From contig JAXHMG010000003.1 in the NCBI GenBank assembly GCA_034521595.1, positions 1,824,001-1,888,000 of the forward strand: a stretch of DNA of 64,000 bases. Reading direction: 5' to 3'. Shown in pieces: positions 1 to 64,000 of the stretch. Origin of the DNA: Gemmatimonadota bacterium (GTDB taxonomy: Bacteria; Gemmatimonadota; Gemmatimonadetes; Longimicrobiales; Gaopeijiaceae). A model generated the notes under the pieces. It was not told the origin of the DNA and ran no database searches. It saw only the letters and a program-made list of their open reading frames with translations. Every line of letters starts with the position of its first letter. The stretch's first letter is position 1. Position numbers and translations under genes: made by a program.

Positions 1-2
1 TC

Positions 3-1091
3 GAGCACCGGTCGCGAATCTACGGATTGGCAGCCCGCGCCATCGCCGCGCTCACCGAGGGTGACGCGGAGGCCGCCACGGAGGCTCTCCTTCAGGCAGC
101 TTCGCTCGAGGCGGAAAAGGGCGAAGCGCCACGGGCAGCGGCCTACGCCGACGCGGCCTACCGGCTCGCCAGAGATGCCGGAGACGCGACGCTCGCCTCG
201 CTCACCCTCCGCCGACGCGCACGGCACCGACGAGCCGAAGGGCGATACGAGGACGCGAGGCGCGACTACGAGGAGGCGCTCGTTCTCGCCGAGGCGGCCG
301 AGGACCCGCGTGGAGCGGCGGAGGCGTGTGTGGGAGCGGGCAACGTATGCGAAGAGCAAGCACGTTGGGGAGAGGCGGAAGATTGGTACCGTCGCGCCCT
401 CTCGCTGCTCGGCTCTCACGAACCTCCCGTACCCGAGCAGTGGCACGCGCTGCTCAACTTGCATGTCGTCCTCCGCTCGATGGGCTCCCTGGAGGGTTGC
501 CTCGAGCCGCTGCGAGAGGCCGAGGCGCTGGTCGAGACGCTGGACGACTCGTCCGCGGTGCCCTTCCTCGAGAACGCGTGGGGCCAGTATCACATGGCGC
601 TCCGGGACTTCGATACGGCGGAGCAACACCTGCGGCGGGGCGTCGCGGAGAGTGCGGACGCTCGCTCCGAGATCACCATCCGCCTGAACCTGGCCGAAAC
701 GCTCTTCGCCCGGGGCCGGCACCTCGACGCGGCCGAAGAGGCGCGTCGTGCAGAGCGGCGTGCCATCGTCTCATCCATGCCGCAGAAGCTCCCCGAGGTC
801 TACCGGCTTCTCGGGCGGATTCTCGCGGACGAAGGGATCCTGGACGCGTTCGTTCTCTTCGAGCGCGCGCTCCAGATCGTGGATGCTCGCGACCTTCCAG
901 CCATCGAGCGGGCACGGACTCTTCAGGCCTACGGCGAAGCCGAATCGAGCCTGGGTGACACCGCGACCGGCCGTGAGCTGCTCTCCGAGGCCGACCGCCT
1001 CTACGAGCGACTCGGAATCGAGCACCGCCGTGACGCGTGGTCGGATCGCTACCAAGGCGAGCGCCCGATCTCCGAATCGAATCAAACATGA
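3..1091 (+). CDS. Tetratricopeptide-repeat protein, probably 5'-truncated by the window edge
   Basis: Repeated TPR-like helices (e.g. GRYEDARRDYEEAL, WGEAEDWYRRAL). The frame is open upstream of the TTG at 27 to the window edge. The stop overlaps the next ATG (ATGA at 1088-1091). Confidence 0.8.
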   Translation, partial: EHRSRIYGLAARAIAALTEGDAEAATEALLQAASLEAEKGEAPRAAAYADAAYRLARDAGDATLASLTLRRRARHRRAEGRYEDARRDYEEALVLAEAAEDPRGAAEACVGAGNVCEEQARWGEAEDWYRRALSLLGSHEPPVPEQWHALLNLHVVLRSMGSLEGCLEPLREAEALVETLDDSSAVPFLENAWGQYHMALRDFDTAEQHLRRGVAESADARSEITIRLNLAETLFARGRHLDAAEEARRAERRAIVSSMPQKLPEVYRLLGRILADEGILDAFVLFERALQIVDARDLPAIERARTLQAYGEAESSLGDTATGRELLSEADRLYERLGIEHRRDAWSDRYQGERPISESNQT

Positions 1092-1756
1092 ATGCCCGAC
1101 CCCAGGAATCTCCCATGAAGAGATGGAAAGCATGCGCGACGCTACGCGGCACCGCCGCCGCGTTTCTCGCGATCGCGACGACCTCCTGCGGCAACCTGAC
1201 AGCCGGTGGAATCGGCCAGGCGACCGTGGCCATGTCCGGGGATGCGCCCGACCCCGCGGCTGCGCCTCCGATGGCCATCTTGTCGGACCCCCAACGCACC
1301 GACCACGACAATGATTACGACGACTCGCCGGAAGGAGAGGTGGAGGCCGAGCTGAGCGTCTTTCTGGTCGCCGCGGATGGTGGCCTGGTCGCACTCACCG
1401 ACGGCGACGTGGAGGTCCAGATGGACCTCGAAGGCACGGAGGAGCCGGAGATCGGCTCGCGCAACGTGAGCGCTACGACCTACACCGCGCTCCGGATGAT
1501 CTTCACCTCGATCGAGGTCGAGGTCGACCCGGGACTGGTCGTCAACGGGGACACGATCACCGGTGAGGTCGACGTGGAGATCGACGACGTCGACCTTCCG
1601 GTCGATCGTACGCTCGACCTCCAGATCGGAGACGGCGAACGCGTCGAGATCCTCATCGACCTGAACTCGGAACGTTGGCTCCAGGCGGTCGACCCTCGCA
1701 CCCAGACGGTGGACGCACAGGTCTTCGCGGAGCTGGTCTCGGTTCGAGTCCGGTAG
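1088..1756 (+). CDS. Putative lipoprotein, DUF4382-like beta-rich acidic domain
   Basis: Basic N-region, hydrophobic stretch and lipobox-like ATTSC. The mature part is acidic and beta-rich and ends ILIDLNS. Translationally coupled to the TPR gene; the start could also be the ATG at 1115. Confidence 0.65.
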   Translation: MNARPQESPMKRWKACATLRGTAAAFLAIATTSCGNLTAGGIGQATVAMSGDAPDPAAAPPMAILSDPQRTDHDNDYDDSPEGEVEAELSVFLVAADGGLVALTDGDVEVQMDLEGTEEPEIGSRNVSATTYTALRMIFTSIEVEVDPGLVVNGDTITGEVDVEIDDVDLPVDRTLDLQIGDGERVEILIDLNSERWLQAVDPRTQTVDAQVFAELVSVRVR

Positions 1757-1804
1757 GCGGCGACGCGTGGCCCCGAGCGCCGACGACGACCAACGAGGAG
1801 GCCC

Positions 1805-2848
1805 GTGATCATCGACCCGACCGGCTGGACGCTTTTTCAGAGCATCGCGGTATTCCTGGCCTGCACCGCGGCCATCGGCGTGTTCGGCACGTGGATCACG
1901 GGCGTGGTCGACCGGCTGGCCGACCGCACCGGCATCGGCGAGGCGATCGCCGGCGCGGTGCTGCTGGGCGCGTCGACTTCGCTGGGCGGTTCGGTGCTTT
2001 CCGTGACGGCAGCCTGGAGCGGCAACGCCGATCTGGCCCTGGGCAATGCCCTGGGCGGCATCGCCGTGCAGTTCGCGGCTCTGGCGGTGGCCGATTTCGC
2101 TTACCGGCGGGCCAATCTGGAGCACGCTGCCGCCTCGGCCGAGAACCTGATGCAAAGCGGCCTGCTGATCGCACTGCTGGCGCTGATCCTGATCGCGCCC
2201 ACCCTGCCGGATGTCACGCTGTGGCACGTCCACCCGATCACACCCGCCATGCTGGTGCTCTACGGCTACGGGCTGCACATGATCCGCGCCGCGCACGACA
2301 AGCCCATGTGGCGACCCACGCGTACGCGCGAAACGCGCGAGGACCGGCCCGAAGACCTCCGGCACGTCCCCGCGCTGGCGCCTTTGGTGGCCCGCTTCCT
2401 CGTCCTGATGCTGATTCTGGGCGTTGCCGGCTACACCATGGAGCATGCCGCTTCGAACATCGCCGAGGCCACCTGGTTCAGCGCGAGCGCGATCGGCGTG
2501 CTGTTTACCGCGACGGCGACGTCGCTGCCGGAGCTCGTGACGTCGATCGCCGCGGTTCGGCGCGGAGCCCTGACGCTGGCCGTCGGCGGCATCATCGGCG
2601 GCAACGCCTTCGACACACTGTTCACCTCGGCCTCCGACATCGCATATCGCGAAGGCTCGATCTATCACGCCATGCCGCAATCGGTGGTGTTCTGGGCCAC
2701 GCTGACCCTCCTGATGGCCGCAGTATTGACCATGGGCCTCATCCGGCGCGAACGGCAGGGTCCGGCGAGGGTCGGCGTCGAGAGCATCGTGCTGCTGGTG
2801 CTTTACGCCGCCGGCATCGCGCTGCTGCTCGGCATGGGGGCCGGATGA
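1805..2848 (+). CDS. Sodium:calcium (CaCA/YrbG-like) cation antiporter
   Basis: About 10 TM helices with two alpha repeats: GASTSLG...LALGNALGG and ATATSLPELVTS...AVGGIIGGNAFD. Confidence 0.85.
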   Translation: MIIDPTGWTLFQSIAVFLACTAAIGVFGTWITGVVDRLADRTGIGEAIAGAVLLGASTSLGGSVLSVTAAWSGNADLALGNALGGIAVQFAALAVADFAYRRANLEHAAASAENLMQSGLLIALLALILIAPTLPDVTLWHVHPITPAMLVLYGYGLHMIRAAHDKPMWRPTRTRETREDRPEDLRHVPALAPLVARFLVLMLILGVAGYTMEHAASNIAEATWFSASAIGVLFTATATSLPELVTSIAAVRRGALTLAVGGIIGGNAFDTLFTSASDIAYREGSIYHAMPQSVVFWATLTLLMAAVLTMGLIRRERQGPARVGVESIVLLVLYAAGIALLLGMGAG

Positions 2849-2977
2849 GGCGGGCGCGATGCGATCACGCCGTCCCCCACTCGGGAACGCCCGTTTCGGT
2901 ACGTTGGAGCCCGCCCTACATTCGCCCCTGAGACCGGACCCGCTCCGGCGCCTAGAGTCCCATCCCACCGAGAGGCC

Positions 2978-4639
2978 ATGTCGGAGCCTACCGACGAACA
3001 GCTCCACGCACGCTGGAAGGACGAGCCCGCCCCGCTGCTCCCCCTCCTCCACGCGCTGCACGACCGCGACGGACATCTGTCGGAGGACGCGCTCCGGGGG
3101 GTGGCGAGGGCCCTCCGGGTCCCGATCGCCGACCTCTTCGGGACGGTCACCTTCTACCATCATTTCGCGCGTGAGCCGGGCGGGCTGCACGCGCCGCGCG
3201 TCTGCACGGGACCGGTATGCCGCATGCGGGGCGCCGACACGCTCCTCGAGCAGCTCGACGGCGCGAGGCCGATGCCCTGCTCGGGCCGCTGCGATCAGCC
3301 CGTGCCCGTGCTCCGCGGCCACGACACCCTCGTGGGCGAGGCCGCCGACGGGCTCGAGCTGCGGGCCTCTCCAGCCCCTCCCCCGGCCGCACCGGGCGTC
3401 GAGGAGTGCGTCTTCGCGGAGATCCGCGAGGAGGGACGCGTCGGCCTCGACGGCTACCGGCGCACGGGCGGCTACGAAGCGCTCGGCACCGCCTTGGAAG
3501 AGCCGCCCGTGGCGCTCCTCGACGCACTCGACGCCTCCGGCCTGACCGGCCGCGGCGGCGCAGGCTTTCCGACCGGCCGGAAGTGGCGCGGGGTCGCCGA
3601 GGCTCCCGGAACGCCCAAGACCATCGTGTGCAACGCGGACGAGGGCGAGCCGGGCTGCTTCAAGGACCGATGCCTGCTCGATCACGACCCACACGCGGTC
3701 ATCGAGGGGATGGTGCTCGCGGCCCGTGCCACCGGCGCGACCCGGGGCTTCATCTACCTGCGTTACGAATACCCGGAGACGGAGGGCGTGCTCGAGCGCG
3801 CGATCGACGAGGCTCGGGAGGCCGGGCTGTTGGGCCGGGACATCCTCGGCAGCGGCCTCGACTTCGAGCTCTACGTGCGGCGCGGCGCGGGCGCCTATAT
3901 CTGCGGGGAAGAGGGCTCCCTTCTGAACAGCCTGGAGGGAAAACATCCGTTTCCACGCAACCGGCCGCCGTTCCCCGTCACGCACGGCTACGAGAACCTG
4001 CCCACGGTGGTGAACAACGTGGAGACGCTCGCTTCCGTCCCGCCCATCGTGCGCCACGGCTCGGACTGGTACCGGGGGCTCGGCCGAGGCGATCATGCGG
4101 GCACGAAGGTCATCAGCCTCTCGGGGGACGTGGCCCGGCCGGGCAACTACGAGGTGCCGATCGGCTTCCCGCTGCTCGAGCTCCTCCACGACGTAGCGGG
4201 CGGCCCCTCGGAAGGCCGCACCGTCCAGGCGGTGACGATGGCGGGTCTCTCCGGCGGCTTCCTCGGGGGAGACGACCTCGACGTCACGCTCGACGAGCCC
4301 AGCATCCAGGCGAAGGGCTCCTTCCTCGGCGCGGGCGGCATCATGGTCTTCGACGACACCCGGGACATGCTCGAGGTGGCCCATCAGGCCATGGAGTTCT
4401 TCGCGCACGAGTCGTGCGGGAAGTGCTTCCCGTGCCGAATCGGGACCCAGAGGCTCACCGAGCGCCTCTCGGGCGACGCCGGCCCCTCCGCGCTGGAGCC
4501 GTGGCTCCAGGAGGTCGAGGACCTGGGCACCACGATGATGGAGACGAGCGCGTGCGGGCTGGGCACGGCCGCGCCGCTCATCACGAACAGTCTCCTGAAG
4601 TACTTCCCGGAACGGGTGGCGCGCCACGTCGCCGGTTGA
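2978..4639 (+). CDS. Fused NuoE-NuoF-like diaphorase subunit of an NAD-dependent formate dehydrogenase
   Basis: NuoE-like N-terminus (VTFYHHF, CTGPVC...CSGRC [2Fe-2S]). NuoF motifs GRGGAGFPTG, NADEGEPG, GAGAYICGEE and ESCGKCFPC...CGLG [4Fe-4S]. Confidence 0.9.
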   Translation: MSEPTDEQLHARWKDEPAPLLPLLHALHDRDGHLSEDALRGVARALRVPIADLFGTVTFYHHFAREPGGLHAPRVCTGPVCRMRGADTLLEQLDGARPMPCSGRCDQPVPVLRGHDTLVGEAADGLELRASPAPPPAAPGVEECVFAEIREEGRVGLDGYRRTGGYEALGTALEEPPVALLDALDASGLTGRGGAGFPTGRKWRGVAEAPGTPKTIVCNADEGEPGCFKDRCLLDHDPHAVIEGMVLAARATGATRGFIYLRYEYPETEGVLERAIDEAREAGLLGRDILGSGLDFELYVRRGAGAYICGEEGSLLNSLEGKHPFPRNRPPFPVTHGYENLPTVVNNVETLASVPPIVRHGSDWYRGLGRGDHAGTKVISLSGDVARPGNYEVPIGFPLLELLHDVAGGPSEGRTVQAVTMAGLSGGFLGGDDLDVTLDEPSIQAKGSFLGAGGIMVFDDTRDMLEVAHQAMEFFAHESCGKCFPCRIGTQRLTERLSGDAGPSALEPWLQEVEDLGTTMMETSACGLGTAAPLITNSLLKYFPERVARHVAG

Positions 4640-4671
4640 CGCGCTCGCCGCCCGCATAGGAGTATGAGACC

Positions 4672-7461
4672 ATGAGCGAAACCGACGGATCGAACGGACG
4701 GACCCCGCGCGAGGCGCCGACCCTCTTCCTGGACGGGGAAGAAGTCCCGTTCACGCCCGGCGAGACCCTCTTCGAGGTCTCCGAGCGGCACGGGCGCGAG
4801 GTTCCCACCCTCTGCTACGACGAGCGGCTCGACCCGTTCGGTGGCTGCCGCCTCTGCGTGGTCCAGCTCGAAGGCGCCCGCAACCCGGTCGCCTCGTGCA
4901 CGACGAAGGCCGAGCCCGGGATGAAGGTGACGACGCGGGGCGGCCGGCTCGACCTGCACCGCCGTGTGCTGATGGAGATGGTCGCCTCGGAGAACCGTGA
5001 CATCGACGTCGATCCGCTCTCCGGCTACGCCTCTCAGGAGATGGCGCAGCTCGTCGACCGCTACGAAGCCCGCACCGGCCGCTTCGAGGGCAAGACGTCC
5101 GGCCGCACGAAGTCCGAGGACACGAATCCGTTCCTGCTGCGGGACTACGAGAACTGCATCTCGTGCTACCGCTGCGTGCGGGTCTGCGCCGAGCAGGAAG
5201 GCGACTACGCGATCAGCGTGATGAACCGGGGCTTCGACACGCAGATCACGACCGAGTTCGACGGCCTCCTGAAGGACTCCGCCTGCACGTTCTGCGGCCA
5301 GTGCATCCAGGTCTGTCCCACCGGAGCGCTCGGCGATCTGAAGGCGCTCCGCCACAAGGACGTGCCGGGCGAGACCGAGACGACGCGCACGATCTGCACG
5401 TACTGCGGCGTGGGTTGCGCGGTCGACGTGATGAGCCGGGGCGAGAAGGTCGTCGGAGTGCTGCCGGCCATGGACGGCCCGGCCAACGAGGGCGCGTTGT
5501 GCATCAAGGGGCAGTTCTCCTACGACTTCGTGCAGCACCCGGACCGACTGAAGACCCCGCTCGTGCGGCAGGACGACGGGGCGCTTCACCCGGCCACCTG
5601 GGACGAAGCCCTCGACCGCGCCGCCGAGGGACTCGGACGGGTGGTCGAGGAACACGGCCGGCACAGCCTCTACGCGGTCGCGTCGGGCCGGGCCCCGAAC
5701 GAAGCCGCGTTCCTCATGCAGAAGCTCGTGCGGGCCGGGTTGGGGACCAGCTACATCGACAACTGTAGCCGGGCCTGACACGCCCCCACAGTCGCCGGTC
5801 TGGCGGCAAGCATCGGAAGGGGCGCCATGTCGAACCCGCTGCGGGACATGGAGCACCCCGACGTGATCTTCTGCATCGGGACGAACATGACCGAGGCGCA
5901 CCCGGTCGCCGCGACCCGCCTGAAGAAGGCGAAGCGGCGCGGGGCGAAGATGATCGTGGCGGATCCGCGCCGTATCGATCTGGCGGAGATGGCGGACCTC
6001 TACCTGCCCATCCGGGTGGGCTCGGACACGGCGCTCCTGCTCGCCATGGCGCACGTCATCGCGCGCGACGGCCTCGTCGACCAGGCGTTCCTCGAAGCGC
6101 GCACGACCGAGGGGGCGGCCTTCCTGGAGCACGTGGAAGAGTTCACGCCCGAGTGGGCTTCCGAGATCTGTGAGGTGCCGGCCGCGGACATCGAGCGGGC
6201 GGCGCTGTTGTACGGCCGGGCCGAGCGGGGCGCGATCTACTATACGCTCGGCATCACCGAGCACATCTGCGGCGTGGAGAACGTGCAGAGCCTCTGCAAC
6301 CTCGCGCTCATGACCGGGAACGTCGGGCGCGAGGGGACCGGCATCAATCCGATGCGCGGCCAGAACAACATCCAGGGAGCCGGCGACTCCGGCGCGATCC
6401 CGAACAACTACCCCGGCTTCCAGCCCGTCTCGGACCCGGCGAATCAGGCCAAGTTCGAGGAGGCGTGGGGCACGAAGGTCGATCTCGAGGTGGGAATCAC
6501 GAAGATCACCATGCTCGAGCAGGCCGGGGATCAGATCCGCGCGCTCTTCATCGACGGCGAGAACACGGTGGTCTCCGACGCGGACCGGGGGCACGCCGAG
6601 GCGGCGCTCGGGAAGCTCGACTTCCTGGTGGTCGCGGACCTGTTCCTCACGGAAACCGCCGAGCTGGCCGACGTGGTCTTCCCGGCGGCCGGCTGGACGG
6701 AGGTCGACGGCACGCAGACCAACACGGAACGGCGGGTGCAACGGCTCCGGGCCGCCGTGCCCCCACAGGGCGATGCGAAGCCCGATTGGTGGATCATCAG
6801 CCGGCTCGCCCGGCGCATGGGCTTCCAGGGCTTTGACTACGAGGGGCCCGACGAGGTCTTCAACGAGCTGTGCGCGCTGTCGCCCATCTACCAGGGGCTC
6901 GACTGGGACCGGGTCGACGAGGGACGCTATCAGTGGCCCGTGCCGCACGCCGGCCACTCGGGCACGCCGCGCCTGCACGAAGACGTGTTCGAGAACGGCC
7001 GGGGCATCTTCAAGCTCACCACGTACCGGGACCCCGCCGAGGTCGTGGACGACGCCTATCCCGTCTGGCTCACGACCGGGCGGCGGTTGCAGTCGTATCA
7101 CACGCATACCCAGACCGGACGGACGGAAGGGATCGGCTACCTGCTGCCGGGCGAGGTCCTCGAAGTGCACCCCGGCGACGTCGCACGATGGGGCCTCGAG
7201 GACGGCGGCGTCGCACGCGTGTCGAGCCGGCGCGGGAGCGTCGACGTCACGGTACAAGCGAATCCGCGGTCACCCTCCGGGACGGTCTTCCTGTCTTTCT
7301 CGTTCGCCGACGTTCCGGTGAACGTCCTCACAGGGGGCGGCTACGACCCGGTCACGCAGACCCCGGAAGTGAAGGTGTGCCCCGTCCGGATCGAACCACT
7401 GCGAAGAGACTCGTCGGGTATCGGCCGGCAGCCGTCCGCCCTCGCGGAAAGCGGGCCGTGA
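4672..7461 (+). CDS. fdhF: Formate dehydrogenase alpha subunit (Mo/W-bisPGD), selenocysteine at TGA 5776-5778
   Basis: ORFs 4672-5778 and 5827-7461 are in the same frame. Read-through gives DNCSRA-U-HAPTVAGL, the FDH active-site motif. Also present: N-terminal [2Fe-2S], 2x[4Fe-4S], CTYCGVGC and MRGQNNIQG. Confidence 0.93.
5779..5807 (+). promoter_or_regulatory. Bacterial SECIS element
   Basis: Stem GTCGCC (5791-5796), loop GGTCT, stem GGCGGC (5802-5807), starting 12 nt after the in-frame TGA. Position and GGTCT apex resemble the E. coli fdhF SECIS. Confidence 0.85.
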
Positions 7462-7489
7462 AGGGCGCTCCGCTGGACTCGCGGGCGGG

Positions 7490-7726
7490 TCAGCGGATGA
7501 TCGCGAGCGGAAGCAGGACCACGTAGGCCAGAACCAGGAGCAACGGCGCGGCGGTGATCGAGCCCTGGCTCAGCAGCCAATACCCGACGCCGAGCGAGAC
7601 CATGCCCGCGGCGGCGAGCATCGCGTTCACGCGGGTGAAGCGCAGCGCGGCGGGGCGGTCCTTCACCGCACCGGCGTCCCCCCTTCGCTTGCGTCGGGCT
7701 CTGGATCGTGTCTCTTGGTTGGCCAT
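7490..7726 (-). CDS. Small two-TM membrane protein (DUF3098-like)
   Basis: Basic N-terminus, then F..VN.MLAAAG...GYWLL..GSITAAPLLLVLAYVVLLPLAII; 78 aa. Confidence 0.7.
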   Translation of the reverse strand: MANQETRSRARRKRRGDAGAVKDRPAALRFTRVNAMLAAAGMVSLGVGYWLLSQGSITAAPLLLVLAYVVLLPLAIIR

Positions 7727-7760
7727 GGCGGCTGAATCGTAGAGGTGGGTCGGGCCGGGG

Positions 7761-9107
7761 TCAATCGGCCCGGAGATGCTCCCGGAGCTCCTCCGGGTCG
7801 ATGCCGAGACGTTTCGCGGCCGCCGCTTCGTCGCCATCCGTGCTTTCCAGGACGACGCGCACGTGCTTGCGGATGGCCGCGGCCAAGGAAAGGTCGAGAT
7901 GTCCTGGGCCGTGGGGGTCCTCGTCCCCGAGGATGAGATGGTCGGGTCCGATCACGGTCCCCCGTGCCATGATCGCCGCGCGCATGAGCGCGTTCTCGAG
8001 CTCACGGACGTTCCCGGGCCAATCGTGGCCACGCAGCTTCGCGAGCGCGTCGTCGGAGATCCGGCGAATGTCCCGATGGGTTTCTTCGCGAATCCGGCCC
8101 AGCATCGAGTTGGCGATGAGCTCAACGTCGTCGGGACGCGCGCGCAGGGGCGGCACTTCGATCTCGACGACGTTGAGGCGAAAGTAGAGGTCTTCGCGGA
8201 ACCGTCCGTCTTCGATGAGCTCCTCGATCGGCTGATGCGTGGCGGCGACGATGCGCGCATCGGTGCGCCGTACGTCCTCACCACCGACCGGGTAGAAGCG
8301 GCGTTCCTGCAGCACCCGCAGGAGCTTGGTCTGGAACTCCGGACTGGTGTCGCCGATCTCGTCGAGAAAGACCGTGCCCTTCTTGGCGAGCTCGAAATAG
8401 CCCTTCCGCCCGCTCGACGCCCCGGTGAACGCTCCCTTCACGTGGCCGAACAGCTCCGACTCCAGCAGCGTGTCGGTCACCGCCGTGCAGTTCACGGCGA
8501 TGAACGGCTCATCCGCGTAGACCGAGTGCTGGTGGATCGCTCGGGCGATCACCTCCTTTCCGGTCCCCGTCTCACCCCGCACGAGCACGGTCGCCCGGTT
8601 CTTCGCCAGCACTCCGATCGTCTTGTAGATCTCGATCATGCGCGGGTTGCGGCCGACGAGCTTTCCCCGGGGAAGCGCATCCAGATCCTCCGGCGTGTCC
8701 CCGTGTTCTCCCGCGTCGACGGTGAGCGCCTGCTCGCGGAAGCACCGTTCGGCGAGTCCCTGTACGGCTTTCGGATCGACCGGCTTCACCAGGAAATCGA
8801 ACGCCCCGGATTTCATGGCGGAAACGGCCGTCTCCATATCGTCGTGGGCCGTCATCACCACGACCTCCACCTGATCCATCGACTCCCGAACGCGCTCGAG
8901 GAGCGCCAACCCGTCCATGTCGCCCATGCGCACGTCGGTGACGATCAAGCCTGGGTCGAACGCGTTCACCCGCGCCAGCGCCGTCTCGGCGCTTTCGGCC
9001 GTCTCCACGTCATAGCCGGCATGCTCGAGGCGGGTGCGGAGCACGTCGAGGGCGTCGACATCGTCGTCGACGACGAGGATCCGCTGGGGGGAGGGACGCT
9101 GGCTCAT
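7761..9107 (-). CDS. Sigma-54-dependent response regulator (NtrC/AtoC family)
   Basis: Receiver domain (VVDDD, TDVRM, KP), Walker [40 protein letters not shown]. Confidence 0.93.
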
Positions 9108-9115
9108 GCGACGTG

Positions 9116-10183
9116 CTACCCCCCGAGGCGGTCACGAGGATCCACGGGCGCTTCCGGTCCGTCGTCCGTTCCATACGCCCAATAGGCCGGCACGTCCGGG
9201 AGCTCGTCGGCTCTCAACCGCGCCAGCCGCTCCCGGTTACGAGCCCGGCGCACGCGCATCATGTACACGAGCACCACGCCGAGCAGGAGCCAGAACACGC
9301 TCGAATGCGCGAGCACGAACAGCCATCCGTAACGGGACTTCACGTGCTCGCGCCAGTCCTCCTCGAGTTGGCCGCTGGTCACCCCGTACGTCGTCCGGAG
9401 CGCGGACTCGAAGGAGCCTTCGGAGCGCCACCGGTCCAGGAAGATCGCGAGACCCCGCTCGCCGCTCCCTTCCAGCAGATAGGTCACCGCGCTCGCGGAG
9501 AGCAGATAGGCGGTTCGGGCCTGAGCGCGGCCGGCCGGCCAACCCAGGGTGAGCGAATCCATCGCGGGCGCACGACCGAGCGCGAGGCCGACCCGGAGCC
9601 GCCACGCCTGCATGGCGTCGAACCCCCCGGACGCCCATTCGGCGTAGCCCTCGTTGAACCAACGCGGGATGCGGAGCCCGTCGAGGTATTGGTGCAAGGC
9701 GAGGTGCGCCCACTCGTGACGCAGCGTCGTGAGTCCTTCGCCCGACAACACACCCGCCCCCTCGCCGGCCGGAATCACGAGCAAATCGAGCGACGGAACG
9801 GCCACGCCGGCCCGCCATTCGGGAACCACGCCCCCGGTCAGCTCGTCGAGCGCCGCCGGGCTGTGGGCGAGGACCGCGTGCACGTTCCGCGGAAACGAAT
9901 CGGGAAGCGCGGGCAGCGGCGCCTGGCCATCGAGCAACGTGCGCATCCGCTCCGCCAGCTCGGCGTGGCGGGCCGTGAAATAGACGGTCGTGCGCTGACC
10001 CGCGAGGCTGAGGTATTCCTCGCCGTCCAGCGAATCGGGGATGGGACGCTCGAGGGCGTCACCCACCACCTCGATCGTGTCCAGCGCCGGGGTTTCGCCC
10101 GTCTCGGCGGGCTCCTGGGAGAACGCGGACGCACTCACCGCCAAAGCGAACACGAGGGCGAGCGGAAGGGCGGCCACGCTCAC
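9116..10183 (-). CDS. Membrane-anchored zinc metallopeptidase (MA clan, gluzincin-like)
   Basis: Signal peptide, HEWAH plus downstream PRWFNEGYA, and a C-terminal TM helix followed by an Arg-rich stop-transfer sequence. Confidence 0.8.
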   Translation of the reverse strand: MSVAALPLALVFALAVSASAFSQEPAETGETPALDTIEVVGDALERPIPDSLDGEEYLSLAGQRTTVYFTARHAELAERMRTLLDGQAPLPALPDSFPRNVHAVLAHSPAALDELTGGVVPEWRAGVAVPSLDLLVIPAGEGAGVLSGEGLTTLRHEWAHLALHQYLDGLRIPRWFNEGYAEWASGGFDAMQAWRLRVGLALGRAPAMDSLTLGWPAGRAQARTAYLLSASAVTYLLEGSGERGLAIFLDRWRSEGSFESALRTTYGVTSGQLEEDWREHVKSRYGWLFVLAHSSVFWLLLGVVLVYMMRVRRARNRERLARLRADELPDVPAYWAYGTDDGPEAPVDPRDRLGG

Positions 10184-11799
10184 TCGCTCTGGAGCGTCTC
10201 CAAGTTGGACCGCACCGCCTCGTTCTGTGGATTGAGGTCGAGCGCACGCCGCCAGAGCAACAGGGCCACGTCCCGGTCATTGTCCTTGTAGGCCATCGTC
10301 CCGAGCCGAAGGTAGACGTCGTCACCCAGCCTCGGCGCGATCTTCACGGCCTTCTCGTACTGGACGCGCGCGCCATCCAGATCTCCGCGCGCGTACGCCT
10401 GGTCGCCGAGGTTCTTGTGCGCCTGCGGCAGCGGTGGATGGAGCGCGACGGCTCGCTTGTACAGCGCCTCGGCCGCTTCCACTTCCCCTCGTCGCTCCAG
10501 CACCGTGCCGGTATTGACCAAGATCGCGCCGGAGGCGGGATAGTGTCCCATTCCCTCCTGACCCACGCGCACCGCCATGTCGAGGTCCCCGGCGACGGCC
10601 GCGGCCAGCACGGTGTAGGCGTAATACTGCTCGGCCGGGACCTTGAGCCCGGGATAGGTACGGTAACGGCGGAACGCTTCGAGCGCCTTGTCGACGCGTC
10701 CCGCCTTGAACTCCACGATGCCCCGCGCGAGGTAGACCTCGTGGTCCTTCGGACGCGCTTCGGCCGCCGCCTCCAACGCTTGGAGGGCCTCGTCATGACG
10801 GCCGAGCGCTTCGAGCGCCAGCGCCGTGTTGCGGTGTACCGCATAGCTCTCGGCATACCCCGGCGGCATCGATCCGAAATGGGCGAGGGCTTCCTCGAAG
10901 CGGCTCCTGCGAAAAGCGATCAATCCCATCATGAAGTTCGCCCGAGCCTGCCGGGGATCCGCTTCGAGCACTTCCTCGAACTCTCGTTGCGCGTCTTCGA
11001 GCATGCCCGACCGGTAGAACGCGATGCCGATGTTCAGGTGTTGCTGAAGCGCCTCGTCCCCCCCGGTCTCCTCCTCGGTCGTTCGCTCCCCCGCCCGTGA
11101 CACGAAGCCGGCCTGGATCAAGCCATACAAGGCCTTGCCGGTCTCGAACTCCACGAGGCCGGCCTCGTTCATGATCTCGTCGACGGTGCGCACCCCGTCG
11201 ATGAACGGCAGGACCTTGCGTTGCTCTCGCGTCAGCTCGATGTCGCTCTCGGCCTCCGTCGGATCCACGTCGACCTGGAAGACGATATCGAACGAAGGGA
11301 TCTTCTTCTCGACCAGACTCCACTCGTCCACACGCCGGGCGCCCTCCATGAGGAGCGCCTCGGGCGAAATGTCGACGAGCAAGAGCCCGTCTTCGTCGGG
11401 CATCTGGTCCGTGTCGAAGTGGAACGCTCCCTGGGACCAGGTGAACAGGTAATAAACCGCCTCTTCCACCTGCATCTGAATGTAGCGGCGCAGGTCTTCC
11501 TGACTGAGCGCCCCCATCTCGACCAGGATCTCGCCGAGCCGCTTTCCCTTTTCCTCGGCCTGCCGCTCGATGGCTGCGGAGAGGTCCTTGCGGGTGATCA
11601 CGTGGTTGCGCACCAAGAGCTCTCCCAGCCGATCCCTCCGGTTGAGCACCGATGCGTAGATGACCCTTCCCTGCTGGAAATAGATGTAGCCGAAGTTGGA
11701 CCGGTCCGTGATGCTGAGGCAGCCCGTCTTGCGGCCCATCCCCAAGAGCTGACAGATGTCGGCCAGGCTGACGTCCTGAAGCGCTCCTTCGATGGCCAT
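10180..11799 (-). CDS. DUF4388/PATAN-domain protein with MshEN-type motifs and C-terminal TPRs
   Basis: N-terminus G.L.D.SL.D..QLL....KTG.L, two RLGxxLV repeats, FTW..G.F.F, LLMEGARRVDEW, then multiple TPRs. Confidence 0.85.
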   Translation of the reverse strand: MAIEGALQDVSLADICQLLGMGRKTGCLSITDRSNFGYIYFQQGRVIYASVLNRRDRLGELLVRNHVITRKDLSAAIERQAEEKGKRLGEILVEMGALSQEDLRRYIQMQVEEAVYYLFTWSQGAFHFDTDQMPDEDGLLLVDISPEALLMEGARRVDEWSLVEKKIPSFDIVFQVDVDPTEAESDIELTREQRKVLPFIDGVRTVDEIMNEAGLVEFETGKALYGLIQAGFVSRAGERTTEEETGGDEALQQHLNIGIAFYRSGMLEDAQREFEEVLEADPRQARANFMMGLIAFRRSRFEEALAHFGSMPPGYAESYAVHRNTALALEALGRHDEALQALEAAAEARPKDHEVYLARGIVEFKAGRVDKALEAFRRYRTYPGLKVPAEQYYAYTVLAAAVAGDLDMAVRVGQEGMGHYPASGAILVNTGTVLERRGEVEAAEALYKRAVALHPPLPQAHKNLGDQAYARGDLDGARVQYEKAVKIAPRLGDDVYLRLGTMAYKDNDRDVALLLWRRALDLNPQNEAVRSNLETLQSE

Positions 11800-13686
11800 T
11801 CAGTCCAACTCCTCGATCAAGAAGTCGGGAAGTCGTGGCCAGTGAATGACCGCGTTCTCACGGCTCGGAGACCAACTCCCGCCCCTGCGCGCGTCGGCCG
11901 GAACGGAGTCCACGCCCACGCTCTCATGATGAGGCGATGAAGCAGCCTCGGACGGAGGCTGGGAGGCGGAAGACACGCCCTCCTCCTCCTCCGGCCCGCC
12001 TGACGCCTCTCCACCGAGCACACCGTCCAGCTCCAGCTCGGAGAGTAGGCCGCTCCCTTCGAGCGTCAGCGCCTCGTCCTCCAGAATGAGATCGGTACCG
12101 GGCGTCCCCGAGGTGAGCTCCAGCACCAAGCCCCCTTCGAACCGGGACCGCAGACGATCGTCGATGCTGCCGATCTCCGAAGGGGGCCGGTCCGCAACCA
12201 ACAAGATCCGGGCGCCCCGGCGCTTGAGCGCCTCGAAGAGGTGGAAGAACTCGTCTTGCGCACGTTCCGTCTCCGAGAGCGCCTCGAGTCCGTGGACGAG
12301 GAGTAGGTCCACGGTCCACCAGCGCTCCCGCCAGGCTCCGGCGACTCCCTCACCGAGGGCCCGAATGAAGTCGTCGGCGAAGCCCTGGAGTGACGTCACG
12401 GCCATGCGGGACGTCGGCTGCGTCGCCTGAAAGGTCCGCCCGGCCGCGCCAAGGAGCGTCTTCCCGAGGTCCTCGTACGGAGCGACGACGAAGAGCGGGC
12501 TGTACTCGGGCCGCTCGGTTCCCACGAGCTGCGCAGCCGCCTTGAGCACGATGCCCGGGTAGTCCTGGAGGTCGGTGAGCTTCTGCCCTTCCGTCAGGTT
12601 GGGGAACGGCCTCTGCCGCTCACGCACGGACGCGAGAAGCGACTCCGCCTCCTGTAGGCGATCCGGATCCTTCAACACCCCCGCCGCGGCTTCCGGCCAC
12701 GGATTGCCGAGCTCCTCCAGCTCTTCGTCGATCTGACGCAGGCGCTTCACGTCGGACCGGAAACGCTCGATGATCTCTTCCCAACCCTCGGGCTCGTCCT
12801 CCTTCAGATACGGCTCGAGTCGAAGCGTGGAGAAGCCCTCCCGCTCCGCGGCGTCGATGGCCTCATGGAACGCCCGGCGCCACGGCGCCTCCTTTTCCTC
12901 CACGACCTCGGCCAACGAGGTCACCAGGTCGTCGAGGAACGAGTCGAACTCCTCGTCCGTGGGTGCGTCGGCGGCCGTGACCGAGCCCATGAGGAGAGAG
13001 ATCTCGTCCACTTGCACGCGCCGGTCCTCGAGCTCCTGAATCGCCAACACCTTGTTCAGGCCTCCGCCGAGCTCCCGCACGTTCCGGAACGGATGTCGCG
13101 CCAACGCTTCCGCGACACCGGCCTCCAGCGACTGTCCCCGCTCCTTCGCCTTCTTGTGGATGATGGCGACGCGCGTCTCGTATTCCGGGACCCCGATGTC
13201 CACGATCAAGCCGCCCGAGAACCGGGACAGGAGCCGTGCATCGAGTCCGTTGATGTCGGCCGGCGGCCGGTCGCTGGCCAGAACCATTTGACTTCCCGAA
13301 GCCGACAGCTCGTCGAGCGTGCGGAGGAGCATTTCCTGAGCTTCGGGTTGGCCGGTCAGGAACTGGACATCGTCCAGCAGCAGGATGTCGAGATCCTCGA
13401 ACAACGTCCTGCCATCGTGCGTTCCGCCCTCGAGCGCCGTCTCGAGCCGATCCAGATACTTCTCGAGCGCAAGGTACTCCACCCTACGTCCCGCCCCCCT
13501 GTCGGCCTGATGCGCGATGGCCGTGAGAATGTGCGTCTTTCCGAGCCCCGAAGCCGAATAGACGAACAGCGGGTTATAGCTCGTGCCCGGGGACTCGGCC
13601 GCCCGCCTCGCCGCGGCGGAGGCCAGACGGTTCGCGGGCCCCACCACGAACGACTCGAACGTCAGCTTGGGATCGAAATCCGACAT
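11800..13686 (-). CDS. DnaA/Hda-like protein with tandem AAA+ domains, lacking DnaA domains I and IV
   Basis: TFESFVVGPAN, YNPLFVYSASGLGKTH, LLLDDVQ, RLLSRF, NVREL, then a second degenerate copy (YSPLFV..LGKT, QDEFFHLF, RLRSRFEGGL). Likely start is ATG 13686. Confidence 0.85.
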   Translation of the reverse strand: MSDFDPKLTFESFVVGPANRLASAAARRAAESPGTSYNPLFVYSASGLGKTHILTAIAHQADRGAGRRVEYLALEKYLDRLETALEGGTHDGRTLFEDLDILLLDDVQFLTGQPEAQEMLLRTLDELSASGSQMVLASDRPPADINGLDARLLSRFSGGLIVDIGVPEYETRVAIIHKKAKERGQSLEAGVAEALARHPFRNVRELGGGLNKVLAIQELEDRRVQVDEISLLMGSVTAADAPTDEEFDSFLDDLVTSLAEVVEEKEAPWRRAFHEAIDAAEREGFSTLRLEPYLKEDEPEGWEEIIERFRSDVKRLRQIDEELEELGNPWPEAAAGVLKDPDRLQEAESLLASVRERQRPFPNLTEGQKLTDLQDYPGIVLKAAAQLVGTERPEYSPLFVVAPYEDLGKTLLGAAGRTFQATQPTSRMAVTSLQGFADDFIRALGEGVAGAWRERWWTVDLLLVHGLEALSETERAQDEFFHLFEALKRRGARILLVADRPPSEIGSIDDRLRSRFEGGLVLELTSGTPGTDLILEDEALTLEGSGLLSELELDGVLGGEASGGPEEEEGVSSASQPPSEAASSPHHESVGVDSVPADARRGGSWSPSRENAVIHWPRLPDFLIEELD

Positions 13687-13788
13687 CGGACCGGGGTTGA
13701 TCTCCCTCAGGCTATACGGAACGGCGAAGTTCAAGTATCGACGACATGACCCCGGAAAAAAAGGGCATTCTAGGGTCCGAGCCCGCGC

Positions 13789-14772
13789 TCACTCGCGCTT
13801 GCTCCGGCTCCCGTCCACGGGCTCACGTCCCCAACGGAGGGCCGCGGCCAGGTCCTCCGGAAGCTCGGCGTGAAAGCGCATGTGTTCGCCGGTGGCCGGG
13901 TGATCGAAGCCGAGCGCCGCGGCGTGGAGAAACTGACGGGGGACGCGGCGAGCGAGCTCTTCCGCCCATCGCCGGCCGTTTCCACCCATGCCCCGCTCCC
14001 AACCGGCTCCGTATACATCGTCTCCCACTACGGGGTGTCCGATGTGACTCAGATGGACGCGGATCTGGTGGGTGCGCCCCGTCTGCAGCGCCACATCGAG
14101 CAGATCCGCACGCTCCCAGCGCTCCGCGACCCGGACCCGGGTGACGGCCGACCGCCCCCCGTCCACCACCGCCATCTTCTTGCGGTCGCGCGGATCACGG
14201 CCGATGGGCTCATCGATCACCCGGACGTCCTCGCGGAGATGACCCCAGACGAGTGCACGGTAGATCCGCCGGATCCGGCGAGCCTCGAGCGCTTCGCGGA
14301 GCGCCAGGTGCGCCACGTCCGACTTCGCGACGAGGAGCAACCCCGACGTATCCCGGTCGAGGCGATGGACGATGCCCGGCCTCAGGCGTCCGCCCACGCC
14401 CGAGAGGTCCCGTACATGAAAGAGGAGCGCGTTGACCATCGTACCGGATCGGTGACCGGGGGCGGGATGCACGACCATGCCGGCGGGCTTGTTGACGACC
14501 GCCAGATGCTCGTCCTGATAGACGATCTCGAGCGGAAGGTCTTCCGGCTCCATCGACACGGGCCGGGCCGGCGGCACCCGGACCCGCACCCGCTGGCCCT
14601 CCGCGACCGCCTCCGACTTGCGTCCCGGGCGGTCGTCCACGGTGATCCTTCCTTCCACCAGGAGCTTCTGTACCCGGGTCCGCGAGAGCTCGAGGTGGTC
14701 GGACACGAACCGGTCGAGCCGGCCCGTATCGCCGGAACCGACCGTGAGCTCGTGGACTTCATCTTCGGTCAC
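13789..14772 (-). CDS. rluD: RluA/RluD-family pseudouridine synthase
   Basis: S4 domain (RLDRFV..SRTRVQ), NKPAGMVVHP, HRLDRDTSG, TGRTHQIRVH. GTG start at 14772 is inferred. Confidence 0.9.
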   Translation of the reverse strand: MTEDEVHELTVGSGDTGRLDRFVSDHLELSRTRVQKLLVEGRITVDDRPGRKSEAVAEGQRVRVRVPPARPVSMEPEDLPLEIVYQDEHLAVVNKPAGMVVHPAPGHRSGTMVNALLFHVRDLSGVGGRLRPGIVHRLDRDTSGLLLVAKSDVAHLALREALEARRIRRIYRALVWGHLREDVRVIDEPIGRDPRDRKKMAVVDGGRSAVTRVRVAERWERADLLDVALQTGRTHQIRVHLSHIGHPVVGDDVYGAGWERGMGGNGRRWAEELARRVPRQFLHAAALGFDHPATGEHMRFHAELPEDLAAALRWGREPVDGSRSKRE

Positions 14773-14776
14773 GAGC

Positions 14777-17700
14777 TCATCCGGATGCGGGCCGGAGGGC
14801 GATCCAGGCCGGTGTACCGTCGATATCGACCTCGGAAGCGTGCGGGAATCCGTTCCGCTCCCCCGCTCCCTCCTCCAGGAGGGCAACGTCGAGCGCGAGC
14901 GTCTCACCACCGATGAAGTCGCGGTGTGTGCCCGCGGCCGTGCGAATCGCCTCGGGCCCCGAGATCCCGAGCTCGATGCGGTCCGTGATCTCGAGCCCCG
15001 CGTCCTTTCGGAGTCGCTGGATCCGGTTCACCAACTCGCGCGCCATGCCCTCCAGCCGGAGCTCTTCGTCCAACTCCGGATCCAGAGCGACCGTGAAGCC
15101 GCCTTCACCCTTGACCACGAAGTCGCCGGTCGATTCCTGCAGGACTTCGAGATCGTCCTCGATCAGCTGATACCGGACGTCCTCGAGCACGATCTCCACC
15201 GCCTCACCCCGCTGGAAAGCCCGGATCCGGTCCTCGTCCAGGGCGCGAATCGCGTTGGCCGCATCGTTGGTCCGCTTCCCGAATCGGCTGCCGAGGGAGC
15301 GGTAGTTCGGCTTCGCCGACAGGCTGACCAATCCTTCGGCGGTGCTGAGAAAGCGAATCTCCTTCACATTGAGCTCGTCCCGCACGACCTCGAGCACTTC
15401 GCCGGACAGCGCCCGGCCTCCGGGGACGACCGCCTCCATGGTCCGCAAGGGCTGCCGCACTCGAATCCGCACTTCTTCACGGGCCGCGCGTCCGAGCGAG
15501 ACGAGGGACCGCGCCGCGTCCATGTCGGCTTCCAAGTCCGCGTCACTCCGGTCCGAAGATCGAGGGAAGCGCTGGAGGTGCACGCTTCCCTCGGCCAACG
15601 CCCGATGAAGCCAATCCGCGGTGAACGGCACACAGGGCGCCGCGAGCAAGCTGACGGCGCGCAACGCTTCCCACAGGGTCCGGAACGCGGCCCGCGTGTC
15701 CGCCTCGTCCGCGTTCCCCCAGAAGCGTGCCCGGTTCCGGCGGACGTACCAGTTCGAGAGGTCCTCGACCACGAAGTCCCCGACCGCCCGGTACGCGCGC
15801 GTGAGCTGGTAAGCGTCCAGCGCTTGCCGGGCCTCTTCGGTCACCGTGTCGATCCTCGACAACAGCCACCGGTCGAGAAGAGGCCGATCGTTCGGCGCGG
15901 GATCGGCCTCCGACGGGCTCCAGTCCTCCGCGTCCGCGTACAGGGTGAAGAAGCGGTACGTGTTGAAGAGCGTGTCGAAGAACCTCCGTGCGGCTTCCCG
16001 CACTCCCGCCGGGTCGTATCGCTTGGGCACCCACGGGTTCGACGACGTGATGAAGTACCAGCGGAGCGCATCGGATCCGTGGTCGCTGATCGCGTCCCAC
16101 GGGTTCACCACGTTCCCCTTCGATTTGGACATCTTCTGTCCCTCGGCGTCGAGGATCAGGTCGTTCACGACCACGTTCCTGTACGCCGGGCCCCGTCCGA
16201 GCAGGGTCGAGATCGCCATGAGCGAGTAGAACCAACCTCGAGTCTGGTCGAGCCCTTCGCAGATGAAATCCGCGGGGAAATGCCGCTCGAACTCGGCCTC
16301 GTTCTCGAACGGGTAGTGCCACTGGGCATAGGGCATCGCACCGGAGTCGAACCACACGTCGACCACCTCGGGCGTGCGTCGCATCGTGCCTTCGCACTCG
16401 CTGCATTCCCACGTGAAGTCGTCGATGTACGGTCGGTGCGGATCGAAGTCCTCCGGAAGCGGGCCCACGGCCGCCTCGAGATCGGACCGTGAGCCGATCC
16501 AATGCACGTGCTCGTCATTCCGGTCGCAGACCCACACCGGCAGGGGCGTGCCCCAATACCGGTCGCGCGACAACGCCCAGTCGACGTTGCCACGCAGCCA
16601 CTCTCCGAACCGCTTCTCCCCCACTTCGGGCGGGTGCCAGGCCACCGCCTCGTTGTTCTCCAGAAGCTGGTCCCGGAGACTCGACGTCGCGGCGAACCAG
16701 GAGTGGCGCGCCACGTAGAGAAGGGGAGAATCGCAGCGCCAACAGTGCGGATAGCTGTGGGTCACCTGGCTGATATCGAAGAGGAGGTCCCGTGCTTCCA
16801 GCTCTTCGACGAGGACGGGGTCCGCATCCTTCACGAACTGGCCTGCGACCAAGGCGACGTCGTCCACGAAGCGGCCCGCGTCATCGATGGGGTTGAGCAT
16901 GGGGAGCCCGTGACGCTGTCCGGCTGCGTAGTCGTCCGCTCCGAACGCCGGGGCCATGTGCACGATGCCCGTACCGTCGTCGTCGCTCACGAAGTCTTCC
17001 GCGATCACCCGCCAGCCATTCCCGACGTCCTCCGGCTCCGCGACGAGGTCCAGGGGGCGGCGATACCGCAGCCCGACGAGCTCGGTGCCCCGGTAGGTCC
17101 GGACCACTTCGGCCTCTTCCCCGAACAACCCTTCGACCCGGGCTTCGGCAGCGATGTAGCGTCGACCGTCGTCCAGCACCTCGGCGTAGATCAACTCCGG
17201 ATGGACCGCGAGGCCGGTGTTGGACGGCACCGTCCAGGGCGTCGTCGTCCAGGCGAGGAACGCGCGGCCTTCAGGATCGGGCTCGCCGTCTTCGGTCATC
17301 ACCTCGGCCACGAACGTGAGCGAAGGGTCCTCGACCTCTTTGTACCCGAGAGACACCTCGTGGGAGGAGAGCGTCGTGCCGCAGCGGGGACAGTAGGGCA
17401 CGCTCTTGTGCCCCTGATACAACAACCCGTCGTCGGCGAACTTCTTGAGAATCCACCAGACCGACTCGATGTATTCGGTGTGGTACGTGACGTAGGGACG
17501 CCAGTACTCGAGCCAGTACGCGATGCGCTCGCTCAGCTTCTCCCACTCTTCTTTGTAGGTGAACACCGAGTCCCGGCACACCTCGTTGAAGCGCTCGATG
17601 CCCACGGCCTCGATCTCGGGCTTCCCGCTGATTCCGAGCTTCTTCTCGGCCTCGATCTCCACCGGAAGCCCGTGGGTGTCCCAGCCGGCGATCCTTGTTA

Positions 17701-17932
17701 CGCTCCGGCCTTCCATGGCCCGGTGCCGGCAAACCAGATCCTTGATGGTCCGGCTGATGATGTGGTGAATGCCCGGACGGCCGTTGGCCGTCGGCGGCCC
17801 TTCGTAGAAGACGAAGGGCTCGCCGTCCGCATTGGCGTCGAGCGTGCGACGGAACAGGTCCTCGGCGTTCCACCGGCGGAGGCTCTCTTCTTCGATCTCG
17901 AGCAGCGTGCTCGGAAGCTCTGGGTAACGCAT
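14777..17932 (-). CDS. ileS: Isoleucine--tRNA ligase (type 2 / eukaryote-like)
   Basis: EGPPTANGRPGIHH, GWDTHGLP, WTTTPWT, DW.LSR.RYWG, KMSKS, and a long type-2 C-terminal extension. Confidence 0.96.
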   Translation of the reverse strand: MRYPELPSTLLEIEEESLRRWNAEDLFRRTLDANADGEPFVFYEGPPTANGRPGIHHIISRTIKDLVCRHRAMEGRSVTRIAGWDTHGLPVEIEAEKKLGISGKPEIEAVGIERFNEVCRDSVFTYKEEWEKLSERIAYWLEYWRPYVTYHTEYIESVWWILKKFADDGLLYQGHKSVPYCPRCGTTLSSHEVSLGYKEVEDPSLTFVAEVMTEDGEPDPEGRAFLAWTTTPWTVPSNTGLAVHPELIYAEVLDDGRRYIAAEARVEGLFGEEAEVVRTYRGTELVGLRYRRPLDLVAEPEDVGNGWRVIAEDFVSDDDGTGIVHMAPAFGADDYAAGQRHGLPMLNPIDDAGRFVDDVALVAGQFVKDADPVLVEELEARDLLFDISQVTHSYPHCWRCDSPLLYVARHSWFAATSSLRDQLLENNEAVAWHPPEVGEKRFGEWLRGNVDWALSRDRYWGTPLPVWVCDRNDEHVHWIGSRSDLEAAVGPLPEDFDPHRPYIDDFTWECSECEGTMRRTPEVVDVWFDSGAMPYAQWHYPFENEAEFERHFPADFICEGLDQTRGWFYSLMAISTLLGRGPAYRNVVVNDLILDAEGQKMSKSKGNVVNPWDAISDHGSDALRWYFITSSNPWVPKRYDPAGVREAARRFFDTLFNTYRFFTLYADAEDWSPSEADPAPNDRPLLDRWLLSRIDTVTEEARQALDAYQLTRAYRAVGDFVVEDLSNWYVRRNRARFWGNADEADTRAAFRTLWEALRAVSLLAAPCVPFTADWLHRALAEGSVHLQRFPRSSDRSDADLEADMDAARSLVSLGRAAREEVRIRVRQPLRTMEAVVPGGRALSGEVLEVVRDELNVKEIRFLSTAEGLVSLSAKPNYRSLGSRFGKRTNDAANAIRALDEDRIRAFQRGEAVEIVLEDVRYQLIEDDLEVLQESTGDFVVKGEGGFTVALDPELDEELRLEGMARELVNRIQRLRKDAGLEITDRIELGISGPEAIRTAAGTHRDFIGGETLALDVALLEEGAGERNGFPHASEVDIDGTPAWIALRPASG

Positions 17933-17981
17933 CGGCGGTCGATCGGGGAAGGTCTCGAGGGGTAGGGAGTTCCGGCCGGCG

Positions 17982-18833
17982 TCAGTCTCGATCCCCGCGC
18001 TCGGCATCGTCGTCCAGGTAAAGTAGAAGGTTCTCCGTCCTGCGGGGGGGGGACTCCGGCGTGTCCTGAGCGTCCGTGGGTTCCGCTCCCTCGGGCAACG
18101 GCTCCGTCTCCGCGCCATCCGGCCCGGGTGCTCCGTGCTGGGCACGCTCGGCGGCGTCCGTGCTCTCCCTGGCGTCCGGCAAGTCCTCGTCCGCAAGAGC
18201 CTCCTCCTGCGGTTGTCCGCCCTCGCTCGCGGAGCCCGGCGACAGGTCCAGAATTGGTGTCGCGTCGGCCTCGCCTCGCTCGCCACCGACCTCGGACGGC
18301 ACCGGGCCCAACTCCAACTCGAACGAGCGCTCTTCGAGGGGTGGACGGGATTCCTCCACCTCGACCACGTCCATCTCCCGCTCCAAAAGCTGCCTGAACG
18401 AGTTCAGGAAGCGAAGACGACGGCGCTCGAGGTCGGCGAGGGTGCTCAGCGCCTGATCGGCCCGGCGCTCGGAGTTCCTCAACCGCATGCGGACGTCGGC
18501 CTCGGCTTCGGCGATCATCCGCCGGGCCTCGGTCCGTGCGTCCTCGACGAGCTTATCGGCCTCGCGACGCGCTTGTTCGCGGATCTCGGTGCGGAGCTCC
18601 TGCGCGGTGACCAGCGCTTCGCGCACTGCTTCCTCGCGCTCCGTCTGTGCGGCTACCTGCTGCTCCAGCGCCTGAGCGCGCTCTCGAAGCTGGAGATTCT
18701 CACGGACGATCCCTTCGAGGCGCTCGGCCACGAGCTCGAGAAACGAATCGACCTCCTGAGGCTCGTATCCCCGAAGCCCCTTCGCGAAGTCGCCTCGCTT
18801 GTTCCTCACGTCCAGCGGCGTCAGATCAATCAT
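17982..18833 (-). CDS. divIVA: DivIVA-domain coiled-coil protein
   Basis: LTPLDV...F..GLRGY...EVD.FL N-terminus, coiled coil and acidic disordered tail; downstream of yggS. Confidence 0.9.
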   Translation of the reverse strand: MIDLTPLDVRNKRGDFAKGLRGYEPQEVDSFLELVAERLEGIVRENLQLRERAQALEQQVAAQTEREEAVREALVTAQELRTEIREQARREADKLVEDARTEARRMIAEAEADVRMRLRNSERRADQALSTLADLERRRLRFLNSFRQLLEREMDVVEVEESRPPLEERSFELELGPVPSEVGGERGEADATPILDLSPGSASEGGQPQEEALADEDLPDARESTDAAERAQHGAPGPDGAETEPLPEGAEPTDAQDTPESPPRRTENLLLYLDDDAERGDRD

Positions 18834-19549
18834 GCTCGGTCTCTTTCCCCGAAGAGTGCGGTGCCAATACGAACCATCGTGCTCCCTTCCCGGATCGCGA
18901 TCTCGAAATCGTTCGTCATGCCCATGGACAGCTCCGAGCCCACGCGGTCGGTCACCGCCCGGACGTCTTCGGACGTCTTTCTCAACGCCGCGAACGTGCC
19001 GGCCAACAAGCGCTCGTCCGTCACCAGCGGAGCCATGGTCATCAGGCCCAGAACGTGGACCCCCGGCAGCTCGGCGATTGCGTGAATCTCTTCGACCACC
19101 CCACCACCCTCCAGACCGCCCTTCGCCTCCTCACCGGAGGCATTCACCTGAACCAGCACCTCAGCGGGCTCGCCACGCTCTTCCGCCGCTCCGGAGATCT
19201 TGCGCCCGAGCTTCATCGAGCTCACGGAGTGAATCACGTCGGCGATCGCGACCGCGCGCTTCGCCTTCCGGCTCTGGATATGCCCCACGAAGTGCCACCG
19301 GACCCCGAGCTCCGAGAACGCGTTGTGCTTCTCTTCGGCTTCCTCGACCCGATTCTCGCCCAGGTCGGTGAGGCCGGATTGGAACGCGGCTTCGAGTGCC
19401 GCGAGCGGATGCCCCTTCGTGACACCCACGAGCGTGACCTCGTCGGAGGCGCGCCCGGCTCGCCCGAGCGCTCCCTCGATGCGCCCACGCACCCGGGGCA
19501 ACGTCTCGGCCAGTCGGGCCGTGTAGCTCTCAACCGTCGCGGAAGTCAT
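18830..19549 (-). CDS. yggS: YggS-family PLP homeostasis protein
   Basis: VGVTK, LGENRVEE, WHFVGHIQSRK, LSMGMTNDF..AI.EGSTMVRIGT. Confidence 0.95.
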   Translation of the reverse strand: MTSATVESYTARLAETLPRVRGRIEGALGRAGRASDEVTLVGVTKGHPLAALEAAFQSGLTDLGENRVEEAEEKHNAFSELGVRWHFVGHIQSRKAKRAVAIADVIHSVSSMKLGRKISGAAEERGEPAEVLVQVNASGEEAKGGLEGGGVVEEIHAIAELPGVHVLGLMTMAPLVTDERLLAGTFAALRKTSEDVRAVTDRVGSELSMGMTNDFEIAIREGSTMVRIGTALFGERDRA

Positions 19550-19590
19550 CCGTCAACCTTCTCCTTCGCACGTCTCCATCTCGGCCCAAC

Positions 19591-19627
19591 AAAAAGGGGA
19601 CCCCGCCGGAGCTCCGGCGGGGTCCCC
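19591..19627 (-). terminator. Rho-independent terminator after tonB
   Basis: 32-bp perfect palindrome GGGGACCCCGCCGGAG/CTCCGGCGGGGTCCCC at 19596-19627, followed by TTTTT on the minus strand. Confidence 0.85.
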
Positions 19628-19649
19628 GAGGATCCGTTCAGGCTCCGTG

Positions 19650-20330
19650 TCAGCGAACCTGGAACGTAATCGGGAACGAGACCCATACGGGAACCTGCTG
19701 ATCCCGGTTCAGCGCCGGCGAGAACTGGTAGACCTCGGCCACGTCCAACGCCGCTTGGTCGAGCGCGTCGTGACCCGAGCTCTGGTCGATTCTGAAGTCC
19801 TGGACCCGGCCGTTCTCGTCGATGAAGAAGTAGACCCTGACCGTGCCACCGATCCCGGCGTCACGGAGAAGCGAGGGATACTCCCGCTCCATGGCCCGGA
19901 CGACCTCACTCCGGTTCTGGATCTCCGGAGCGACGGTGAACGGCGTGAAGGTCGGCTCGTCGGACAAATTCCCACCTTCCTGATCGGGCGGCGGCGGCAG
20001 GTCTTCGGCCGGATTGTCCTCGAACGTGGTCGGGGCGATCGTGATGTCCTCCTCGACGTCCGCCTCGGCGATAACCGGCGTCGCGGGGCGGGAAATCGCC
20101 TCCGGCGGCGGCGGAACCTCGACCTCGGGCGGCAGCTCGATGGACTCGAGCTCCTCCGAGCTGACCGAGAAGTCCTCCGCCGTCAATTCCGGCCACAGCG
20201 CGAACGTGCCGAAGTGAATCAGCGTCGCCGCGATCATCGAGCCCCAGAACCACGATGCGAACGACCTCTTCAACCGGTCGTTGGCGGTTTCGGCGAGTAC
20301 TGGACCCGCTCCTGCTTCTTCCTCGCTCAT
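19650..20330 (-). CDS. tonB: TonB family energy transducer
   Basis: N-terminal TM with His, Pro-rich spacer, C-terminal YP...GIGGTV...IDENG.V...SSG..LD.AAL domain. Confidence 0.9.
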   Translation of the reverse strand: MSEEEAGAGPVLAETANDRLKRSFASWFWGSMIAATLIHFGTFALWPELTAEDFSVSSEELESIELPPEVEVPPPPEAISRPATPVIAEADVEEDITIAPTTFEDNPAEDLPPPPDQEGGNLSDEPTFTPFTVAPEIQNRSEVVRAMEREYPSLLRDAGIGGTVRVYFFIDENGRVQDFRIDQSSGHDALDQAALDVAEVYQFSPALNRDQQVPVWVSFPITFQVR

Positions 20331-20776
20331 CGTCTTGCCCTCTGCATGCTCTGTTCCAACTGGGAAGCGAACACCACCCGAACCACACCTGCTTCGACCA
20401 ACTCCTTCTGGACCTGGTCCATGAAGCGATACGGGACGTTGCGGTCGCCACGGATGGAGATGACGAGCCGCCGGTCGGAGTCGGCGTACAGCGGAGCCAC
20501 GACCGAGGAAACGTCGGTCATCGGCGTTTGCTGGTCGTTGATGAAGACCGAGCCGTCACGCTCCATCCAGATGTTGAGAATATTTTCCCGCTTCTCGTCG
20601 ATCTTCTCCGCCGCTTCCGCCTCCGGCCACTCGATGGGCCGCTGACGATCGTCCTGGAAGACGGTCGTGACCATGAAGAAGATGAGAAGCAGGAACGCGA
20701 TGTCCGCCAAAGAGGAAGTCGGCACTTCGGAGGACGCCTTTGACTTGCGGCTGAAGCCGCCACCCTTGATGGCCAT
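20327..20776 (-). CDS. exbD: ExbD/TolR biopolymer transport protein
   Basis: PTSSLADIAFLLLIFFMVTT TM segment with the conserved Asp. Confidence 0.9.
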   Translation of the reverse strand: MAIKGGGFSRKSKASSEVPTSSLADIAFLLLIFFMVTTVFQDDRQRPIEWPEAEAAEKIDEKRENILNIWMERDGSVFINDQQTPMTDVSSVVAPLYADSDRRLVISIRGDRNVPYRFMDQVQKELVEAGVVRVVFASQLEQSMQRARR

Positions 20777-21202
20777 CTAGTTCTCCAACACCTGGAGGGA
20801 AATTCGCTCGGCGTTCGCCGAGTGCAACGCGTCGAGGACGTCGACCATGTACTCGTACGCGGCGTCCGGGTGGGTCTTCACCGCGGCGATCAGGTTCTCG
20901 TTGGCCGCGACCTCCTGCCGCCACAGACCCTCGATCTCGTTGGGACGCATCTGCTGCACCTGCTGGCTCTCACCGCGTCGTACATCGACCACGCCGTTCG
21001 GCTGGACGATGAGGTGGAGGATGTTGCTCTGGTTGACCTGCGCCTCTTCGCCCGGCTCGGGCAGGACGATCGCCAACCCCTTGTCCTTCGGGAAAGTGGT
21101 CGTCACCAGGAAGAAAATCAGGAGCAGGAACGCGATGTCCGCCGTGGAGGACGTCGGAACCTCGTCGCTGACCTTCTGTCTCTTCTTGTTCAGAACTGAC
21201 AT
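20777..21202 (-). CDS. exbD: ExbD/TolR biopolymer transport protein (second paralog)
   Basis: PTSSTADIAFLLLIFFLVTT. Confidence 0.9.
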   Translation of the reverse strand: MSVLNKKRQKVSDEVPTSSTADIAFLLLIFFLVTTTFPKDKGLAIVLPEPGEEAQVNQSNILHLIVQPNGVVDVRRGESQQVQQMRPNEIEGLWRQEVAANENLIAAVKTHPDAAYEYMVDVLDALHSANAERISLQVLEN

Positions 21203-21258
21203 GTCGTTCGGCCTCGTGTGTGATCAGAGGTACTCATCCGGCCCGTGCGAAGTTCCTG

Positions 21259-22017
21259 CTAGGTATTGTCCGACCCCGGGGTCGCGATCCCTTCCGGCGA
21301 CGAGGGGCCCGCAGTCGGCGGCGTGCCGGAGATCTCGGCCGGCGACTCTTCCTCGTCGGTCTTAACGATGTGGATTTTCCCTTCCTTCTCGAGGTCCCAC
21401 GCGAGGTTGAGGATCCGCTGAGCGCCTCGCTCCATGTCCACGATCAAGGTGTCGATCCGGGTGACGAAGAAGTTGTACCCGATGTTGACGGGCACCGCGA
21501 TCGTCAGGCCGGCGGCGGTCGTCAGCAGCGCGACCTTAATACCGCCCGCGACCAGCGAGGGATCCACATCCCCCGCGGCTTCGATGGCGGCAAAGGCCAG
21601 GATCATCCCTGCCACGGTGCCCAGGAAGCCCATGAGCGGAGCAACGTTCGCGATGGTCGCGAGAATCACGAGCCCTCGCTCGAGAAATCCGAGCTCGATG
21701 GTTCCGGTAGTGGCCACCGCCGACTCGAGCTCGCCCTTCGCGAGCGTCTTCGTCTGGATGCGCCGCAATCCGGCAAGCAGGATGGCCGCGGCCGGTCCGG
21801 GGGTTTCCGACGCGATCTCGATCGCCCCGTCGATGTCTCCCGCCATCGTCGCCTGTTCGACCTCATCGAGAACACTCAGGGTCCCCCTGTGGGCAACCCA
21901 GAGCGTCCAGGCCTTGGCGATGATGACACCAACCGCGATCAGTGAGCAGAGAACGAGCGGATACATCATCCACCCGCCGTCGGCAAACAAGGTCAGTAGC
22001 CGATACTCAGAGGCCAC
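21259..22017 (-). CDS. exbB: MotA/TolQ/ExbB proton channel protein
   Basis: GGWMMYPL, APLMGFLGTVAGMI, GIKVALLTTAAGL. Start GTG 22017 has an AGGAG RBS; TTG 22059 is the alternative. Confidence 0.9.
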   Translation of the reverse strand: MASEYRLLTLFADGGWMMYPLVLCSLIAVGVIIAKAWTLWVAHRGTLSVLDEVEQATMAGDIDGAIEIASETPGPAAAILLAGLRRIQTKTLAKGELESAVATTGTIELGFLERGLVILATIANVAPLMGFLGTVAGMILAFAAIEAAGDVDPSLVAGGIKVALLTTAAGLTIAVPVNIGYNFFVTRIDTLIVDMERGAQRILNLAWDLEKEGKIHIVKTDEEESPAEISGTPPTAGPSSPEGIATPGSDNT

Positions 22018-22092
22018 GAATACTTCGCTCCTGATGAGGGGTTGGTCGTACCCGGACAATCCACGCCGGGCACTGGCTGTTGGAACGTCGGC

Positions 22093-22122
22093 AATCTACG
22101 GGTGCCCGCGCCGAAGTGTCAA
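22093..22122 (-). promoter_or_regulatory. Sigma-70-like promoter of exbB-exbD-exbD-tonB
   Basis: TTGACA (22122-22117), 18 nt spacer, TAGATT (22098-22093) in the intergenic gap. Confidence 0.65.
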
Positions 22123-22144
22123 CGTAGCAGGGAAAGAGCATCCT

Positions 22145-22969
22145 CTAGGGGCCGGCGGGGGCCTCCGCGGCGGAAGCGCTCGCCCCCGCCGATGTCACGT
22201 CCGCGCGCACCGTGTCCCCCGCTACGATGGACCGGAGACGCTCCGAGGTCACGCCCCGCTCGAGGCGCCCCCCGATCGCGATCGACACCTGTGCCGTCTC
22301 CTCGCTCACCACCACGACCACGGCGTCGGTTTCTTCACTCAAGCCGAGCGCCGCGCGGTGCCGCGTCCCGAGGGAGCGGTCCCGCACCGTGGTCTGGGTA
22401 AGCGGGAGGATTGCGCCCGCAGCGCGGATCTGGTTGCCGGAGATCAGTACGGCACCGTCGTGCAGTGGCGAGTACGGCGTGAAGATCGTGGCGAGCATCT
22501 CCGCGGAAACGCGGGCTTGTACCCGACTCCCGGTTTCCGCGTACTCGTCGAGCCCCACGTCGCGCTCGATCGCGATGATCGCCCCGTGCTTCGCGCGCGC
22601 CAGCCGCTCGGTCGCTTCGACGATCTCGTCGATGACCTCCGTACCCTCCATCTTCTGGAAGAACTGGATCATGCGGCTGCGCCCGAGCCGCGCCAGCGCC
22701 GCGCGCAACTCCGGCTGAAAGACGACGAGCGCGGCGATCGCGCCGTATTGGAAGATCGCCTCGAGCAATCCTCGGATGAGGATGAAATCCAGGAGCCGTG
22801 CCGCTCCGTAGGTGCCGGCCAGGAGCGCCCCACCCAGCATGATCTGCATCGCCCGAGTGCGTTGAAGGACGAGCAGAATCCGGTACAGCAGGACCGCGAC
22901 GAGGAGAATCTCGACGAGGTCCGTCCAGCCGGGCCGCAGGAGCCGTAGCTGCTCCCAGGCGCTACTCAA
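22145..22969 (-). CDS. cdaA: Diadenylate cyclase CdaA/DacA
   Basis: Three N-terminal TMs, VVFQPELR, PLHDGA and GTRHRAA catalytic motifs. Confidence 0.93.
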   Translation of the reverse strand: MSSAWEQLRLLRPGWTDLVEILLVAVLLYRILLVLQRTRAMQIMLGGALLAGTYGAARLLDFILIRGLLEAIFQYGAIAALVVFQPELRAALARLGRSRMIQFFQKMEGTEVIDEIVEATERLARAKHGAIIAIERDVGLDEYAETGSRVQARVSAEMLATIFTPYSPLHDGAVLISGNQIRAAGAILPLTQTTVRDRSLGTRHRAALGLSEETDAVVVVVSEETAQVSIAIGGRLERGVTSERLRSIVAGDTVRADVTSAGASASAAEAPAGP

Positions 22970-23005
22970 GGGTGCACGAGTTCCGGCGCGGGCCCGCGGG
23001 CCGCA

Positions 23006-25036
23006 TCAGGGCACCTCGTCCGCCTCGGGCTCGTCTCGGATGCCGGGCGCCGGACCCGGGAGCGGCCCTTCCCCTCCCGGAAGACCAAAGGGACGGGGGT
23101 TTTTGTCTTTCGCCGGCTTGGTGACCTTCGGATCCGTCGCTCCCTCCTCCATATCGGCCTCGGGCAGTGGGGGCAGGGGCTCTCCCCGAGCGAGGATCTC
23201 GATCTCCCCACGATTGAGGGTTTCCCGCTCCAGCAGCGCCTGCGCGATCGCCTCGAGGAGATCGCGGTGCTCGGCGAGAACCCGGTGCGCCTTTTCGTGC
23301 GCTTCGTCCAGAATCCTCTTGACCTCCTGATCCACGATCCGAGCGGTGTGCTCCGACACCTGACGACGCTGCGAGAGATCCTTCCCGAGGAACACCTCGT
23401 GCTCGCTCTCGTCGACCGCCACCAAACCGATCACCTCGCTCATGCCGAAGCTCGTGACCATGCGGCGAGCCATGCTCGTGGCGCGCTCGATATCGTTCCC
23501 CGCGCCGGTCGTGACGTCTTGGTCGCCGAACACGATTTCCTCCGCGACACGTCCTCCGAAGAGCATCGCGAGCTGTCCCTCCATCCACTCGCGCGTATAC
23601 GAGTGTCGATCCTCCTCGGGGAGGCTCGCGGTGATCCCGAGCGCCCGTCCTCGTGGCACGATCGTCACCTTATGAACCGGGTCGAGACCGGGAACCTTGA
23701 GCCCGAGCACCGCATGACCCGATTCGTGGTAGGCGGTCAGCGTCCGCTCGTTCTCGGTCAGCACCAGGCTCCGGCGCTCGGTGCCGAGCATGATCTTGTC
23801 CTTCGCCAGCTCGAAGTCCGTCATGGAGACCTTTTCGGCTCTACGCCGGGCCGCCAACAACGCCGCCTCGTTGCAGACGTTCGCCAGGTCCGCGCCGCTC
23901 ATGCCGGGCGTGCCCCGAGCGATGAGGGAGAGCTCCACGTCGTCGGCCAACGGAAGCTTCTTGGCGTGCACGCGCAGGATCTGCTCCCGCCCCTTCACGT
24001 CCGGAGCGTCGACCATGACCTGCCGGTCGAATCGACCGGGCCGCAGCAACGCCGGGTCGAGCACGTCCGGGCGATTGGTCGCGGCCAGCAAGATCACTCC
24101 TTCATTCGACTCGAACCCGTCCATCTCGACGAGCAACGCGTTGAGCGTCTGCTCCCGCTCGTCGTGACCGCCGCCCAGACCGGCACCACGATGGCGTCCG
24201 ACCGCGTCGATCTCGTCGACGAAGATGATGCACGGAGCGTGCGCCTTCCCCTGCTCGAAGAGGTCACGGACCCGGGACGCGCCGACGCCCACGAACATCT
24301 CGACGAAGTCCGACCCCGACATCTGGAAGAACGGTCGGCCGGCTTCACCGGCAACGGCACGCGCAAGGAGCGTCTTTCCCGTGCCCGGGGGTCCCACGAG
24401 CAGCACGCCTTTGGGCAGACGTCCCCCTAAACGGGAGAAGCGCGCCGGATCCTTCAGAAAATGGATGATCTCCTCGAGCTCTTCCTTCGCCTCATCGGCG
24501 CCCGCGACGTCGGCGAAGGTCACCTTCGGCGTGTCGGGCGAGATCATCTTGGCCTTCGACCGCCCGAACTGGAACGCTTTGTTTCCGCCCCCCTGCATGG
24601 TGCGGAAGATCCAGATCCAGAACGCGATGAAGAGGAGCCACGGGAGAGCCGTGAGCAGCAGCGTGCCCCAACCCGTGTCGGTGGGCTCCGCCTCGACGAT
24701 GACGTCCCGTTCCGCGAGCTCCGCCAACAGCCCGTCGGTGACGTCACCCGGAAGGCGGGTTTCGAAGAGGGTGTACTCCTGACCCTCCCGCATGATCGGT
24801 TGCGTGAGCTCGCCCTCCACCTGGCGGTCACGGAACAGAACCTTGTGCACGCGCCCCTCGGCGAGGTGCTCGCGGAACTCGGTATAGGTGAACTCGGCGG
24901 CGGCCTCACCCTGCCCTCGCACGATCTGGATACCCAGAAGGAGCATGAGGGCCAGCATCATCAAGAAAGCCGCGTTCTTGGACAGACGTCCGACGCGGTT
25001 CTCGGGATCGGGGCGGTTGGGTTGGTTTTCAGGCAT
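23006..25036 (-). CDS. ftsH: ATP-dependent zinc metalloprotease FtsH
   Basis: Two TMs, [37 protein letters not shown]. Confidence 0.97.
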
Positions 25037-25257
25037 CGCACTCTACTCGATCGAGCCCGGCGGGGTGCACGGACGGGGCCCTATAGGCTCGCGATATATG
25101 GCAAATGGCGAAAGGCTTCCGCGTAATCAGACCCATACCCCGTGAGGAGCCCATTGGGTGCATGGACGCCGACGGACCGGGCATGGCCGGTCGCTCGAAC
25201 ACGGCGCGAACAGCCACGGTACCGATGCCGACGTCGTGGCCGGGAAGCCTCCGGCGC

Positions 25258-26664
25258 TCACGCGAACCCGATCGGGAGCGTCTCCCGCCCACCCGAACCC
25301 GCCGCCGGCGGCGGGGCGTCCGCCCGGGCCACGCCGGGGATCCAGAGCACGTCGCCCGCCGCGTCGGCCAGGACGGGAATCTCCGAACGCCGCGGAGCCG
25401 GAACGCGTGCCTCGCGGAAGAGGTGCTTGAGCTTGCGCGCACCCACACGCGTTCGGATACGGTCTCCGGCTTCCCACGCCCGCACGACGAGGGGGAATCG
25501 GAGCCGCGCCGACACGAAGCGCTCGACGAAGTCGGCCTGTCTTTCGGCTTCTTCGCCCCACCCGACCCAGACGCTCGCGCCGGACAGGAGGACCTCACCG
25601 CTTCCGCCCGCGGGACCGGGGATCCGGAGCGCCCGGTCCGGTGGCGGCGCCGATGCCGACCGTGCCAGCACCAGGCGATCGAGCTCCCGTCGAAGCGTGA
25701 CCGCCCCCCCCAGGTCGATGCCGTGGCCACTCGCCCCGGACGCGGCGAAATCCACGGCCAGGGCGGTCACCCGTCCGTTCGGCCGCAGACCGAGCTCGGC
25801 CGCGAGTGCCCGCAACACTCTGGCCCGAACGGCGGGATGCAGGGCCGTGAGCGCCTCTCGGTCCACGGTGACGCGCTCCCCGTCGCGTTCGGGGTGGACC
25901 GAGTCGATCAATCCGGGCACGAGGCTCTCCCATCCCTCTTCGTCGTGCGCGGCCCGTTCCGCGAATCGGACGACCGCGCGGCGGGCGCCCGGCGCGACGA
26001 GCCGTTCCACATCCGGCAGCACGTGGTGCCGGAGGGCATTCCGGGCAAAGTCGGTCTGCCCGTTGGTCGGATCCTCCCGCCATCCGAGCCCGACCGCTCG
26101 CGCGTACGCGAGCACGTCGTCACGCCAGACGTCGAGCAGGGGTCGCCAGACGCCGTCCTCGCGTTCCCGAAGCACGCCCCGGAGCCCCACCGGTCCCGTT
26201 CCTCGGAGCACGCGGAAGAGCACGGTCTCCGCCTGGTCGTCCGCATGATGCGCGGTGGCGACGAAGCGTGCGCCTCTCGCGCGTCGAACCTCGTGAAGAA
26301 AGGCGTAGCGATGGCGGCGAGCCTCCGCCTCGGAGCTCGGCGGCGCGAGGGCGGCCCCCGCGACGAGCTCGACCCCCCAGGCGGAGCACAGCCCCCGGAG
26401 CCAGAGCGCGTCGGCGTCGCTCCCGGAGCGCATTCGGTGATCGAAGTGCGCGGCGACGATAGGCGGACCCCGGACGCCGTCCGGTCCCGGCTCACCCCTC
26501 CCGGCGAACCGAAGGAGGTGTAGCAGAACCGTGGAGTCCAGCCCCCCGGAAACCCCCACCACGACGGGATCCGTGATGGGCACGCCTCCATCCGGGACCC
26601 GGAGCGCTTCGACGTATCGCTGCCGCACGCGTCGGGCAGCATCGCAACCGTGCCCACCGTTCAT
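25258..26664 (-). CDS. tilS: tRNA(Ile)-lysidine synthetase
   Basis: VGVSGGLDS, AHFDH.MR, AHHADDQAET, RPLL, TilS C-domain (GDRI..RKLK.LF). ATG 26664 overlaps the upstream stop. Confidence 0.93.
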   Translation of the reverse strand: MNGGHGCDAARRVRQRYVEALRVPDGGVPITDPVVVGVSGGLDSTVLLHLLRFAGRGEPGPDGVRGPPIVAAHFDHRMRSGSDADALWLRGLCSAWGVELVAGAALAPPSSEAEARRHRYAFLHEVRRARGARFVATAHHADDQAETVLFRVLRGTGPVGLRGVLREREDGVWRPLLDVWRDDVLAYARAVGLGWREDPTNGQTDFARNALRHHVLPDVERLVAPGARRAVVRFAERAAHDEEGWESLVPGLIDSVHPERDGERVTVDREALTALHPAVRARVLRALAAELGLRPNGRVTALAVDFAASGASGHGIDLGGAVTLRRELDRLVLARSASAPPPDRALRIPGPAGGSGEVLLSGASVWVGWGEEAERQADFVERFVSARLRFPLVVRAWEAGDRIRTRVGARKLKHLFREARVPAPRRSEIPVLADAAGDVLWIPGVARADAPPPAAGSGGRETLPIGFA

Positions 26665-27506
26665 TGGCCCTCCCCTTCGAGTCCCGGGGCGACAGGACGC
26701 CCATACCGCTCGTGGAGCACCCGCGCGAGAACATCCGGCCGATCGGTTTGAATCCCGTCCACACCCCAGTCGAGGAGCCGCACCATCGCCGCGGGATCGT
26801 CGACCGTCCACACCTGCACCGGAATGTTCTTGCGATGGGCCTGCGCTATGAGCCGCCGCGTCACGATCCGCCACCCTTTCCATGTCTCGGGAATTTGCAA
26901 CACGTCCACCCGGGGCGTGTAACCGGCCGCCCACGGGAGGCCGCTCAATACCCGGAAGAGGATCACATGGTGCCGGCTCGCACCCCAAGGCCCGCAATAT
27001 CCGCGGGCCTTCCGCCGCCAACGCTCGTATTCCGCGGCCACGAGAACGCGCGCTTCCGCCTCGTGGCGTCGGACCGCTTCCACGAGCGGCCCGGCCGCGG
27101 CGGCTTCCTTTGATTCGAGGTTGATCCATACCCCCGGGAAGGCGGCAAGCACGTCATCCAACGTCGGGATGCGCACCCCCCGTTCCCGGTAGGGAGCCCT
27201 TCCTTCGGGATCCCGGAACCGGTATCCCGCGTCGAGCGTCCGAATCTCCGCCAGCGTGAGGTCGGCCACGCGGCCGCTGCCGTCCGTCGTGCGGTCCACC
27301 GTCTCGTCGTGGATCACAACAGGGACTCCGTCCCGGGTCACGCGCACGTCCATCTCGAGCATGTCCGCGCGCCACACGTCGACCGCCTGCCGAAACGCCT
27401 CCATCGTGTTCTCGGGCACGATCCCCGAGCCACCCCGGTGCGCCACGAGCATCGGGGCCCCGGCCAGATACGGTTTCCCCGGCCGTGGGCCGGATCCGAT
27501 TCCCAC
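26661..27506 (-). CDS. Glycerophosphodiester phosphodiesterase
   Basis: AHRGG, PENT, EMDV..TRDG..VVIHD.TVDRTT, VWTVDD, GVDGIQTD. GTG start is inferred. Confidence 0.9.
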   Translation of the reverse strand: MGIGSGPRPGKPYLAGAPMLVAHRGGSGIVPENTMEAFRQAVDVWRADMLEMDVRVTRDGVPVVIHDETVDRTTDGSGRVADLTLAEIRTLDAGYRFRDPEGRAPYRERGVRIPTLDDVLAAFPGVWINLESKEAAAAGPLVEAVRRHEAEARVLVAAEYERWRRKARGYCGPWGASRHHVILFRVLSGLPWAAGYTPRVDVLQIPETWKGWRIVTRRLIAQAHRKNIPVQVWTVDDPAAMVRLLDWGVDGIQTDRPDVLARVLHERYGRPVAPGLEGEGQ

Positions 27507-27525
27507 AGTCGTGCGGCTCCGTCGT

Positions 27526-28044
27526 CTACGGGGACGGCTGTCGGTCCGCCTCCACGCGCTCGATCTCCTCGGGAGTGAGCTCGTGAAAGACATAGAGGGT
27601 GAGGTCCAGGAGGTGAGCGGTCGCATCGCGCTCGAAGGTCAGGCGAGCCTGAGACTCCTCGTCCGGCCCGGCCATCCGCTCCTCCAATGCCACCACGCGC
27701 CCGGCCAGGAACACGAGGATGTCCTCGACGACCTGGGGTCTGGGATTGGCGGGCGCCTTCGCGTCGGGCATGACCTCACGCAGCATCAAGCCGCGGACGT
27801 AGGTGAGAAATCCCGGGAAGATCAGCTCCGTGAGCGGCCCTTCGTCGACCGCCTCCTCGTCCATGAGGTTCTCCCACTCCAGCTCGTTCCAGTAGAGGTC
27901 CTTGGCCTCGTCGAGCAGGTAGATCCGGTTCGTCCGCGGCAGGGGCTCGCTCGAAGCGGCGCTCGGTTGCCCGAGCTCACGCCCGAGCACTCGTTCGATC
28001 CGCTCTCGGCGGCCGCCGAGTAGCGTGCTGGCACGATCGTTCAT
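27526..28044 (-). CDS. Hypothetical acidic helical protein
   Basis: 172-aa ORF from ATG 28044 with protein-like composition (DLYWNELEWEN). No family recognised. Confidence 0.7.
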   Translation of the reverse strand: MNDRASTLLGGRRERIERVLGRELGQPSAASSEPLPRTNRIYLLDEAKDLYWNELEWENLMDEEAVDEGPLTELIFPGFLTYVRGLMLREVMPDAKAPANPRPQVVEDILVFLAGRVVALEERMAGPDEESQARLTFERDATAHLLDLTLYVFHELTPEEIERVEADRQPSP

Positions 28045-28113
28045 CTTTTCTATTGTCTCATCTTCGTTGAATGTCGGTCGGGGAGACGGGAGTATACGTC
28101 CGTACCGCGTCCC

Positions 28114-28755
28114 ATGAAACGTGGCGAAAAGGAGCGAGCCGTGCAGCCGAACTGGATCCGTGTACCGATTCTGCTCGCGCTCGCCTGGATCCTCTACGGC
28201 TACGTGAACGACCCGACCCACGCGTCGATCTTCGCCGGTGTGAACCTGGTGTTCCACGAGATGGGGCACGCGGCCTTCATGTGGTTCGGGAATCGCATGC
28301 TCACGACGGCGGGAGGCACGATCTTCGAGGTCGGGATCCCCGTGTCGGCCGGGGCCTACCTTCTGGTCAAGCAACGGGACTCGTTCGGCGCGGCGGTATG
28401 CCTTTTCTGGATGGGCACGGCGCTCTTCAGCGCCGGCGTGTACGCCGCCGACGCCCGGGCTCAGGCGCTACCGCTCGTCTCCCCCTTCGGACCCGTGGAC
28501 GTGGACGGCCACGACTGGACCGTCATGCTCCTCAGGCTTGGACGCCTGTCGCAGGATCAGCAGTTCGGCTCCGCGCTGCGCAGCATGGGTGTCCTGGCCA
28601 TGGCCGGGGGTGTGGGCATCGGCGCGCGCATCACCTGGGGCCGTGCCGGACGTCGTCGCGAAGGCGCGCCTCGCGCGGCCCTGGACAGAGAAGACCAACG
28701 GTTCGCGGACTTCCTCCAGCGCACGGACGGCGTGGAAGACCGGACGACCGAGTGA
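28114..28755 (+). CDS. Membrane protein with HExxH motif (M50-like peptidase)
   Basis: Several TM segments, LVFHEMGH and a downstream HDW motif. Confidence 0.65.
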   Translation: MKRGEKERAVQPNWIRVPILLALAWILYGYVNDPTHASIFAGVNLVFHEMGHAAFMWFGNRMLTTAGGTIFEVGIPVSAGAYLLVKQRDSFGAAVCLFWMGTALFSAGVYAADARAQALPLVSPFGPVDVDGHDWTVMLLRLGRLSQDQQFGSALRSMGVLAMAGGVGIGARITWGRAGRRREGAPRAALDREDQRFADFLQRTDGVEDRTTE

Positions 28756-28762
28756 CGGCGCG

Positions 28763-29203
28763 TCAGCCTCCGACCTGGAACGACACCCGCCGCAACACGG
28801 TCCCGTCCTGGTCCTCGACCCGGACCTCCCACTCACCCGTCCAGTCGGCAGGAATGGTCTTGGCGCTCCACGTACGCCAGTGGGGCCCCCGGACCGTGAG
28901 CGAGACTCGCGCGGTCTCCTCCCCGTTCCGTTCCCAGACGTGCTCGACCTCGCGCTCATCGAAGGCCCCTTCGAGCACCGTGTAGAAGTAGAGCTCGCCG
29001 ACGTCCGCCGGAAAGGTTTGTGCCTCGCCGACGGGCTCGCGGTCCTCGACACCCGTGGCCACGACGGCGGTCGTCACGTCGACTCCACCGGGCTCGGGAT
29101 CCTGAGCTCGAAGGGGCGCGCACACCACGGCGGCGGCGATGAGCGCGGCAACCAACGGGCGCTCGAGTCCTCCTGCTACCGACATGCTCCATGGCGCGGT
29201 CAT
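28763..29203 (-). CDS. Secreted DUF2914-domain protein
   Basis: Signal peptide, V.DREP, LYFYT, HVW, WRTWS.K, G.W.V.V. GGAGG RBS 7 nt before ATG 29203. Confidence 0.75.
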   Translation of the reverse strand: MTAPWSMSVAGGLERPLVAALIAAAVVCAPLRAQDPEPGGVDVTTAVVATGVEDREPVGEAQTFPADVGELYFYTVLEGAFDEREVEHVWERNGEETARVSLTVRGPHWRTWSAKTIPADWTGEWEVRVEDQDGTVLRRVSFQVGG

Positions 29204-29258
29204 CGCGAGACCTCCTTGCCGGGTGGCGAGGGCCGCGACGGACGGTCCTCGTGCTCCA

Positions 29259-31334
29259 TCATTCGCTCGCTCCCCCGGGGCCGTCAAGGTTCGTGCGTTC
29301 CCCCGACATATCCCGGACCTCGTCCGGTTGGGGCCCCTTCTCGGTCACCGCCACCGGAGGCATCGGGACGTCGAGGGCCTCGGCGACGGCCCGCAACAGC
29401 TCGAGCTCCTCGACGGTCACCTCACGGTCCGAACGAACCGTGTGCTCGAGCGCGTCCAGAAGCGTTCGCCTGTCCGTGGGCGGAAGTGTCTCGAGCCGGC
29501 CGAGCGCCGCATCCACGTAGTCCAGATCCAGTCCCGTGGCGGGCTGGAGTGACATCGAGGCCGTCGTGCGGGGGTCGAAACGAGCCGCTCCCGCACGGAA
29601 GGCTACGTCCGCCCGCTCGTGCTCATCCGCACCCGCCCAGGCCACCGCGGAAAGCAAGGCGGCAGCGTCGTCGCGACGCCTGGAAAGGCCGGGGCCCACC
29701 CGGGCCGTCCGGGACGGATTTCCGCCCGGCAGTGCCCGACGGAGAAGGTGGAACACCGCGAAGTCGAAGGCATGCACCTTCCCGTCGGCGCGGGTCAACG
29801 GGCCGACGACGTCCCGCACCGCGTCGCCTCGCGTCGTGTCGAGAGACCTGAGCGAGGGGAGACAGAGCTCGAGCAGGGGCAACCGGGCTTCTCCCCCCGC
29901 CGACCGGAGCCCCATGGCCAGCGCACGTGCCCGCTCGAGCGTCTCCTCGCCCAGCACGTCCTCGACCGTGGCTTCCTGGCGCGCGCGGACATCATCCTGG
30001 TCGGAGAGGAGCAGCGCGACCACAACCGCCACGGCGCCCTCCGCGGTTCGCGTCGCGGTGCGCACGTCCTCCGGAATCTTCTCGAGGATGGATCGAGCTT
30101 GCGACAGATGGCCCGCGTCGAGTGTGCCCGCGGCCGCCACCGCGGCGGCGAGGCCAGTACCACGCTCCGGAAGTCCGGGTACGGGAAACGGCAACGGAAA
30201 CGTGCCCTCCCCGGACCCGGCACCCGCCCCACCACCACCGGACGCCCCTTCACGCCCGCGATGCTTCGTCCCCTGTTCGACCTCGCCCCCCACCGACGCC
30301 GGCTTCGGCTCCAGATACGTCCCGTCCCAACCCGGATCCACACGCTCGATCCGCTCCTCGAGGGGGGGATGCGTCGCGAACGAGCGCGAGAACGCACCCT
30401 TGATCCCGTCCGAAAAGAACAGATGGCCGGCTTCCTGTGCGTGATGGTCCTCCAGCTTGGACCCGGCCGCCCCCCCTCCGATCTTGCGAAGCGCTCCGGA
30501 GATCCCGTCCGGATTGCGCGTGAACTGAACCGCGGCGGCATCCGCGAGAAACTCCCGCTGCCGCGACACGGCCGCCTGGATGAGCCGTCCGAAGAGCACG
30601 CCGAGATAGCCGAGGATGATCAAGGCGATACCGAGGAGCATGATCTGGCCCCCCCCGCCTCCCTTGCCGCCCCGCCTTCTCGCGCCACCCACGTACGAGC
30701 CGTGGAGGACGCCCCGCCCGATGACGGTGAGGAGCAGAATGCCGAAGAGCACGCCCATCAGACGGAGGTTGAGCTGCATATCTCCGTTCAGGACATGGCT
30801 GAACTCGTGCGCCATCACGCCCTGGAGCTCGTCACGCGTGAAGGTCTCGAGTCCGCCGCGGGTGATGGCGACCGCCGCATCGTGGATGGTGTGCCCGGCC
30901 GCGAACGCGTTGATCCCCGACTCACCGTCGAGGACGTAGACCGCGGGCACGGGGATCCCGGACGCGATGGACATCTCCTCGACGACGTTCAGAAGCCTTC
31001 GCTCGAGAGGGTCGGTCGAGCCCGGATCGACGCGACGCCCGCCCAGCAGCTCGGCCACCGCCGAGCCGCCCTTCCGTAGCTGCGCGGTCCGAAACGCCGA
31101 CCCCGCGCCGATGACCAGCAGCATGCCCACGGCAACCATTCCGAACAGCCCCGGCTGGAACAGCTCCGGCTCGGCCACGGCTCCATCCGGTCCGGCCTGC
31201 GCGCCGCCCACACCCAGAGCGACCACCGCGACGAGATACACCCCGACGATCATGAGCGTGACCGCGAGCGCGAAGAGCAGGACCAGTCGACGGGAGAGGC
31301 TTCTCGCCTTCCCCTGCGCCTCGAAAAAATCCAT
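29259..31334 (-). CDS. M48 (HtpX-like) membrane metalloprotease with C-terminal extension
   Basis: MDFFEAQ start, INAFAAG, ELQGVMAHEFSH, SRQREFLADA, THPP..ERI, then a Gly-rich linker and a helical C-domain. Confidence 0.9.
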   Translation of the reverse strand: MDFFEAQGKARSLSRRLVLLFALAVTLMIVGVYLVAVVALGVGGAQAGPDGAVAEPELFQPGLFGMVAVGMLLVIGAGSAFRTAQLRKGGSAVAELLGGRRVDPGSTDPLERRLLNVVEEMSIASGIPVPAVYVLDGESGINAFAAGHTIHDAAVAITRGGLETFTRDELQGVMAHEFSHVLNGDMQLNLRLMGVLFGILLLTVIGRGVLHGSYVGGARRRGGKGGGGGQIMLLGIALIILGYLGVLFGRLIQAAVSRQREFLADAAAVQFTRNPDGISGALRKIGGGAAGSKLEDHHAQEAGHLFFSDGIKGAFSRSFATHPPLEERIERVDPGWDGTYLEPKPASVGGEVEQGTKHRGREGASGGGGAGAGSGEGTFPLPFPVPGLPERGTGLAAAVAAAGTLDAGHLSQARSILEKIPEDVRTATRTAEGAVAVVVALLLSDQDDVRARQEATVEDVLGEETLERARALAMGLRSAGGEARLPLLELCLPSLRSLDTTRGDAVRDVVGPLTRADGKVHAFDFAVFHLLRRALPGGNPSRTARVGPGLSRRRDDAAALLSAVAWAGADEHERADVAFRAGAARFDPRTTASMSLQPATGLDLDYVDAALGRLETLPPTDRRTLLDALEHTVRSDREVTVEELELLRAVAEALDVPMPPVAVTEKGPQPDEVRDMSGERTNLDGPGGASE

Positions 31335-31358
31335 CGGTTCGGCCGGGTCCGGTTCGGG

Positions 31359-31946
31359 TTAGCTGAAGGACACGCTGGGCGCTTCCCGTTCTTCGTCCTG
31401 GTCGATCTCGAAGAACTCGGCCGGCTCGAAGCGGAACGCGTTGGCCACGACGTTCGTCGGGACTCTCTGACGCGCCGTGTTGTACGTCATGACCGCGTCG
31501 TTGAAGGCCTGCCGTGAGAACGCGATCCGGTTCTCGGTCGACGCCAGCTCTTCCTGGAGCTGCATCATGTTCTGGTTGGCCTTGAGGTCCGGGTAAGCCT
31601 CGGACAGGGCGAAGAGCCGTGAGAGCGTGCCGCCGAGGTTCTGTTCCGCACCCGAGAGGTTTTGCATCGCCTCCGGGTCGCCCGGGTTGCTCGCCGCGGT
31701 GCTCTCCGCCTGCTGCGCCTGGTTGCGGGCGTGGATCACGGCTTCGAGCGTTTCCTTCTCGTGGCTCATGTAGCCCTTCGCGGTATCGACCAGGTTGGGA
31801 ATCAGGTCGTACCGGCGCTTGAGCTGCACGTCGATCTGCGCGAACGCGTTGCGGAAGCGCTCCCGGAGCGTGACCAAGCGGTTGTACTGCATCACGCCGT
31901 ACCCGACGATCAGAACGATGACGATGAGGGGAATGTACGTTCCCAC
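31359..31946 (-). CDS. lemA: LemA family protein
   Basis: N-terminal TM, YN.LV, IDVQLKRRYDLIPNLV, EAYPDLKAN, ENRIAFSRQ. GTG 31946 has a GGAGG RBS. Confidence 0.93.
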   Translation of the reverse strand: MGTYIPLIVIVLIVGYGVMQYNRLVTLRERFRNAFAQIDVQLKRRYDLIPNLVDTAKGYMSHEKETLEAVIHARNQAQQAESTAASNPGDPEAMQNLSGAEQNLGGTLSRLFALSEAYPDLKANQNMMQLQEELASTENRIAFSRQAFNDAVMTYNTARQRVPTNVVANAFRFEPAEFFEIDQDEEREAPSVSFS

Positions 31947-32085
31947 GAGGTCCTCCCTACCAGGGGTGTGCAGTGGCTGGGCGAGCAGACCGAAGGTAGC
32001 CGGGACCGGATCGGGCAGCCACCCGTCTCCGATGGTGGCGTCCACCACCTCGGCTCGGACCGAGCGAGGTAGAGCTGAACAGCGC

Positions 32086-32119
32086 AACAAAAAGCCTCCC
32101 GGGTACGAACCCGGGAGGC
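32086..32119 (-). terminator. Rho-independent terminator after tRNA
   Basis: 11-bp stem GCCTCCCGGGT/ACCCGGGAGGC with a 4-nt loop, followed by TTTTTG on the minus strand. Confidence 0.85.
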
Positions 32120-32141
32120 CAAGGACCTGGTGCTTCTCGAG

Positions 32142-32215
32142 TGCCGGAGGAGGGACTCGAACCCCCGACTCGCGGATTATGATTCCGCCGCTCTAACCAA
32201 CTGAGCTACTCCGGC
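32142..32215 (-). tRNA. tRNA with CAT anticodon, most likely elongator tRNA-Met (CCA not encoded)
   Basis: Cloverleaf: acceptor GCCGGAG/CTCCGGC, D arm AGCTCAGTTGGTTAGAGC, anticodon arm GCGGA-ATCATAA-TCCGC, T loop GTTCGAG. Paired 1:72 and no GGG/CCC anticodon stem, so not the initiator. Confidence 0.93.
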
Positions 32216-32227
32216 GAAGAGACGGAA

Positions 32228-32256
32228 AAGCTCATCTCGGGTCGTACCGGTGTCAA
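32228..32256 (-). promoter_or_regulatory. Possible promoter of the tRNA gene
   Basis: TTGACA (32256-32251), 17 nt spacer, weak -10 GAGCTT. Confidence 0.4.
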
Positions 32257-32324
32257 CCTGACCGGGATCCCCCAACCACGCCCCGGAGACCCGGGCCACG
32301 GACACGCTCGTCTACCACGGGCTG

Positions 32325-32645
32325 CTAGGGCGTCGGCCCCGCCTCTCCGGTGGGAGACGCGCCACCCGCCGGGGCCGCGAATCTGTAGAGCGTCTCCCCC
32401 TCCCGGATCATCCCGAACCGCTCCCGCGCGATGCGTTCGAGGGTCGCGGGATCGTTCTCGAGGGAGTCGGCACGCGCACGGAGCGAGTCGATCCGCCGTT
32501 CGAGCTCCACGAGCTCCTGGCGTGACGCTTCGACGTCCGCCCGCGCGCGCCGGAGCTCGAGGATCGAGTACTCGCCACCGAACACGGCGTAGTAGGCCGC
32601 GAGCGCCAACAATGCGGGTAGGACGATCCGCCTCAGCAAGCGCAT
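32325..32645 (-). CDS. ftsB: Septum formation initiator (FtsB/DivIC)
   Basis: TM, coiled coil, LERIARERFGMIREGE; directly downstream of eno. Confidence 0.88.
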   Translation of the reverse strand: MRLLRRIVLPALLALAAYYAVFGGEYSILELRRARADVEASRQELVELERRIDSLRARADSLENDPATLERIARERFGMIREGETLYRFAAPAGGASPTGEAGPTP

Positions 32646-32698
32646 CCGAGCTCACCTCGCTCCGCGACCGGATGTACGGCCGAACCCCCGGCCCACGA

Positions 32699-34012
<1,314 letters not shown>

Positions 34013-34729
34013 TCAGTGCGAGGGGGTGAGCAGGCCGGCCACGGCCTCGTGCGCCCTTCGCGTGAGTGTGTCCCTGTCTGCCACTTCCAGCCCCTGCACG
34101 GGGATCGGATCACCGAGCCGGACCGTGATGACGCCCGGCCGGATCTTCAAGCTCCCTTTCGGCATGACCTCCCGGGAACCGACGATGGCTGCCGGAACAA
34201 TCTCCGTGCCGGTCTGGATGCCGAGCACGAACGCCCCCTTCTTGAACCGCTGCAACTCGCCGGTCTCGGAACGCGTGCCCTCGGGAAACATGATGATGGT
34301 AGGGCGCTCCTTCTCCAAGACGTCTCGTGCCCTTTCCATAGTTGCGAGCGCCTTCTGACGGTCTTCCCGGTCGATGAAGATGTGCCCACAGCGGCGGATC
34401 GAAGGCCCGAACAGCGGGGCGCGCTCGATCTCCTTCTTCGCCACGAAACGGTAGGATCCGGGCAGACCCGTCGCGAGCGCCAACACGTCGAACCAGGAGG
34501 CGTGATTCACCGCCAGGATCTGGGGCCGATCAGGATCGATCGCTTCCTCGTTCTCGACCACTACCCGCACGCCGGTGACGCGCAGCAGGAAGCCCGACCA
34601 CGCCCGCGGGACATCCTCGCACACACAGGGCAACCGCGGTGATTTCCAAGCCATCGCCCACAGAATGCGGGCCGCGTGCCAGATCGTGAGCGGGGCGATG
34701 ACCGCGAGGACCGCGAGAAGACGGATCAC
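34013..34729 (-). CDS. plsC: 1-acyl-sn-glycerol-3-phosphate acyltransferase
   Basis: NHASWFD (HX4D), FIDR, FPEGTRS, FKKGAF. Confidence 0.9.
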   Translation of the reverse strand: MIRLLAVLAVIAPLTIWHAARILWAMAWKSPRLPCVCEDVPRAWSGFLLRVTGVRVVVENEEAIDPDRPQILAVNHASWFDVLALATGLPGSYRFVAKKEIERAPLFGPSIRRCGHIFIDREDRQKALATMERARDVLEKERPTIIMFPEGTRSETGELQRFKKGAFVLGIQTGTEIVPAAIVGSREVMPKGSLKIRPGVITVRLGDPIPVQGLEVADRDTLTRRAHEAVAGLLTPSH

Positions 34730-35721
34730 GTCTCGCTCCAGTGATCGTAGCCGCCGCGGTCCACCGGACGCCGTCGGCCGGCGGCGTCCTCGAGGAGCAC
34801 GCCGCCGTCCCGTGTGACACGACCGACACGGGTGAGCCGGACCGAGTGCCGCTGCTGCAGCGTTTCCACCTCCACGGTGCCCGGCTCCGCCGTGAAGCAG
34901 AGCTCGAAGTCCTCCCCCCCTCGAAGGGCCGCTTCCAGCGCCTCGGCGTCTCCCAACACCGCCCGAGCGTCCGGATCGACGGGAACCGAGGTTTCCTCGA
35001 TCACGATCCCCGCACCCGAGGCGGCCGCGATGTGACCGGCGTCACCCGCCAGCCCGTCCGACAGGTCGACCATGGCGCGGGGGACGCCCGCGGCGGCCAG
35101 GTCACCGGCGAGGGCCACACGCGGTACCGGACGGGCGAAACGGAGACGGAGCGCCGGCAACGGGTCTTCGCCACGGTCCCACGCGCGTAGCGCGGCGGCG
35201 CCCGTTCCCAGCGTGCCGCTCACCCAGAGCTCGTCGCCCGGCCGGGCACCGGCTCTGGAAACGGGGCGCTCGGTGCGTCCGAGCACCACCAGATCGAGGA
35301 AGAGCGGCCCCGGAGAGCGGGACAGGTCTCCCCCGATCACCCTGGCGCCCACCGACGCGGCGGCGGCGCGCACCCCCGACTGGACATCCGCCACGTCGAC
35401 CCGGCCGTCGGTCGCGACCGCCGCGGACACCAACACACCGACCGGCTCCGCCGCCATCGCGGCCAGGTCGGACAGAGCGGCCGCGGCCGCTCTGTAGCCG
35501 ATCTCCTCGTCGGTCAGCCAACCTCGCCGGAAGTGGACGTCCTCGACGGCCAGATCGGTGCTGATCACCCACCCTCCCTCGAGGACCGCGCCATCATCGC
35601 CCGGCCCCAGCACGATTCCGGACGGAAGCTCCTCGCCCTCGCCCACGAACGCACGGATCAGGTCGAACTTCCCGTCCCGGCACCGAGCCGCACCGACGTC
35701 AGTCTCCACGCTCCGAGCCAC
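34726..35721 (-). CDS. thiL: Thiamine-monophosphate kinase
   Basis: GPGDDGA, DVHF, LSDLAAM, IGGD, DLSDGL, GGEDFEL, GYDHW. The extreme 5' end may contain indel errors. Confidence 0.92.
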   Translation of the reverse strand: MARSVETDVGAARCRDGKFDLIRAFVGEGEELPSGIVLGPGDDGAVLEGGWVISTDLAVEDVHFRRGWLTDEEIGYRAAAAALSDLAAMAAEPVGVLVSAAVATDGRVDVADVQSGVRAAAASVGARVIGGDLSRSPGPLFLDLVVLGRTERPVSRAGARPGDELWVSGTLGTGAAALRAWDRGEDPLPALRLRFARPVPRVALAGDLAAAGVPRAMVDLSDGLAGDAGHIAAASGAGIVIEETSVPVDPDARAVLGDAEALEAALRGGEDFELCFTAEPGTVEVETLQQRHSVRLTRVGRVTRDGGVLLEDAAGRRRPVDRGGYDHWSET

Positions 35722-35724
35722 CAG

Positions 35725-37341
35725 TCAGGCGGCCGGATCGATGTCGAGCACCACGAACGGAAGTCCGAGCGCGTCGGTGGGTCCACCTGGCTCGCTCAGC
35801 ACGTCGGGCAGGCGTTCGAGAACGTCCGAAGGGGTGAGTGCGGCGCCCTTATCGGCCAGTCGGGCCGCACGTCCGGTGAGGTAGAGGCCGACGGCGCCCG
35901 CCGTGGCCGACACCAGGCCCTGCGCCATCAGAGTGCCGCATACGCCGGCGAGGGTGTCGCCCATCCCGGCAGCGGCGAGATCCGACGAGCCCTGCGTGTC
36001 GATGAGGAGCTCGCCATCCGGGCTCGCCGACGACGGACAGAGGGCGCGCCCTTGCACAGGACCGCGGCGATCGAAGCGCTCGACCGCGGCCGCGCCGGTC
36101 GCGGCCCGGCGACGCGGCAGCGCTCGGCATCGTCCGTCCGAGGCCGACCTCCGTCGCCGAGACAGTCGCCCCATCTCGCCCGGATGTGGCGTGAGGAGCA
36201 CCGGCCTCGTGCGTCCGACCGCGGCGAGGTCGACGGCTCCGGCGGCGGCGAGATTGAGGGCGTCCGCGTCGAGGAGCACGGGACGTGGCTCACCGCCCAG
36301 GACCCGTTCGAGCAAGCGCAGCGCTACGTCCCCCTGCCCGAGCCCGGGCCCGACCACCACCGCGTCCGTGGCCGCCAACCCGTCCCTCACCGCCGCCGCG
36401 TCCGTGCCGTCCACGTAGATCGCTTCGGGCACGCCTCGCTGCACGATCTCGCGGTTCTCGGGCACGGTGCACACCCGCACGATGCCGGCACCGGCGCGGA
36501 GCGCCCCGCGCGCGGCAAGGAGCGCGGCTCCCGCCATGCCGCTCGCTCCACCGACGACGAGCACCCGCCCCACCGCGTTCTTGTGGGTGTCGCTCGACCG
36601 CCGGGGAAGTTGATCACGTGCCCACGGCGGTGTCGACACGAAAGCCCGCGCTTCGCCGCTCTCGAGGGGCGGGAAGCCGATCTCGACGACGACCAGGCGG
36701 CCGACCGCCGCGCGCGCCGGATGCACCAGCGCGCCGACCTTCGGCGCGCCGAAGGCAACCGTCACGTCGGCCCGCACGGCATCCCCCGGCACGCTCCCCC
36801 CGTCAGGATCGATTCCGGAGGGCACGTCCATGGCGAGAACGGATGCGGCGGAAGCATTGACCGCTCGAATGGCCCCCGCCTGCCGTTCGCGGGGCGCCCC
36901 CCGCACGCCCGTGCCCAGGACTCCGTCCACCACGACGGAAGCCTCCGAGAGCACGCCGGCCCAGTCCTCCGCGGTCCACCCGTCTTCGACCACGACCGGT
37001 ATCGGCCAGCCGTGGAGCAGGGGATCGTCCGTGGGCCGATCCGCAACGAGAACGGCCCGCACCTCCCGTCCCCACGCCGCGAGCACGCGCAGGGCGACCA
37101 GCGCGTCTCCACCGTTGTTGCCCGCTCCCACCAGCCCGACGACCGGCCCCTCGGGGTACGACCGGTCCAGGATCACGGCGGCCGCCCTCCCCGCGTTTTC
37201 CATGAGCACGCGCTCGGGGACCCCCGAGCGGTCGATCGCTCGCCGGTCCCACGCCCCGGCTTCACGGCCCGTCAGGGCCGGCACGGGGAGGCGGTGAGGC
37301 GCCCAGGGACGAAGCGGAGGGCGCGGGTCCATCACGGCCAC
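35725..37341 (-). CDS. nnr: Bifunctional NAD(P)HX epimerase/dehydratase (YjeF/Nnr)
   Basis: LMENAG, GAGNNGGD, DVPSG, GPGLG, LDADAL, LTPHPGE, GMGDTLAG. The segment 36030-36165 looks locally frameshifted. Confidence 0.88.
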   Translation of the reverse strand: MAVMDPRPPLRPWAPHRLPVPALTGREAGAWDRRAIDRSGVPERVLMENAGRAAAVILDRSYPEGPVVGLVGAGNNGGDALVALRVLAAWGREVRAVLVADRPTDDPLLHGWPIPVVVEDGWTAEDWAGVLSEASVVVDGVLGTGVRGAPRERQAGAIRAVNASAASVLAMDVPSGIDPDGGSVPGDAVRADVTVAFGAPKVGALVHPARAAVGRLVVVEIGFPPLESGEARAFVSTPPWARDQLPRRSSDTHKNAVGRVLVVGGASGMAGAALLAARGALRAGAGIVRVCTVPENREIVQRGVPEAIYVDGTDAAAVRDGLAATDAVVVGPGLGQGDVALRLLERVLGGEPRPVLLDADALNLAAAGAVDLAAVGRTRPVLLTPHPGEMGRLSRRRRSASDGRCRALPRRRAATGAAAVERFDRRGPVQGRALCPSSASPDGELLIDTQGSSDLAAAGMGDTLAGVCGTLMAQGLVSATAGAVGLYLTGRAARLADKGAALTPSDVLERLPDVLSEPGGPTDALGLPFVVLDIDPAA

Positions 37342-37358
37342 GCGGCCATCACGGCGCG

Positions 37359-37395
37359 CCCTCCCGGAACAGAAAGGCGCTCCGTTTCGGGAGGG
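37359..37395. other. Long intergenic stem-loop without U-tract
   Basis: CCCTCCCGAAACGGAG...TTCTGTTCCGGGAGGG (minus strand) between the zinc-ribbon gene and nnr. Confidence 0.45.
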
Positions 37396-37461
37396 GGGCG
37401 GCCAGGACCGACCGGGAGGGGTCGCCGGTCCGCCACGGCAAGCCGGAGAGGCGGTGGCAGC

Positions 37462-37659
37462 TTACTTGTAGCTCTGACCGATCTCGCGACCGAGCGTGAT
37501 CTCTCCATTGTCGATCCGGATGTTGAACCCGCACTCCGGATTCGAGCAGACCCAGGCCTTGTAGCGGATCGGTGCTCCATCCCTGCCGTAGTCCGAGAGC
37601 GGCAAAAGTATCCCCGCCTCGCACTTCAGGCAGCGTGGGAACCCACCGTCTTCCACCAT
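37462..37659 (-). CDS. Small zinc-ribbon protein (65 aa)
   Basis: CLKC...WVCSNPEC Cys pairs; GGAGGGG RBS upstream; good coding composition. Confidence 0.8.
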   Translation of the reverse strand: MVEDGGFPRCLKCEAGILLPLSDYGRDGAPIRYKAWVCSNPECGFNIRIDNGEITLGREIGQSYK

Positions 37660-37766
37660 GTGAAACCCCTCCCATGGGTATTGTGACGAATCGTATCGTC
37701 CAGGAACCCGGCATCGCCGGGGGCTTGGTTGTCATGGAGAACGCGGGCATGCGCGTCCCCCCGTCA

Positions 37767-38147
37767 TCAGGGTTGAGCGTTCCAGGGATAGTTGAGCTCG
37801 AACGCTTCTTCGAAGTCGAACAAGTCCGCGAAGTCTTCCGGACTGTCCCCCTCCTGCTTGACCAGGATGCCGTGCTCGACCATGGCGAACACCACCCGAC
37901 CCATGTCCTCGGTCCCGTGGATCCCCCAGTGCTCCAGAACGGTCCTGGCCATCGGGCCGAACTGCTCGAGCGCGAGCGATCGCACGCCCTCGGCCAGCTC
38001 ACGGCCCGTGATGTGACGCGGCTCCTCGAATCCGCGGATGACCTCGTGCAACGCCTTCAACACGAAGACATATGCCCGCGGGTCGAATCGCGGATGCTTC
38101 TCCTGGAGCTCGTCCAGAACCTCGTCGGCGAATTGCAGGTGCGTCAT
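37767..38147 (-). CDS. Conserved hypothetical protein (Minf_1886-like)
   Basis: AY.FV..AL, RHITGREL, FGPMA..VL..WGI..TED.G..VF..VE.G.L, DF..F.F pattern. Confidence 0.8.
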   Translation of the reverse strand: MTHLQFADEVLDELQEKHPRFDPRAYVFVLKALHEVIRGFEEPRHITGRELAEGVRSLALEQFGPMARTVLEHWGIHGTEDMGRVVFAMVEHGILVKQEGDSPEDFADLFDFEEAFELNYPWNAQP

Positions 38148-38254
38148 GTCGGAAAATGTGCGCCGTAACGGAACCTCCGCACAAGCCCGAGCGATCCGGA
38201 CGGGGCGCGTCCCGCCCCGGATCGCTCGACTCGGCCGGAGTGGAGGCCAGTCGC

Positions 38255-39517
38255 TCAGCCCACCGATTCGAACTCCGGGTAGAGGGGAAAGCTCGCGCAG
38301 AGCTCTTTGACCTCGGCGCGTACCTTGACGATGCGCTCTTCGTCGGCCGGCGCCTCCAGCACGTGCGCGATCCAGCCGGCGATCCGCTCCATCTCGGGCT
38401 CCTTCATGCCCCGGGTCGTGAGGGCCGGCGTTCCGATACGGAGCCCGGACGTCACGAACGGAGAACGGGTCTCGTTCGGCACGGTGTTCTTGTTGACCGT
38501 GATGTCGGCGGCTTCGAGCGCTTCCTCCGCGATCTTGCCGGTGAGCTCCTCGTCGATCTCGCGCAGGTCGACCAGGATCAGGTGATTGTCCGTACCGCCG
38601 CTCACCAAGCCGAATCCGCGACTCGCGAGGCCCTCTCCCAGCGCCCGGGCGTTCGCGATGACCTGGGCCGAATAGGACTTGAAGTCCGGCTGGAGGGCCT
38701 CGCGGAACGCCACGGCCTTGGCCGCGATGACGTGCATCAGCGGACCTCCCTGCATGAAGGGGAAGACCGACTTGTCGATGCCCTTCGCATGCTCTTCCCG
38801 CGTCAGGATGAGCCCGCCCCGAGGCCCTCGCAGCGTTTTGTGCGTGGTCGTGGTCACCACGTCCGCGTGCGGCACCGGCGAGGGGTGGTGCCCGGTGGCC
38901 ACCAGCCCGGCGATGTGGGCCATGTCCACCACGAGCGTCGCGCCGACCTCCCGCGCGATCGAGCCGAAGGCTTCGAAGTCGATGACCCTCGGGTACGCGC
39001 TCGCCCCGGCGATGATCATCTTCGGCTTCACGGACCGCGCCTGATCCCGAAGGGCGTCATAGTCGATCAAGCCGTCGTCGGCACGCACTCCGTAGCTACT
39101 CACGTCGAAGAGGCGCCCGCTGAAGTTCACGGGCGAGCCGTGCGTGAGGTGCCCGCCGTTGCTCAGGTCCATACCGAGGATGGGATCGCCGGGCTCCAAG
39201 AACGTGAAGTAGGCCGCCATGTTGGCCTGGGCACCCGAATGCGGCTGCACGTTGGCGTACTCGGCACCGAACAGCTCGGTCGCTCGGTCGCGCGCGAGCT
39301 CCTCGGCCACGTCGACGTGCTCACAGCCTCCGTAGTAGCGCCTCGATGGGAGGCCTTCCGCGTACTTGTTCGTCATGACGGTGCCCATCGCCTCGAGCAC
39401 CGCATGGGACACGAAGTTCTCGGAGGCGATCAACTCGAGCCCGCCGGCCTGCCTGCGTGCCTCGGCGACGATGGAGTCGAAGATCTCGGGATCCGACGCT
39501 TTCAGATGGTCCATCAT
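38255..39517 (-). CDS. glyA: Serine hydroxymethyltransferase
   Basis: [38 protein letters not shown]. Confidence 0.98.
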
Positions 39518-40575
39518 GGTATGTATGTCCTGTTCAAGTGACGGGTGTCCTGAATACGCTGGTCGGCGATCCGACCCGCGGCCTCTCCGGGGGACACCCC
39601 TTCAGCTTCCGCCAATGTGAAGATGCGGAGAAGAGTATCGTAGATCTCGCCGGCCTTGTCCCGGCTCTGTTCCTTCGTCCAACCCTGCAGCTCGCCGTAG
39701 ACGTTGATCACCCCCCCGGCGTTGATCACGTAATCCGGGGCGTAGAGGATCCCGGCCTCATGGAGGGCGGGACCGTGCCGAATCGTGCTCTCGAGCTGGT
39801 TGTTCGCCGAGCCCGCCACGATGTCGACCTTGAGCCGTGGAAGCGTTTCGTCGTTGACGACGGCCCCGAGAGCGCATGGAGCGAAGACATCGGCGTCGAC
39901 ATCGAAGATCGCATCGGGAACGACGGCGTCGGCGTCGAACTCGTCCACGACCCGCTCGATCCGGTCGCTGTCGATATCGGTCACGCTCAGCTTCGCGCCC
40001 TCGGCGGCGAGGTCCTCACAGAGGTGGTATCCGACGCTCCCGAGCCCCTGAACCGCGACGTGGAGCCCCTGCAGCGACTCGTCCCCGTATCGGGCGCGGA
40101 CACACGCCTTGATGCCCCGATAGACCCCATAGGCCGTGACCGGCGACGGATCACCGGACGTGCCCTCCAACCCGACGACATGCTCGGTCTCCAGAGCCAC
40201 GTACGCCATGTCCTGAGGGGACGTGCCTACGTCCTCGGCAGTGATATAGCGCCCCCCGAGCGATTCGATCGCCCGTCCGTGAGCCCGGAAGATCAGCTCC
40301 CGGTCCGCACCCTTCGGGTCACCCCAGATCACGGATTTGCCACCCCCGAGCGCGAGCCCGGTCACCGCCGCCTTGTACGTCATCCCACGGGCGAGGCGCA
40401 GCGCGTCCAGCACCGCCTCGTGCTCCGTCCGGTAGTTCCAGAAGCGTGTGCCCCCCAGCCCCGGGCCCAAGGACGTGTCGTGCAGCGCGATGATCCCCTT
40501 GTACCCGAACCGTGGCTCGGTCCAGAGCACCAGCTGCTCGTGCTCTCCCTCCGCCATCAAGTCGAACAGTTCCAT
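39514..40575 (-). CDS. Leu/Phe/Val dehydrogenase
   Basis: [46 protein letters not shown]. Confidence 0.93.
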
Positions 40576-40606
40576 TCCCCATCCCGTTGATCGTGGATCC
40601 GACGCT

Positions 40607-41770
40607 TCAGTCTCCCGCAGCCCGGAGCACCTCGCGCGCGATCACCTGACGCAGGATCTCGTTCGTTCCTTCGAAGATCTCGTAGCCTTTCGCGTCGCGA
40701 AGGAGCTTCTCGACCGGATAGTGTCGCATGTATCCGTATCCGCCGTAAATCTGGACGGCTTCGTCGGCGGCCCAGGTGGCGGCCTCCGACGCCACGAGCT
40801 TGGCCATCGCCGCACGTGCCGTCACACCGTCGACGCCCGTGCGCACACCGGTCGCGGTGTCCTGGAGCGCCTCCATGACACCGGCCGCTTCGTGGGCCAG
40901 CGCTCGCCCGGCGGACACGCGCGTCGCCATCTCCGCCAGCTTGGCCTGGATCGCGCCGAAACGAGCGATCTCGCGTCCGAATTGCTCCCGCTCGAGCGCG
41001 TAGCGAGCCGCGTGCTCCATGGACGCCCGTCCGACCCCGCTCGCCTGGACCGCGACGCCGATGCGGCCGAGGTCGAGCGCCGCGAGCGCGTAGCGGAGGC
41101 CCGCGCCTCGCTCTCCGAGAAGTCCCTCCGCGTCCAACTGCACCCCTTCGAGGCAGAGCGTCACGGTGTCCGAGGCCCGGAACCCCATGGTCGTCTCGCG
41201 TGTGCCCGGCTCGAGGCCGCCCGCTTCACCGGGCACGAGGAACGTCGAGATCTCGTCTTCCCCGGTGCGCGCGAAGGTCAGCACGAGCCCCGCCCGGACC
41301 CCGTTCGTCACCCACTTTTTCTCCCCGTCGAGGCGCCATCCGTCCCCGTCCGCCGTCGCGGCCGTCCGGAGCGCACCGGGATCGCTCCCGGCGCCGGCCT
41401 CCGAAAGCGCGAACGCACCGAGTGTATTCCCCGAGGCCAACTCCGGGAGCCACCGCCCCTTCTGCTCCTCGGAGCCATACCACCGCAGGAGTCCCGACAC
41501 GGGTCCGCTGTGGATGGACACGGCCAGGGCGACGGCCGGATCCCCCCAGGCGAGCTCCTCGAGGACGAGCAGATAGGTGACGAGGTCGAAGTCCAGGCCT
41601 CCGTGCTCTTCGTCGACGAGCATCCCGAGGAACCCCAGCTCGGCGAGCTTCCCGAAGACGTCGTCACCGAGCGAGCGACTCGCGTCCCACTCGTACGTGT
41701 ACGGACGGAGCTCGCCGGCCGCGAACTCGTGGGCAAGCGTTTGGATTTCCAGCTGTTCAGGCGTAGGCAT
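40607..41770 (-). CDS. Acyl-CoA dehydrogenase (short/branched-chain type)
   Basis: AFALSE..AGSD, G.KKWVTNG, REQFG, GGYGY, IFEGTNEI. Confidence 0.93.
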   Translation of the reverse strand: MPTPEQLEIQTLAHEFAAGELRPYTYEWDASRSLGDDVFGKLAELGFLGMLVDEEHGGLDFDLVTYLLVLEELAWGDPAVALAVSIHSGPVSGLLRWYGSEEQKGRWLPELASGNTLGAFALSEAGAGSDPGALRTAATADGDGWRLDGEKKWVTNGVRAGLVLTFARTGEDEISTFLVPGEAGGLEPGTRETTMGFRASDTVTLCLEGVQLDAEGLLGERGAGLRYALAALDLGRIGVAVQASGVGRASMEHAARYALEREQFGREIARFGAIQAKLAEMATRVSAGRALAHEAAGVMEALQDTATGVRTGVDGVTARAAMAKLVASEAATWAADEAVQIYGGYGYMRHYPVEKLLRDAKGYEIFEGTNEILRQVIAREVLRAAGD

Positions 41771-41806
41771 GTCTGCCGCGCTCCGTTGTCAGAGTCGGTC
41801 TTGTGC

Positions 41807-42667
<861 letters not shown>

Positions 42668-42668
42668 C

Positions 42669-43580
42669 TCAGTTGGTCTCCTTCGTCATTCGTACTCTTG
42701 GTCCGATGGCCACGAGCGGTCCCGCGGCCTGCACGTTCTCGCTCGGGTAGAGCCGACGCGTGCGCCAACACCACCATGTCGCTCCGGCCAGCACCAAGCT
42801 GACCAGGACGCTTCCTTCCGGTCCGAACGGGCCGCCTCCGAGCCAGGTGGGTCCCGCCGAGAGGGCCTCGTAGTAGGGCGCGTCGAACAGCTCGAGGCCG
42901 CTCACCGGCAGATCCGCGACGTACGCCCCACCCCAGTTCCAACCGACGTGTGCGCCCGTGGCCCACCACAGACTTCCGGTGCGGACCCATATCACGCCCA
43001 GCCACACGCCCGCTATGGCGATATTCACGACCGCCAAGGGCGTGATCCCCGGATTTCCCAGGTGCGCCAGAGCGAAGGCCACCGACGTGACGAGCAACGC
43101 CCGCTCCACGCCCCAGGCCTCCGCGAGTGCCTGGAAGGGATAGCCCCGGAGCAACACTTCCTCGGCCGCGGCCGGAAGCAGCAGGAAGACGAGGGCCGAA
43201 ACACCCGCCACGAGCCAACCGGTCGGCGTGCCCCCTTCCGGCGACCATGTCACCCCTCCCGCTACCGCCATCATCCCGACGGCGCCGAGGGCGATCAGAG
43301 TTCCGAGACCGGTTCCGAGTGCGAGCTCCGGAACGGCGCTCCGCCCTAAGTGGAAACCCAACGCCGCCGTCCCTCGCCCGTCCGCGGCCAGGAGCATCCA
43401 TCCCGCCAGAGCCCCGGCAACGAGCAAGGCCACCGAGCCCCCGAGCACCGAAGGGGGAAGCGCGAGTCCCACCGCGGCCGCCACCAGGACGGTGACCACG
43501 GCGAATGTCAGAAGACGCCATCCTAAACGGAGCCTCCCCGCGTCCGTCCTGAAGACACGCTCGGAGGCACCGTTCCACAC
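42669..43580 (-). CDS. CPBP (CAAX/Abi) family intramembrane protease
   Basis: [13 protein letters not shown] and HVGWN motifs; multi-TM. Confidence 0.88.
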
Positions 43581-43601
43581 GCCGATTCGGAATCGGCGCG
43601 G

Positions 43602-44186
43602 CTAGAGTCGCCCGAAGCTCGTGCCCCGGAGCGTCTTCGTGGCGAAGAACGCCAGCAGGATCTTCGTCACGTCTCCCGCGACGAACGGGAGCACGCCCAA
43701 GCTGAGCGCCGTGGCCAGCCCCCCTCCCGTGAGCATCAGCAGCCACGATACGCCACCGGCGTAGATCGTCGCGATGCCGAGGGTCAGTCCGAGGAGCATC
43801 CGCCCGGCACCGGCGTCCCGTCCGGAGATCGCGCCCACCACGTAGGCGGCCGCGGGCATCGCCAGCAGGTAGCCGCCGGTCGGACCGAGCAGCCACGGCA
43901 GGCCCGCGGCGCCGTTCGAGAAAACGGGCGCGCCCGCGGCGCCGATCGTCACGTACGAGGCGATCGCCAGTGCGCCCAGACGCGGTCCGAGCGCCGCGCC
44001 CGCCAGAATCACGAAGAGGGGCTGCAGCGTCATCGGGACCTGCGTCCACGGGAACCGGACGGCCACCTGGGCACCGAAAGCGGTCGCCAGCACGAAGGCC
44101 ACGAGCGCGAAGGCCCTGCGGGCCCGCGGATCCGTTACGACGTCCTGGACGGCCCAGGCTCTCAAGGTCTGCGTTACCGTGTTCAT
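43602..44186 (-). CDS. bioY: Biotin transporter BioY
   Basis: VPMTLQ, GAPVFS, LGPTGGYL, PFVAGD..K. Start ATG 44186. Confidence 0.92.
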   Translation of the reverse strand: MNTVTQTLRAWAVQDVVTDPRARRAFALVAFVLATAFGAQVAVRFPWTQVPMTLQPLFVILAGAALGPRLGALAIASYVTIGAAGAPVFSNGAAGLPWLLGPTGGYLLAMPAAAYVVGAISGRDAGAGRMLLGLTLGIATIYAGGVSWLLMLTGGGLATALSLGVLPFVAGDVTKILLAFFATKTLRGTSFGRL

Positions 44187-44247
44187 TCTGCTCGTCTCAC
44201 TCCTGTGCTCGGGAGTCGGTGGTGTCTTTCGTACGACCTGGCTCGGA

Positions 44248-45462
44248 TCAGCGCTTCTCGACGGAGAGGGCAACGGCGTTTCCGCCTCCGAGGCACAGCG
44301 TGGCCAGCCCCGTGTCGACGTCCTTCTGTGCCATGGCATTCAGGAGCGTGACGAGAATCCGCGTCCCCGAAGCTCCGATGGGATGCCCGAGCGCGACCGC
44401 GCCGCCGTTCACGTTGACCCGCTCCTCGTCCATTCCCAGCGCCCGCATGTCGGCGATCGCCTGGACCGCGAACGCTTCGTTCACCTCGAAAAGCCCGTAG
44501 TCGCCGATGGCCTTCCCTTCACGCGTCATCAGCTTCTGGACCGCGTCGACGGGCGCGAAGAAGAGGTCTTCCGGCTCGGTAGCGCCCGAAGCGTATCCGG
44601 AGATCACGGCGTCGTACTCCAGGCCGTGCGCCTGTGCGTACTCCAGCGAGGCGACGACGACCGCCGCGGCCCCGTCGTTGAGGCCCGGCGCGTTCCCCGC
44701 TGTCACGACGTGCTCCTCGATATCGTCCGGCGCGTCCCGCACGAAGGCGGGGCGCAGCTTGCCGAGCGCCTCCAGCGACGTGTCGGCGCGCGGACCCTCG
44801 TCCGTGTCCACGACGGTGACGCCGCGGCGGCCCTTCACTTCGACCGGCACGATCTCGTCCCGGAACCGGCCGCCCTCGATGGCTTCGACCGCTTTCTGAT
44901 GGGAGCGGAGACTGAAGGCATCGGCATCTTCGCGGGAGACCTCGGCCTTCTGTGCCGTATACTCGGCGTGTCCGCCCATGTGACAGTTGCCGAACGAGCA
45001 CCAGAGCCCGTCGAGAATCAGCCCGTCCTGCATCTTCTGATCCCCGAACTTGACGCCGTTCCTCATCCCTCGGACATAGTGCGGCGCGTTCGACATCGAT
45101 TCCATTCCCCCGGCCACCACCAGGCGCGCGTCCCCGGCGCGGACCGCCTGCGCGGCGAGCATCACCGCCTTGAGACCGGACCCGCACACCTTGTTCACGG
45201 TGACGGCGGGAATCGTCGCCGGTAGCCCACTGTTGACCGCCGCCTGGCGGGCGGGCGCCTGCCCCTCCCCCGCCGTCACGACGTTTCCGACGATCGCCTC
45301 CTCGATGTCGCCGACGTCGACGCCGGCGCGCTCGACCGCGGCACGGATGGCGATCGACCCGAGATCCGGAGCGGACACCGGGCCGAGCCCTCCGAGGAAG
45401 CGTCCGACGGGCGTGCGTGCGCCCCCCTTGAGAATGACCGCGGTCTTGGATGCGTCAGCCAT
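44248..45462 (-). CDS. Acetyl-CoA C-acetyltransferase (thiolase)
   Basis: NKVCGSG, NEAFA, GHPIGASG, LCLGGG. Start ATG 45462. Confidence 0.95.
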   Translation of the reverse strand: MADASKTAVILKGGARTPVGRFLGGLGPVSAPDLGSIAIRAAVERAGVDVGDIEEAIVGNVVTAGEGQAPARQAAVNSGLPATIPAVTVNKVCGSGLKAVMLAAQAVRAGDARLVVAGGMESMSNAPHYVRGMRNGVKFGDQKMQDGLILDGLWCSFGNCHMGGHAEYTAQKAEVSREDADAFSLRSHQKAVEAIEGGRFRDEIVPVEVKGRRGVTVVDTDEGPRADTSLEALGKLRPAFVRDAPDDIEEHVVTAGNAPGLNDGAAAVVVASLEYAQAHGLEYDAVISGYASGATEPEDLFFAPVDAVQKLMTREGKAIGDYGLFEVNEAFAVQAIADMRALGMDEERVNVNGGAVALGHPIGASGTRILVTLLNAMAQKDVDTGLATLCLGGGNAVALSVEKR

Positions 45463-45510
45463 ATCGTTCCTGAACCCCTTGATGTCCGGATCGTCGTCTG
45501 CGTTCGAGAG

Positions 45511-45574
45511 CTCCGGGTGCGCTCTGGAGCGAACCCGGAGAGCCACCAAGATACCCAAAAATACGGTAAGTCAA
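45511..45574 (-). promoter_or_regulatory. Possible internal promoter and leader hairpin upstream of the thiolase
   Basis: AT-rich patch with TTGACT, 15 nt spacer (short), TATCTT; then a strong hairpin at 45511-45540. Confidence 0.35.
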
Positions 45575-45604
45575 AGGACGAGCCCGCCGAGCGCTGACCG
45601 TTGC

Positions 45605-46495
45605 TCAGCCCGTGCTTCCCTCGCGCAGCGCCGGACGGTCCGCGTCGGGATCCAGCCGTCCCCACGCCGTCACCGGGTCGTGCTCGAACACGAGCAGCCA
45701 GTCCTCCTCGAGCGCCCGCGGCCACAGCCCCCGCTTCGACTCCAACGTCACGAGCGGCTCGAGGTCGTATCCCATGATCCACGGAAGCGGCAAGTGCGCG
45801 GTCGTGGGGCACACGTCGGCGAGGAAGCACGCGGTTTCGCCGTCGCTCTGCACCAGCACCGACTGGTGGTGCGGGGTGTGGCCGGGCGTCGGAAGCACGC
45901 TCACGCCTTCGGTGATCTCGGCCTCTCCCCGCACGAGATCCCACAGCCCCGCATCCGTCACGGGCTGGTGGTTCGCCTCCAGGTAGCTGGCCCGGATGCG
46001 CTCGTTCCGGCTCCGGGCCAGCTCGAGCTCACCCTCCTGCACCACGTAGCGTGCGTCCGGAAACGCGGGCCGCACGATTCCGTCCGCTCCGAGCACGGTG
46101 TTCCCGCCCGCGTGGTCGAAGTGGAGGTGGGTGTCGAGCATGATGTCGATGTCCGACGGCTCGAAGCCGACGTCGCGGATCGCGTCTTCCAGGCGGGTCG
46201 GATTTCCCTCGTTCTGCACGCCGTAGATGTCCCGGAACTTCTCGTCCTGCTTGTTGCCGATGCCGTTGTCGACGAGAACCAGGGCGTTGGGGGCCTCCAC
46301 GAGCAGGCAGCGAAGCGCGAGCGGAATGCGGTTGCGCTCGTCGGCCGGAATCCGCTTTTCCCAGAGGGGCTTGGGAACCACCCCGAACATGGCGCCCCCG
46401 TCCAGCCACTGCAGACCGGCTTCGAGCGCGTGGATGCGGATGGAGCCGATCCGGGTGGTGCGGCTCAGCGGTAGATCCTGGATGTCACGGGTCAT
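45605..46495 (-). CDS. MBL-fold metallo-hydrolase (YtnP-like)
   Basis: LDGGAMFGVVPKPLW, THLHFDHAGG, PGHTPHH, FEHD. ATG 46495 overlaps the upstream stop. Confidence 0.9.
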   Translation of the reverse strand: MTRDIQDLPLSRTTRIGSIRIHALEAGLQWLDGGAMFGVVPKPLWEKRIPADERNRIPLALRCLLVEAPNALVLVDNGIGNKQDEKFRDIYGVQNEGNPTRLEDAIRDVGFEPSDIDIMLDTHLHFDHAGGNTVLGADGIVRPAFPDARYVVQEGELELARSRNERIRASYLEANHQPVTDAGLWDLVRGEAEITEGVSVLPTPGHTPHHQSVLVQSDGETACFLADVCPTTAHLPLPWIMGYDLEPLVTLESKRGLWPRALEEDWLLVFEHDPVTAWGRLDPDADRPALREGSTG

Positions 46496-47112
46496 AGGCC
46501 TTCCAACGAAAATTGATCGGGGTCGGAGTTGCGGCGCCGGCGTCGAGCATACCCCTCGAGCGCATCGAGGTCCGCGACGCCGAGGCCGGCCGCCTCGCCC
46601 AGGAGCCGGAGCAACACCCTCGCCGTGGCCAGCGCGTCTCCTTTGGCCCGGTGTCGCCCGTGGATGGGCACGCCGAAGTGCCGGCAAACGACGTCGAGGT
46701 TGCGGCGCTTCAGCTCGGGAACGAGCCGGCGCGCGAGCCGCACGGTGCAGAGGCGCCGCACGTCGGGGGCCTCTCCGAGCGCGTCGATGAGCTCGCGCGA
46801 AACGAAGCTCCAATCGAAGGTGACGTTATGGGCCACGAAGACCCGGCCCCGAACCCGCTCGGCCACCGCTTCCGCCACGTGCTCGAAGTAGGGCGCGTCC
46901 CGGACCATTCCGGTGCTGATGCCGGTGAGCGCCTCGATCCCCGGAGGGATGGCGCCCCCGGGATTGACCAGGGTCTCGTACTCCCTCGTGATGCATCCCC
47001 CCTGGACCTCGACGATCCCGATATCGATGACCCTGTGTCCTCGCCGGGCCGACCCGCCGGTGGTCTCGACATCCACCACGGCGAACGGGATCTCGTCGAG
47101 GGCCCCGGTCAC
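46492..47112 (-). CDS. DEDDh 3'-5' exonuclease (DnaQ-like)
   Basis: VVDVETTG, VAHN..FD, HRA.GDA. Confidence 0.9.
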   Translation of the reverse strand: MTGALDEIPFAVVDVETTGGSARRGHRVIDIGIVEVQGGCITREYETLVNPGGAIPPGIEALTGISTGMVRDAPYFEHVAEAVAERVRGRVFVAHNVTFDWSFVSRELIDALGEAPDVRRLCTVRLARRLVPELKRRNLDVVCRHFGVPIHGRHRAKGDALATARVLLRLLGEAAGLGVADLDALEGYARRRRRNSDPDQFSLEGL

Positions 47113-47768
47113 TCCGAGGCTCCTCCTGCCTGGGTGATCGCGAACGAGAGCGCTTCGAGCTCCATGACCAGGCTCACATCCTCCACGCGAACCTTATCGG
47201 GCACGCGAAGTCGAATGGGAGCGAAGTTCAAGATCCCTTTCACGCCCGCGTCCACGGCCCGGGCAGCCAGCTCCTGCGCGGCCGAGCCCGGCACCGCCAG
47301 AATCACGAGCTCCACGCGCTCGGCCCGCAGCACCTCTTCGAGATCGGCCGAATCGCGGATCGTGACATCGCCCCACCGGCGCCCGATCTTTTCCGGGTCG
47401 GCGTCGAAGACGGCCACGCAATCGTATCCGCGGACCTGGAAATCCGGATAGGAGAAGAGCGCCGAGCCGATGCGGCCGGCTCCGATGAGCCCGACGCGCC
47501 ACGTACGATCCACGCCGAGGATCTGTCGCAGTTGGTTGCGCAGCTCGTCCACCTGATAGCCCAGACCCCGCTTCCCGAACGATCCGAAGTGGGATAGGTC
47601 CTTCCGCACCTGCGCGGCGGTCGTCTGGCCCCGCGCCGCCAACTCCTCGCTGGATACGGTCGACTCGCCGCCTTCGCTCTCGAACTCCTCCAGCGATCTG
47701 AGGTAGTGCGACAGGCGCCGGACGGTGCTTTCAGGAATACGTCTGGATACCGGGGGACGGGTGATCAC
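47109..47768 (-). CDS. rex: Redox-sensing transcriptional repressor Rex
   Basis: IP..TVRRL..Y, QVRKDLS.FGSFGKRG.GY, IGAGRIG, GILNF. Confidence 0.96.
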   Translation of the reverse strand: MITRPPVSRRIPESTVRRLSHYLRSLEEFESEGGESTVSSEELAARGQTTAAQVRKDLSHFGSFGKRGLGYQVDELRNQLRQILGVDRTWRVGLIGAGRIGSALFSYPDFQVRGYDCVAVFDADPEKIGRRWGDVTIRDSADLEEVLRAERVELVILAVPGSAAQELAARAVDAGVKGILNFAPIRLRVPDKVRVEDVSLVMELEALSFAITQAGGASE

Positions 47769-47798
47769 GCGCGCTGAACGACGGAAGGAGGCGACGGC

Positions 47799-47816
47799 TT
47801 GTGAAAAAGTTCACAA
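47799..47816. promoter_or_regulatory. Rex operator
   Basis: TTGTGAAAAAGTTCACAA is an exact match to the consensus TTGTGAA-N4-TTCACAA, 30 nt upstream of rex. Confidence 0.9.
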
Positions 47817-47818
47817 AA

Positions 47819-47847
47819 AAATTAGGCCGCGTGACGCCTCAGGGCAA
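47819..47847 (-). promoter_or_regulatory. Sigma-70-like promoter of rex
   Basis: TTGCCC (47847-47842), 17 nt spacer, TAATTT (47824-47819). The predicted start site falls inside the Rex operator. Confidence 0.6.
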
Positions 47848-48642
47848 CGCGAGGACGAGCTCGATGAACGCTTCCGGCGAAAGTCGCTCGGGTCGGTCGG
47901 TCAGGGTGATGTTCGCCCTCGCAGCGGCCTTTCGCGAGGCGGCTTCGGAGCACGAGATGTCGGGATGGTCACGCAGGATCGTCCCGAGCTGCTTCCGCCG
48001 CCACTGGAACGCGGCTCGCACCAGGGTCCTGAGGCGCGCCTCGATCTCGGGGGTCGTCCGCTCCGGCCGGAACGGCTCGATTCGGATGATCGCCGAGTCC
48101 ACCCGCGGCACGGGCCGAAACGCACCGCGTGCCACTTTGAAGAGCCTCGTGACGTGGGCCACGCTCCGCACCCCGACGGACAACGCACCGTACGCGCCCG
48201 TTCCGACCGGAGCGACGATGCGGTCGGCCACGTCGAGCTGGACCATGAGCACGATGACCGCCGGCCGCGGCCGCTCGAGGATCCGGAAGAGGATGGGCGT
48301 GGTGATGTTGTACGGGATGTTCCCGAGCACCCGGAGCGCGGAGGGATGCTCCACGTGATCGTTCAAGGGGGTCGTGAGCACGTCCCCGTGCACGACCTCG
48401 ACGTCGGAACGTCCCCGGAAGCGCGTTTGGAGATTCGCGGCGAGCGCGTCGTCGAGCTCCACGAGCACCAACCGCCGCACCCGTCCTTCCAGATGCTCGG
48501 TGAGCGCGCCCTGACCAGGGCCGATCTCCAGCACTTCGTCGTCCGGTCCGGCTTCCAGCGCCGCAACGATCTTGCGTTGGAGATTGGGATCGACGAGAAA
48601 GTTCTGGCCGAGGGACTTCTTCGCCCGAGGGCGCTCGGCCAT
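47839..48642 (-). CDS. rsmA: 16S rRNA dimethyladenosine transferase
   Basis: KKSLGQNFL, LEIGPGQGALT, GNIPYNIT, F.P.PRVDS. Confidence 0.95.
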   Translation of the reverse strand: MAERPRAKKSLGQNFLVDPNLQRKIVAALEAGPDDEVLEIGPGQGALTEHLEGRVRRLVLVELDDALAANLQTRFRGRSDVEVVHGDVLTTPLNDHVEHPSALRVLGNIPYNITTPILFRILERPRPAVIVLMVQLDVADRIVAPVGTGAYGALSVGVRSVAHVTRLFKVARGAFRPVPRVDSAIIRIEPFRPERTTPEIEARLRTLVRAAFQWRRKQLGTILRDHPDISCSEAASRKAAARANITLTDRPERLSPEAFIELVLALP

Positions 48643-48650
48643 GCCGCGAC

Positions 48651-50240
48651 TCAGACGCGGACGGCGAGCGCCGTCCGGTCGTCGCCCAGCGAGGGCCGCT
48701 GCTCGACCTGGTCCGTCAGGTCGAAGAGCGCGCGGATGATATCTTCCGGGCTGGAGAATCGCGTGCGAACCGCCGTCTCGAGCACGAGCCGCTCGCCGTT
48801 CCCACGGCTCGTCGTGGTCAGGGCGTCGGACAACCCGTCCGTGAACAGGAGGAGAACGTCCTCTCCAGCACGCCAGGAGCGAGACGTCTCGTGGTACGCA
48901 TCGCTTCCGGCGAAGCCCACCGGAGGATCCGTGGCGCCCAGCCGGTCCGTCGATCCCTCGGGCTCCACGGCGAAGGCGTGCGGATGCCCCGCGTTCGCGT
49001 AGACGAGGGTCCCCGCGGCCGGATCGATGACGCCGTAGAACACGGTGAGGAACATCTCGGTGGTCTCGAGCTCGTCCCGGAGGGCGTCGTCGAGCCCGCG
49101 GAGGACCGCGGCCGGGGAATCGTGCTCTCGCGCGTAGATCCCCGCGGCGCTCATGGCGAGCGTCATGATGAGCGCCGAGGGAAAGCCGTGCAGGGACACG
49201 TCCCCGAGCATGACCCCCACCCGACCACCCGAGAGCTCGAAGAGCTGGTAGAAATCCCCGCCCACCTGCTCGGTGGGCTGAACCCGCCCGGCCGCCTGGG
49301 CCGCCTCGAAGGCGGAGGGGTCGGGCAGCAGCTTCATCTGAAGGTCGTGGGCGAGCTCCATCTCCCGGACCATGCGCTCCCGGGAAAGCGTCTTGCGGAC
49401 CAGCCGGTTGTTCTCGATCGCGGCTCCGACCTGGGACGCGATCGCCGCGAGCAGCCGTTGGTTGGCCGCGTTGAAGCGGCTCCCGTCCCGGCGGCCGATG
49501 AGGTTCATGACTCCTACCGTCCGCGAGCCTCCTTGCCCCGGCGAATACCGGATTGGAACCGATAGGAACGAATCGCCCTCGCCTCCACTGTCCCGCTCAC
49601 CCGGAGTCGCCATCCGAGTCGCGATGAGGGACCGTCCTTCCCTGAAGACCATGGCCGTGATGGTATCCGGCTCGTCCGGGGAAACCGGTGCCTCTCGCCC
49701 GTCCTCTCCCACCTCCGCTGCGAGGTGCAGAGCGTCCGTCGTGGACCGGTGCACCCATATCGAGCCCCGCTTCGCGCCCATGACGTCACGGACTTCGTCG
49801 AGGATCTTGTGGGCGCCGTCCACCAAGTCGAGCGTGGATCCGAGGGTCTCGCTGATCGAATAGAGGAGGTTGATCTCTTCGAACCGCTCGGAGAGCTCGG
49901 CCGTGAACTGCTGAAGCTCCCGACCGGTGCGGGTCGCGTACGCGAGCATGGGCGCGAGCACCCCCACCGCGTCTTCAGCGTCGGGCGCGCCCGACGTCCC
50001 GACCTGGAGCTCGTACTCTTCGTCCGGGCCTTCGATGACGGTGCTGACGTAGGTGCGCTCTTCGGTCGCGCTTGCCGCGTCACCGTCCTCCGAGACGTAA
50101 AGGAGCTCGGACGGCGCTTCGGATTCGTTCGGCACCGTGGTCAGCCGCACGCGCGCTCCGAAACGCTCTTCGAAGGCCCTGACCGACTCGAGGAATGGTT
50201 CCGGCAGGATCCCGTGGACCCACCGGTCCGAAGGGCTCAC
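48651..50240 (-). CDS. GAF + SpoIIE/PP2C phosphatase (RsbU-like)
   Basis: GAF domain ending AAIEN, then LA..LQ..LLP, GGDFY, GDVS.HG, NAGHP, TDGL, DDRT. GTG 50240 overlaps the upstream stop. Confidence 0.9.
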   Translation of the reverse strand: MSPSDRWVHGILPEPFLESVRAFEERFGARVRLTTVPNESEAPSELLYVSEDGDAASATEERTYVSTVIEGPDEEYELQVGTSGAPDAEDAVGVLAPMLAYATRTGRELQQFTAELSERFEEINLLYSISETLGSTLDLVDGAHKILDEVRDVMGAKRGSIWVHRSTTDALHLAAEVGEDGREAPVSPDEPDTITAMVFREGRSLIATRMATPGERDSGGEGDSFLSVPIRYSPGQGGSRTVGVMNLIGRRDGSRFNAANQRLLAAIASQVGAAIENNRLVRKTLSRERMVREMELAHDLQMKLLPDPSAFEAAQAAGRVQPTEQVGGDFYQLFELSGGRVGVMLGDVSLHGFPSALIMTLAMSAAGIYAREHDSPAAVLRGLDDALRDELETTEMFLTVFYGVIDPAAGTLVYANAGHPHAFAVEPEGSTDRLGATDPPVGFAGSDAYHETSRSWRAGEDVLLLFTDGLSDALTTTSRGNGERLVLETAVRTRFSSPEDIIRALFDLTDQVEQRPSLGDDRTALAVRV

Positions 50241-50707
50241 GCCTGAACGCCGCCCTCGAGGGCGTCGCCCGAGTCGAATCTGAGGACGAGCGTCACCTGA
50301 TTCCCGCGATCGTTGAACCAGACTTCGTCCAGCAGCTCTCGCATGAGAAAGAGGCCGCGGCCGCAAGGCTTGCTGAGGTTCGCCGGCTCGGTGGGATCCG
50401 GCACCGAGCCCGGATCGAAGCCCCTTCCCTGGTCGGTGACGCGCGCTTCCAACTGCCCGTGTCCCAGCGTGATCTCCACCTTGACGCTCTTGTCGGGATC
50501 GTGGCCGTTCCCGTACATCATCGCGTTGGAGAGGGCTTCGGTGAGGGCGACCCGGAAATTCAGATCGAGCTTATGGGCTTTGGCGCGACAGTCGCGGCAC
50601 CGGAGCACCACATACTCCACCACCCGCTCGATGGAGCGGATATCGGAGGGCAACTCCAGAACGATGTCGCGATCCGTCGGTAACGGCATCTTCCCGTGCT
50701 CGATCAA
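50237..50707 (-). CDS. Anti-sigma factor / Ser kinase (RsbW-like)
   Basis: EALSNA..YGN, DQGRGFD, GRGLFLM HATPase motifs. Confidence 0.9.
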   Translation of the reverse strand: MIEHGKMPLPTDRDIVLELPSDIRSIERVVEYVVLRCRDCRAKAHKLDLNFRVALTEALSNAMMYGNGHDPDKSVKVEITLGHGQLEARVTDQGRGFDPGSVPDPTEPANLSKPCGRGLFLMRELLDEVWFNDRGNQVTLVLRFDSGDALEGGVQA

Positions 50708-51036
50708 AAGCCTTCCATGGCTTCGTCCTTCGTATCCGCGATCCGGAAGAGCGTGTCGAGCTTGGTCAGCTCGAAGAGGGTCCGCAGGTCCTCGTTCAGG
50801 CTGGACAGCCGCAGCTCTCCGCCCTGCTCCCGGATCTTCTTGGACAGGCTCACCAGCACCCCGAGCCCCGAAGAATCGATATACCCCGTATTCGAGAAGT
50901 CGATGACGAACTTCCGGTCCCCCTTGTCCAATCGCTCGAGCACCTGCTGCTTGAGCTCCTGGCGATTGCCGACGATGAGCTGGCCCTCGACTTCGACGAG
51001 CGTGATCTCACCGTTCTGCGACACCTGAAAGCCCAT
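50704..51036 (-). CDS. STAS anti-sigma factor antagonist (RsbV/SpoIIAA-like)
   Basis: YIDSSGLG phospho-acceptor motif, FELTKLD. Start ATG 51036. Confidence 0.92.
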   Translation of the reverse strand: MGFQVSQNGEITLVEVEGQLIVGNRQELKQQVLERLDKGDRKFVIDFSNTGYIDSSGLGVLVSLSKKIREQGGELRLSSLNEDLRTLFELTKLDTLFRIADTKDEAMEGF

Positions 51037-51117
51037 GGGCTGGATGCTCCCTGATAGGGAAGTTGGGATACGTAGGGCGCCCTCGCGAGCGTGCGACGGC
51101 ATGCATCGACGAGAACA

Positions 51118-51147
51118 ATTGTAAAAAAGATACGAACCCGCGGGCAA
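51118..51147 (-). promoter_or_regulatory. Sigma-70-like promoter of the STAS-RsbW-PP2C unit
   Basis: TTGCCC (51147-51142), 18 nt spacer, TACAAT (51123-51118). Confidence 0.55.
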
Positions 51148-51164
51148 GGAACGGACGCGTCGCG

Positions 51165-52166
51165 CTACCCGGCCAGGAGCGAGGTCACGCACGATACGGC
51201 GAGAATATCGGACGGCGTCGCGCCACGCGACAGGTCGTTGCACGGCCGGCTCAGCCCCTGCAGGATCGGGCCGATCGCCTGGGCGCCCCCGAGGTACTGT
51301 ACGAGCTTGTAGGCGATGTTCGCAGCGTCGAGGTCGGGGAAGACCAGCACGTTCGCTCGGCCCGCCACGGACGACCCCGGCGCCTTCCGGCTTCCCACCG
51401 CCTCGGAGAGCGCCGCGTCACCCTGTAGCTCCCCGTCGGCGGCCACGTCGGGCTGGAGCTCCCGGAACCGGGCGACCGCATCCCGCACGAGATCGACAGC
51501 CGGCCCCGAGGCCGACCCCTTCGTGGAATACGAGAGGAACGCGACGCGCGGCTCGTCTCCGACGACTTTCCGGCGCGCACGGGCGGCGGCCACGCCGATC
51601 TCGGCGAGCTGCGCCGACGTGGGCGAAGGCACGACCGCCGCGTCGGTGAAGGTCAGCACCGAAGGCCCGTGAGAGTGATCCTCGCCGAACGCCATATAGA
51701 ACGAGGAACTCACCGTGTCGATCCCTTCCGCCGTTCCCACACCCCGGAGCGCGGCGACCACCACGTCGCCGGTGGTGCGCACCGAGCCGGCGACCGAGGC
51801 GGCCGCCTCACCCGTGTGCACCATGAGCGCTCCCTGGAGGAGCGGATCCCGCACCAACTCCTCCGCGCGCCGAGCCGGCTTGCCCACCGCATTCCGGATC
51901 TCCGTGAATACCGACCGGTACCGTTCCAGCCGCACGCCATCCCCCGGATCCCGGATTTCGGCCCGACCCGGGTCGATCCCCGCGTGACGGAGTCCGTCGG
52001 CCACCTCGTCGGGCGGGCCGATCAGAACCGCGTCGAAGAGCCCCTCGCGCACCCCTTCGGCGACCGCCTGTTGCACGCGAGGCTCTTCGCCTTCCGGAAA
52101 GACCAATGTTCGTCGGGCCTCGCGCGCGGCGCTCCGGACCCGGTCCAGGAAGGTCCCGTCACTCAT
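51165..52166 (-). CDS. pta: Phosphate acetyltransferase (short form)
   Basis: VFPEG.E.RV, VSSSF, LSYSTKGS, DGELQ.DAA, FPDLDAANIAYK, NDLSRG. Confidence 0.92.
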   Translation of the reverse strand: MSDGTFLDRVRSAAREARRTLVFPEGEEPRVQQAVAEGVREGLFDAVLIGPPDEVADGLRHAGIDPGRAEIRDPGDGVRLERYRSVFTEIRNAVGKPARRAEELVRDPLLQGALMVHTGEAAASVAGSVRTTGDVVVAALRGVGTAEGIDTVSSSFYMAFGEDHSHGPSVLTFTDAAVVPSPTSAQLAEIGVAAARARRKVVGDEPRVAFLSYSTKGSASGPAVDLVRDAVARFRELQPDVAADGELQGDAALSEAVGSRKAPGSSVAGRANVLVFPDLDAANIAYKLVQYLGGAQAIGPILQGLSRPCNDLSRGATPSDILAVSCVTSLLAG

Positions 52167-52684
52167 CCTTCGAGCTTCCGCTCGAGCTGCTCCAACACCG
52201 GAGCCGAGACGAAGCTCGACACGTCCCCACCGAGGGACGCGACCTCGCGGACGAGCGACGAAGAGATGAAGGAGTAGCGCGCCTCGGGCACGAGAAAGAG
52301 GGACTCGACGTCCGGCCAAAGCTCCTGATTCATCTGCGCCATTTGAAGCTCGTACTCGAAATCGGAGATCGCCCTCAGCCCCCGCACGATGAAATGGCCG
52401 CCCACCTCTCGAGCGAAATCGACGAGGAGGCCCTGGAACGGGTGCACCTCGACCCGGGGCTCGTCGGCGAAGACGCCTCGGATGAGCTCGACTCGTTCCT
52501 CCACCGAGAACAGGCCTTGCTTGGTATGCGTGGCCGTGCGCGCGACCCCGATCACGAGGCGATCCACCAGCCGGAGCGTCCGCCGGGCGATGTCTTCGTG
52601 CCCCCGCGTGATCGGGTCGAACGAGCCCGGATAGAGGCCGACGATCGGGTCAGGTCGGGCGGTCGTCCGTGTCCGTGTCGTCAT
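52163..52684 (-). CDS. coaD: Phosphopantetheine adenylyltransferase
   Basis: YPGSFDPITRGH, VRGLR..SDFEYE, ISSSLVRE. Confidence 0.96.
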   Translation of the reverse strand: MTTRTRTTARPDPIVGLYPGSFDPITRGHEDIARRTLRLVDRLVIGVARTATHTKQGLFSVEERVELIRGVFADEPRVEVHPFQGLLVDFAREVGGHFIVRGLRAISDFEYELQMAQMNQELWPDVESLFLVPEARYSFISSSLVREVASLGGDVSSFVSAPVLEQLERKLEG

Positions 52685-53201
52685 GGTCCGTGAGGGTCGT
52701 TAGTGCGGTGTCCCCGTACCGTCGGGTGCGGGCGTGGGTGGGGAGCGGGATCGGGTCCCGCCAAGAATGTTCGACCCAGAGGGTACGAGCAACCGGCCGC
52801 GACAGGAAGCGCTCGACGAGCATACGCGCGTCGTTCGTCCCGTAGGGCGGGTCGGCCAGCGCCATATCGAATCGGAGGGGCTCGCGGTCCAGAAACCGGA
52901 AGACGTCGTCGCTTACGACCGTCACCTCGTCCTCGGCACCGAGCGCGGCCACGTTGGCACGGAGCGCCTCGAGGGCTACACGGCTCCGTTCCACGAACAC
53001 CACTTCCGCGGCGCCACGGCTGAGCGCTTCCAAGCCCAGCGCCCCGGACCCCGCGAAGAGGTCGAGCACGCGCGCGCCGGGCAGCTCGGGGGCGGCCGCC
53101 GACATCCACGCCTCCCGCACCCGGTCGGTCGTCGGACGCACGGATCGTCCCCGGGGCGCCTTCAAGCGGCGTCCTCCCCACTTCCCCGCCACGATTCTCA
53201 C
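52650..53201 (-). CDS. rsmD: 16S rRNA m2G966 methyltransferase
   Basis: RIVAG..GGR, RPT.DRVRE, LDLFAGSGALG.EALSRGA, DPPY. Confidence 0.92.
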   Translation of the reverse strand: MRIVAGKWGGRRLKAPRGRSVRPTTDRVREAWMSAAAPELPGARVLDLFAGSGALGLEALSRGAAEVVFVERSRVALEALRANVAALGAEDEVTVVSDDVFRFLDREPLRFDMALADPPYGTNDARMLVERFLSRPVARTLWVEHSWRDPIPLPTHARTRRYGDTALTTLTDHDDTDTDDRPT

Positions 53202-54952
53202 GTCGAGGCCCCCGCGGGCCGCACATCGACCAGCTTCGCTTGCGCCGTCGCGCGTCCCCGCCACTCGTTCTTCTCGAGCCGGTACAACACGTCGTGCCCG
53301 TCGGCCGCCAAGGTTTCGGAGGGGCAGCGTGCGAACAGGCCGAAACCGATAGCCTCCACCCGTGTCTCGTCCCGGGTCAGCACGGTTTTTAGGTGGCCGT
53401 GCCCGACTTCCCTCGATCCCTCCAGCCTCACGCCGTCGGTCCGGAACAGAGGCCCCGGATTACCAATGCCATGCGGGCCCAGATACGTGAGCCAGTGCAC
53501 CAGCTCGAGATCGACGCTCGCCGGGTCGAGAGCGAGGTCGGGGCGGAGCGCCGGGCGAAGATCGTTTTCCTCCATCCGTGCCCGCGCCTCGGCATTGAGC
53601 GCCTCCCGAAGCGCCGGAACCCGATCGCGGAGCACGTCCATCCCCGCGGCCTGGCGGTGGCCGCCGAAGCGCTCCAGGTGTTCCGAGCACGCCTTCAACG
53701 CCTCGTAGAGGTGGAAGCCGGGCACGGACCGGGCACTGCCCCGTCCCCGCGCACCGTCGAGGGCCACCATCACCACCGGGCGGTGAATCCGTTCGACGAC
53801 CCGCGAAGCGACGATGCCGATGATGCCCGGGTGCCACCCGTCCGCTGCGAGCACGACCGCGTAATCCCGGTCCGGGTCGTACGTCTGTTCGAGCTCCGCG
53901 AACGCCTCCTCCTCGGTTCGGCGGTCCTCCAGGCGTCGGTCTCGATTGATCTCCTCGAGGGCCGTAGCGAGCGCGCGAGCCTCCTCGGGCTCGTCGGTCA
54001 GGAGCAGCCGCAAGGCGTCGTCGGCGTCCCCGATGCGCCCGGCTGCGTTGATCCGGGGTGCGACCACGAAGCCCAGCTTCCCCGCGGTGAGCTCGTCGGC
54101 CGCGGTACCCGAAGCGTCCAGTAGGGCGGCAAGGCCGGGGAGCGTCGTTCGGGCCATCCGCTTCAGGCCGTACGCGACCAGGACACGGTTCTCGCCGGAA
54201 AGCGGCACGAGGTCCGCGACCGTAGCGAGCGCCACCAGATCGAGGTAGCGCGCCAGGGGCTCGAGATCTTCGTCGAGCGCCCGGCCCACGAGCTCACAAA
54301 CCCGGTAGGCGAGACCCGTTCCACTGAGACCCTCGTCCGGATACGGACAATCCGGCCGCTTGGGGTTGACCACGGCGTACGCCGGGCTGGGCGCTTCTCC
54401 CACCGTGTGATGGTCCGTCACCACTACGTCGCGTCCCTCGCGGGCCGCCGCAGCGACGGTGTCGTGAGCCACCGTCCCACAGTCCGCGGTCAGGATGAGC
54501 GTGGCATCCGCGTGACGGGCCGCTTCGAGCCCGGCTTCCGAAAAGTCGTATCCGTCCCGGAGCCGGTGCGGCACGAAGGGCACGACGCGACCTCCGAGTC
54601 CCCGCAACCAACGCGTGAGCAGCGCCGTGGCACAGATTCCGTCCACGTCGTAATCGCCGTGCACGAGGATCACCTCCCCCGCACGAACCGCCTCCGCGAT
54701 CCGCTCGGCCGCCCGGGGTCCGTCGGCCAGGAGCGCGGGGTCGTGAAGATGCTCCAAACGGGGCCGCAGAAAGCGCTTGGCCGCTTCGGGATCGGACAGC
54801 CCCCGCACCGCGAGCACGCGACAGACCGGCTCGGGGAGCCGAAGCGCCGCCTGAAGGGTCCGGACGGCCCGCGGATCGGGCTCCGGAGGAGCGTGCCACA
54901 CCGCTGCGGGAGATCGCACCGTGGACGGGCGCGAAGCGGTGGACCGGGTCAC
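53198..54952 (-). CDS. recJ: Single-stranded-DNA exonuclease RecJ
   Basis: GDYDVDG, TDHH, TVADLVPL..ENR, PRINAAGR, GSARS, FGGH. Start is approximate. Confidence 0.94.
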   Translation of the reverse strand: MTRSTASRPSTVRSPAAVWHAPPEPDPRAVRTLQAALRLPEPVCRVLAVRGLSDPEAAKRFLRPRLEHLHDPALLADGPRAAERIAEAVRAGEVILVHGDYDVDGICATALLTRWLRGLGGRVVPFVPHRLRDGYDFSEAGLEAARHADATLILTADCGTVAHDTVAAAAREGRDVVVTDHHTVGEAPSPAYAVVNPKRPDCPYPDEGLSGTGLAYRVCELVGRALDEDLEPLARYLDLVALATVADLVPLSGENRVLVAYGLKRMARTTLPGLAALLDASGTAADELTAGKLGFVVAPRINAAGRIGDADDALRLLLTDEPEEARALATALEEINRDRRLEDRRTEEEAFAELEQTYDPDRDYAVVLAADGWHPGIIGIVASRVVERIHRPVVMVALDGARGRGSARSVPGFHLYEALKACSEHLERFGGHRQAAGMDVLRDRVPALREALNAEARARMEENDLRPALRPDLALDPASVDLELVHWLTYLGPHGIGNPGPLFRTDGVRLEGSREVGHGHLKTVLTRDETRVEAIGFGLFARCPSETLAADGHDVLYRLEKNEWRGRATAQAKLVDVRPAGAST

Positions 54953-54986
54953 GTAGGCCTCGAGCCCCCGAGCGTGTCCGGGCCTG

Positions 54987-55796
54987 TCACTCGTCGACGA
55001 GGGCCTCGTCCGGGTCCTCGGTGCCGGCCGCGCCATCCGACGAGGTCGTGTCGTCCGTCTCCGCTTCGGATTCGGCTTCGGACCGGGGATCGGGAGCGGA
55101 AAGGATGACCCCGCACGCTTCGCAGCGGATCAGGTCATCCCCGTGCCGGATCTCCGTCTGAACCTGGAGCGGCACCATGCCGAAACAGTTTCCACAAGCT
55201 CCGTCCTCCGTCAGCTCGGCCACCGCCTGGCGCCCGGTTCGGCCCCGGATCGCGTCATAGATGTGGAGCTCGCTTTCGTCGATCTCCTCCACGAATTCTT
55301 GCCGTTTCGCCCGGAGCTCCTCGAGCAGCTTCTCGACCTCGGTACGTTCCTGCACGAGAGCTTCACGCTTGGGCTCGACCATCGAGCGAGCTTCCTCGTA
55401 GGCCTCCTCGAGCTCCGCGATTCGCTCGTCGGACTTGCGGATCTGATCGAGCAGGGTGTAGGCCTCCTGCTCGTCGTTCTGCAGAGAGCGCTTGACCATC
55501 TCCAGCTCCGCGCTGACCGCGGCTTCTTCTCGCAGGTTCCGGACGGACCCGACACGGTCTTCGAGCTTCTTGAGGCGGTCACGCTTCTCAGTGATCGAGA
55601 GCTCCAGACGCCGCTCCTCCACCTTCATCTCCTGCGAGCGCTTCCGGAGCGTGCCCAACTCGCCCTCGACGACCAGGACCGGCTCCTCCACCTCCTCGAA
55701 ACGCGGATCGAACGCCTGAATGCGTTCCTCTGCCTCCAGGATGCTAGTGTCCAGCTTCTGCAGTTCTTTGAGTGCGGTGCGGCGCTGCTCCGTCAT
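54987..55796 (-). CDS. Coiled-coil protein with C4 zinc ribbon (DUF164/HP0958-like)
   Basis: LQ.LD N-terminus, long coiled coil, CGNC...CEACG.IL. Confidence 0.88.
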   Translation of the reverse strand: MTEQRRTALKELQKLDTSILEAEERIQAFDPRFEEVEEPVLVVEGELGTLRKRSQEMKVEERRLELSITEKRDRLKKLEDRVGSVRNLREEAAVSAELEMVKRSLQNDEQEAYTLLDQIRKSDERIAELEEAYEEARSMVEPKREALVQERTEVEKLLEELRAKRQEFVEEIDESELHIYDAIRGRTGRQAVAELTEDGACGNCFGMVPLQVQTEIRHGDDLIRCEACGVILSAPDPRSEAESEAETDDTTSSDGAAGTEDPDEALVDE

Positions 55797-57625
55797 CGGC
55801 TCGGTTCGTTCTGTGAGTGATCTCGTCGGGGTACGCGCGTCGCGGACCCCCAGTAATTCGGATCGAGCTGGCGAAGCTCCCGTGCGAGGGTGGCCTTCGC
55901 GTTCGCGAGCTCCAGCTTTTCCTCGTCCTCACCCGCGGACTCGATCCGCCGCTGAAGCTCCTGGATTCTCCGGTCCAGCGTGAGAACCCGAAGCCGGTTC
56001 ACCGACTTCGTGAAGACGTCGATCCCGTGGGAGAGCTCCTCCGGGTCCGCCAGGATCTCCTCGAACCGACGAGCGGTCGCGGGATCCATGGACGAGGGTG
56101 GCGCCCGGAGGTCGGGATCGTCAAGGAGCGTCTGAAAGATGGCGCGGTGATGCGGATCGTCAAAGTCCTCGACGGAAACCACCTCCGCGGCCCGCTCGAC
56201 CCACTCTACGCCACGGACCATCACCTGAAGCAGCTTACGCTCGGCACCATGGCGAGGCACGCGCGGGCCGGAGGCCGGCTTGGCCTGCTGCCGCGCGGGA
56301 CCCGCTGACGGCTTCCGGACCGCCTGTCGCCCCGACGCCTCGCGAGCCAGCTCGGCCTCGAGCGTCTCTCGGCGCACGCCCGTGCGGTCCGCGACCTTCT
56401 TGACGTAGATGTCGCGGAGCGTCGCATCGGCAGCCGCACGCATGGTGGGGAGCAATCGGTCGATCGCCGCGCGCGTGCGCTCGATGGACGAGAAGTAGTT
56501 GCGCTCGTCCAGGATCTGGAGCTTCCGGTCGAGAACGTCCACCGCCTGGTCGACGTATCCGCGGAGCACGTCGGGCCCCTCACCCCGCACCAGCGTGTCG
56601 GGGTCTTCGCCGTCCGGCAGGGTGACCACGGCCGGGTGGAGGCCCGCTTCGAGCAAGACGTCTCCGGCGCGGAACGTCGCCTTGAGACCCGCGGCGTCCG
56701 AATCGAAGAGGAGCACGATGCGCTTCGCATATCGTCCGAGCAGGCTCGCCTGTTCGGGCGTGACGGCGGTTCCGAGGGGCGCGACGACGTGCTCGAGGCC
56801 GTGCGCCGCGAGCGAGACCACGTCCATATACCCCTCCACGATCAGCGCGCATTCCTCGCGCCGAATCGCATGACGGGCCCAGGAGAGGCCGTAGAGATTG
56901 AGGCCCTTGTGGTAGACGGGTGACTCGGGCGAGTTGACGTACTTGGGCGCGTCGGGACGGTCGCCGTCGAGAATCCGGCCGCCGAACCCGATCACTTTCC
57001 CCGAGAGCGACTCGATGGGAAAGATGATCCGACGCCGAAAGCGGTCGTACGCCTCCGGCGACTTCTCGCTGCGCGCCAGGAGGCCGAGCTCCATCATGAG
57101 CTCCTCGTCGAGCCCGTGCTTTGCCGCGGCCGACCGGAGTCCTCGCCACGCGTCGGGGGCGTACCCGATGCCGAAGCGCTCGGCCGTCTCCCCGTCGATG
57201 CCGCGCCGGGTGAGGTACTCGCGCGCGATCTTACCGTCCTCGGCGTCCAGGAAACGCTCCCGGTACCAGTCCCGGGCGAAGCCGTTGATCTCGTAGAACG
57301 GACGATTCGGGTCGTCCTCTTCACGGTCCTTGTGGACCTCGCGAATCTCGACGCCCGAGCGAGCCGCGACGTGCTTCACCGCCTCCACGAACTCCATGCC
57401 CTGCCGCTCTATCAGGAACGAGAAGACGTCTCCGGACTTGCCACACCCGAAGCACTTGTAGAAGCCTTTGTCGGGCACGACGTAGAAGCTGGGCGTGCGC
57501 TCTTCGTGAAAGGGACAGTTGGCCTTGTACTCGCGTCCCGACTTCTTCAGCGTCACGAACTCGCCGATGACGTCGACGATGTCCGCACGGGTCCGGACCT
57601 CGTCGACCATCTCGTCGGGGATCAT
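55793..57625 (-). CDS. dnaG: DNA primase
   Basis: CPFH.E.TPSF...CFGC zinc domain, KY.NSPE, VEGYMD, FDSD.AG. ATG 57625 overlaps the mutS2 stop. Confidence 0.96.
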   Translation of the reverse strand: MIPDEMVDEVRTRADIVDVIGEFVTLKKSGREYKANCPFHEERTPSFYVVPDKGFYKCFGCGKSGDVFSFLIERQGMEFVEAVKHVAARSGVEIREVHKDREEDDPNRPFYEINGFARDWYRERFLDAEDGKIAREYLTRRGIDGETAERFGIGYAPDAWRGLRSAAAKHGLDEELMMELGLLARSEKSPEAYDRFRRRIIFPIESLSGKVIGFGGRILDGDRPDAPKYVNSPESPVYHKGLNLYGLSWARHAIRREECALIVEGYMDVVSLAAHGLEHVVAPLGTAVTPEQASLLGRYAKRIVLLFDSDAAGLKATFRAGDVLLEAGLHPAVVTLPDGEDPDTLVRGEGPDVLRGYVDQAVDVLDRKLQILDERNYFSSIERTRAAIDRLLPTMRAAADATLRDIYVKKVADRTGVRRETLEAELAREASGRQAVRKPSAGPARQQAKPASGPRVPRHGAERKLLQVMVRGVEWVERAAEVVSVEDFDDPHHRAIFQTLLDDPDLRAPPSSMDPATARRFEEILADPEELSHGIDVFTKSVNRLRVLTLDRRIQELQRRIESAGEDEEKLELANAKATLARELRQLDPNYWGSATRVPRRDHSQNEPSR

Positions 57626-60033
57626 GCGCCCTCCCGGAAGCCGGCCACGGTCACGCCCGCGCCCCCTTCCGTGGGCCGGCCCATGCGCATCGACCGCACG
57701 CGCGCGTCTGCTTCGAGCATCTCCCCCACCCGTTTTCGTAGCGCTCCGGTCCCTTTGCCGTGAATGATCCGGAGCTCCGGGAGGTCCTCGAACACCGCTT
57801 CGTCGAGCGCGCGCGCGAGCTCTACCTCCAGCTCGTGCACACGCAGCCCCCGCAGGTCGACCTCCACCCGCGCCCCTCCATCCCGCTCCGCGGACCACCC
57901 TCCACCGCCCCCGGACGGGGCGGGCTCCGCGGTCGACGCCCCGCCGCCGGAGTCGGGATCGGCGGCTGCCGCCTCGATCAGCTCGAGGTCGCTCAGGGCC
58001 GCCTCCAGCTTGATCGCGCCGGCCTCCACGACGGCCCGGTTGGATCGGCGCTCGACGATCCGTCCCTTCGCCCCCGTCGCCTTGAGGCGCACGCGATCCC
58101 CTTCGGCGAAGTCTCGAGTCGGCGCCGGGCGATCGCTCCGGGAGGCGCCCGGCGCGGGCCGATTACGCTCGGCCGCCCGTTCCACGCGCCCCCGCGCCTC
58201 GTGAATGGCCGCGTCCAATGAGGTGCCCTCCTCCGCGGCGCGCCGAACCTCCTGGACCGCCGCTTCGACCTCCGAGCGGGCATCGAGCAGAAGCTGGCGA
58301 GCCTCGTCGCGGGCCCGTTCGGCATGGGACGCTTCGGCCTCCTCCAACGCGCGCTCGCGCCTCTCCAGCTCCTCGCCGAGCCGCGCCGCACGCGCCCGCT
58401 CACGATCCAGCTCGTGCACCAGCCGGTCAGCTTCACGGTCCCGCTCCTCGAGCCGGGCCAGCGTCTCTTCGAGCTTCGCCTCGTCGTCGTCGCGATACCC
58501 TTCGGCACGATCGAGCACGCGGCCCGGGAACCCCAACGTTCGCGCGATGGCGAGACCGTAGCTTCGGCCCGGCCGGCCCTTCTGGAGGCGATAGGTCGGC
58601 TCCATACGCGCCGAATCGAACTGGAGTGACGCGTTGACGACCCCCGTCCCTTCCCCGGCGAGTCGCTTCAGCTCCCCGAGGTGCGAGGACGCCAGAGTGA
58701 GCGCCCCCTGGGACACCAACTCCTCCAGAATGGCCCGCGCCAGAGCCGCGCCCTCCGACGGATCGGTCCCGGTTCCCATCTCGTCGACGAGCACCAGCGA
58801 GCGTGCGTCCGCTCGCTGCACGATCTCCGAAAGGTTCTCCAGGTGCGCCGAAAACGTCGAGAGATTCCGCGCGATGGATTGTTCGTCCCCGATGTCGGCG
58901 TAGAACGACCCGAAGACCGGCAAGCGGGTTCCCGGACCGACCGGCGGAACCACACCGCTCTGGGCCAGAGCCGCGATCAGGCCGGTGGCCTTGAGGAACA
59001 CGCTTTTTCCGCCCGTGTTCGGTCCGGACACGACCACGGCCCGCTCCCCGGAATCGAGGTCGAGGTCGAACGGCACCACGGAGTCGAGCCCCTGCGTCTC
59101 GACCAGCAAGGGATGCCGCGCGCCGACCAGCCGGATCCCGTGCGAAGGATCGCCCAGGATCTCGGGCACCTCCGCACGCCAGGACATCGCGACTCGGGCA
59201 CGCGCCTGCAGGGCATCGAAATCGGCGAGAGCGTCCAAAGCGCCGCGCAGCTCGGCGTGCACGGGAGCAAGCCGACCGGTGAGGGATCGGAGGACCCGCT
59301 GGACCTCACGCTTCTCCTCCCGCTCGAGGTCACGAAGCTCGTTCATCGCCTCGATCGCTTCGGGCGGCTCCACGTAGAGGGTCGCCCCGGTCTGCGACTC
59401 GTCGTGCACGATCCCACCCACGTCGCTGCGCGCCTCACGCCGAACGGGAACGACGTACCGTCCTTCACGAACCGTCACCGATGCATCCGGCACGACGTAA
59501 CGTTCGGAGAGTCCCGAGAGGTAGGCATCCAACCGCTTGACGACCCGTCCGTGGGCGCCGCGCAACCGGTCCCGGAGCCGCCGGAGCTCCTTCGACGCCG
59601 TGTCCAGCACCGAGCCGTCCGCGTCGACCGACCGCTGGATCTCCTTTTCGAGCTCCTCGAAGTCGACCAGAGCCGCGCGCAGCGTGCGGACCCCGTCGTC
59701 CACCGCCCCGTCGAGCACGCGTCGCAGCTCTCGGGAGGAGCCCATCAGGACACCGAGGTCGTGGAGCTCCGCGGCTTCGAGGACCGCGCCGTCCACCCCC
59801 GCGCGCTTCAGCGACGCCTCGACGTCGGGCACCGGCGGCATGCCCCATTCCGGGCGTTCCTCCGCGAAGCGCATCACGGCGCGCACGCGCCCGAGCTCCC
59901 GGGCTACGTCGTCGGATGCCCCACGGGGGCGCAGCGCGTGGACTTTGCGGCGCCCGGGGTCGCTGGCAGCCCGTTCCGCGATCCGCTCGAGCACGCGCTC
60001 GAACTCCAGAACGGCGAGCGCATGATCGCTCAT
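57622..60033 (-). CDS. mutS2: Endonuclease MutS2 (Smr domain)
   Basis: SGPNTGGKS, DIGDEQSI..LSTFS, DE.GTGTDP, C-terminal DLRG...IIHGKGTG. Confidence 0.95.
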   Translation of the reverse strand: MSDHALAVLEFERVLERIAERAASDPGRRKVHALRPRGASDDVARELGRVRAVMRFAEERPEWGMPPVPDVEASLKRAGVDGAVLEAAELHDLGVLMGSSRELRRVLDGAVDDGVRTLRAALVDFEELEKEIQRSVDADGSVLDTASKELRRLRDRLRGAHGRVVKRLDAYLSGLSERYVVPDASVTVREGRYVVPVRREARSDVGGIVHDESQTGATLYVEPPEAIEAMNELRDLEREEKREVQRVLRSLTGRLAPVHAELRGALDALADFDALQARARVAMSWRAEVPEILGDPSHGIRLVGARHPLLVETQGLDSVVPFDLDLDSGERAVVVSGPNTGGKSVFLKATGLIAALAQSGVVPPVGPGTRLPVFGSFYADIGDEQSIARNLSTFSAHLENLSEIVQRADARSLVLVDEMGTGTDPSEGAALARAILEELVSQGALTLASSHLGELKRLAGEGTGVVNASLQFDSARMEPTYRLQKGRPGRSYGLAIARTLGFPGRVLDRAEGYRDDDEAKLEETLARLEERDREADRLVHELDRERARAARLGEELERRERALEEAEASHAERARDEARQLLLDARSEVEAAVQEVRRAAEEGTSLDAAIHEARGRVERAAERNRPAPGASRSDRPAPTRDFAEGDRVRLKATGAKGRIVERRSNRAVVEAGAIKLEAALSDLELIEAAAADPDSGGGASTAEPAPSGGGGGWSAERDGGARVEVDLRGLRVHELEVELARALDEAVFEDLPELRIIHGKGTGALRKRVGEMLEADARVRSMRMGRPTEGGAGVTVAGFREGA

Positions 60034-60083
60034 TCCGTCACCTCATCGGGATCGCGGCCCGCATCCGCGCTCCGACCGTCGCC

Positions 60084-60524
60084 TCAAGCGCCGAGCTCCT
60101 CCCGCGCGATCCGGTTCGCTTCCTTACCGTCGAACCGCCCGCGGATCCGAGGCATGATCTTGCCCATGAGCGGGCCCATCTCGTCCGTGCCCGCATCGAT
60201 CGCTTCGCGCACGAGCTCCCGGACGTCGTCTTCGGTGAGCTGCTCGGGCAGATAGCCCTGCAGGATGGCGGCCTGAGCGTCCTCCTGCTCGGCGAGCTCG
60301 GTGCGGCCGGCTTCGCGCATCTGCCGGGCGGCATCTTCCCGCTGCTTGATCGCCTTGGAGATGACCTGCACGACCCCGTCGTCGTCGAGGTCGCTCCCAC
60401 CGTCGATCTCCTTGTTGCGGACCTCCGAGAGCACCGTCGAGAGCACGAGCACCCGGATCTTCTCCCGTTGCTTCCGCGCGGTGTTGACGTCCTCCTGGAT
60501 CCGAGCTTTCAAGTCGCTGGACAC
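60084..60524 (-). CDS. yqeY: GatB/YqeY domain protein
   Basis: LK.RIQ.D, KQR.D, GR.ELA.QE, YLP.QL, MG..MG. GTG start is inferred. Confidence 0.88.
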   Translation of the reverse strand: MSSDLKARIQEDVNTARKQREKIRVLVLSTVLSEVRNKEIDGGSDLDDDGVVQVISKAIKQREDAARQMREAGRTELAEQEDAQAAILQGYLPEQLTEDDVRELVREAIDAGTDEMGPLMGKIMPRIRGRFDGKEANRIAREELGA

Positions 60525-60642
60525 GGTCTGTCTCTCTTTCGCATGGGTTCTCGAGCAGATGGCTGGTCGGGGCATCCGAAGCAAGGCGAGCCGGCATGCC
60601 CCGGATCGGTGGGCTACCCCCGAGACACGATAAGGTCGCGCA

Positions 60643-60996
60643 TCATCCGGGGGGCCACTGCATGGCACGGCCACCGAGCACGTGGACGTGGAGGTGATCG
60701 ACGGTCTGACCCCCGTGGTCGCCGGTGTTGACGACGGTGCGATACCCCGACTCGGCGATCCCCTCCGCGCGGGCGACGTCTCGCGCCCGCAGGAGAAGCT
60801 CTCCGAGCAGCGCCTGATCGTCGGGCTCGCTCACGTCCAACGAGGGCATGTGCTTGCGAGGGATGACCAGCACGTGCACGGGTGCTTGGGGATTGATGTC
60901 CTTGAACGCCACCGTGTGGTCGTCCTCTCGGACCAGGTCGGCGGGGATCCGACCTTCCACGATGCCGCAAAACAGGCAGTCGGCTTCCGAACTCAT
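60643..60996 (-). CDS. hinT: HIT-family nucleotide-binding protein
   Basis: CLFC.I, F.DI.PQAPVH, HLHVHVLGGR...WPPG. Confidence 0.93.
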   Translation of the reverse strand: MSSEADCLFCGIVEGRIPADLVREDDHTVAFKDINPQAPVHVLVIPRKHMPSLDVSEPDDQALLGELLLRARDVARAEGIAESGYRTVVNTGDHGGQTVDHLHVHVLGGRAMQWPPG

Positions 60997-61165
60997 GGAT
61001 GCTTGGCTCCGGGATCGATGTGGTGATGCGCGTGATGGATCTTGTCCGCGGGCGGCGGCCAATGCAATGCGAGGGCGGACGTCTCGTCACGGCATGGAGA
61101 CGCCCCCCTCCGATCCTGACCTTGGCGTACATCGGCCAATCACGCAGCCACACCCGGAGTCGAAC

Positions 61166-61639
61166 ATGAACCCCATCGCGACACACACCGCGGCCTTCAT
61201 GGAATCGCACCCCCATCCGGCGCTCCGCCTCGGCGAGCTGCTCCCGCCCATGGCCGACCGGGTGGACCGCTCGCTCACCCTCCTCCGCCTCCGGGAAGCG
61301 CTGTCCGAACACCCCGAGACCTTCCGCATTCTCGATCCGTGGAAAGGCCCCTGGCGAACGGTGGTCCCGGCCCCGAGCGAAGTTACCGGCGTCGGCGCCG
61401 GGCACGAATCCCGGCACGGAGGTCACGGGGACCCGGCCGGCGACGTGTGGGTCGTGTTGCTCGCGGATCCGAGCGGAGACCCGGGACCCGCGGGCGGAGC
61501 TCAGCTCACGCTGCGGGAGAGCGTGCGTTGGCTCGCCCGATGCATCGACGCGCGCTCTCCGCTCTCCGTCAGTCGATGGTACGCCATCGCTCTAGCGGAG
61601 CGCGAGAGTCGGCGGGCGCTCACGCGGCGGGTAGCCTGA
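61166..61639 (+). CDS. Hypothetical protein
   Basis: 157-aa ORF from ATG 61166 filling the gap between HIT and prmA, with protein-like composition. No family recognised. Confidence 0.6.
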   Translation: MNPIATHTAAFMESHPHPALRLGELLPPMADRVDRSLTLLRLREALSEHPETFRILDPWKGPWRTVVPAPSEVTGVGAGHESRHGGHGDPAGDVWVVLLADPSGDPGPAGGAQLTLRESVRWLARCIDARSPLSVSRWYAIALAERESRRALTRRVA

Positions 61640-61642
61640 CCG

Positions 61643-62530
61643 TCACCGCCGGTGCCGAGCCCGAAACAGACCCGAGCGCCACTGACCGTCCTCGTCGAGC
61701 TCGACGAAATCGAACCCGTGCTCCTCGGTCGCCGCACGCATCTGGGCCCACTCCGTGTCGAGGATCCCGGAAAGGATGAGCCAACCTTCCGGTTCGACCG
61801 CCGCGGCGAATCCAGGAAGGAGCGGTATCAGCACACCCCATTCGATGTTCGCGACCACGCCGGACACCGGGCCGGCGCCACTCAACCACGCTGCGTCGGC
61901 GGGGCGCACCTCCCAATGGACCCGGTCCTCCACACCGTTGCGCAGGACGTTCTCCGCGAGCGCTTCACAGGCCAAGGGGTCCGACTCCACCGCTTCGACC
62001 TCGTCCGCGCCGAGCAGCACCGCGGCGATCGAAAGGATGCCGGAACCGGCCCCGACATCGAGCACGCGGTCGCCGGGCTTCACGGTTCGGTCCAGCAGGC
62101 GCAGGCATCCTCGGGTGGTTCCATGCTCCGCGGTCCCGAAGGCCATGCCCGGGTCGAGGGTGATCACGAGGTCGCCCGCGCGAGGGTCCGGCACCTCCAT
62201 CCAACTCGGCCGGACGACGAGCCGGTCCGTGATACGGCGCGGGGCCAATCCCCGGCGCCACGCCTCCGCCCAGTCCTCGTTTCCGCGCCAGGAAACCTCG
62301 ACGTCGAGATCGCTCAGGCCGGTGAGCGCGGCAAGCTGCGCGTGCAACGCCTCCTTCAGGCCGACCTCGTCGGCCGGCTCGTCAGGCAGATGGGTGACGT
62401 ACCAACCGTCCCGTTCCTCGACGGCCCGTCCGCCCAACGCAACCAATCCTTCGGCCAGCGACTCCGCCTCTTCCCCCCCTGCACGGCTCCGAGCTTTCAG
62501 CTCGACCCAAAGTCTGTCGGGAGTGCTCAT
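61643..62530 (-). CDS. prmA: Ribosomal protein L11 methyltransferase
   Basis: DW...W, LDPGMAFGT..H.TT, VLDVGAGSGILS, VANI, LSGIL. Confidence 0.94.
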   Translation of the reverse strand: MSTPDRLWVELKARSRAGGEEAESLAEGLVALGGRAVEERDGWYVTHLPDEPADEVGLKEALHAQLAALTGLSDLDVEVSWRGNEDWAEAWRRGLAPRRITDRLVVRPSWMEVPDPRAGDLVITLDPGMAFGTAEHGTTRGCLRLLDRTVKPGDRVLDVGAGSGILSIAAVLLGADEVEAVESDPLACEALAENVLRNGVEDRVHWEVRPADAAWLSGAGPVSGVVANIEWGVLIPLLPGFAAAVEPEGWLILSGILDTEWAQMRAATEEHGFDFVELDEDGQWRSGLFRARHRR

Positions 62531-63699
62531 CCCCCGGTGAACGCTTCTTTGACTCTGGACCAGAACCCCTTCCGGGAGCCGCGTCTGACGTGGTCGGGCG
62601 CGGGAGTTTCGATCTCACGCAGGCGTTCCAACAGCTCTCGCTGCTCGTCGGACAGGGCGTCGGGGGTCCAGAGCACCACGCGTAACAGCTGGTCGCCGCG
62701 GGACGCACCATTCAGGTCCGGCAGACCGAGGCCCTTGAGACGCAGCACTTCTCCGCTCTGGATACCCGCGGGGATCTTCACCTTCGCGTCCCCTTCGATC
62801 GTCGGGACCTCCACCTCGTCGCCGAGGGCCGCCTGGGCGAACGTGATCGGCAGCTCGTGCACGAGGTTCGACCCTTCACGCTGAAAGCGAGGGTCGTCCT
62901 GCACCTCGAGCATGACCACGAGATCGCCCCGGGGGCCGCCGCGAGGGCCCACGCTCCCACGCCCACGAAGGGTCAGGAAGTTCTCGGAGGTCACCCCGGG
63001 CGGTACCTCCACCTCGACCTCCTGCTCGTGCCGCACACGCCCTTCACCGCGGCACTTCGAGCAGGGATCCGAGATGACGCGCCCTTCACCGTGGCAGGTA
63101 TGGCACGGCTGTACGCTGACGAACTGCCCGAACACCGAACGTTGCACGTGGCGCTCTTCGCCGGCCCCACCGCATGTCGGGCAAACGGACGGGGAGGAGC
63201 CCTCTTGCGCTCCAGAGCCGTCACAAGCCTCACAGACATCGAGCAGCGCCACCTGCACGGTGCGCGTCACCCCGGTCGCCACCTCGGCGAGGGTCAAGGG
63301 AAGCTTGATGCGAACGGTCTTGCCCTTCCGGGACGTTGACCGCTGTTGCCGCTCTCCACGCATACCGAAGAGGTCCTCGATGTTCGAGAACCCACCGCCA
63401 CCGCCACCGAAGTCGCGCATGAAGATCTCGATCGCATCGGCGAAGTCGAAGCCGGCGCTGCCCGCTCCGCCCGCGCCACCTTTGAGACCCTGCTCTCCGT
63501 ACCGGTCGTAAACGGCGCGCTTGTCCGGATCCCGAAGGATTTCGTAAGCCTCCGTGATCTCCTTGAACCGAGCTTCGGACTCTTTGGAGCCCTGGTTCTT
63601 ATCCGGGTGGTACTTCACCGCGAGCTTGCGGTATGCCTTCTTGATCTCGTCGGCGTCGGCTGAACGGTCCACGCCGAGGAGCTGGTAGTAATCCGCCAT
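62527..63699 (-). CDS. dnaJ: Molecular chaperone DnaJ
   Basis: J domain with HPD, G/F-rich region, four CxxCxGxG repeats. Confidence 0.97.
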   Translation of the reverse strand: MADYYQLLGVDRSADADEIKKAYRKLAVKYHPDKNQGSKESEARFKEITEAYEILRDPDKRAVYDRYGEQGLKGGAGGAGSAGFDFADAIEIFMRDFGGGGGGFSNIEDLFGMRGERQQRSTSRKGKTVRIKLPLTLAEVATGVTRTVQVALLDVCEACDGSGAQEGSSPSVCPTCGGAGEERHVQRSVFGQFVSVQPCHTCHGEGRVISDPCSKCRGEGRVRHEQEVEVEVPPGVTSENFLTLRGRGSVGPRGGPRGDLVVMLEVQDDPRFQREGSNLVHELPITFAQAALGDEVEVPTIEGDAKVKIPAGIQSGEVLRLKGLGLPDLNGASRGDQLLRVVLWTPDALSDEQRELLERLREIETPAPDHVRRGSRKGFWSRVKEAFTGG

Positions 63700-63757
63700 C
63701 GATTTTCCGGGAGGATCCGGCAGCAGAGACGTCGCGCCTCCGCACGCCGGAAAATTA

Positions 63758-64000
63758 TCAGGTTCCGAGCACCCGCGTCACGAGCGTCGAAGTATAGTCT
63801 ACGATCGTCACGACCTTTTCGTACGGCATCCGTGTCGGCCCGATCACGCCGATCACACCCTTGAGGTCACCGACACGGTATTCGGCCGTGACCAGCGTGA
63901 AATCGGACAGAATATTCGAGTCGTTCTCGCCGCCGATGGTGATCTGCAGCCGGCCTCCGTGTTCACGCCCGCCCACCGCTTCCGCGAGGAGATCACGCTG
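63758..64000 (-). CDS. hrcA: Heat-inducible repressor HrcA, C-terminal part (5'-truncated)
   Basis: ITIG.EN...G.IGVIGPTRM.Y.KV motif, directly upstream of dnaJ. Confidence 0.9.
   Translation of the reverse strand, partial: QRDLLAEAVGGREHGGRLQITIGGENDSNILSDFTLVTAEYRVGDLKGVIGVIGPTRMPYEKVVTIVDYTSTLVTRVLGT

Follow-up and report, generated by a model that had tools for sequence, protein, structure and literature searches.

A tandem DnaA-type ATPase of Gemmatimonadota that looks suited to cell-polarity signalling rather than to DNA replication

The tandem DnaA-like gene found in a 64,000-nt stretch of Gemmatimonadota DNA (the window) is, on balance, probably that of a non-replicative DnaA-derived AAA+ switch, one of the two proteins of a fixed unit, the other being the PATAN/MshEN-like/TPR protein encoded by the next gene. 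The family to which it belongs looks suited to cell-polarity signalling, not DNA replication, and is seen almost only in Gemmatimonadota, as far as database names show.

The open reading frame is intact. Its ATG at 13686 is favoured over a TTG at 13734, because the starts of 14 orthologue ORFs align there (ATG in 10, GTG in four) and the sequence 5′ of the aligned start is not conserved among them. In the window protein, as in 14 orthologues, translation begins 9 residues before the TFxxF motif of domain III. A scan of positions 7400-15000 for promoters and terminators gave no signal above shuffled sequences, and PADLOC has no match for the ATPase. The sequencing runs listed come from four DNA holders and no RNA holder. 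Its features are as follows.

11800..13686, minus strand: coding sequence for the tandem DnaA-like protein (ATG at 13686; 628 aa and a stop codon).
12982..13686, minus strand: domain 1 (residues 1-235), a complete DnaA domain III with AAA+ core and lid (Pfam, Foldseek, motifs).
12601..12939, minus strand: family-specific helical middle domain (residues 250-362), pLDDT 95-98 (alignments A1, A2, A3).
12112..12564, minus strand: domain 2 (residues 375-525), a DnaA-type AAA+ core that lacks a lid and whose Walker A and B are degenerate (Pfam, 89 bits).
12139..12156, minus strand: domain 2 box VII and arginine finger, RLRSRF, residues 511-516 (family conservation).
11884..12102, minus strand: disordered tether rich in acidic residues, Ser and Gly (residues 529-601), AlphaFold2 pLDDT <50 over residues 529-604.
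11803..11883, minus strand: conserved C-terminal motif, a predicted TPR-binding peptide (residues 602-628), with W616 and a terminal IEEL-type end.

Pfam finds Bac_DnaA twice: once over residues 5-163 (155.9 bits, profile positions 2-162 of 162) and again over residues ~389-522 (89 bits, profile positions 29-161). Neither the domain IV helix-turn-helix (HTH; Bac_DnaA_C, PF08299) nor domain I (DnaA_N, PF11638) is matched by Pfam in this protein, and no other DNA-binding domain is found; the sequence-only reading, which had proposed two DnaA-type modules without domains I and IV, is borne out in this. An AlphaFold2 model of the full protein has a mean pLDDT of 84.9, with both AAA+ modules confident and a pTM of only 0.53. 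Membership of the classic-clade type II AAA+ proteins (p97/NSF/Rix7-like, with two modules stacked as hexameric rings) was considered and is ruled out, as both modules are PF00308; Foldseek comparisons with p97 and Rix7 give TM-scores of 0.20-0.32 and rmsd of 13.6-18.4 Å.

Domain 1 has an intact nucleotide site. Walker A (SASGLGKT, residues 44-51), Walker B (LLLDD, 102-106), box VII (RLLSRF, 151-156) and sensor II (NVREL, 202-206) can all be read in the translation at these places, and sensor I and the arginine finger are intact as well. Aligned to E. coli DnaA, the domain keeps the residues at K178, D235/D236, D269, R281, R285 and R334 (their roles, and that of L290, are assumed here); Walker A and B are invariant in 47/47 family members. 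Against domain III of B. subtilis DnaA (8bv3_A), Foldseek gives a target-normalised TM-score of 0.91 and an rmsd of 1.9 Å over 232 columns.

The region between the modules, at first taken for an acidic helical linker of ~170 aa, is no spacer: ~113 residues of it (250-362) form a folded helical domain, predicted at pLDDT 95-98 and conserved across the family. Alignment A1 holds 46 of 150 listed representatives, of 549-697 aa and with the match starting at about residue 240-310; fragments and proteins of more than 700 aa were dropped. Searches with the domain gave a single sub-threshold Pfam row (DUF5805, E 0.57), best E-values of 0.047 in a PDB sequence search and 3.0 in Foldseek, a best Z of 6.0 in VIA-align, which is under that tool's stated noise level for helical bundles, and no usable match in the ESM Atlas. 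This lack of a fold match does not prove that the fold is new.

Domain 2 is, judging by its motifs, a pseudo-ATPase in this lineage that would have lost ATP binding and has kept its arginine finger, much as the first reading had it. The motifs APYEDLGKT (402-410), LLLVHGLE (461-468) and RLRSRF (511-516) are read in the translation; in the alignment with E. coli DnaA the K178, D235 and D236 positions carry G, H and G, while R281 and R285 are kept. Residues aligned to R281, R285 and L290 are present in both modules. Across diverse family members the finger arginine of domain 2 is found in 40/47 and the box VII arginine in 41/47, so that the conservation of this second finger, on which the earlier proposal depended, is seen among homologs. 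It is plausible that this finger is supplied, putatively, to the ATP site of domain 1. The Walker A lysine is present at the aligned position of domain 2 in 31 of the 47, where the module is an intact ATPase; in the window's own group (f1), all 11 loci that cover the region have a degenerate Walker A in domain 2.

The family offers a natural series: members with two live sites, with one live and one dead, and with one site only. At least two lineages (L021/L023 and L039) have lost domain 2 by deletion while domain 1, the middle domain, the C-terminal motif and the partner remain, and the series shows the indispensable parts to be domain 1, the helical domain and the tail. In a quick tree of the modules (SH-aLRT only), the domain-1 sequences form a clade of 43 rows with support of 100, and the domain-2 group parallels their topology; long or compositionally biased branches lead to E. 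coli Hda and to a low-GC group (P0163, P0168, P0183, P0213), and the tree supports no claim about rooting or donor.

These deletions count against an unlikely alternative, in which the protein would polymerise on ssDNA, RNA or the nucleoid through DnaA-type pore residues and tether the PATAN/TPR protein to the chromosome, so that polarity would be coupled to the state of the chromosome. Domain 2 has I and R at the positions of E. coli V211 and R245, which we take to be ssDNA-contact residues, and keeps a DnaA-like ERxQEEFFHxF stretch, so that it may bind nucleic acid; domain 1 has E at both positions. AAA+ proteins of the initiator clade do generally act on DNA, but there is no HTH or other DNA-binding domain here.

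The genomic position supports a DnaA paralogue that is not the initiator. The canonical dnaA lies at C3:2945195-2946142, 1.11 Mb from the window gene, with dnaN beside it (C3:2944448-2944798); it carries the only Bac_DnaA_C (PF08299) match in the genome (C3:2945195-2945401). The 64-kb window holds one DnaA box, allowing 1 mismatch, where 1.93 are expected. Both expectations of the sequence-only reading on this point, that this is not the initiator locus and that a canonical dnaA lies elsewhere, agree with these results. Its suggestion of an Hda-like inactivator or filament cap does not fare as well: that the paralogue co-assembles with the true DnaA by way of AAA+ contacts, its arginine finger stimulating hydrolysis or blocking filament growth, is quite unlikely. 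The tandem protein does have 41% identity to the genome's own DnaA, both modules are true relatives of DnaA domain III (as the TM-score to 8bv3 also indicates) with equivalents of R281, R285 and L290 whose roles are presumed, and the genome has no separate Hda, the only other Bac_DnaA match being IS21 IstB. However, TIGR03420, the model for Hda, gives 114 bits where its cut-off is 194.8 (the DnaA model, TIGR00362, scores 337.2 bits with the two modules summed, under its curated cut-off of 343.9), and among PDB sequences domain 1 matches DnaA at 2e-50 and Hda at 5e-6. Hda is a single module of ~230 aa that acts with the sliding clamp, and has a QL[SD]LF-like clamp-binding motif at its N-terminus; the tandem protein starts directly at domain III, with no clamp-binding motif in its first 20 residues. 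None of the loci examined shows linkage to dnaA, dnaN or another replication gene, or to DnaA boxes; going by names, the family does not extend beyond one phylum; and its invariant partner, where the tail is predicted to dock, is a PATAN/TPR protein, with MglA-like, Roadblock and Che genes as neighbours in relatives.

The partner gene and its relevant parts are these.

10180..11799, minus strand: partner of 539 aa, in which TPR repeats follow a PATAN (DUF4388) domain that has an MshEN-like insertion; the partner ATG comes right after the ATPase TGA.
11452..11667, minus strand: MshEN-type (c-di-GMP-binding-type) insertion in PATAN, partner residues 45-116 (NCBIfam, PDB sequence matches).
10315..10947, minus strand: partner TPR stretch (residues 285-495), homologous to the predicted tail-binding groove (mapped by alignment A6).

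The two genes are joined as TGAATG in the window, with no spacer. The partner starts at -11 to +29 nt from the ATPase stop in 37 of 38 sibling loci, the exception being L040, where the ATPase gene is split. Eighty further loci were found via the PATAN/TPR protein (alignment A4); in 79 of these a DnaA-like ORF ends ≤60 nt upstream of the PATAN/TPR gene, and the 80th has only 303 nt of upstream DNA. Alignments A4 and A6 include 28 of the 38 sibling partner genes, leaving out those cut by the locus end (L007-L013 and L015), the shorter 422-aa form at L040, and the unpublished L022.

The partner is probably a c-di-GMP-sensing scaffold protein. It scores 55.8 bits against NF053729, an NCBIfam model for MshE-related c-di-GMP-binding proteins (cut-off 38), and PDB sequence matches of the insertion are to PilF (6f8l, 1e-10), PilB (5tsg, 2e-8) and MshE (5htl, 3e-5); PADLOC returns two weak TPR rows. 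According to one preprint (bioRxiv 10.1101/2021.06.11.447907), PATAN is DUF4388 and binds PilB1 and PilC in Synechocystis, and MglA/MglB genes are often near PATAN genes; another article (PMC4316618) also places PATAN genes near some mglA genes. The window's own genome has seven T2SSE-family ATPase matches over cut-off.

At the other end of the proposed contact, the tandem protein finishes with WPRLPDFLIEELD at residues 616-628, the end sequence that had been noted at first reading behind an acidic disordered linker, and the tether preceding it indeed has a pLDDT below 50. Within the genus the tether is poorly conserved (amino acid identity 0.25-0.34); W616, in the motif that follows, is near-invariant (44/47 family members). 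A complex was modelled with ESMFold2 for an orthologue that is naturally of the short form, together with its cognate partner (locus L021 of genome G027), a pair whose domain 1 is ~40% and whose partner is 48% identical to the window proteins; it is this pair, and not the window's own, that the model represents. Three runs gave ipSAE values of 0.76, 0.76 and 0.75, the best of three controls 0.00, with partner pLDDT ≥76 and ≥80% of contacts common between runs. The mark applied to such models is passed by 116/157 solved complexes and 2/215 mismatched pairs, counts that are only rough for the L021 model because our own alignments served as input. Solved structures are rich in TPR-peptide complexes, so the pass may in part reflect likeness to these.

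In the confident interface of the L021 model, ATPase residues 365-394, which include the C-terminal motif, meet TPR residues 282-492; residues 602-628 of the window protein align to residues 368-394 of the orthologue. The C-terminal tail is thus predicted by the model to dock in the neighbour's TPR groove. Within the TPR region, conservation is somewhat higher at interface positions than at the others (0.61 vs 0.55); 48 of 2000 random position sets of equal size reach the interface mean. For neither domain 1 nor the middle domain does the model give a confident contact, which is not evidence against contact.

Around the pair, most of the class has a supercluster: CheW/Y/A/C, TPR, three Roadblock and an MglA-like GTPase gene, then, after the pair, CheR/D/B/W. 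In the closed genome G164 the order is IleRS-LspA-RluD-CheW-CheY-CheA-CheC-TPR-TPR-PATAN/TPR-TPR/Roadblock-Roadblock-Roadblock-GTPase, followed by tandem ATPase-PATAN/TPR-CheR-CheD-CheB-CheW. The GTPase is immediately upstream of the tandem ATPase in 20/20 class-level loci, and adjacent in 0/12 of the f1 loci. The window has kept the pair alone, at the same ileS-rluD anchor as its relatives. Its genome (93% complete) has no CheW and 0 Robl_LC7 matches, and in place of the linked MglA-type GTPase and Roadblock/LC7 genes of relatives only an unlinked MglA-like paralogue was found (C3:783946, 58% identity, beside dnaX-recR). The polarity reading therefore rests on relatives. The ATPase is not obligatory for the GTPase module: the tandem gene is absent from four f5 genomes, and three of these four (G061, G072, G136) still have a close copy of the cluster GTPase, 72-73% identical, without it.

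The window protein has the features of the family: a DnaA-type module 1, the helical middle domain, a Trp-containing C-terminal motif, and a PATAN/MshEN-like/TPR gene downstream. Of 151 genomes sampled from the phylum, 102 have the middle domain, and so does G091, which that query missed. The range outside the phylum was probed via the partner (alignment A4) only; by title, 79 of the 80 loci so found are Gemmatimonadota, and one is a 2.5-kb contig labelled Planctomycetota.

After the loss of Che, GTPase and Roadblock genes, the pair could be a functionless remnant here, with domain 2 on its way to deletion. The degenerate Walker A and missing adjacent GTPase throughout f1, and the failure to find CheW or Roadblock in the genome, would fit such decay, which is nevertheless very unlikely in view of the way the gene evolves. 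Within the genus, domain 1 has a dN/dS of 0.06-0.12, domain 2 of 0.10-0.16, the middle domain of 0.05-0.14 and the C-terminal motif of 0.06-0.16 (in four of five comparisons; dS is not computable in the fifth), all far under the tether at 0.49-0.77. Evolution is as slow in the dead module as in the live one; the dead module is therefore not decaying. The reading frame is intact, the C-terminal motif is kept, and so is the coupling to the partner without a spacer; in the closest loci, identity of the partner is 73-88%.

For the preferred reading, a switch paired with its PATAN/TPR partner, the following course of events may be proposed. Domain 1 would be the only site of ATP binding and hydrolysis in this lineage. 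Domain 2, as a retained pseudo-ATPase, may complete or regulate a neighbouring ATP site through its box VII, arginine finger and DnaA-type oligomerisation surface, in a head-to-tail, DnaA-like assembly formed in cis or between molecules. The C-terminal peptide, on its disordered tether of ~75 residues, would dock in the concave face of the partner's TPR solenoid, as the orthologous pair is modelled to do. From what is known of their families, PATAN and its MshEN-type insertion could take in a second messenger, probably c-di-GMP, and direct their output at a polar or type IV pilus apparatus. The ancestral unit would have been part of a chemosensory and MglA/Roadblock polarity supercluster, of which the window lineage keeps a reduced ATPase-adaptor pair. 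A bolder version can be put forward tentatively: a DnaA-type AAA+ protein, removed from replication, may have become the nucleotide-driven assembly switch or timer of a Ras-like-GTPase/chemosensory polarity circuit, recruiting a c-di-GMP-sensing PATAN/TPR adaptor by a tethered peptide, and may here be pared down to an autonomous pair whose dead module serves only as arginine-finger donor and interface.

With DnaA itself (PF00308; 8bv3/8btg, 2z4r, 1l8q/2hcb/3r8f), both modules share the fold and sequence of domain III, and domain 1 still has the lid and every motif of the nucleotide site; unlike DnaA, the tandem protein lacks domain I, the linker domain II and the domain IV HTH, is not located at oriC/dnaN, and has two modules joined by a new helical domain, plus a C-terminal peptide motif. 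Hda/HdaA (TIGR03420) is likewise a DnaA-derived AAA+ protein without DNA-binding domains and with its arginine finger kept, but the tandem protein is of 628 aa, with two modules, and its context and predicted partner are unrelated to replication. Clamp-loader delta-prime and some ORC subunits are catalytically dead AAA+ subunits that keep an arginine finger, and the tandem protein may work alike, its dead module being under selection with the finger intact; here, however, a single chain carries both the live and the dead module, and inactivation of the second is specific to the lineage: in most relatives it is a normal ATPase. The TPR co-chaperones Hop and CHIP recognise C-terminal EEVD-type peptides of Hsp70/Hsp90, and the acidic-hydrophobic C-terminal peptide of the tandem protein, on its disordered tether, is similarly predicted to lie in a concave TPR groove, but the motif of this family is longer (~27 residues, with an invariant Trp), and its partner is the product of the next gene.

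The setting of the pair in relatives, amid Che, MglA-like GTPase, Roadblock, TPR and PATAN genes, recalls the Frz system of Myxococcus xanthus with MglA/MglB(Roadblock)/RomR, and the partner has its PATAN domain in common with the Synechocystis regulators of type IV pili. None of the polarity modules so described contains a DnaA-type ATPase, to the extent covered by the available text of PMC4316618, where “DnaA” has 0 occurrences. A literature search found no DnaA-like ATPase tied to MglA, PATAN or Roadblock, and no description of a tandem DnaA paralogue. The window genome differs from the Frz/MglA modules in having no Che, Roadblock or linked GTPase genes.

Database names for these proteins, such as “chromosomal replication initiator protein” and “DnaA/Hda family protein”, mislead genome annotation. 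To our knowledge, DnaA-type AAA+ domains have been described only in proteins that initiate replication or control it directly (DnaA, Hda), in helicase loaders and in transposition helpers; this family would be a phylum-wide re-use of the DnaA-type motor domain for signalling or cell polarity. The predicted seating of the tail in the TPR groove is a concrete protein-protein contact open to testing. The family also offers a handle on the uncharacterised Che/MglA supercluster of Gemmatimonadota, a phylum that is widespread in soils and sediments and has members in culture.

The tandem ATPase and its partner, a PATAN (DUF4388)/MshEN-like/TPR protein, are encoded by adjacent genes (window positions); the regions of the ATPase are given in residues:

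11800-13686, minus strand: tandem DnaA-like ATPase CDS, open frame of 628 codons
Residues 5-163: first Bac_DnaA match (Pfam, 155.9 bits, full profile)
Residues about 389-522: second Bac_DnaA match (Pfam, 89 bits, profile positions 29-161)
Residues 1-235: module 1 with its lid, confident (AlphaFold2)
Residues 250-362: all-helical domain, confident, pLDDT 95-98 (AlphaFold2)
Residues 375-525: module 2 core, no lid, confident (AlphaFold2)
Residues 529-604: disordered stretch, pLDDT < 50 (AlphaFold2)
10180-11799, minus strand: partner, 539 aa, DUF4388 (PATAN) followed by TPR repeats (Pfam)

The start is aligned among the 14 orthologue ORFs listed (ATG in 10, GTG in 4); a TTG start at 13734 is unlikely, since the orthologues share the start position and sequence upstream of it is not conserved. 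Pfam returned Bac_DnaA twice and neither Bac_DnaA_C nor DnaA_N in the 628-aa protein, in agreement with the sequence-only reading of a tandem of DnaA modules without domains I or IV; the motifs quoted in that reading are all in place in the translation. The DnaA equivalog model (NCBIfam) has a cut-off of 343.9 bits, which the sum over both modules (337.2) does not reach. Aligned to E. coli DnaA domain III, module 1 retains the residues at K178, D235/D236, D269, R281, R285, L290, and R334; in module 2 the Walker positions are occupied by G, H, and G, while R281, R285, and L290 are retained. Its Walker motifs are thus broken and its Arg finger present, as first read.

The AlphaFold2 model draws on 47 family members and reaches a mean pLDDT of 84.9 and a pTM of 0.53, with intermediate confidence (pLDDT 50-67) for the C-terminal motif. 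By Foldseek, module 1 is closest to B. subtilis DnaA domain III (8bv3_A: E 6.9e-22; TM 0.91, target-normalised; rmsd 1.9 A over 232 columns; 40% identity), followed by T. maritima and A. aeolicus DnaA; Hda (3bos, 1e-12) is a weaker match than DnaA, and a PDB sequence search is concordant (DnaA 2e-50, Hda 5e-6). The region between the modules, taken at first for a helical linker, is indeed helical but is no mere linker: the confident model and the null results of the fold searches make it a conserved folded domain without a fold match. Folded by itself it gives a pLDDT of 86.4; its best Foldseek match is at E 3.0, and its best VIA-align Z (6.0) is below the tool's stated noise level for helical bundles.

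The replication initiator is encoded elsewhere in the genome (3.49 Mb, three contigs, 93% complete):

C3:2945195-2946142 (contig C3): canonical dnaA, with Bac_DnaA and Bac_DnaA_C (Pfam)

It has dnaN directly downstream and is 1.11 Mb from the tandem ATPase gene. The one further Bac_DnaA match in the genome is an IS21 IstB. The window contains one DnaA box with one mismatch, versus 1.93 expected by chance; in line with the initial proposal, it is not the initiator locus.

Among the more than 3000 relatives listed by a word-indexed search, 12 name an organism, in every case from Gemmatimonadota or Longimicrobiales; the database names of these 12 are “DnaA/Hda family protein,” “DnaA ATPase domain-containing protein,” “hypothetical protein,” and “chromosomal replication initiator protein.” With residues 247-628 as the query, an exhaustive search returned 86 cluster representatives at E <= 1e-30. 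The query and 46 full-length representatives (27-61% identity; fragments and proteins longer than 700 aa excluded) were aligned, with key residues conserved as follows:

Walker A lysine: module 1, 47/47; module 2, 31/47 (strict GxxGxGK[ST], 25/47)
First Walker B aspartate: module 1, 47/47; module 2, 37/47
Box VII arginine: module 1, 37/47; module 2, 41/47
Arg finger: module 1, 40/47; module 2, 40/47
Sensor II arginine: module 1, 42/47; module 2, query has no lid
C-terminal motif Trp (W616): 44/47

The second Arg finger, on whose conservation the initial proposal hinged, is thus widely kept. Judging by the 31 rows with a Walker A lysine, module 2 is a normal ATPase in most family members, and degenerate forms are confined to the branch of the tree that holds the query. 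All 19 sequences whose module 2 site is dead have R as the module 1 finger, and the seven that lack this finger all have a live module 2 site; because the sequences are mutually related, this is an observation rather than a test. Three natural short forms (loci L021 and L023 of family f2, L039 of f6) have lost module 2 wholly and retain module 1, the helical domain, and the C-terminal motif.

The helical domain is found in 102 of 151 sampled genomes of the phylum (150 at least 90% complete; unpublished G019 and G082 included), in one copy each: 73/74 in family f4, 21/31 in f5, 1/16 in f1, and 0/23 in f7 and f9-f12. Its apparent absence from genome G091 is a sensitivity miss; G061, G072, G096, and G136 have canonical DnaA only. 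Module-2-like DnaA AAA+ stretches also occur within longer proteins left out of the alignments: P0194 (1990 aa), P0208 (1876 aa), P0220 (1248 aa), P0226 (1178 aa), and P0252 (1272 aa). At three loci (L025 in G009, G006:C236, and L040 in G149) two overlapping ORFs replace the single tandem gene, with the break near the lid/helical-domain boundary in L025 and L040 and inside the helical domain in G006; these are frameshifts or assembly errors.

The query gene was compared by region with those of five same-genus genomes:

Module 1 core: dN/dS 0.06-0.12, amino acid identity 0.84-0.88
Module 2: dN/dS 0.10-0.16, identity 0.76-0.86
Helical domain: dN/dS 0.05-0.14, identity 0.79-0.85
C-terminal motif: dN/dS 0.06-0.16 (four of five comparisons; dS not computable in one), identity 0.76-0.86
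Disordered tether: dN/dS 0.49-0.77, identity 0.25-0.34

With dS near saturation (0.6-2.5) the ratios are rough, but the contrast between regions is clear: the dead module 2 and the tail are under purifying selection. Module 2, with ratios far below those of the tether, is not decaying.

The genome encodes no DUF4388 protein other than the partner. The partner's PATAN insertion scores 55.8 bits with an MshE-related c-di-GMP-binding model (NCBIfam, cut-off 38); among PDB sequences it hits the MshEN-type N-terminal domains of PilF, PilB, and MshE (1e-10 to 3e-5). The pairing of the two genes is invariant and tight. In the window the partner's ATG abuts the ATPase's TGA with zero spacer, and at 37 of 38 sibling loci (three families of the order and five more of the class, unpublished L022 included) the partner gene lies at -11 to +29 nt, mostly -1 to +1; the exception is L040, with its split ATPase gene. 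In the reverse direction, the partner protein has 615 relatives in a search of one genome per species, the best 80 comprising 79 with Gemmatimonadota-lineage titles and one 2.5-kb contig titled Planctomycetota. A DnaA-like ORF ends at most 60 nt upstream in 79 of these 80; the remaining locus has only 303 nt of upstream DNA. The Planctomycetota-titled contig (L088, 2559 bases) carries the PATAN/TPR orthologue with a DnaA-like ORF upstream; either misbinning or occurrence beyond the phylum may account for it.

Docking of the ATPase tail in the TPR groove of the partner is supported by a model of an orthologous pair from genome G027, which has a natural short-form ATPase (394 aa, made up of module 1, the helical domain, and the tail) and a cognate partner of 538 aa; alignments were supplied for both proteins. 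Three runs gave ipSAE values of 0.76, 0.76, and 0.75, versus 0.00 for the best of three controls, values that may partly reflect likeness to solved complexes, since TPR-peptide complexes are common among these. Partner pLDDT is at least 76 and at least 80% of contacts are common to the runs. Of 157 solved complexes, 116 reach the tool's mark, as do 2 of 215 mismatched pairs; these rates hold only roughly here because the alignments were self-made. The confident interface joins the last 30 ATPase residues (365-394) to TPR residues 282-492, mapped by the alignments to 602-628 of the window's ATPase and 285-495 of its partner. Conservation is slightly higher at the interface than elsewhere in the TPR region (0.61 vs. 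0.55; the interface mean is attained by 48 of 2000 random sets).

In relatives, the pair belongs to a chemosensory/MglA-type supercluster. The order in the closed genome G164 is IleRS, LspA, RluD, CheW, CheY, CheA, CheC, TPR, TPR, PATAN/TPR, TPR/Roadblock, Roadblock, Roadblock (the last with a weak MglB match), small Ras-like GTPase, tandem ATPase, PATAN/TPR, CheR, CheD, CheB, CheW. The GTPase is directly upstream of the ATPase gene at 20/20 class-level loci and 4/4 f3 loci. The window shares the IleRS-RluD anchor, with the ATPase gene about 100 nt after RluD, but there is no CheW or Roadblock match in its genome (93% complete) and no linked GTPase; the locus is thus a reduced remnant of the supercluster in which the ATPase-adaptor pair alone was kept. 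At f1 loci the adjacent GTPase is absent in 12/12 and the module 2 Walker A is degenerate in all 11 covering module 2, probably a single evolutionary event and therefore without statistical weight. Seven T2SSE-family ATPase matches in the window's genome exceed the cut-off.

The genome's one MglA-like GTPase is an unlinked paralogue (58% identity) beside dnaX-recR, at C3:783946-784521 (9947-10525 of locus L047), flanked by recR and pgsA within a dnaX-recR ... cinA-grpE-dnaJ stretch and preceded by a 104-aa ORF without a family match; most f4 and f5 genomes have such an unlinked paralogue plus a cluster-linked one. Two f1 relatives retain, between rluD and the ATPase gene, a Roadblock-like ORF (L014 1561-2505 and L024 6623-7147, both minus strand); they seem to be midway in the cluster reduction that the window displays. 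Two further genes continue the pair gaplessly (7761-10183), and other genes of the window include:

9116-10183, minus strand: membrane-anchored HExxH peptidase (Peptidase_MA_2), start overlapping the TPR gene's stop
7761-9107, minus strand: orphan sigma-54-dependent response regulator, 8 nt beyond the peptidase gene
22148-22969 and 23009-25036, minus strand: CdaA-type diadenylate cyclase beside ftsH
19653-22059: TolQ/TolR/TolR/TonB-like set, downstream

The four-gene string from ATPase to regulator recurs in f1 relatives L016, L024, and L025; in other families the peptidase is further downstream or not in the stretch fetched. The cyclase/ftsH and Tol-like genes are ordinary housekeeping genes.

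An Hda-like inactivator, as first suggested, is biochemically possible since DnaA-type contact residues are retained in both modules, but nothing points to it: genomic context, sequence scores (Hda model, NCBIfam, 114 bits vs. a cut-off of 194.8), and the predicted partner all fail to indicate such a role. In the mechanism proposed instead, module 1 would be the working ATP site, module 2 would give a finger and an interface to a DnaA-like head-to-tail assembly, the tail would sit in the partner's TPR groove, as modelled, and the partner may sense c-di-GMP and communicate with a polar or pilus apparatus. One preprint (bioRxiv 10.1101/2021.06.11.447907) reports that PATAN binds PilB1 and PilC of Synechocystis, and that PATAN genes are often neighboured by MglA/MglB genes; PMC4316618, from which the word DnaA is absent, reports that Gemmatimonadetes carry group 1 MglA, with PATAN genes near some mglA genes.

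A literature search found no paper on this tandem DnaA-like family, which databases label as replication initiator or DnaA/Hda family protein. The kind of module is known, DnaA-type AAA+; the architecture and the non-replicative context in which it is re-used here are new.
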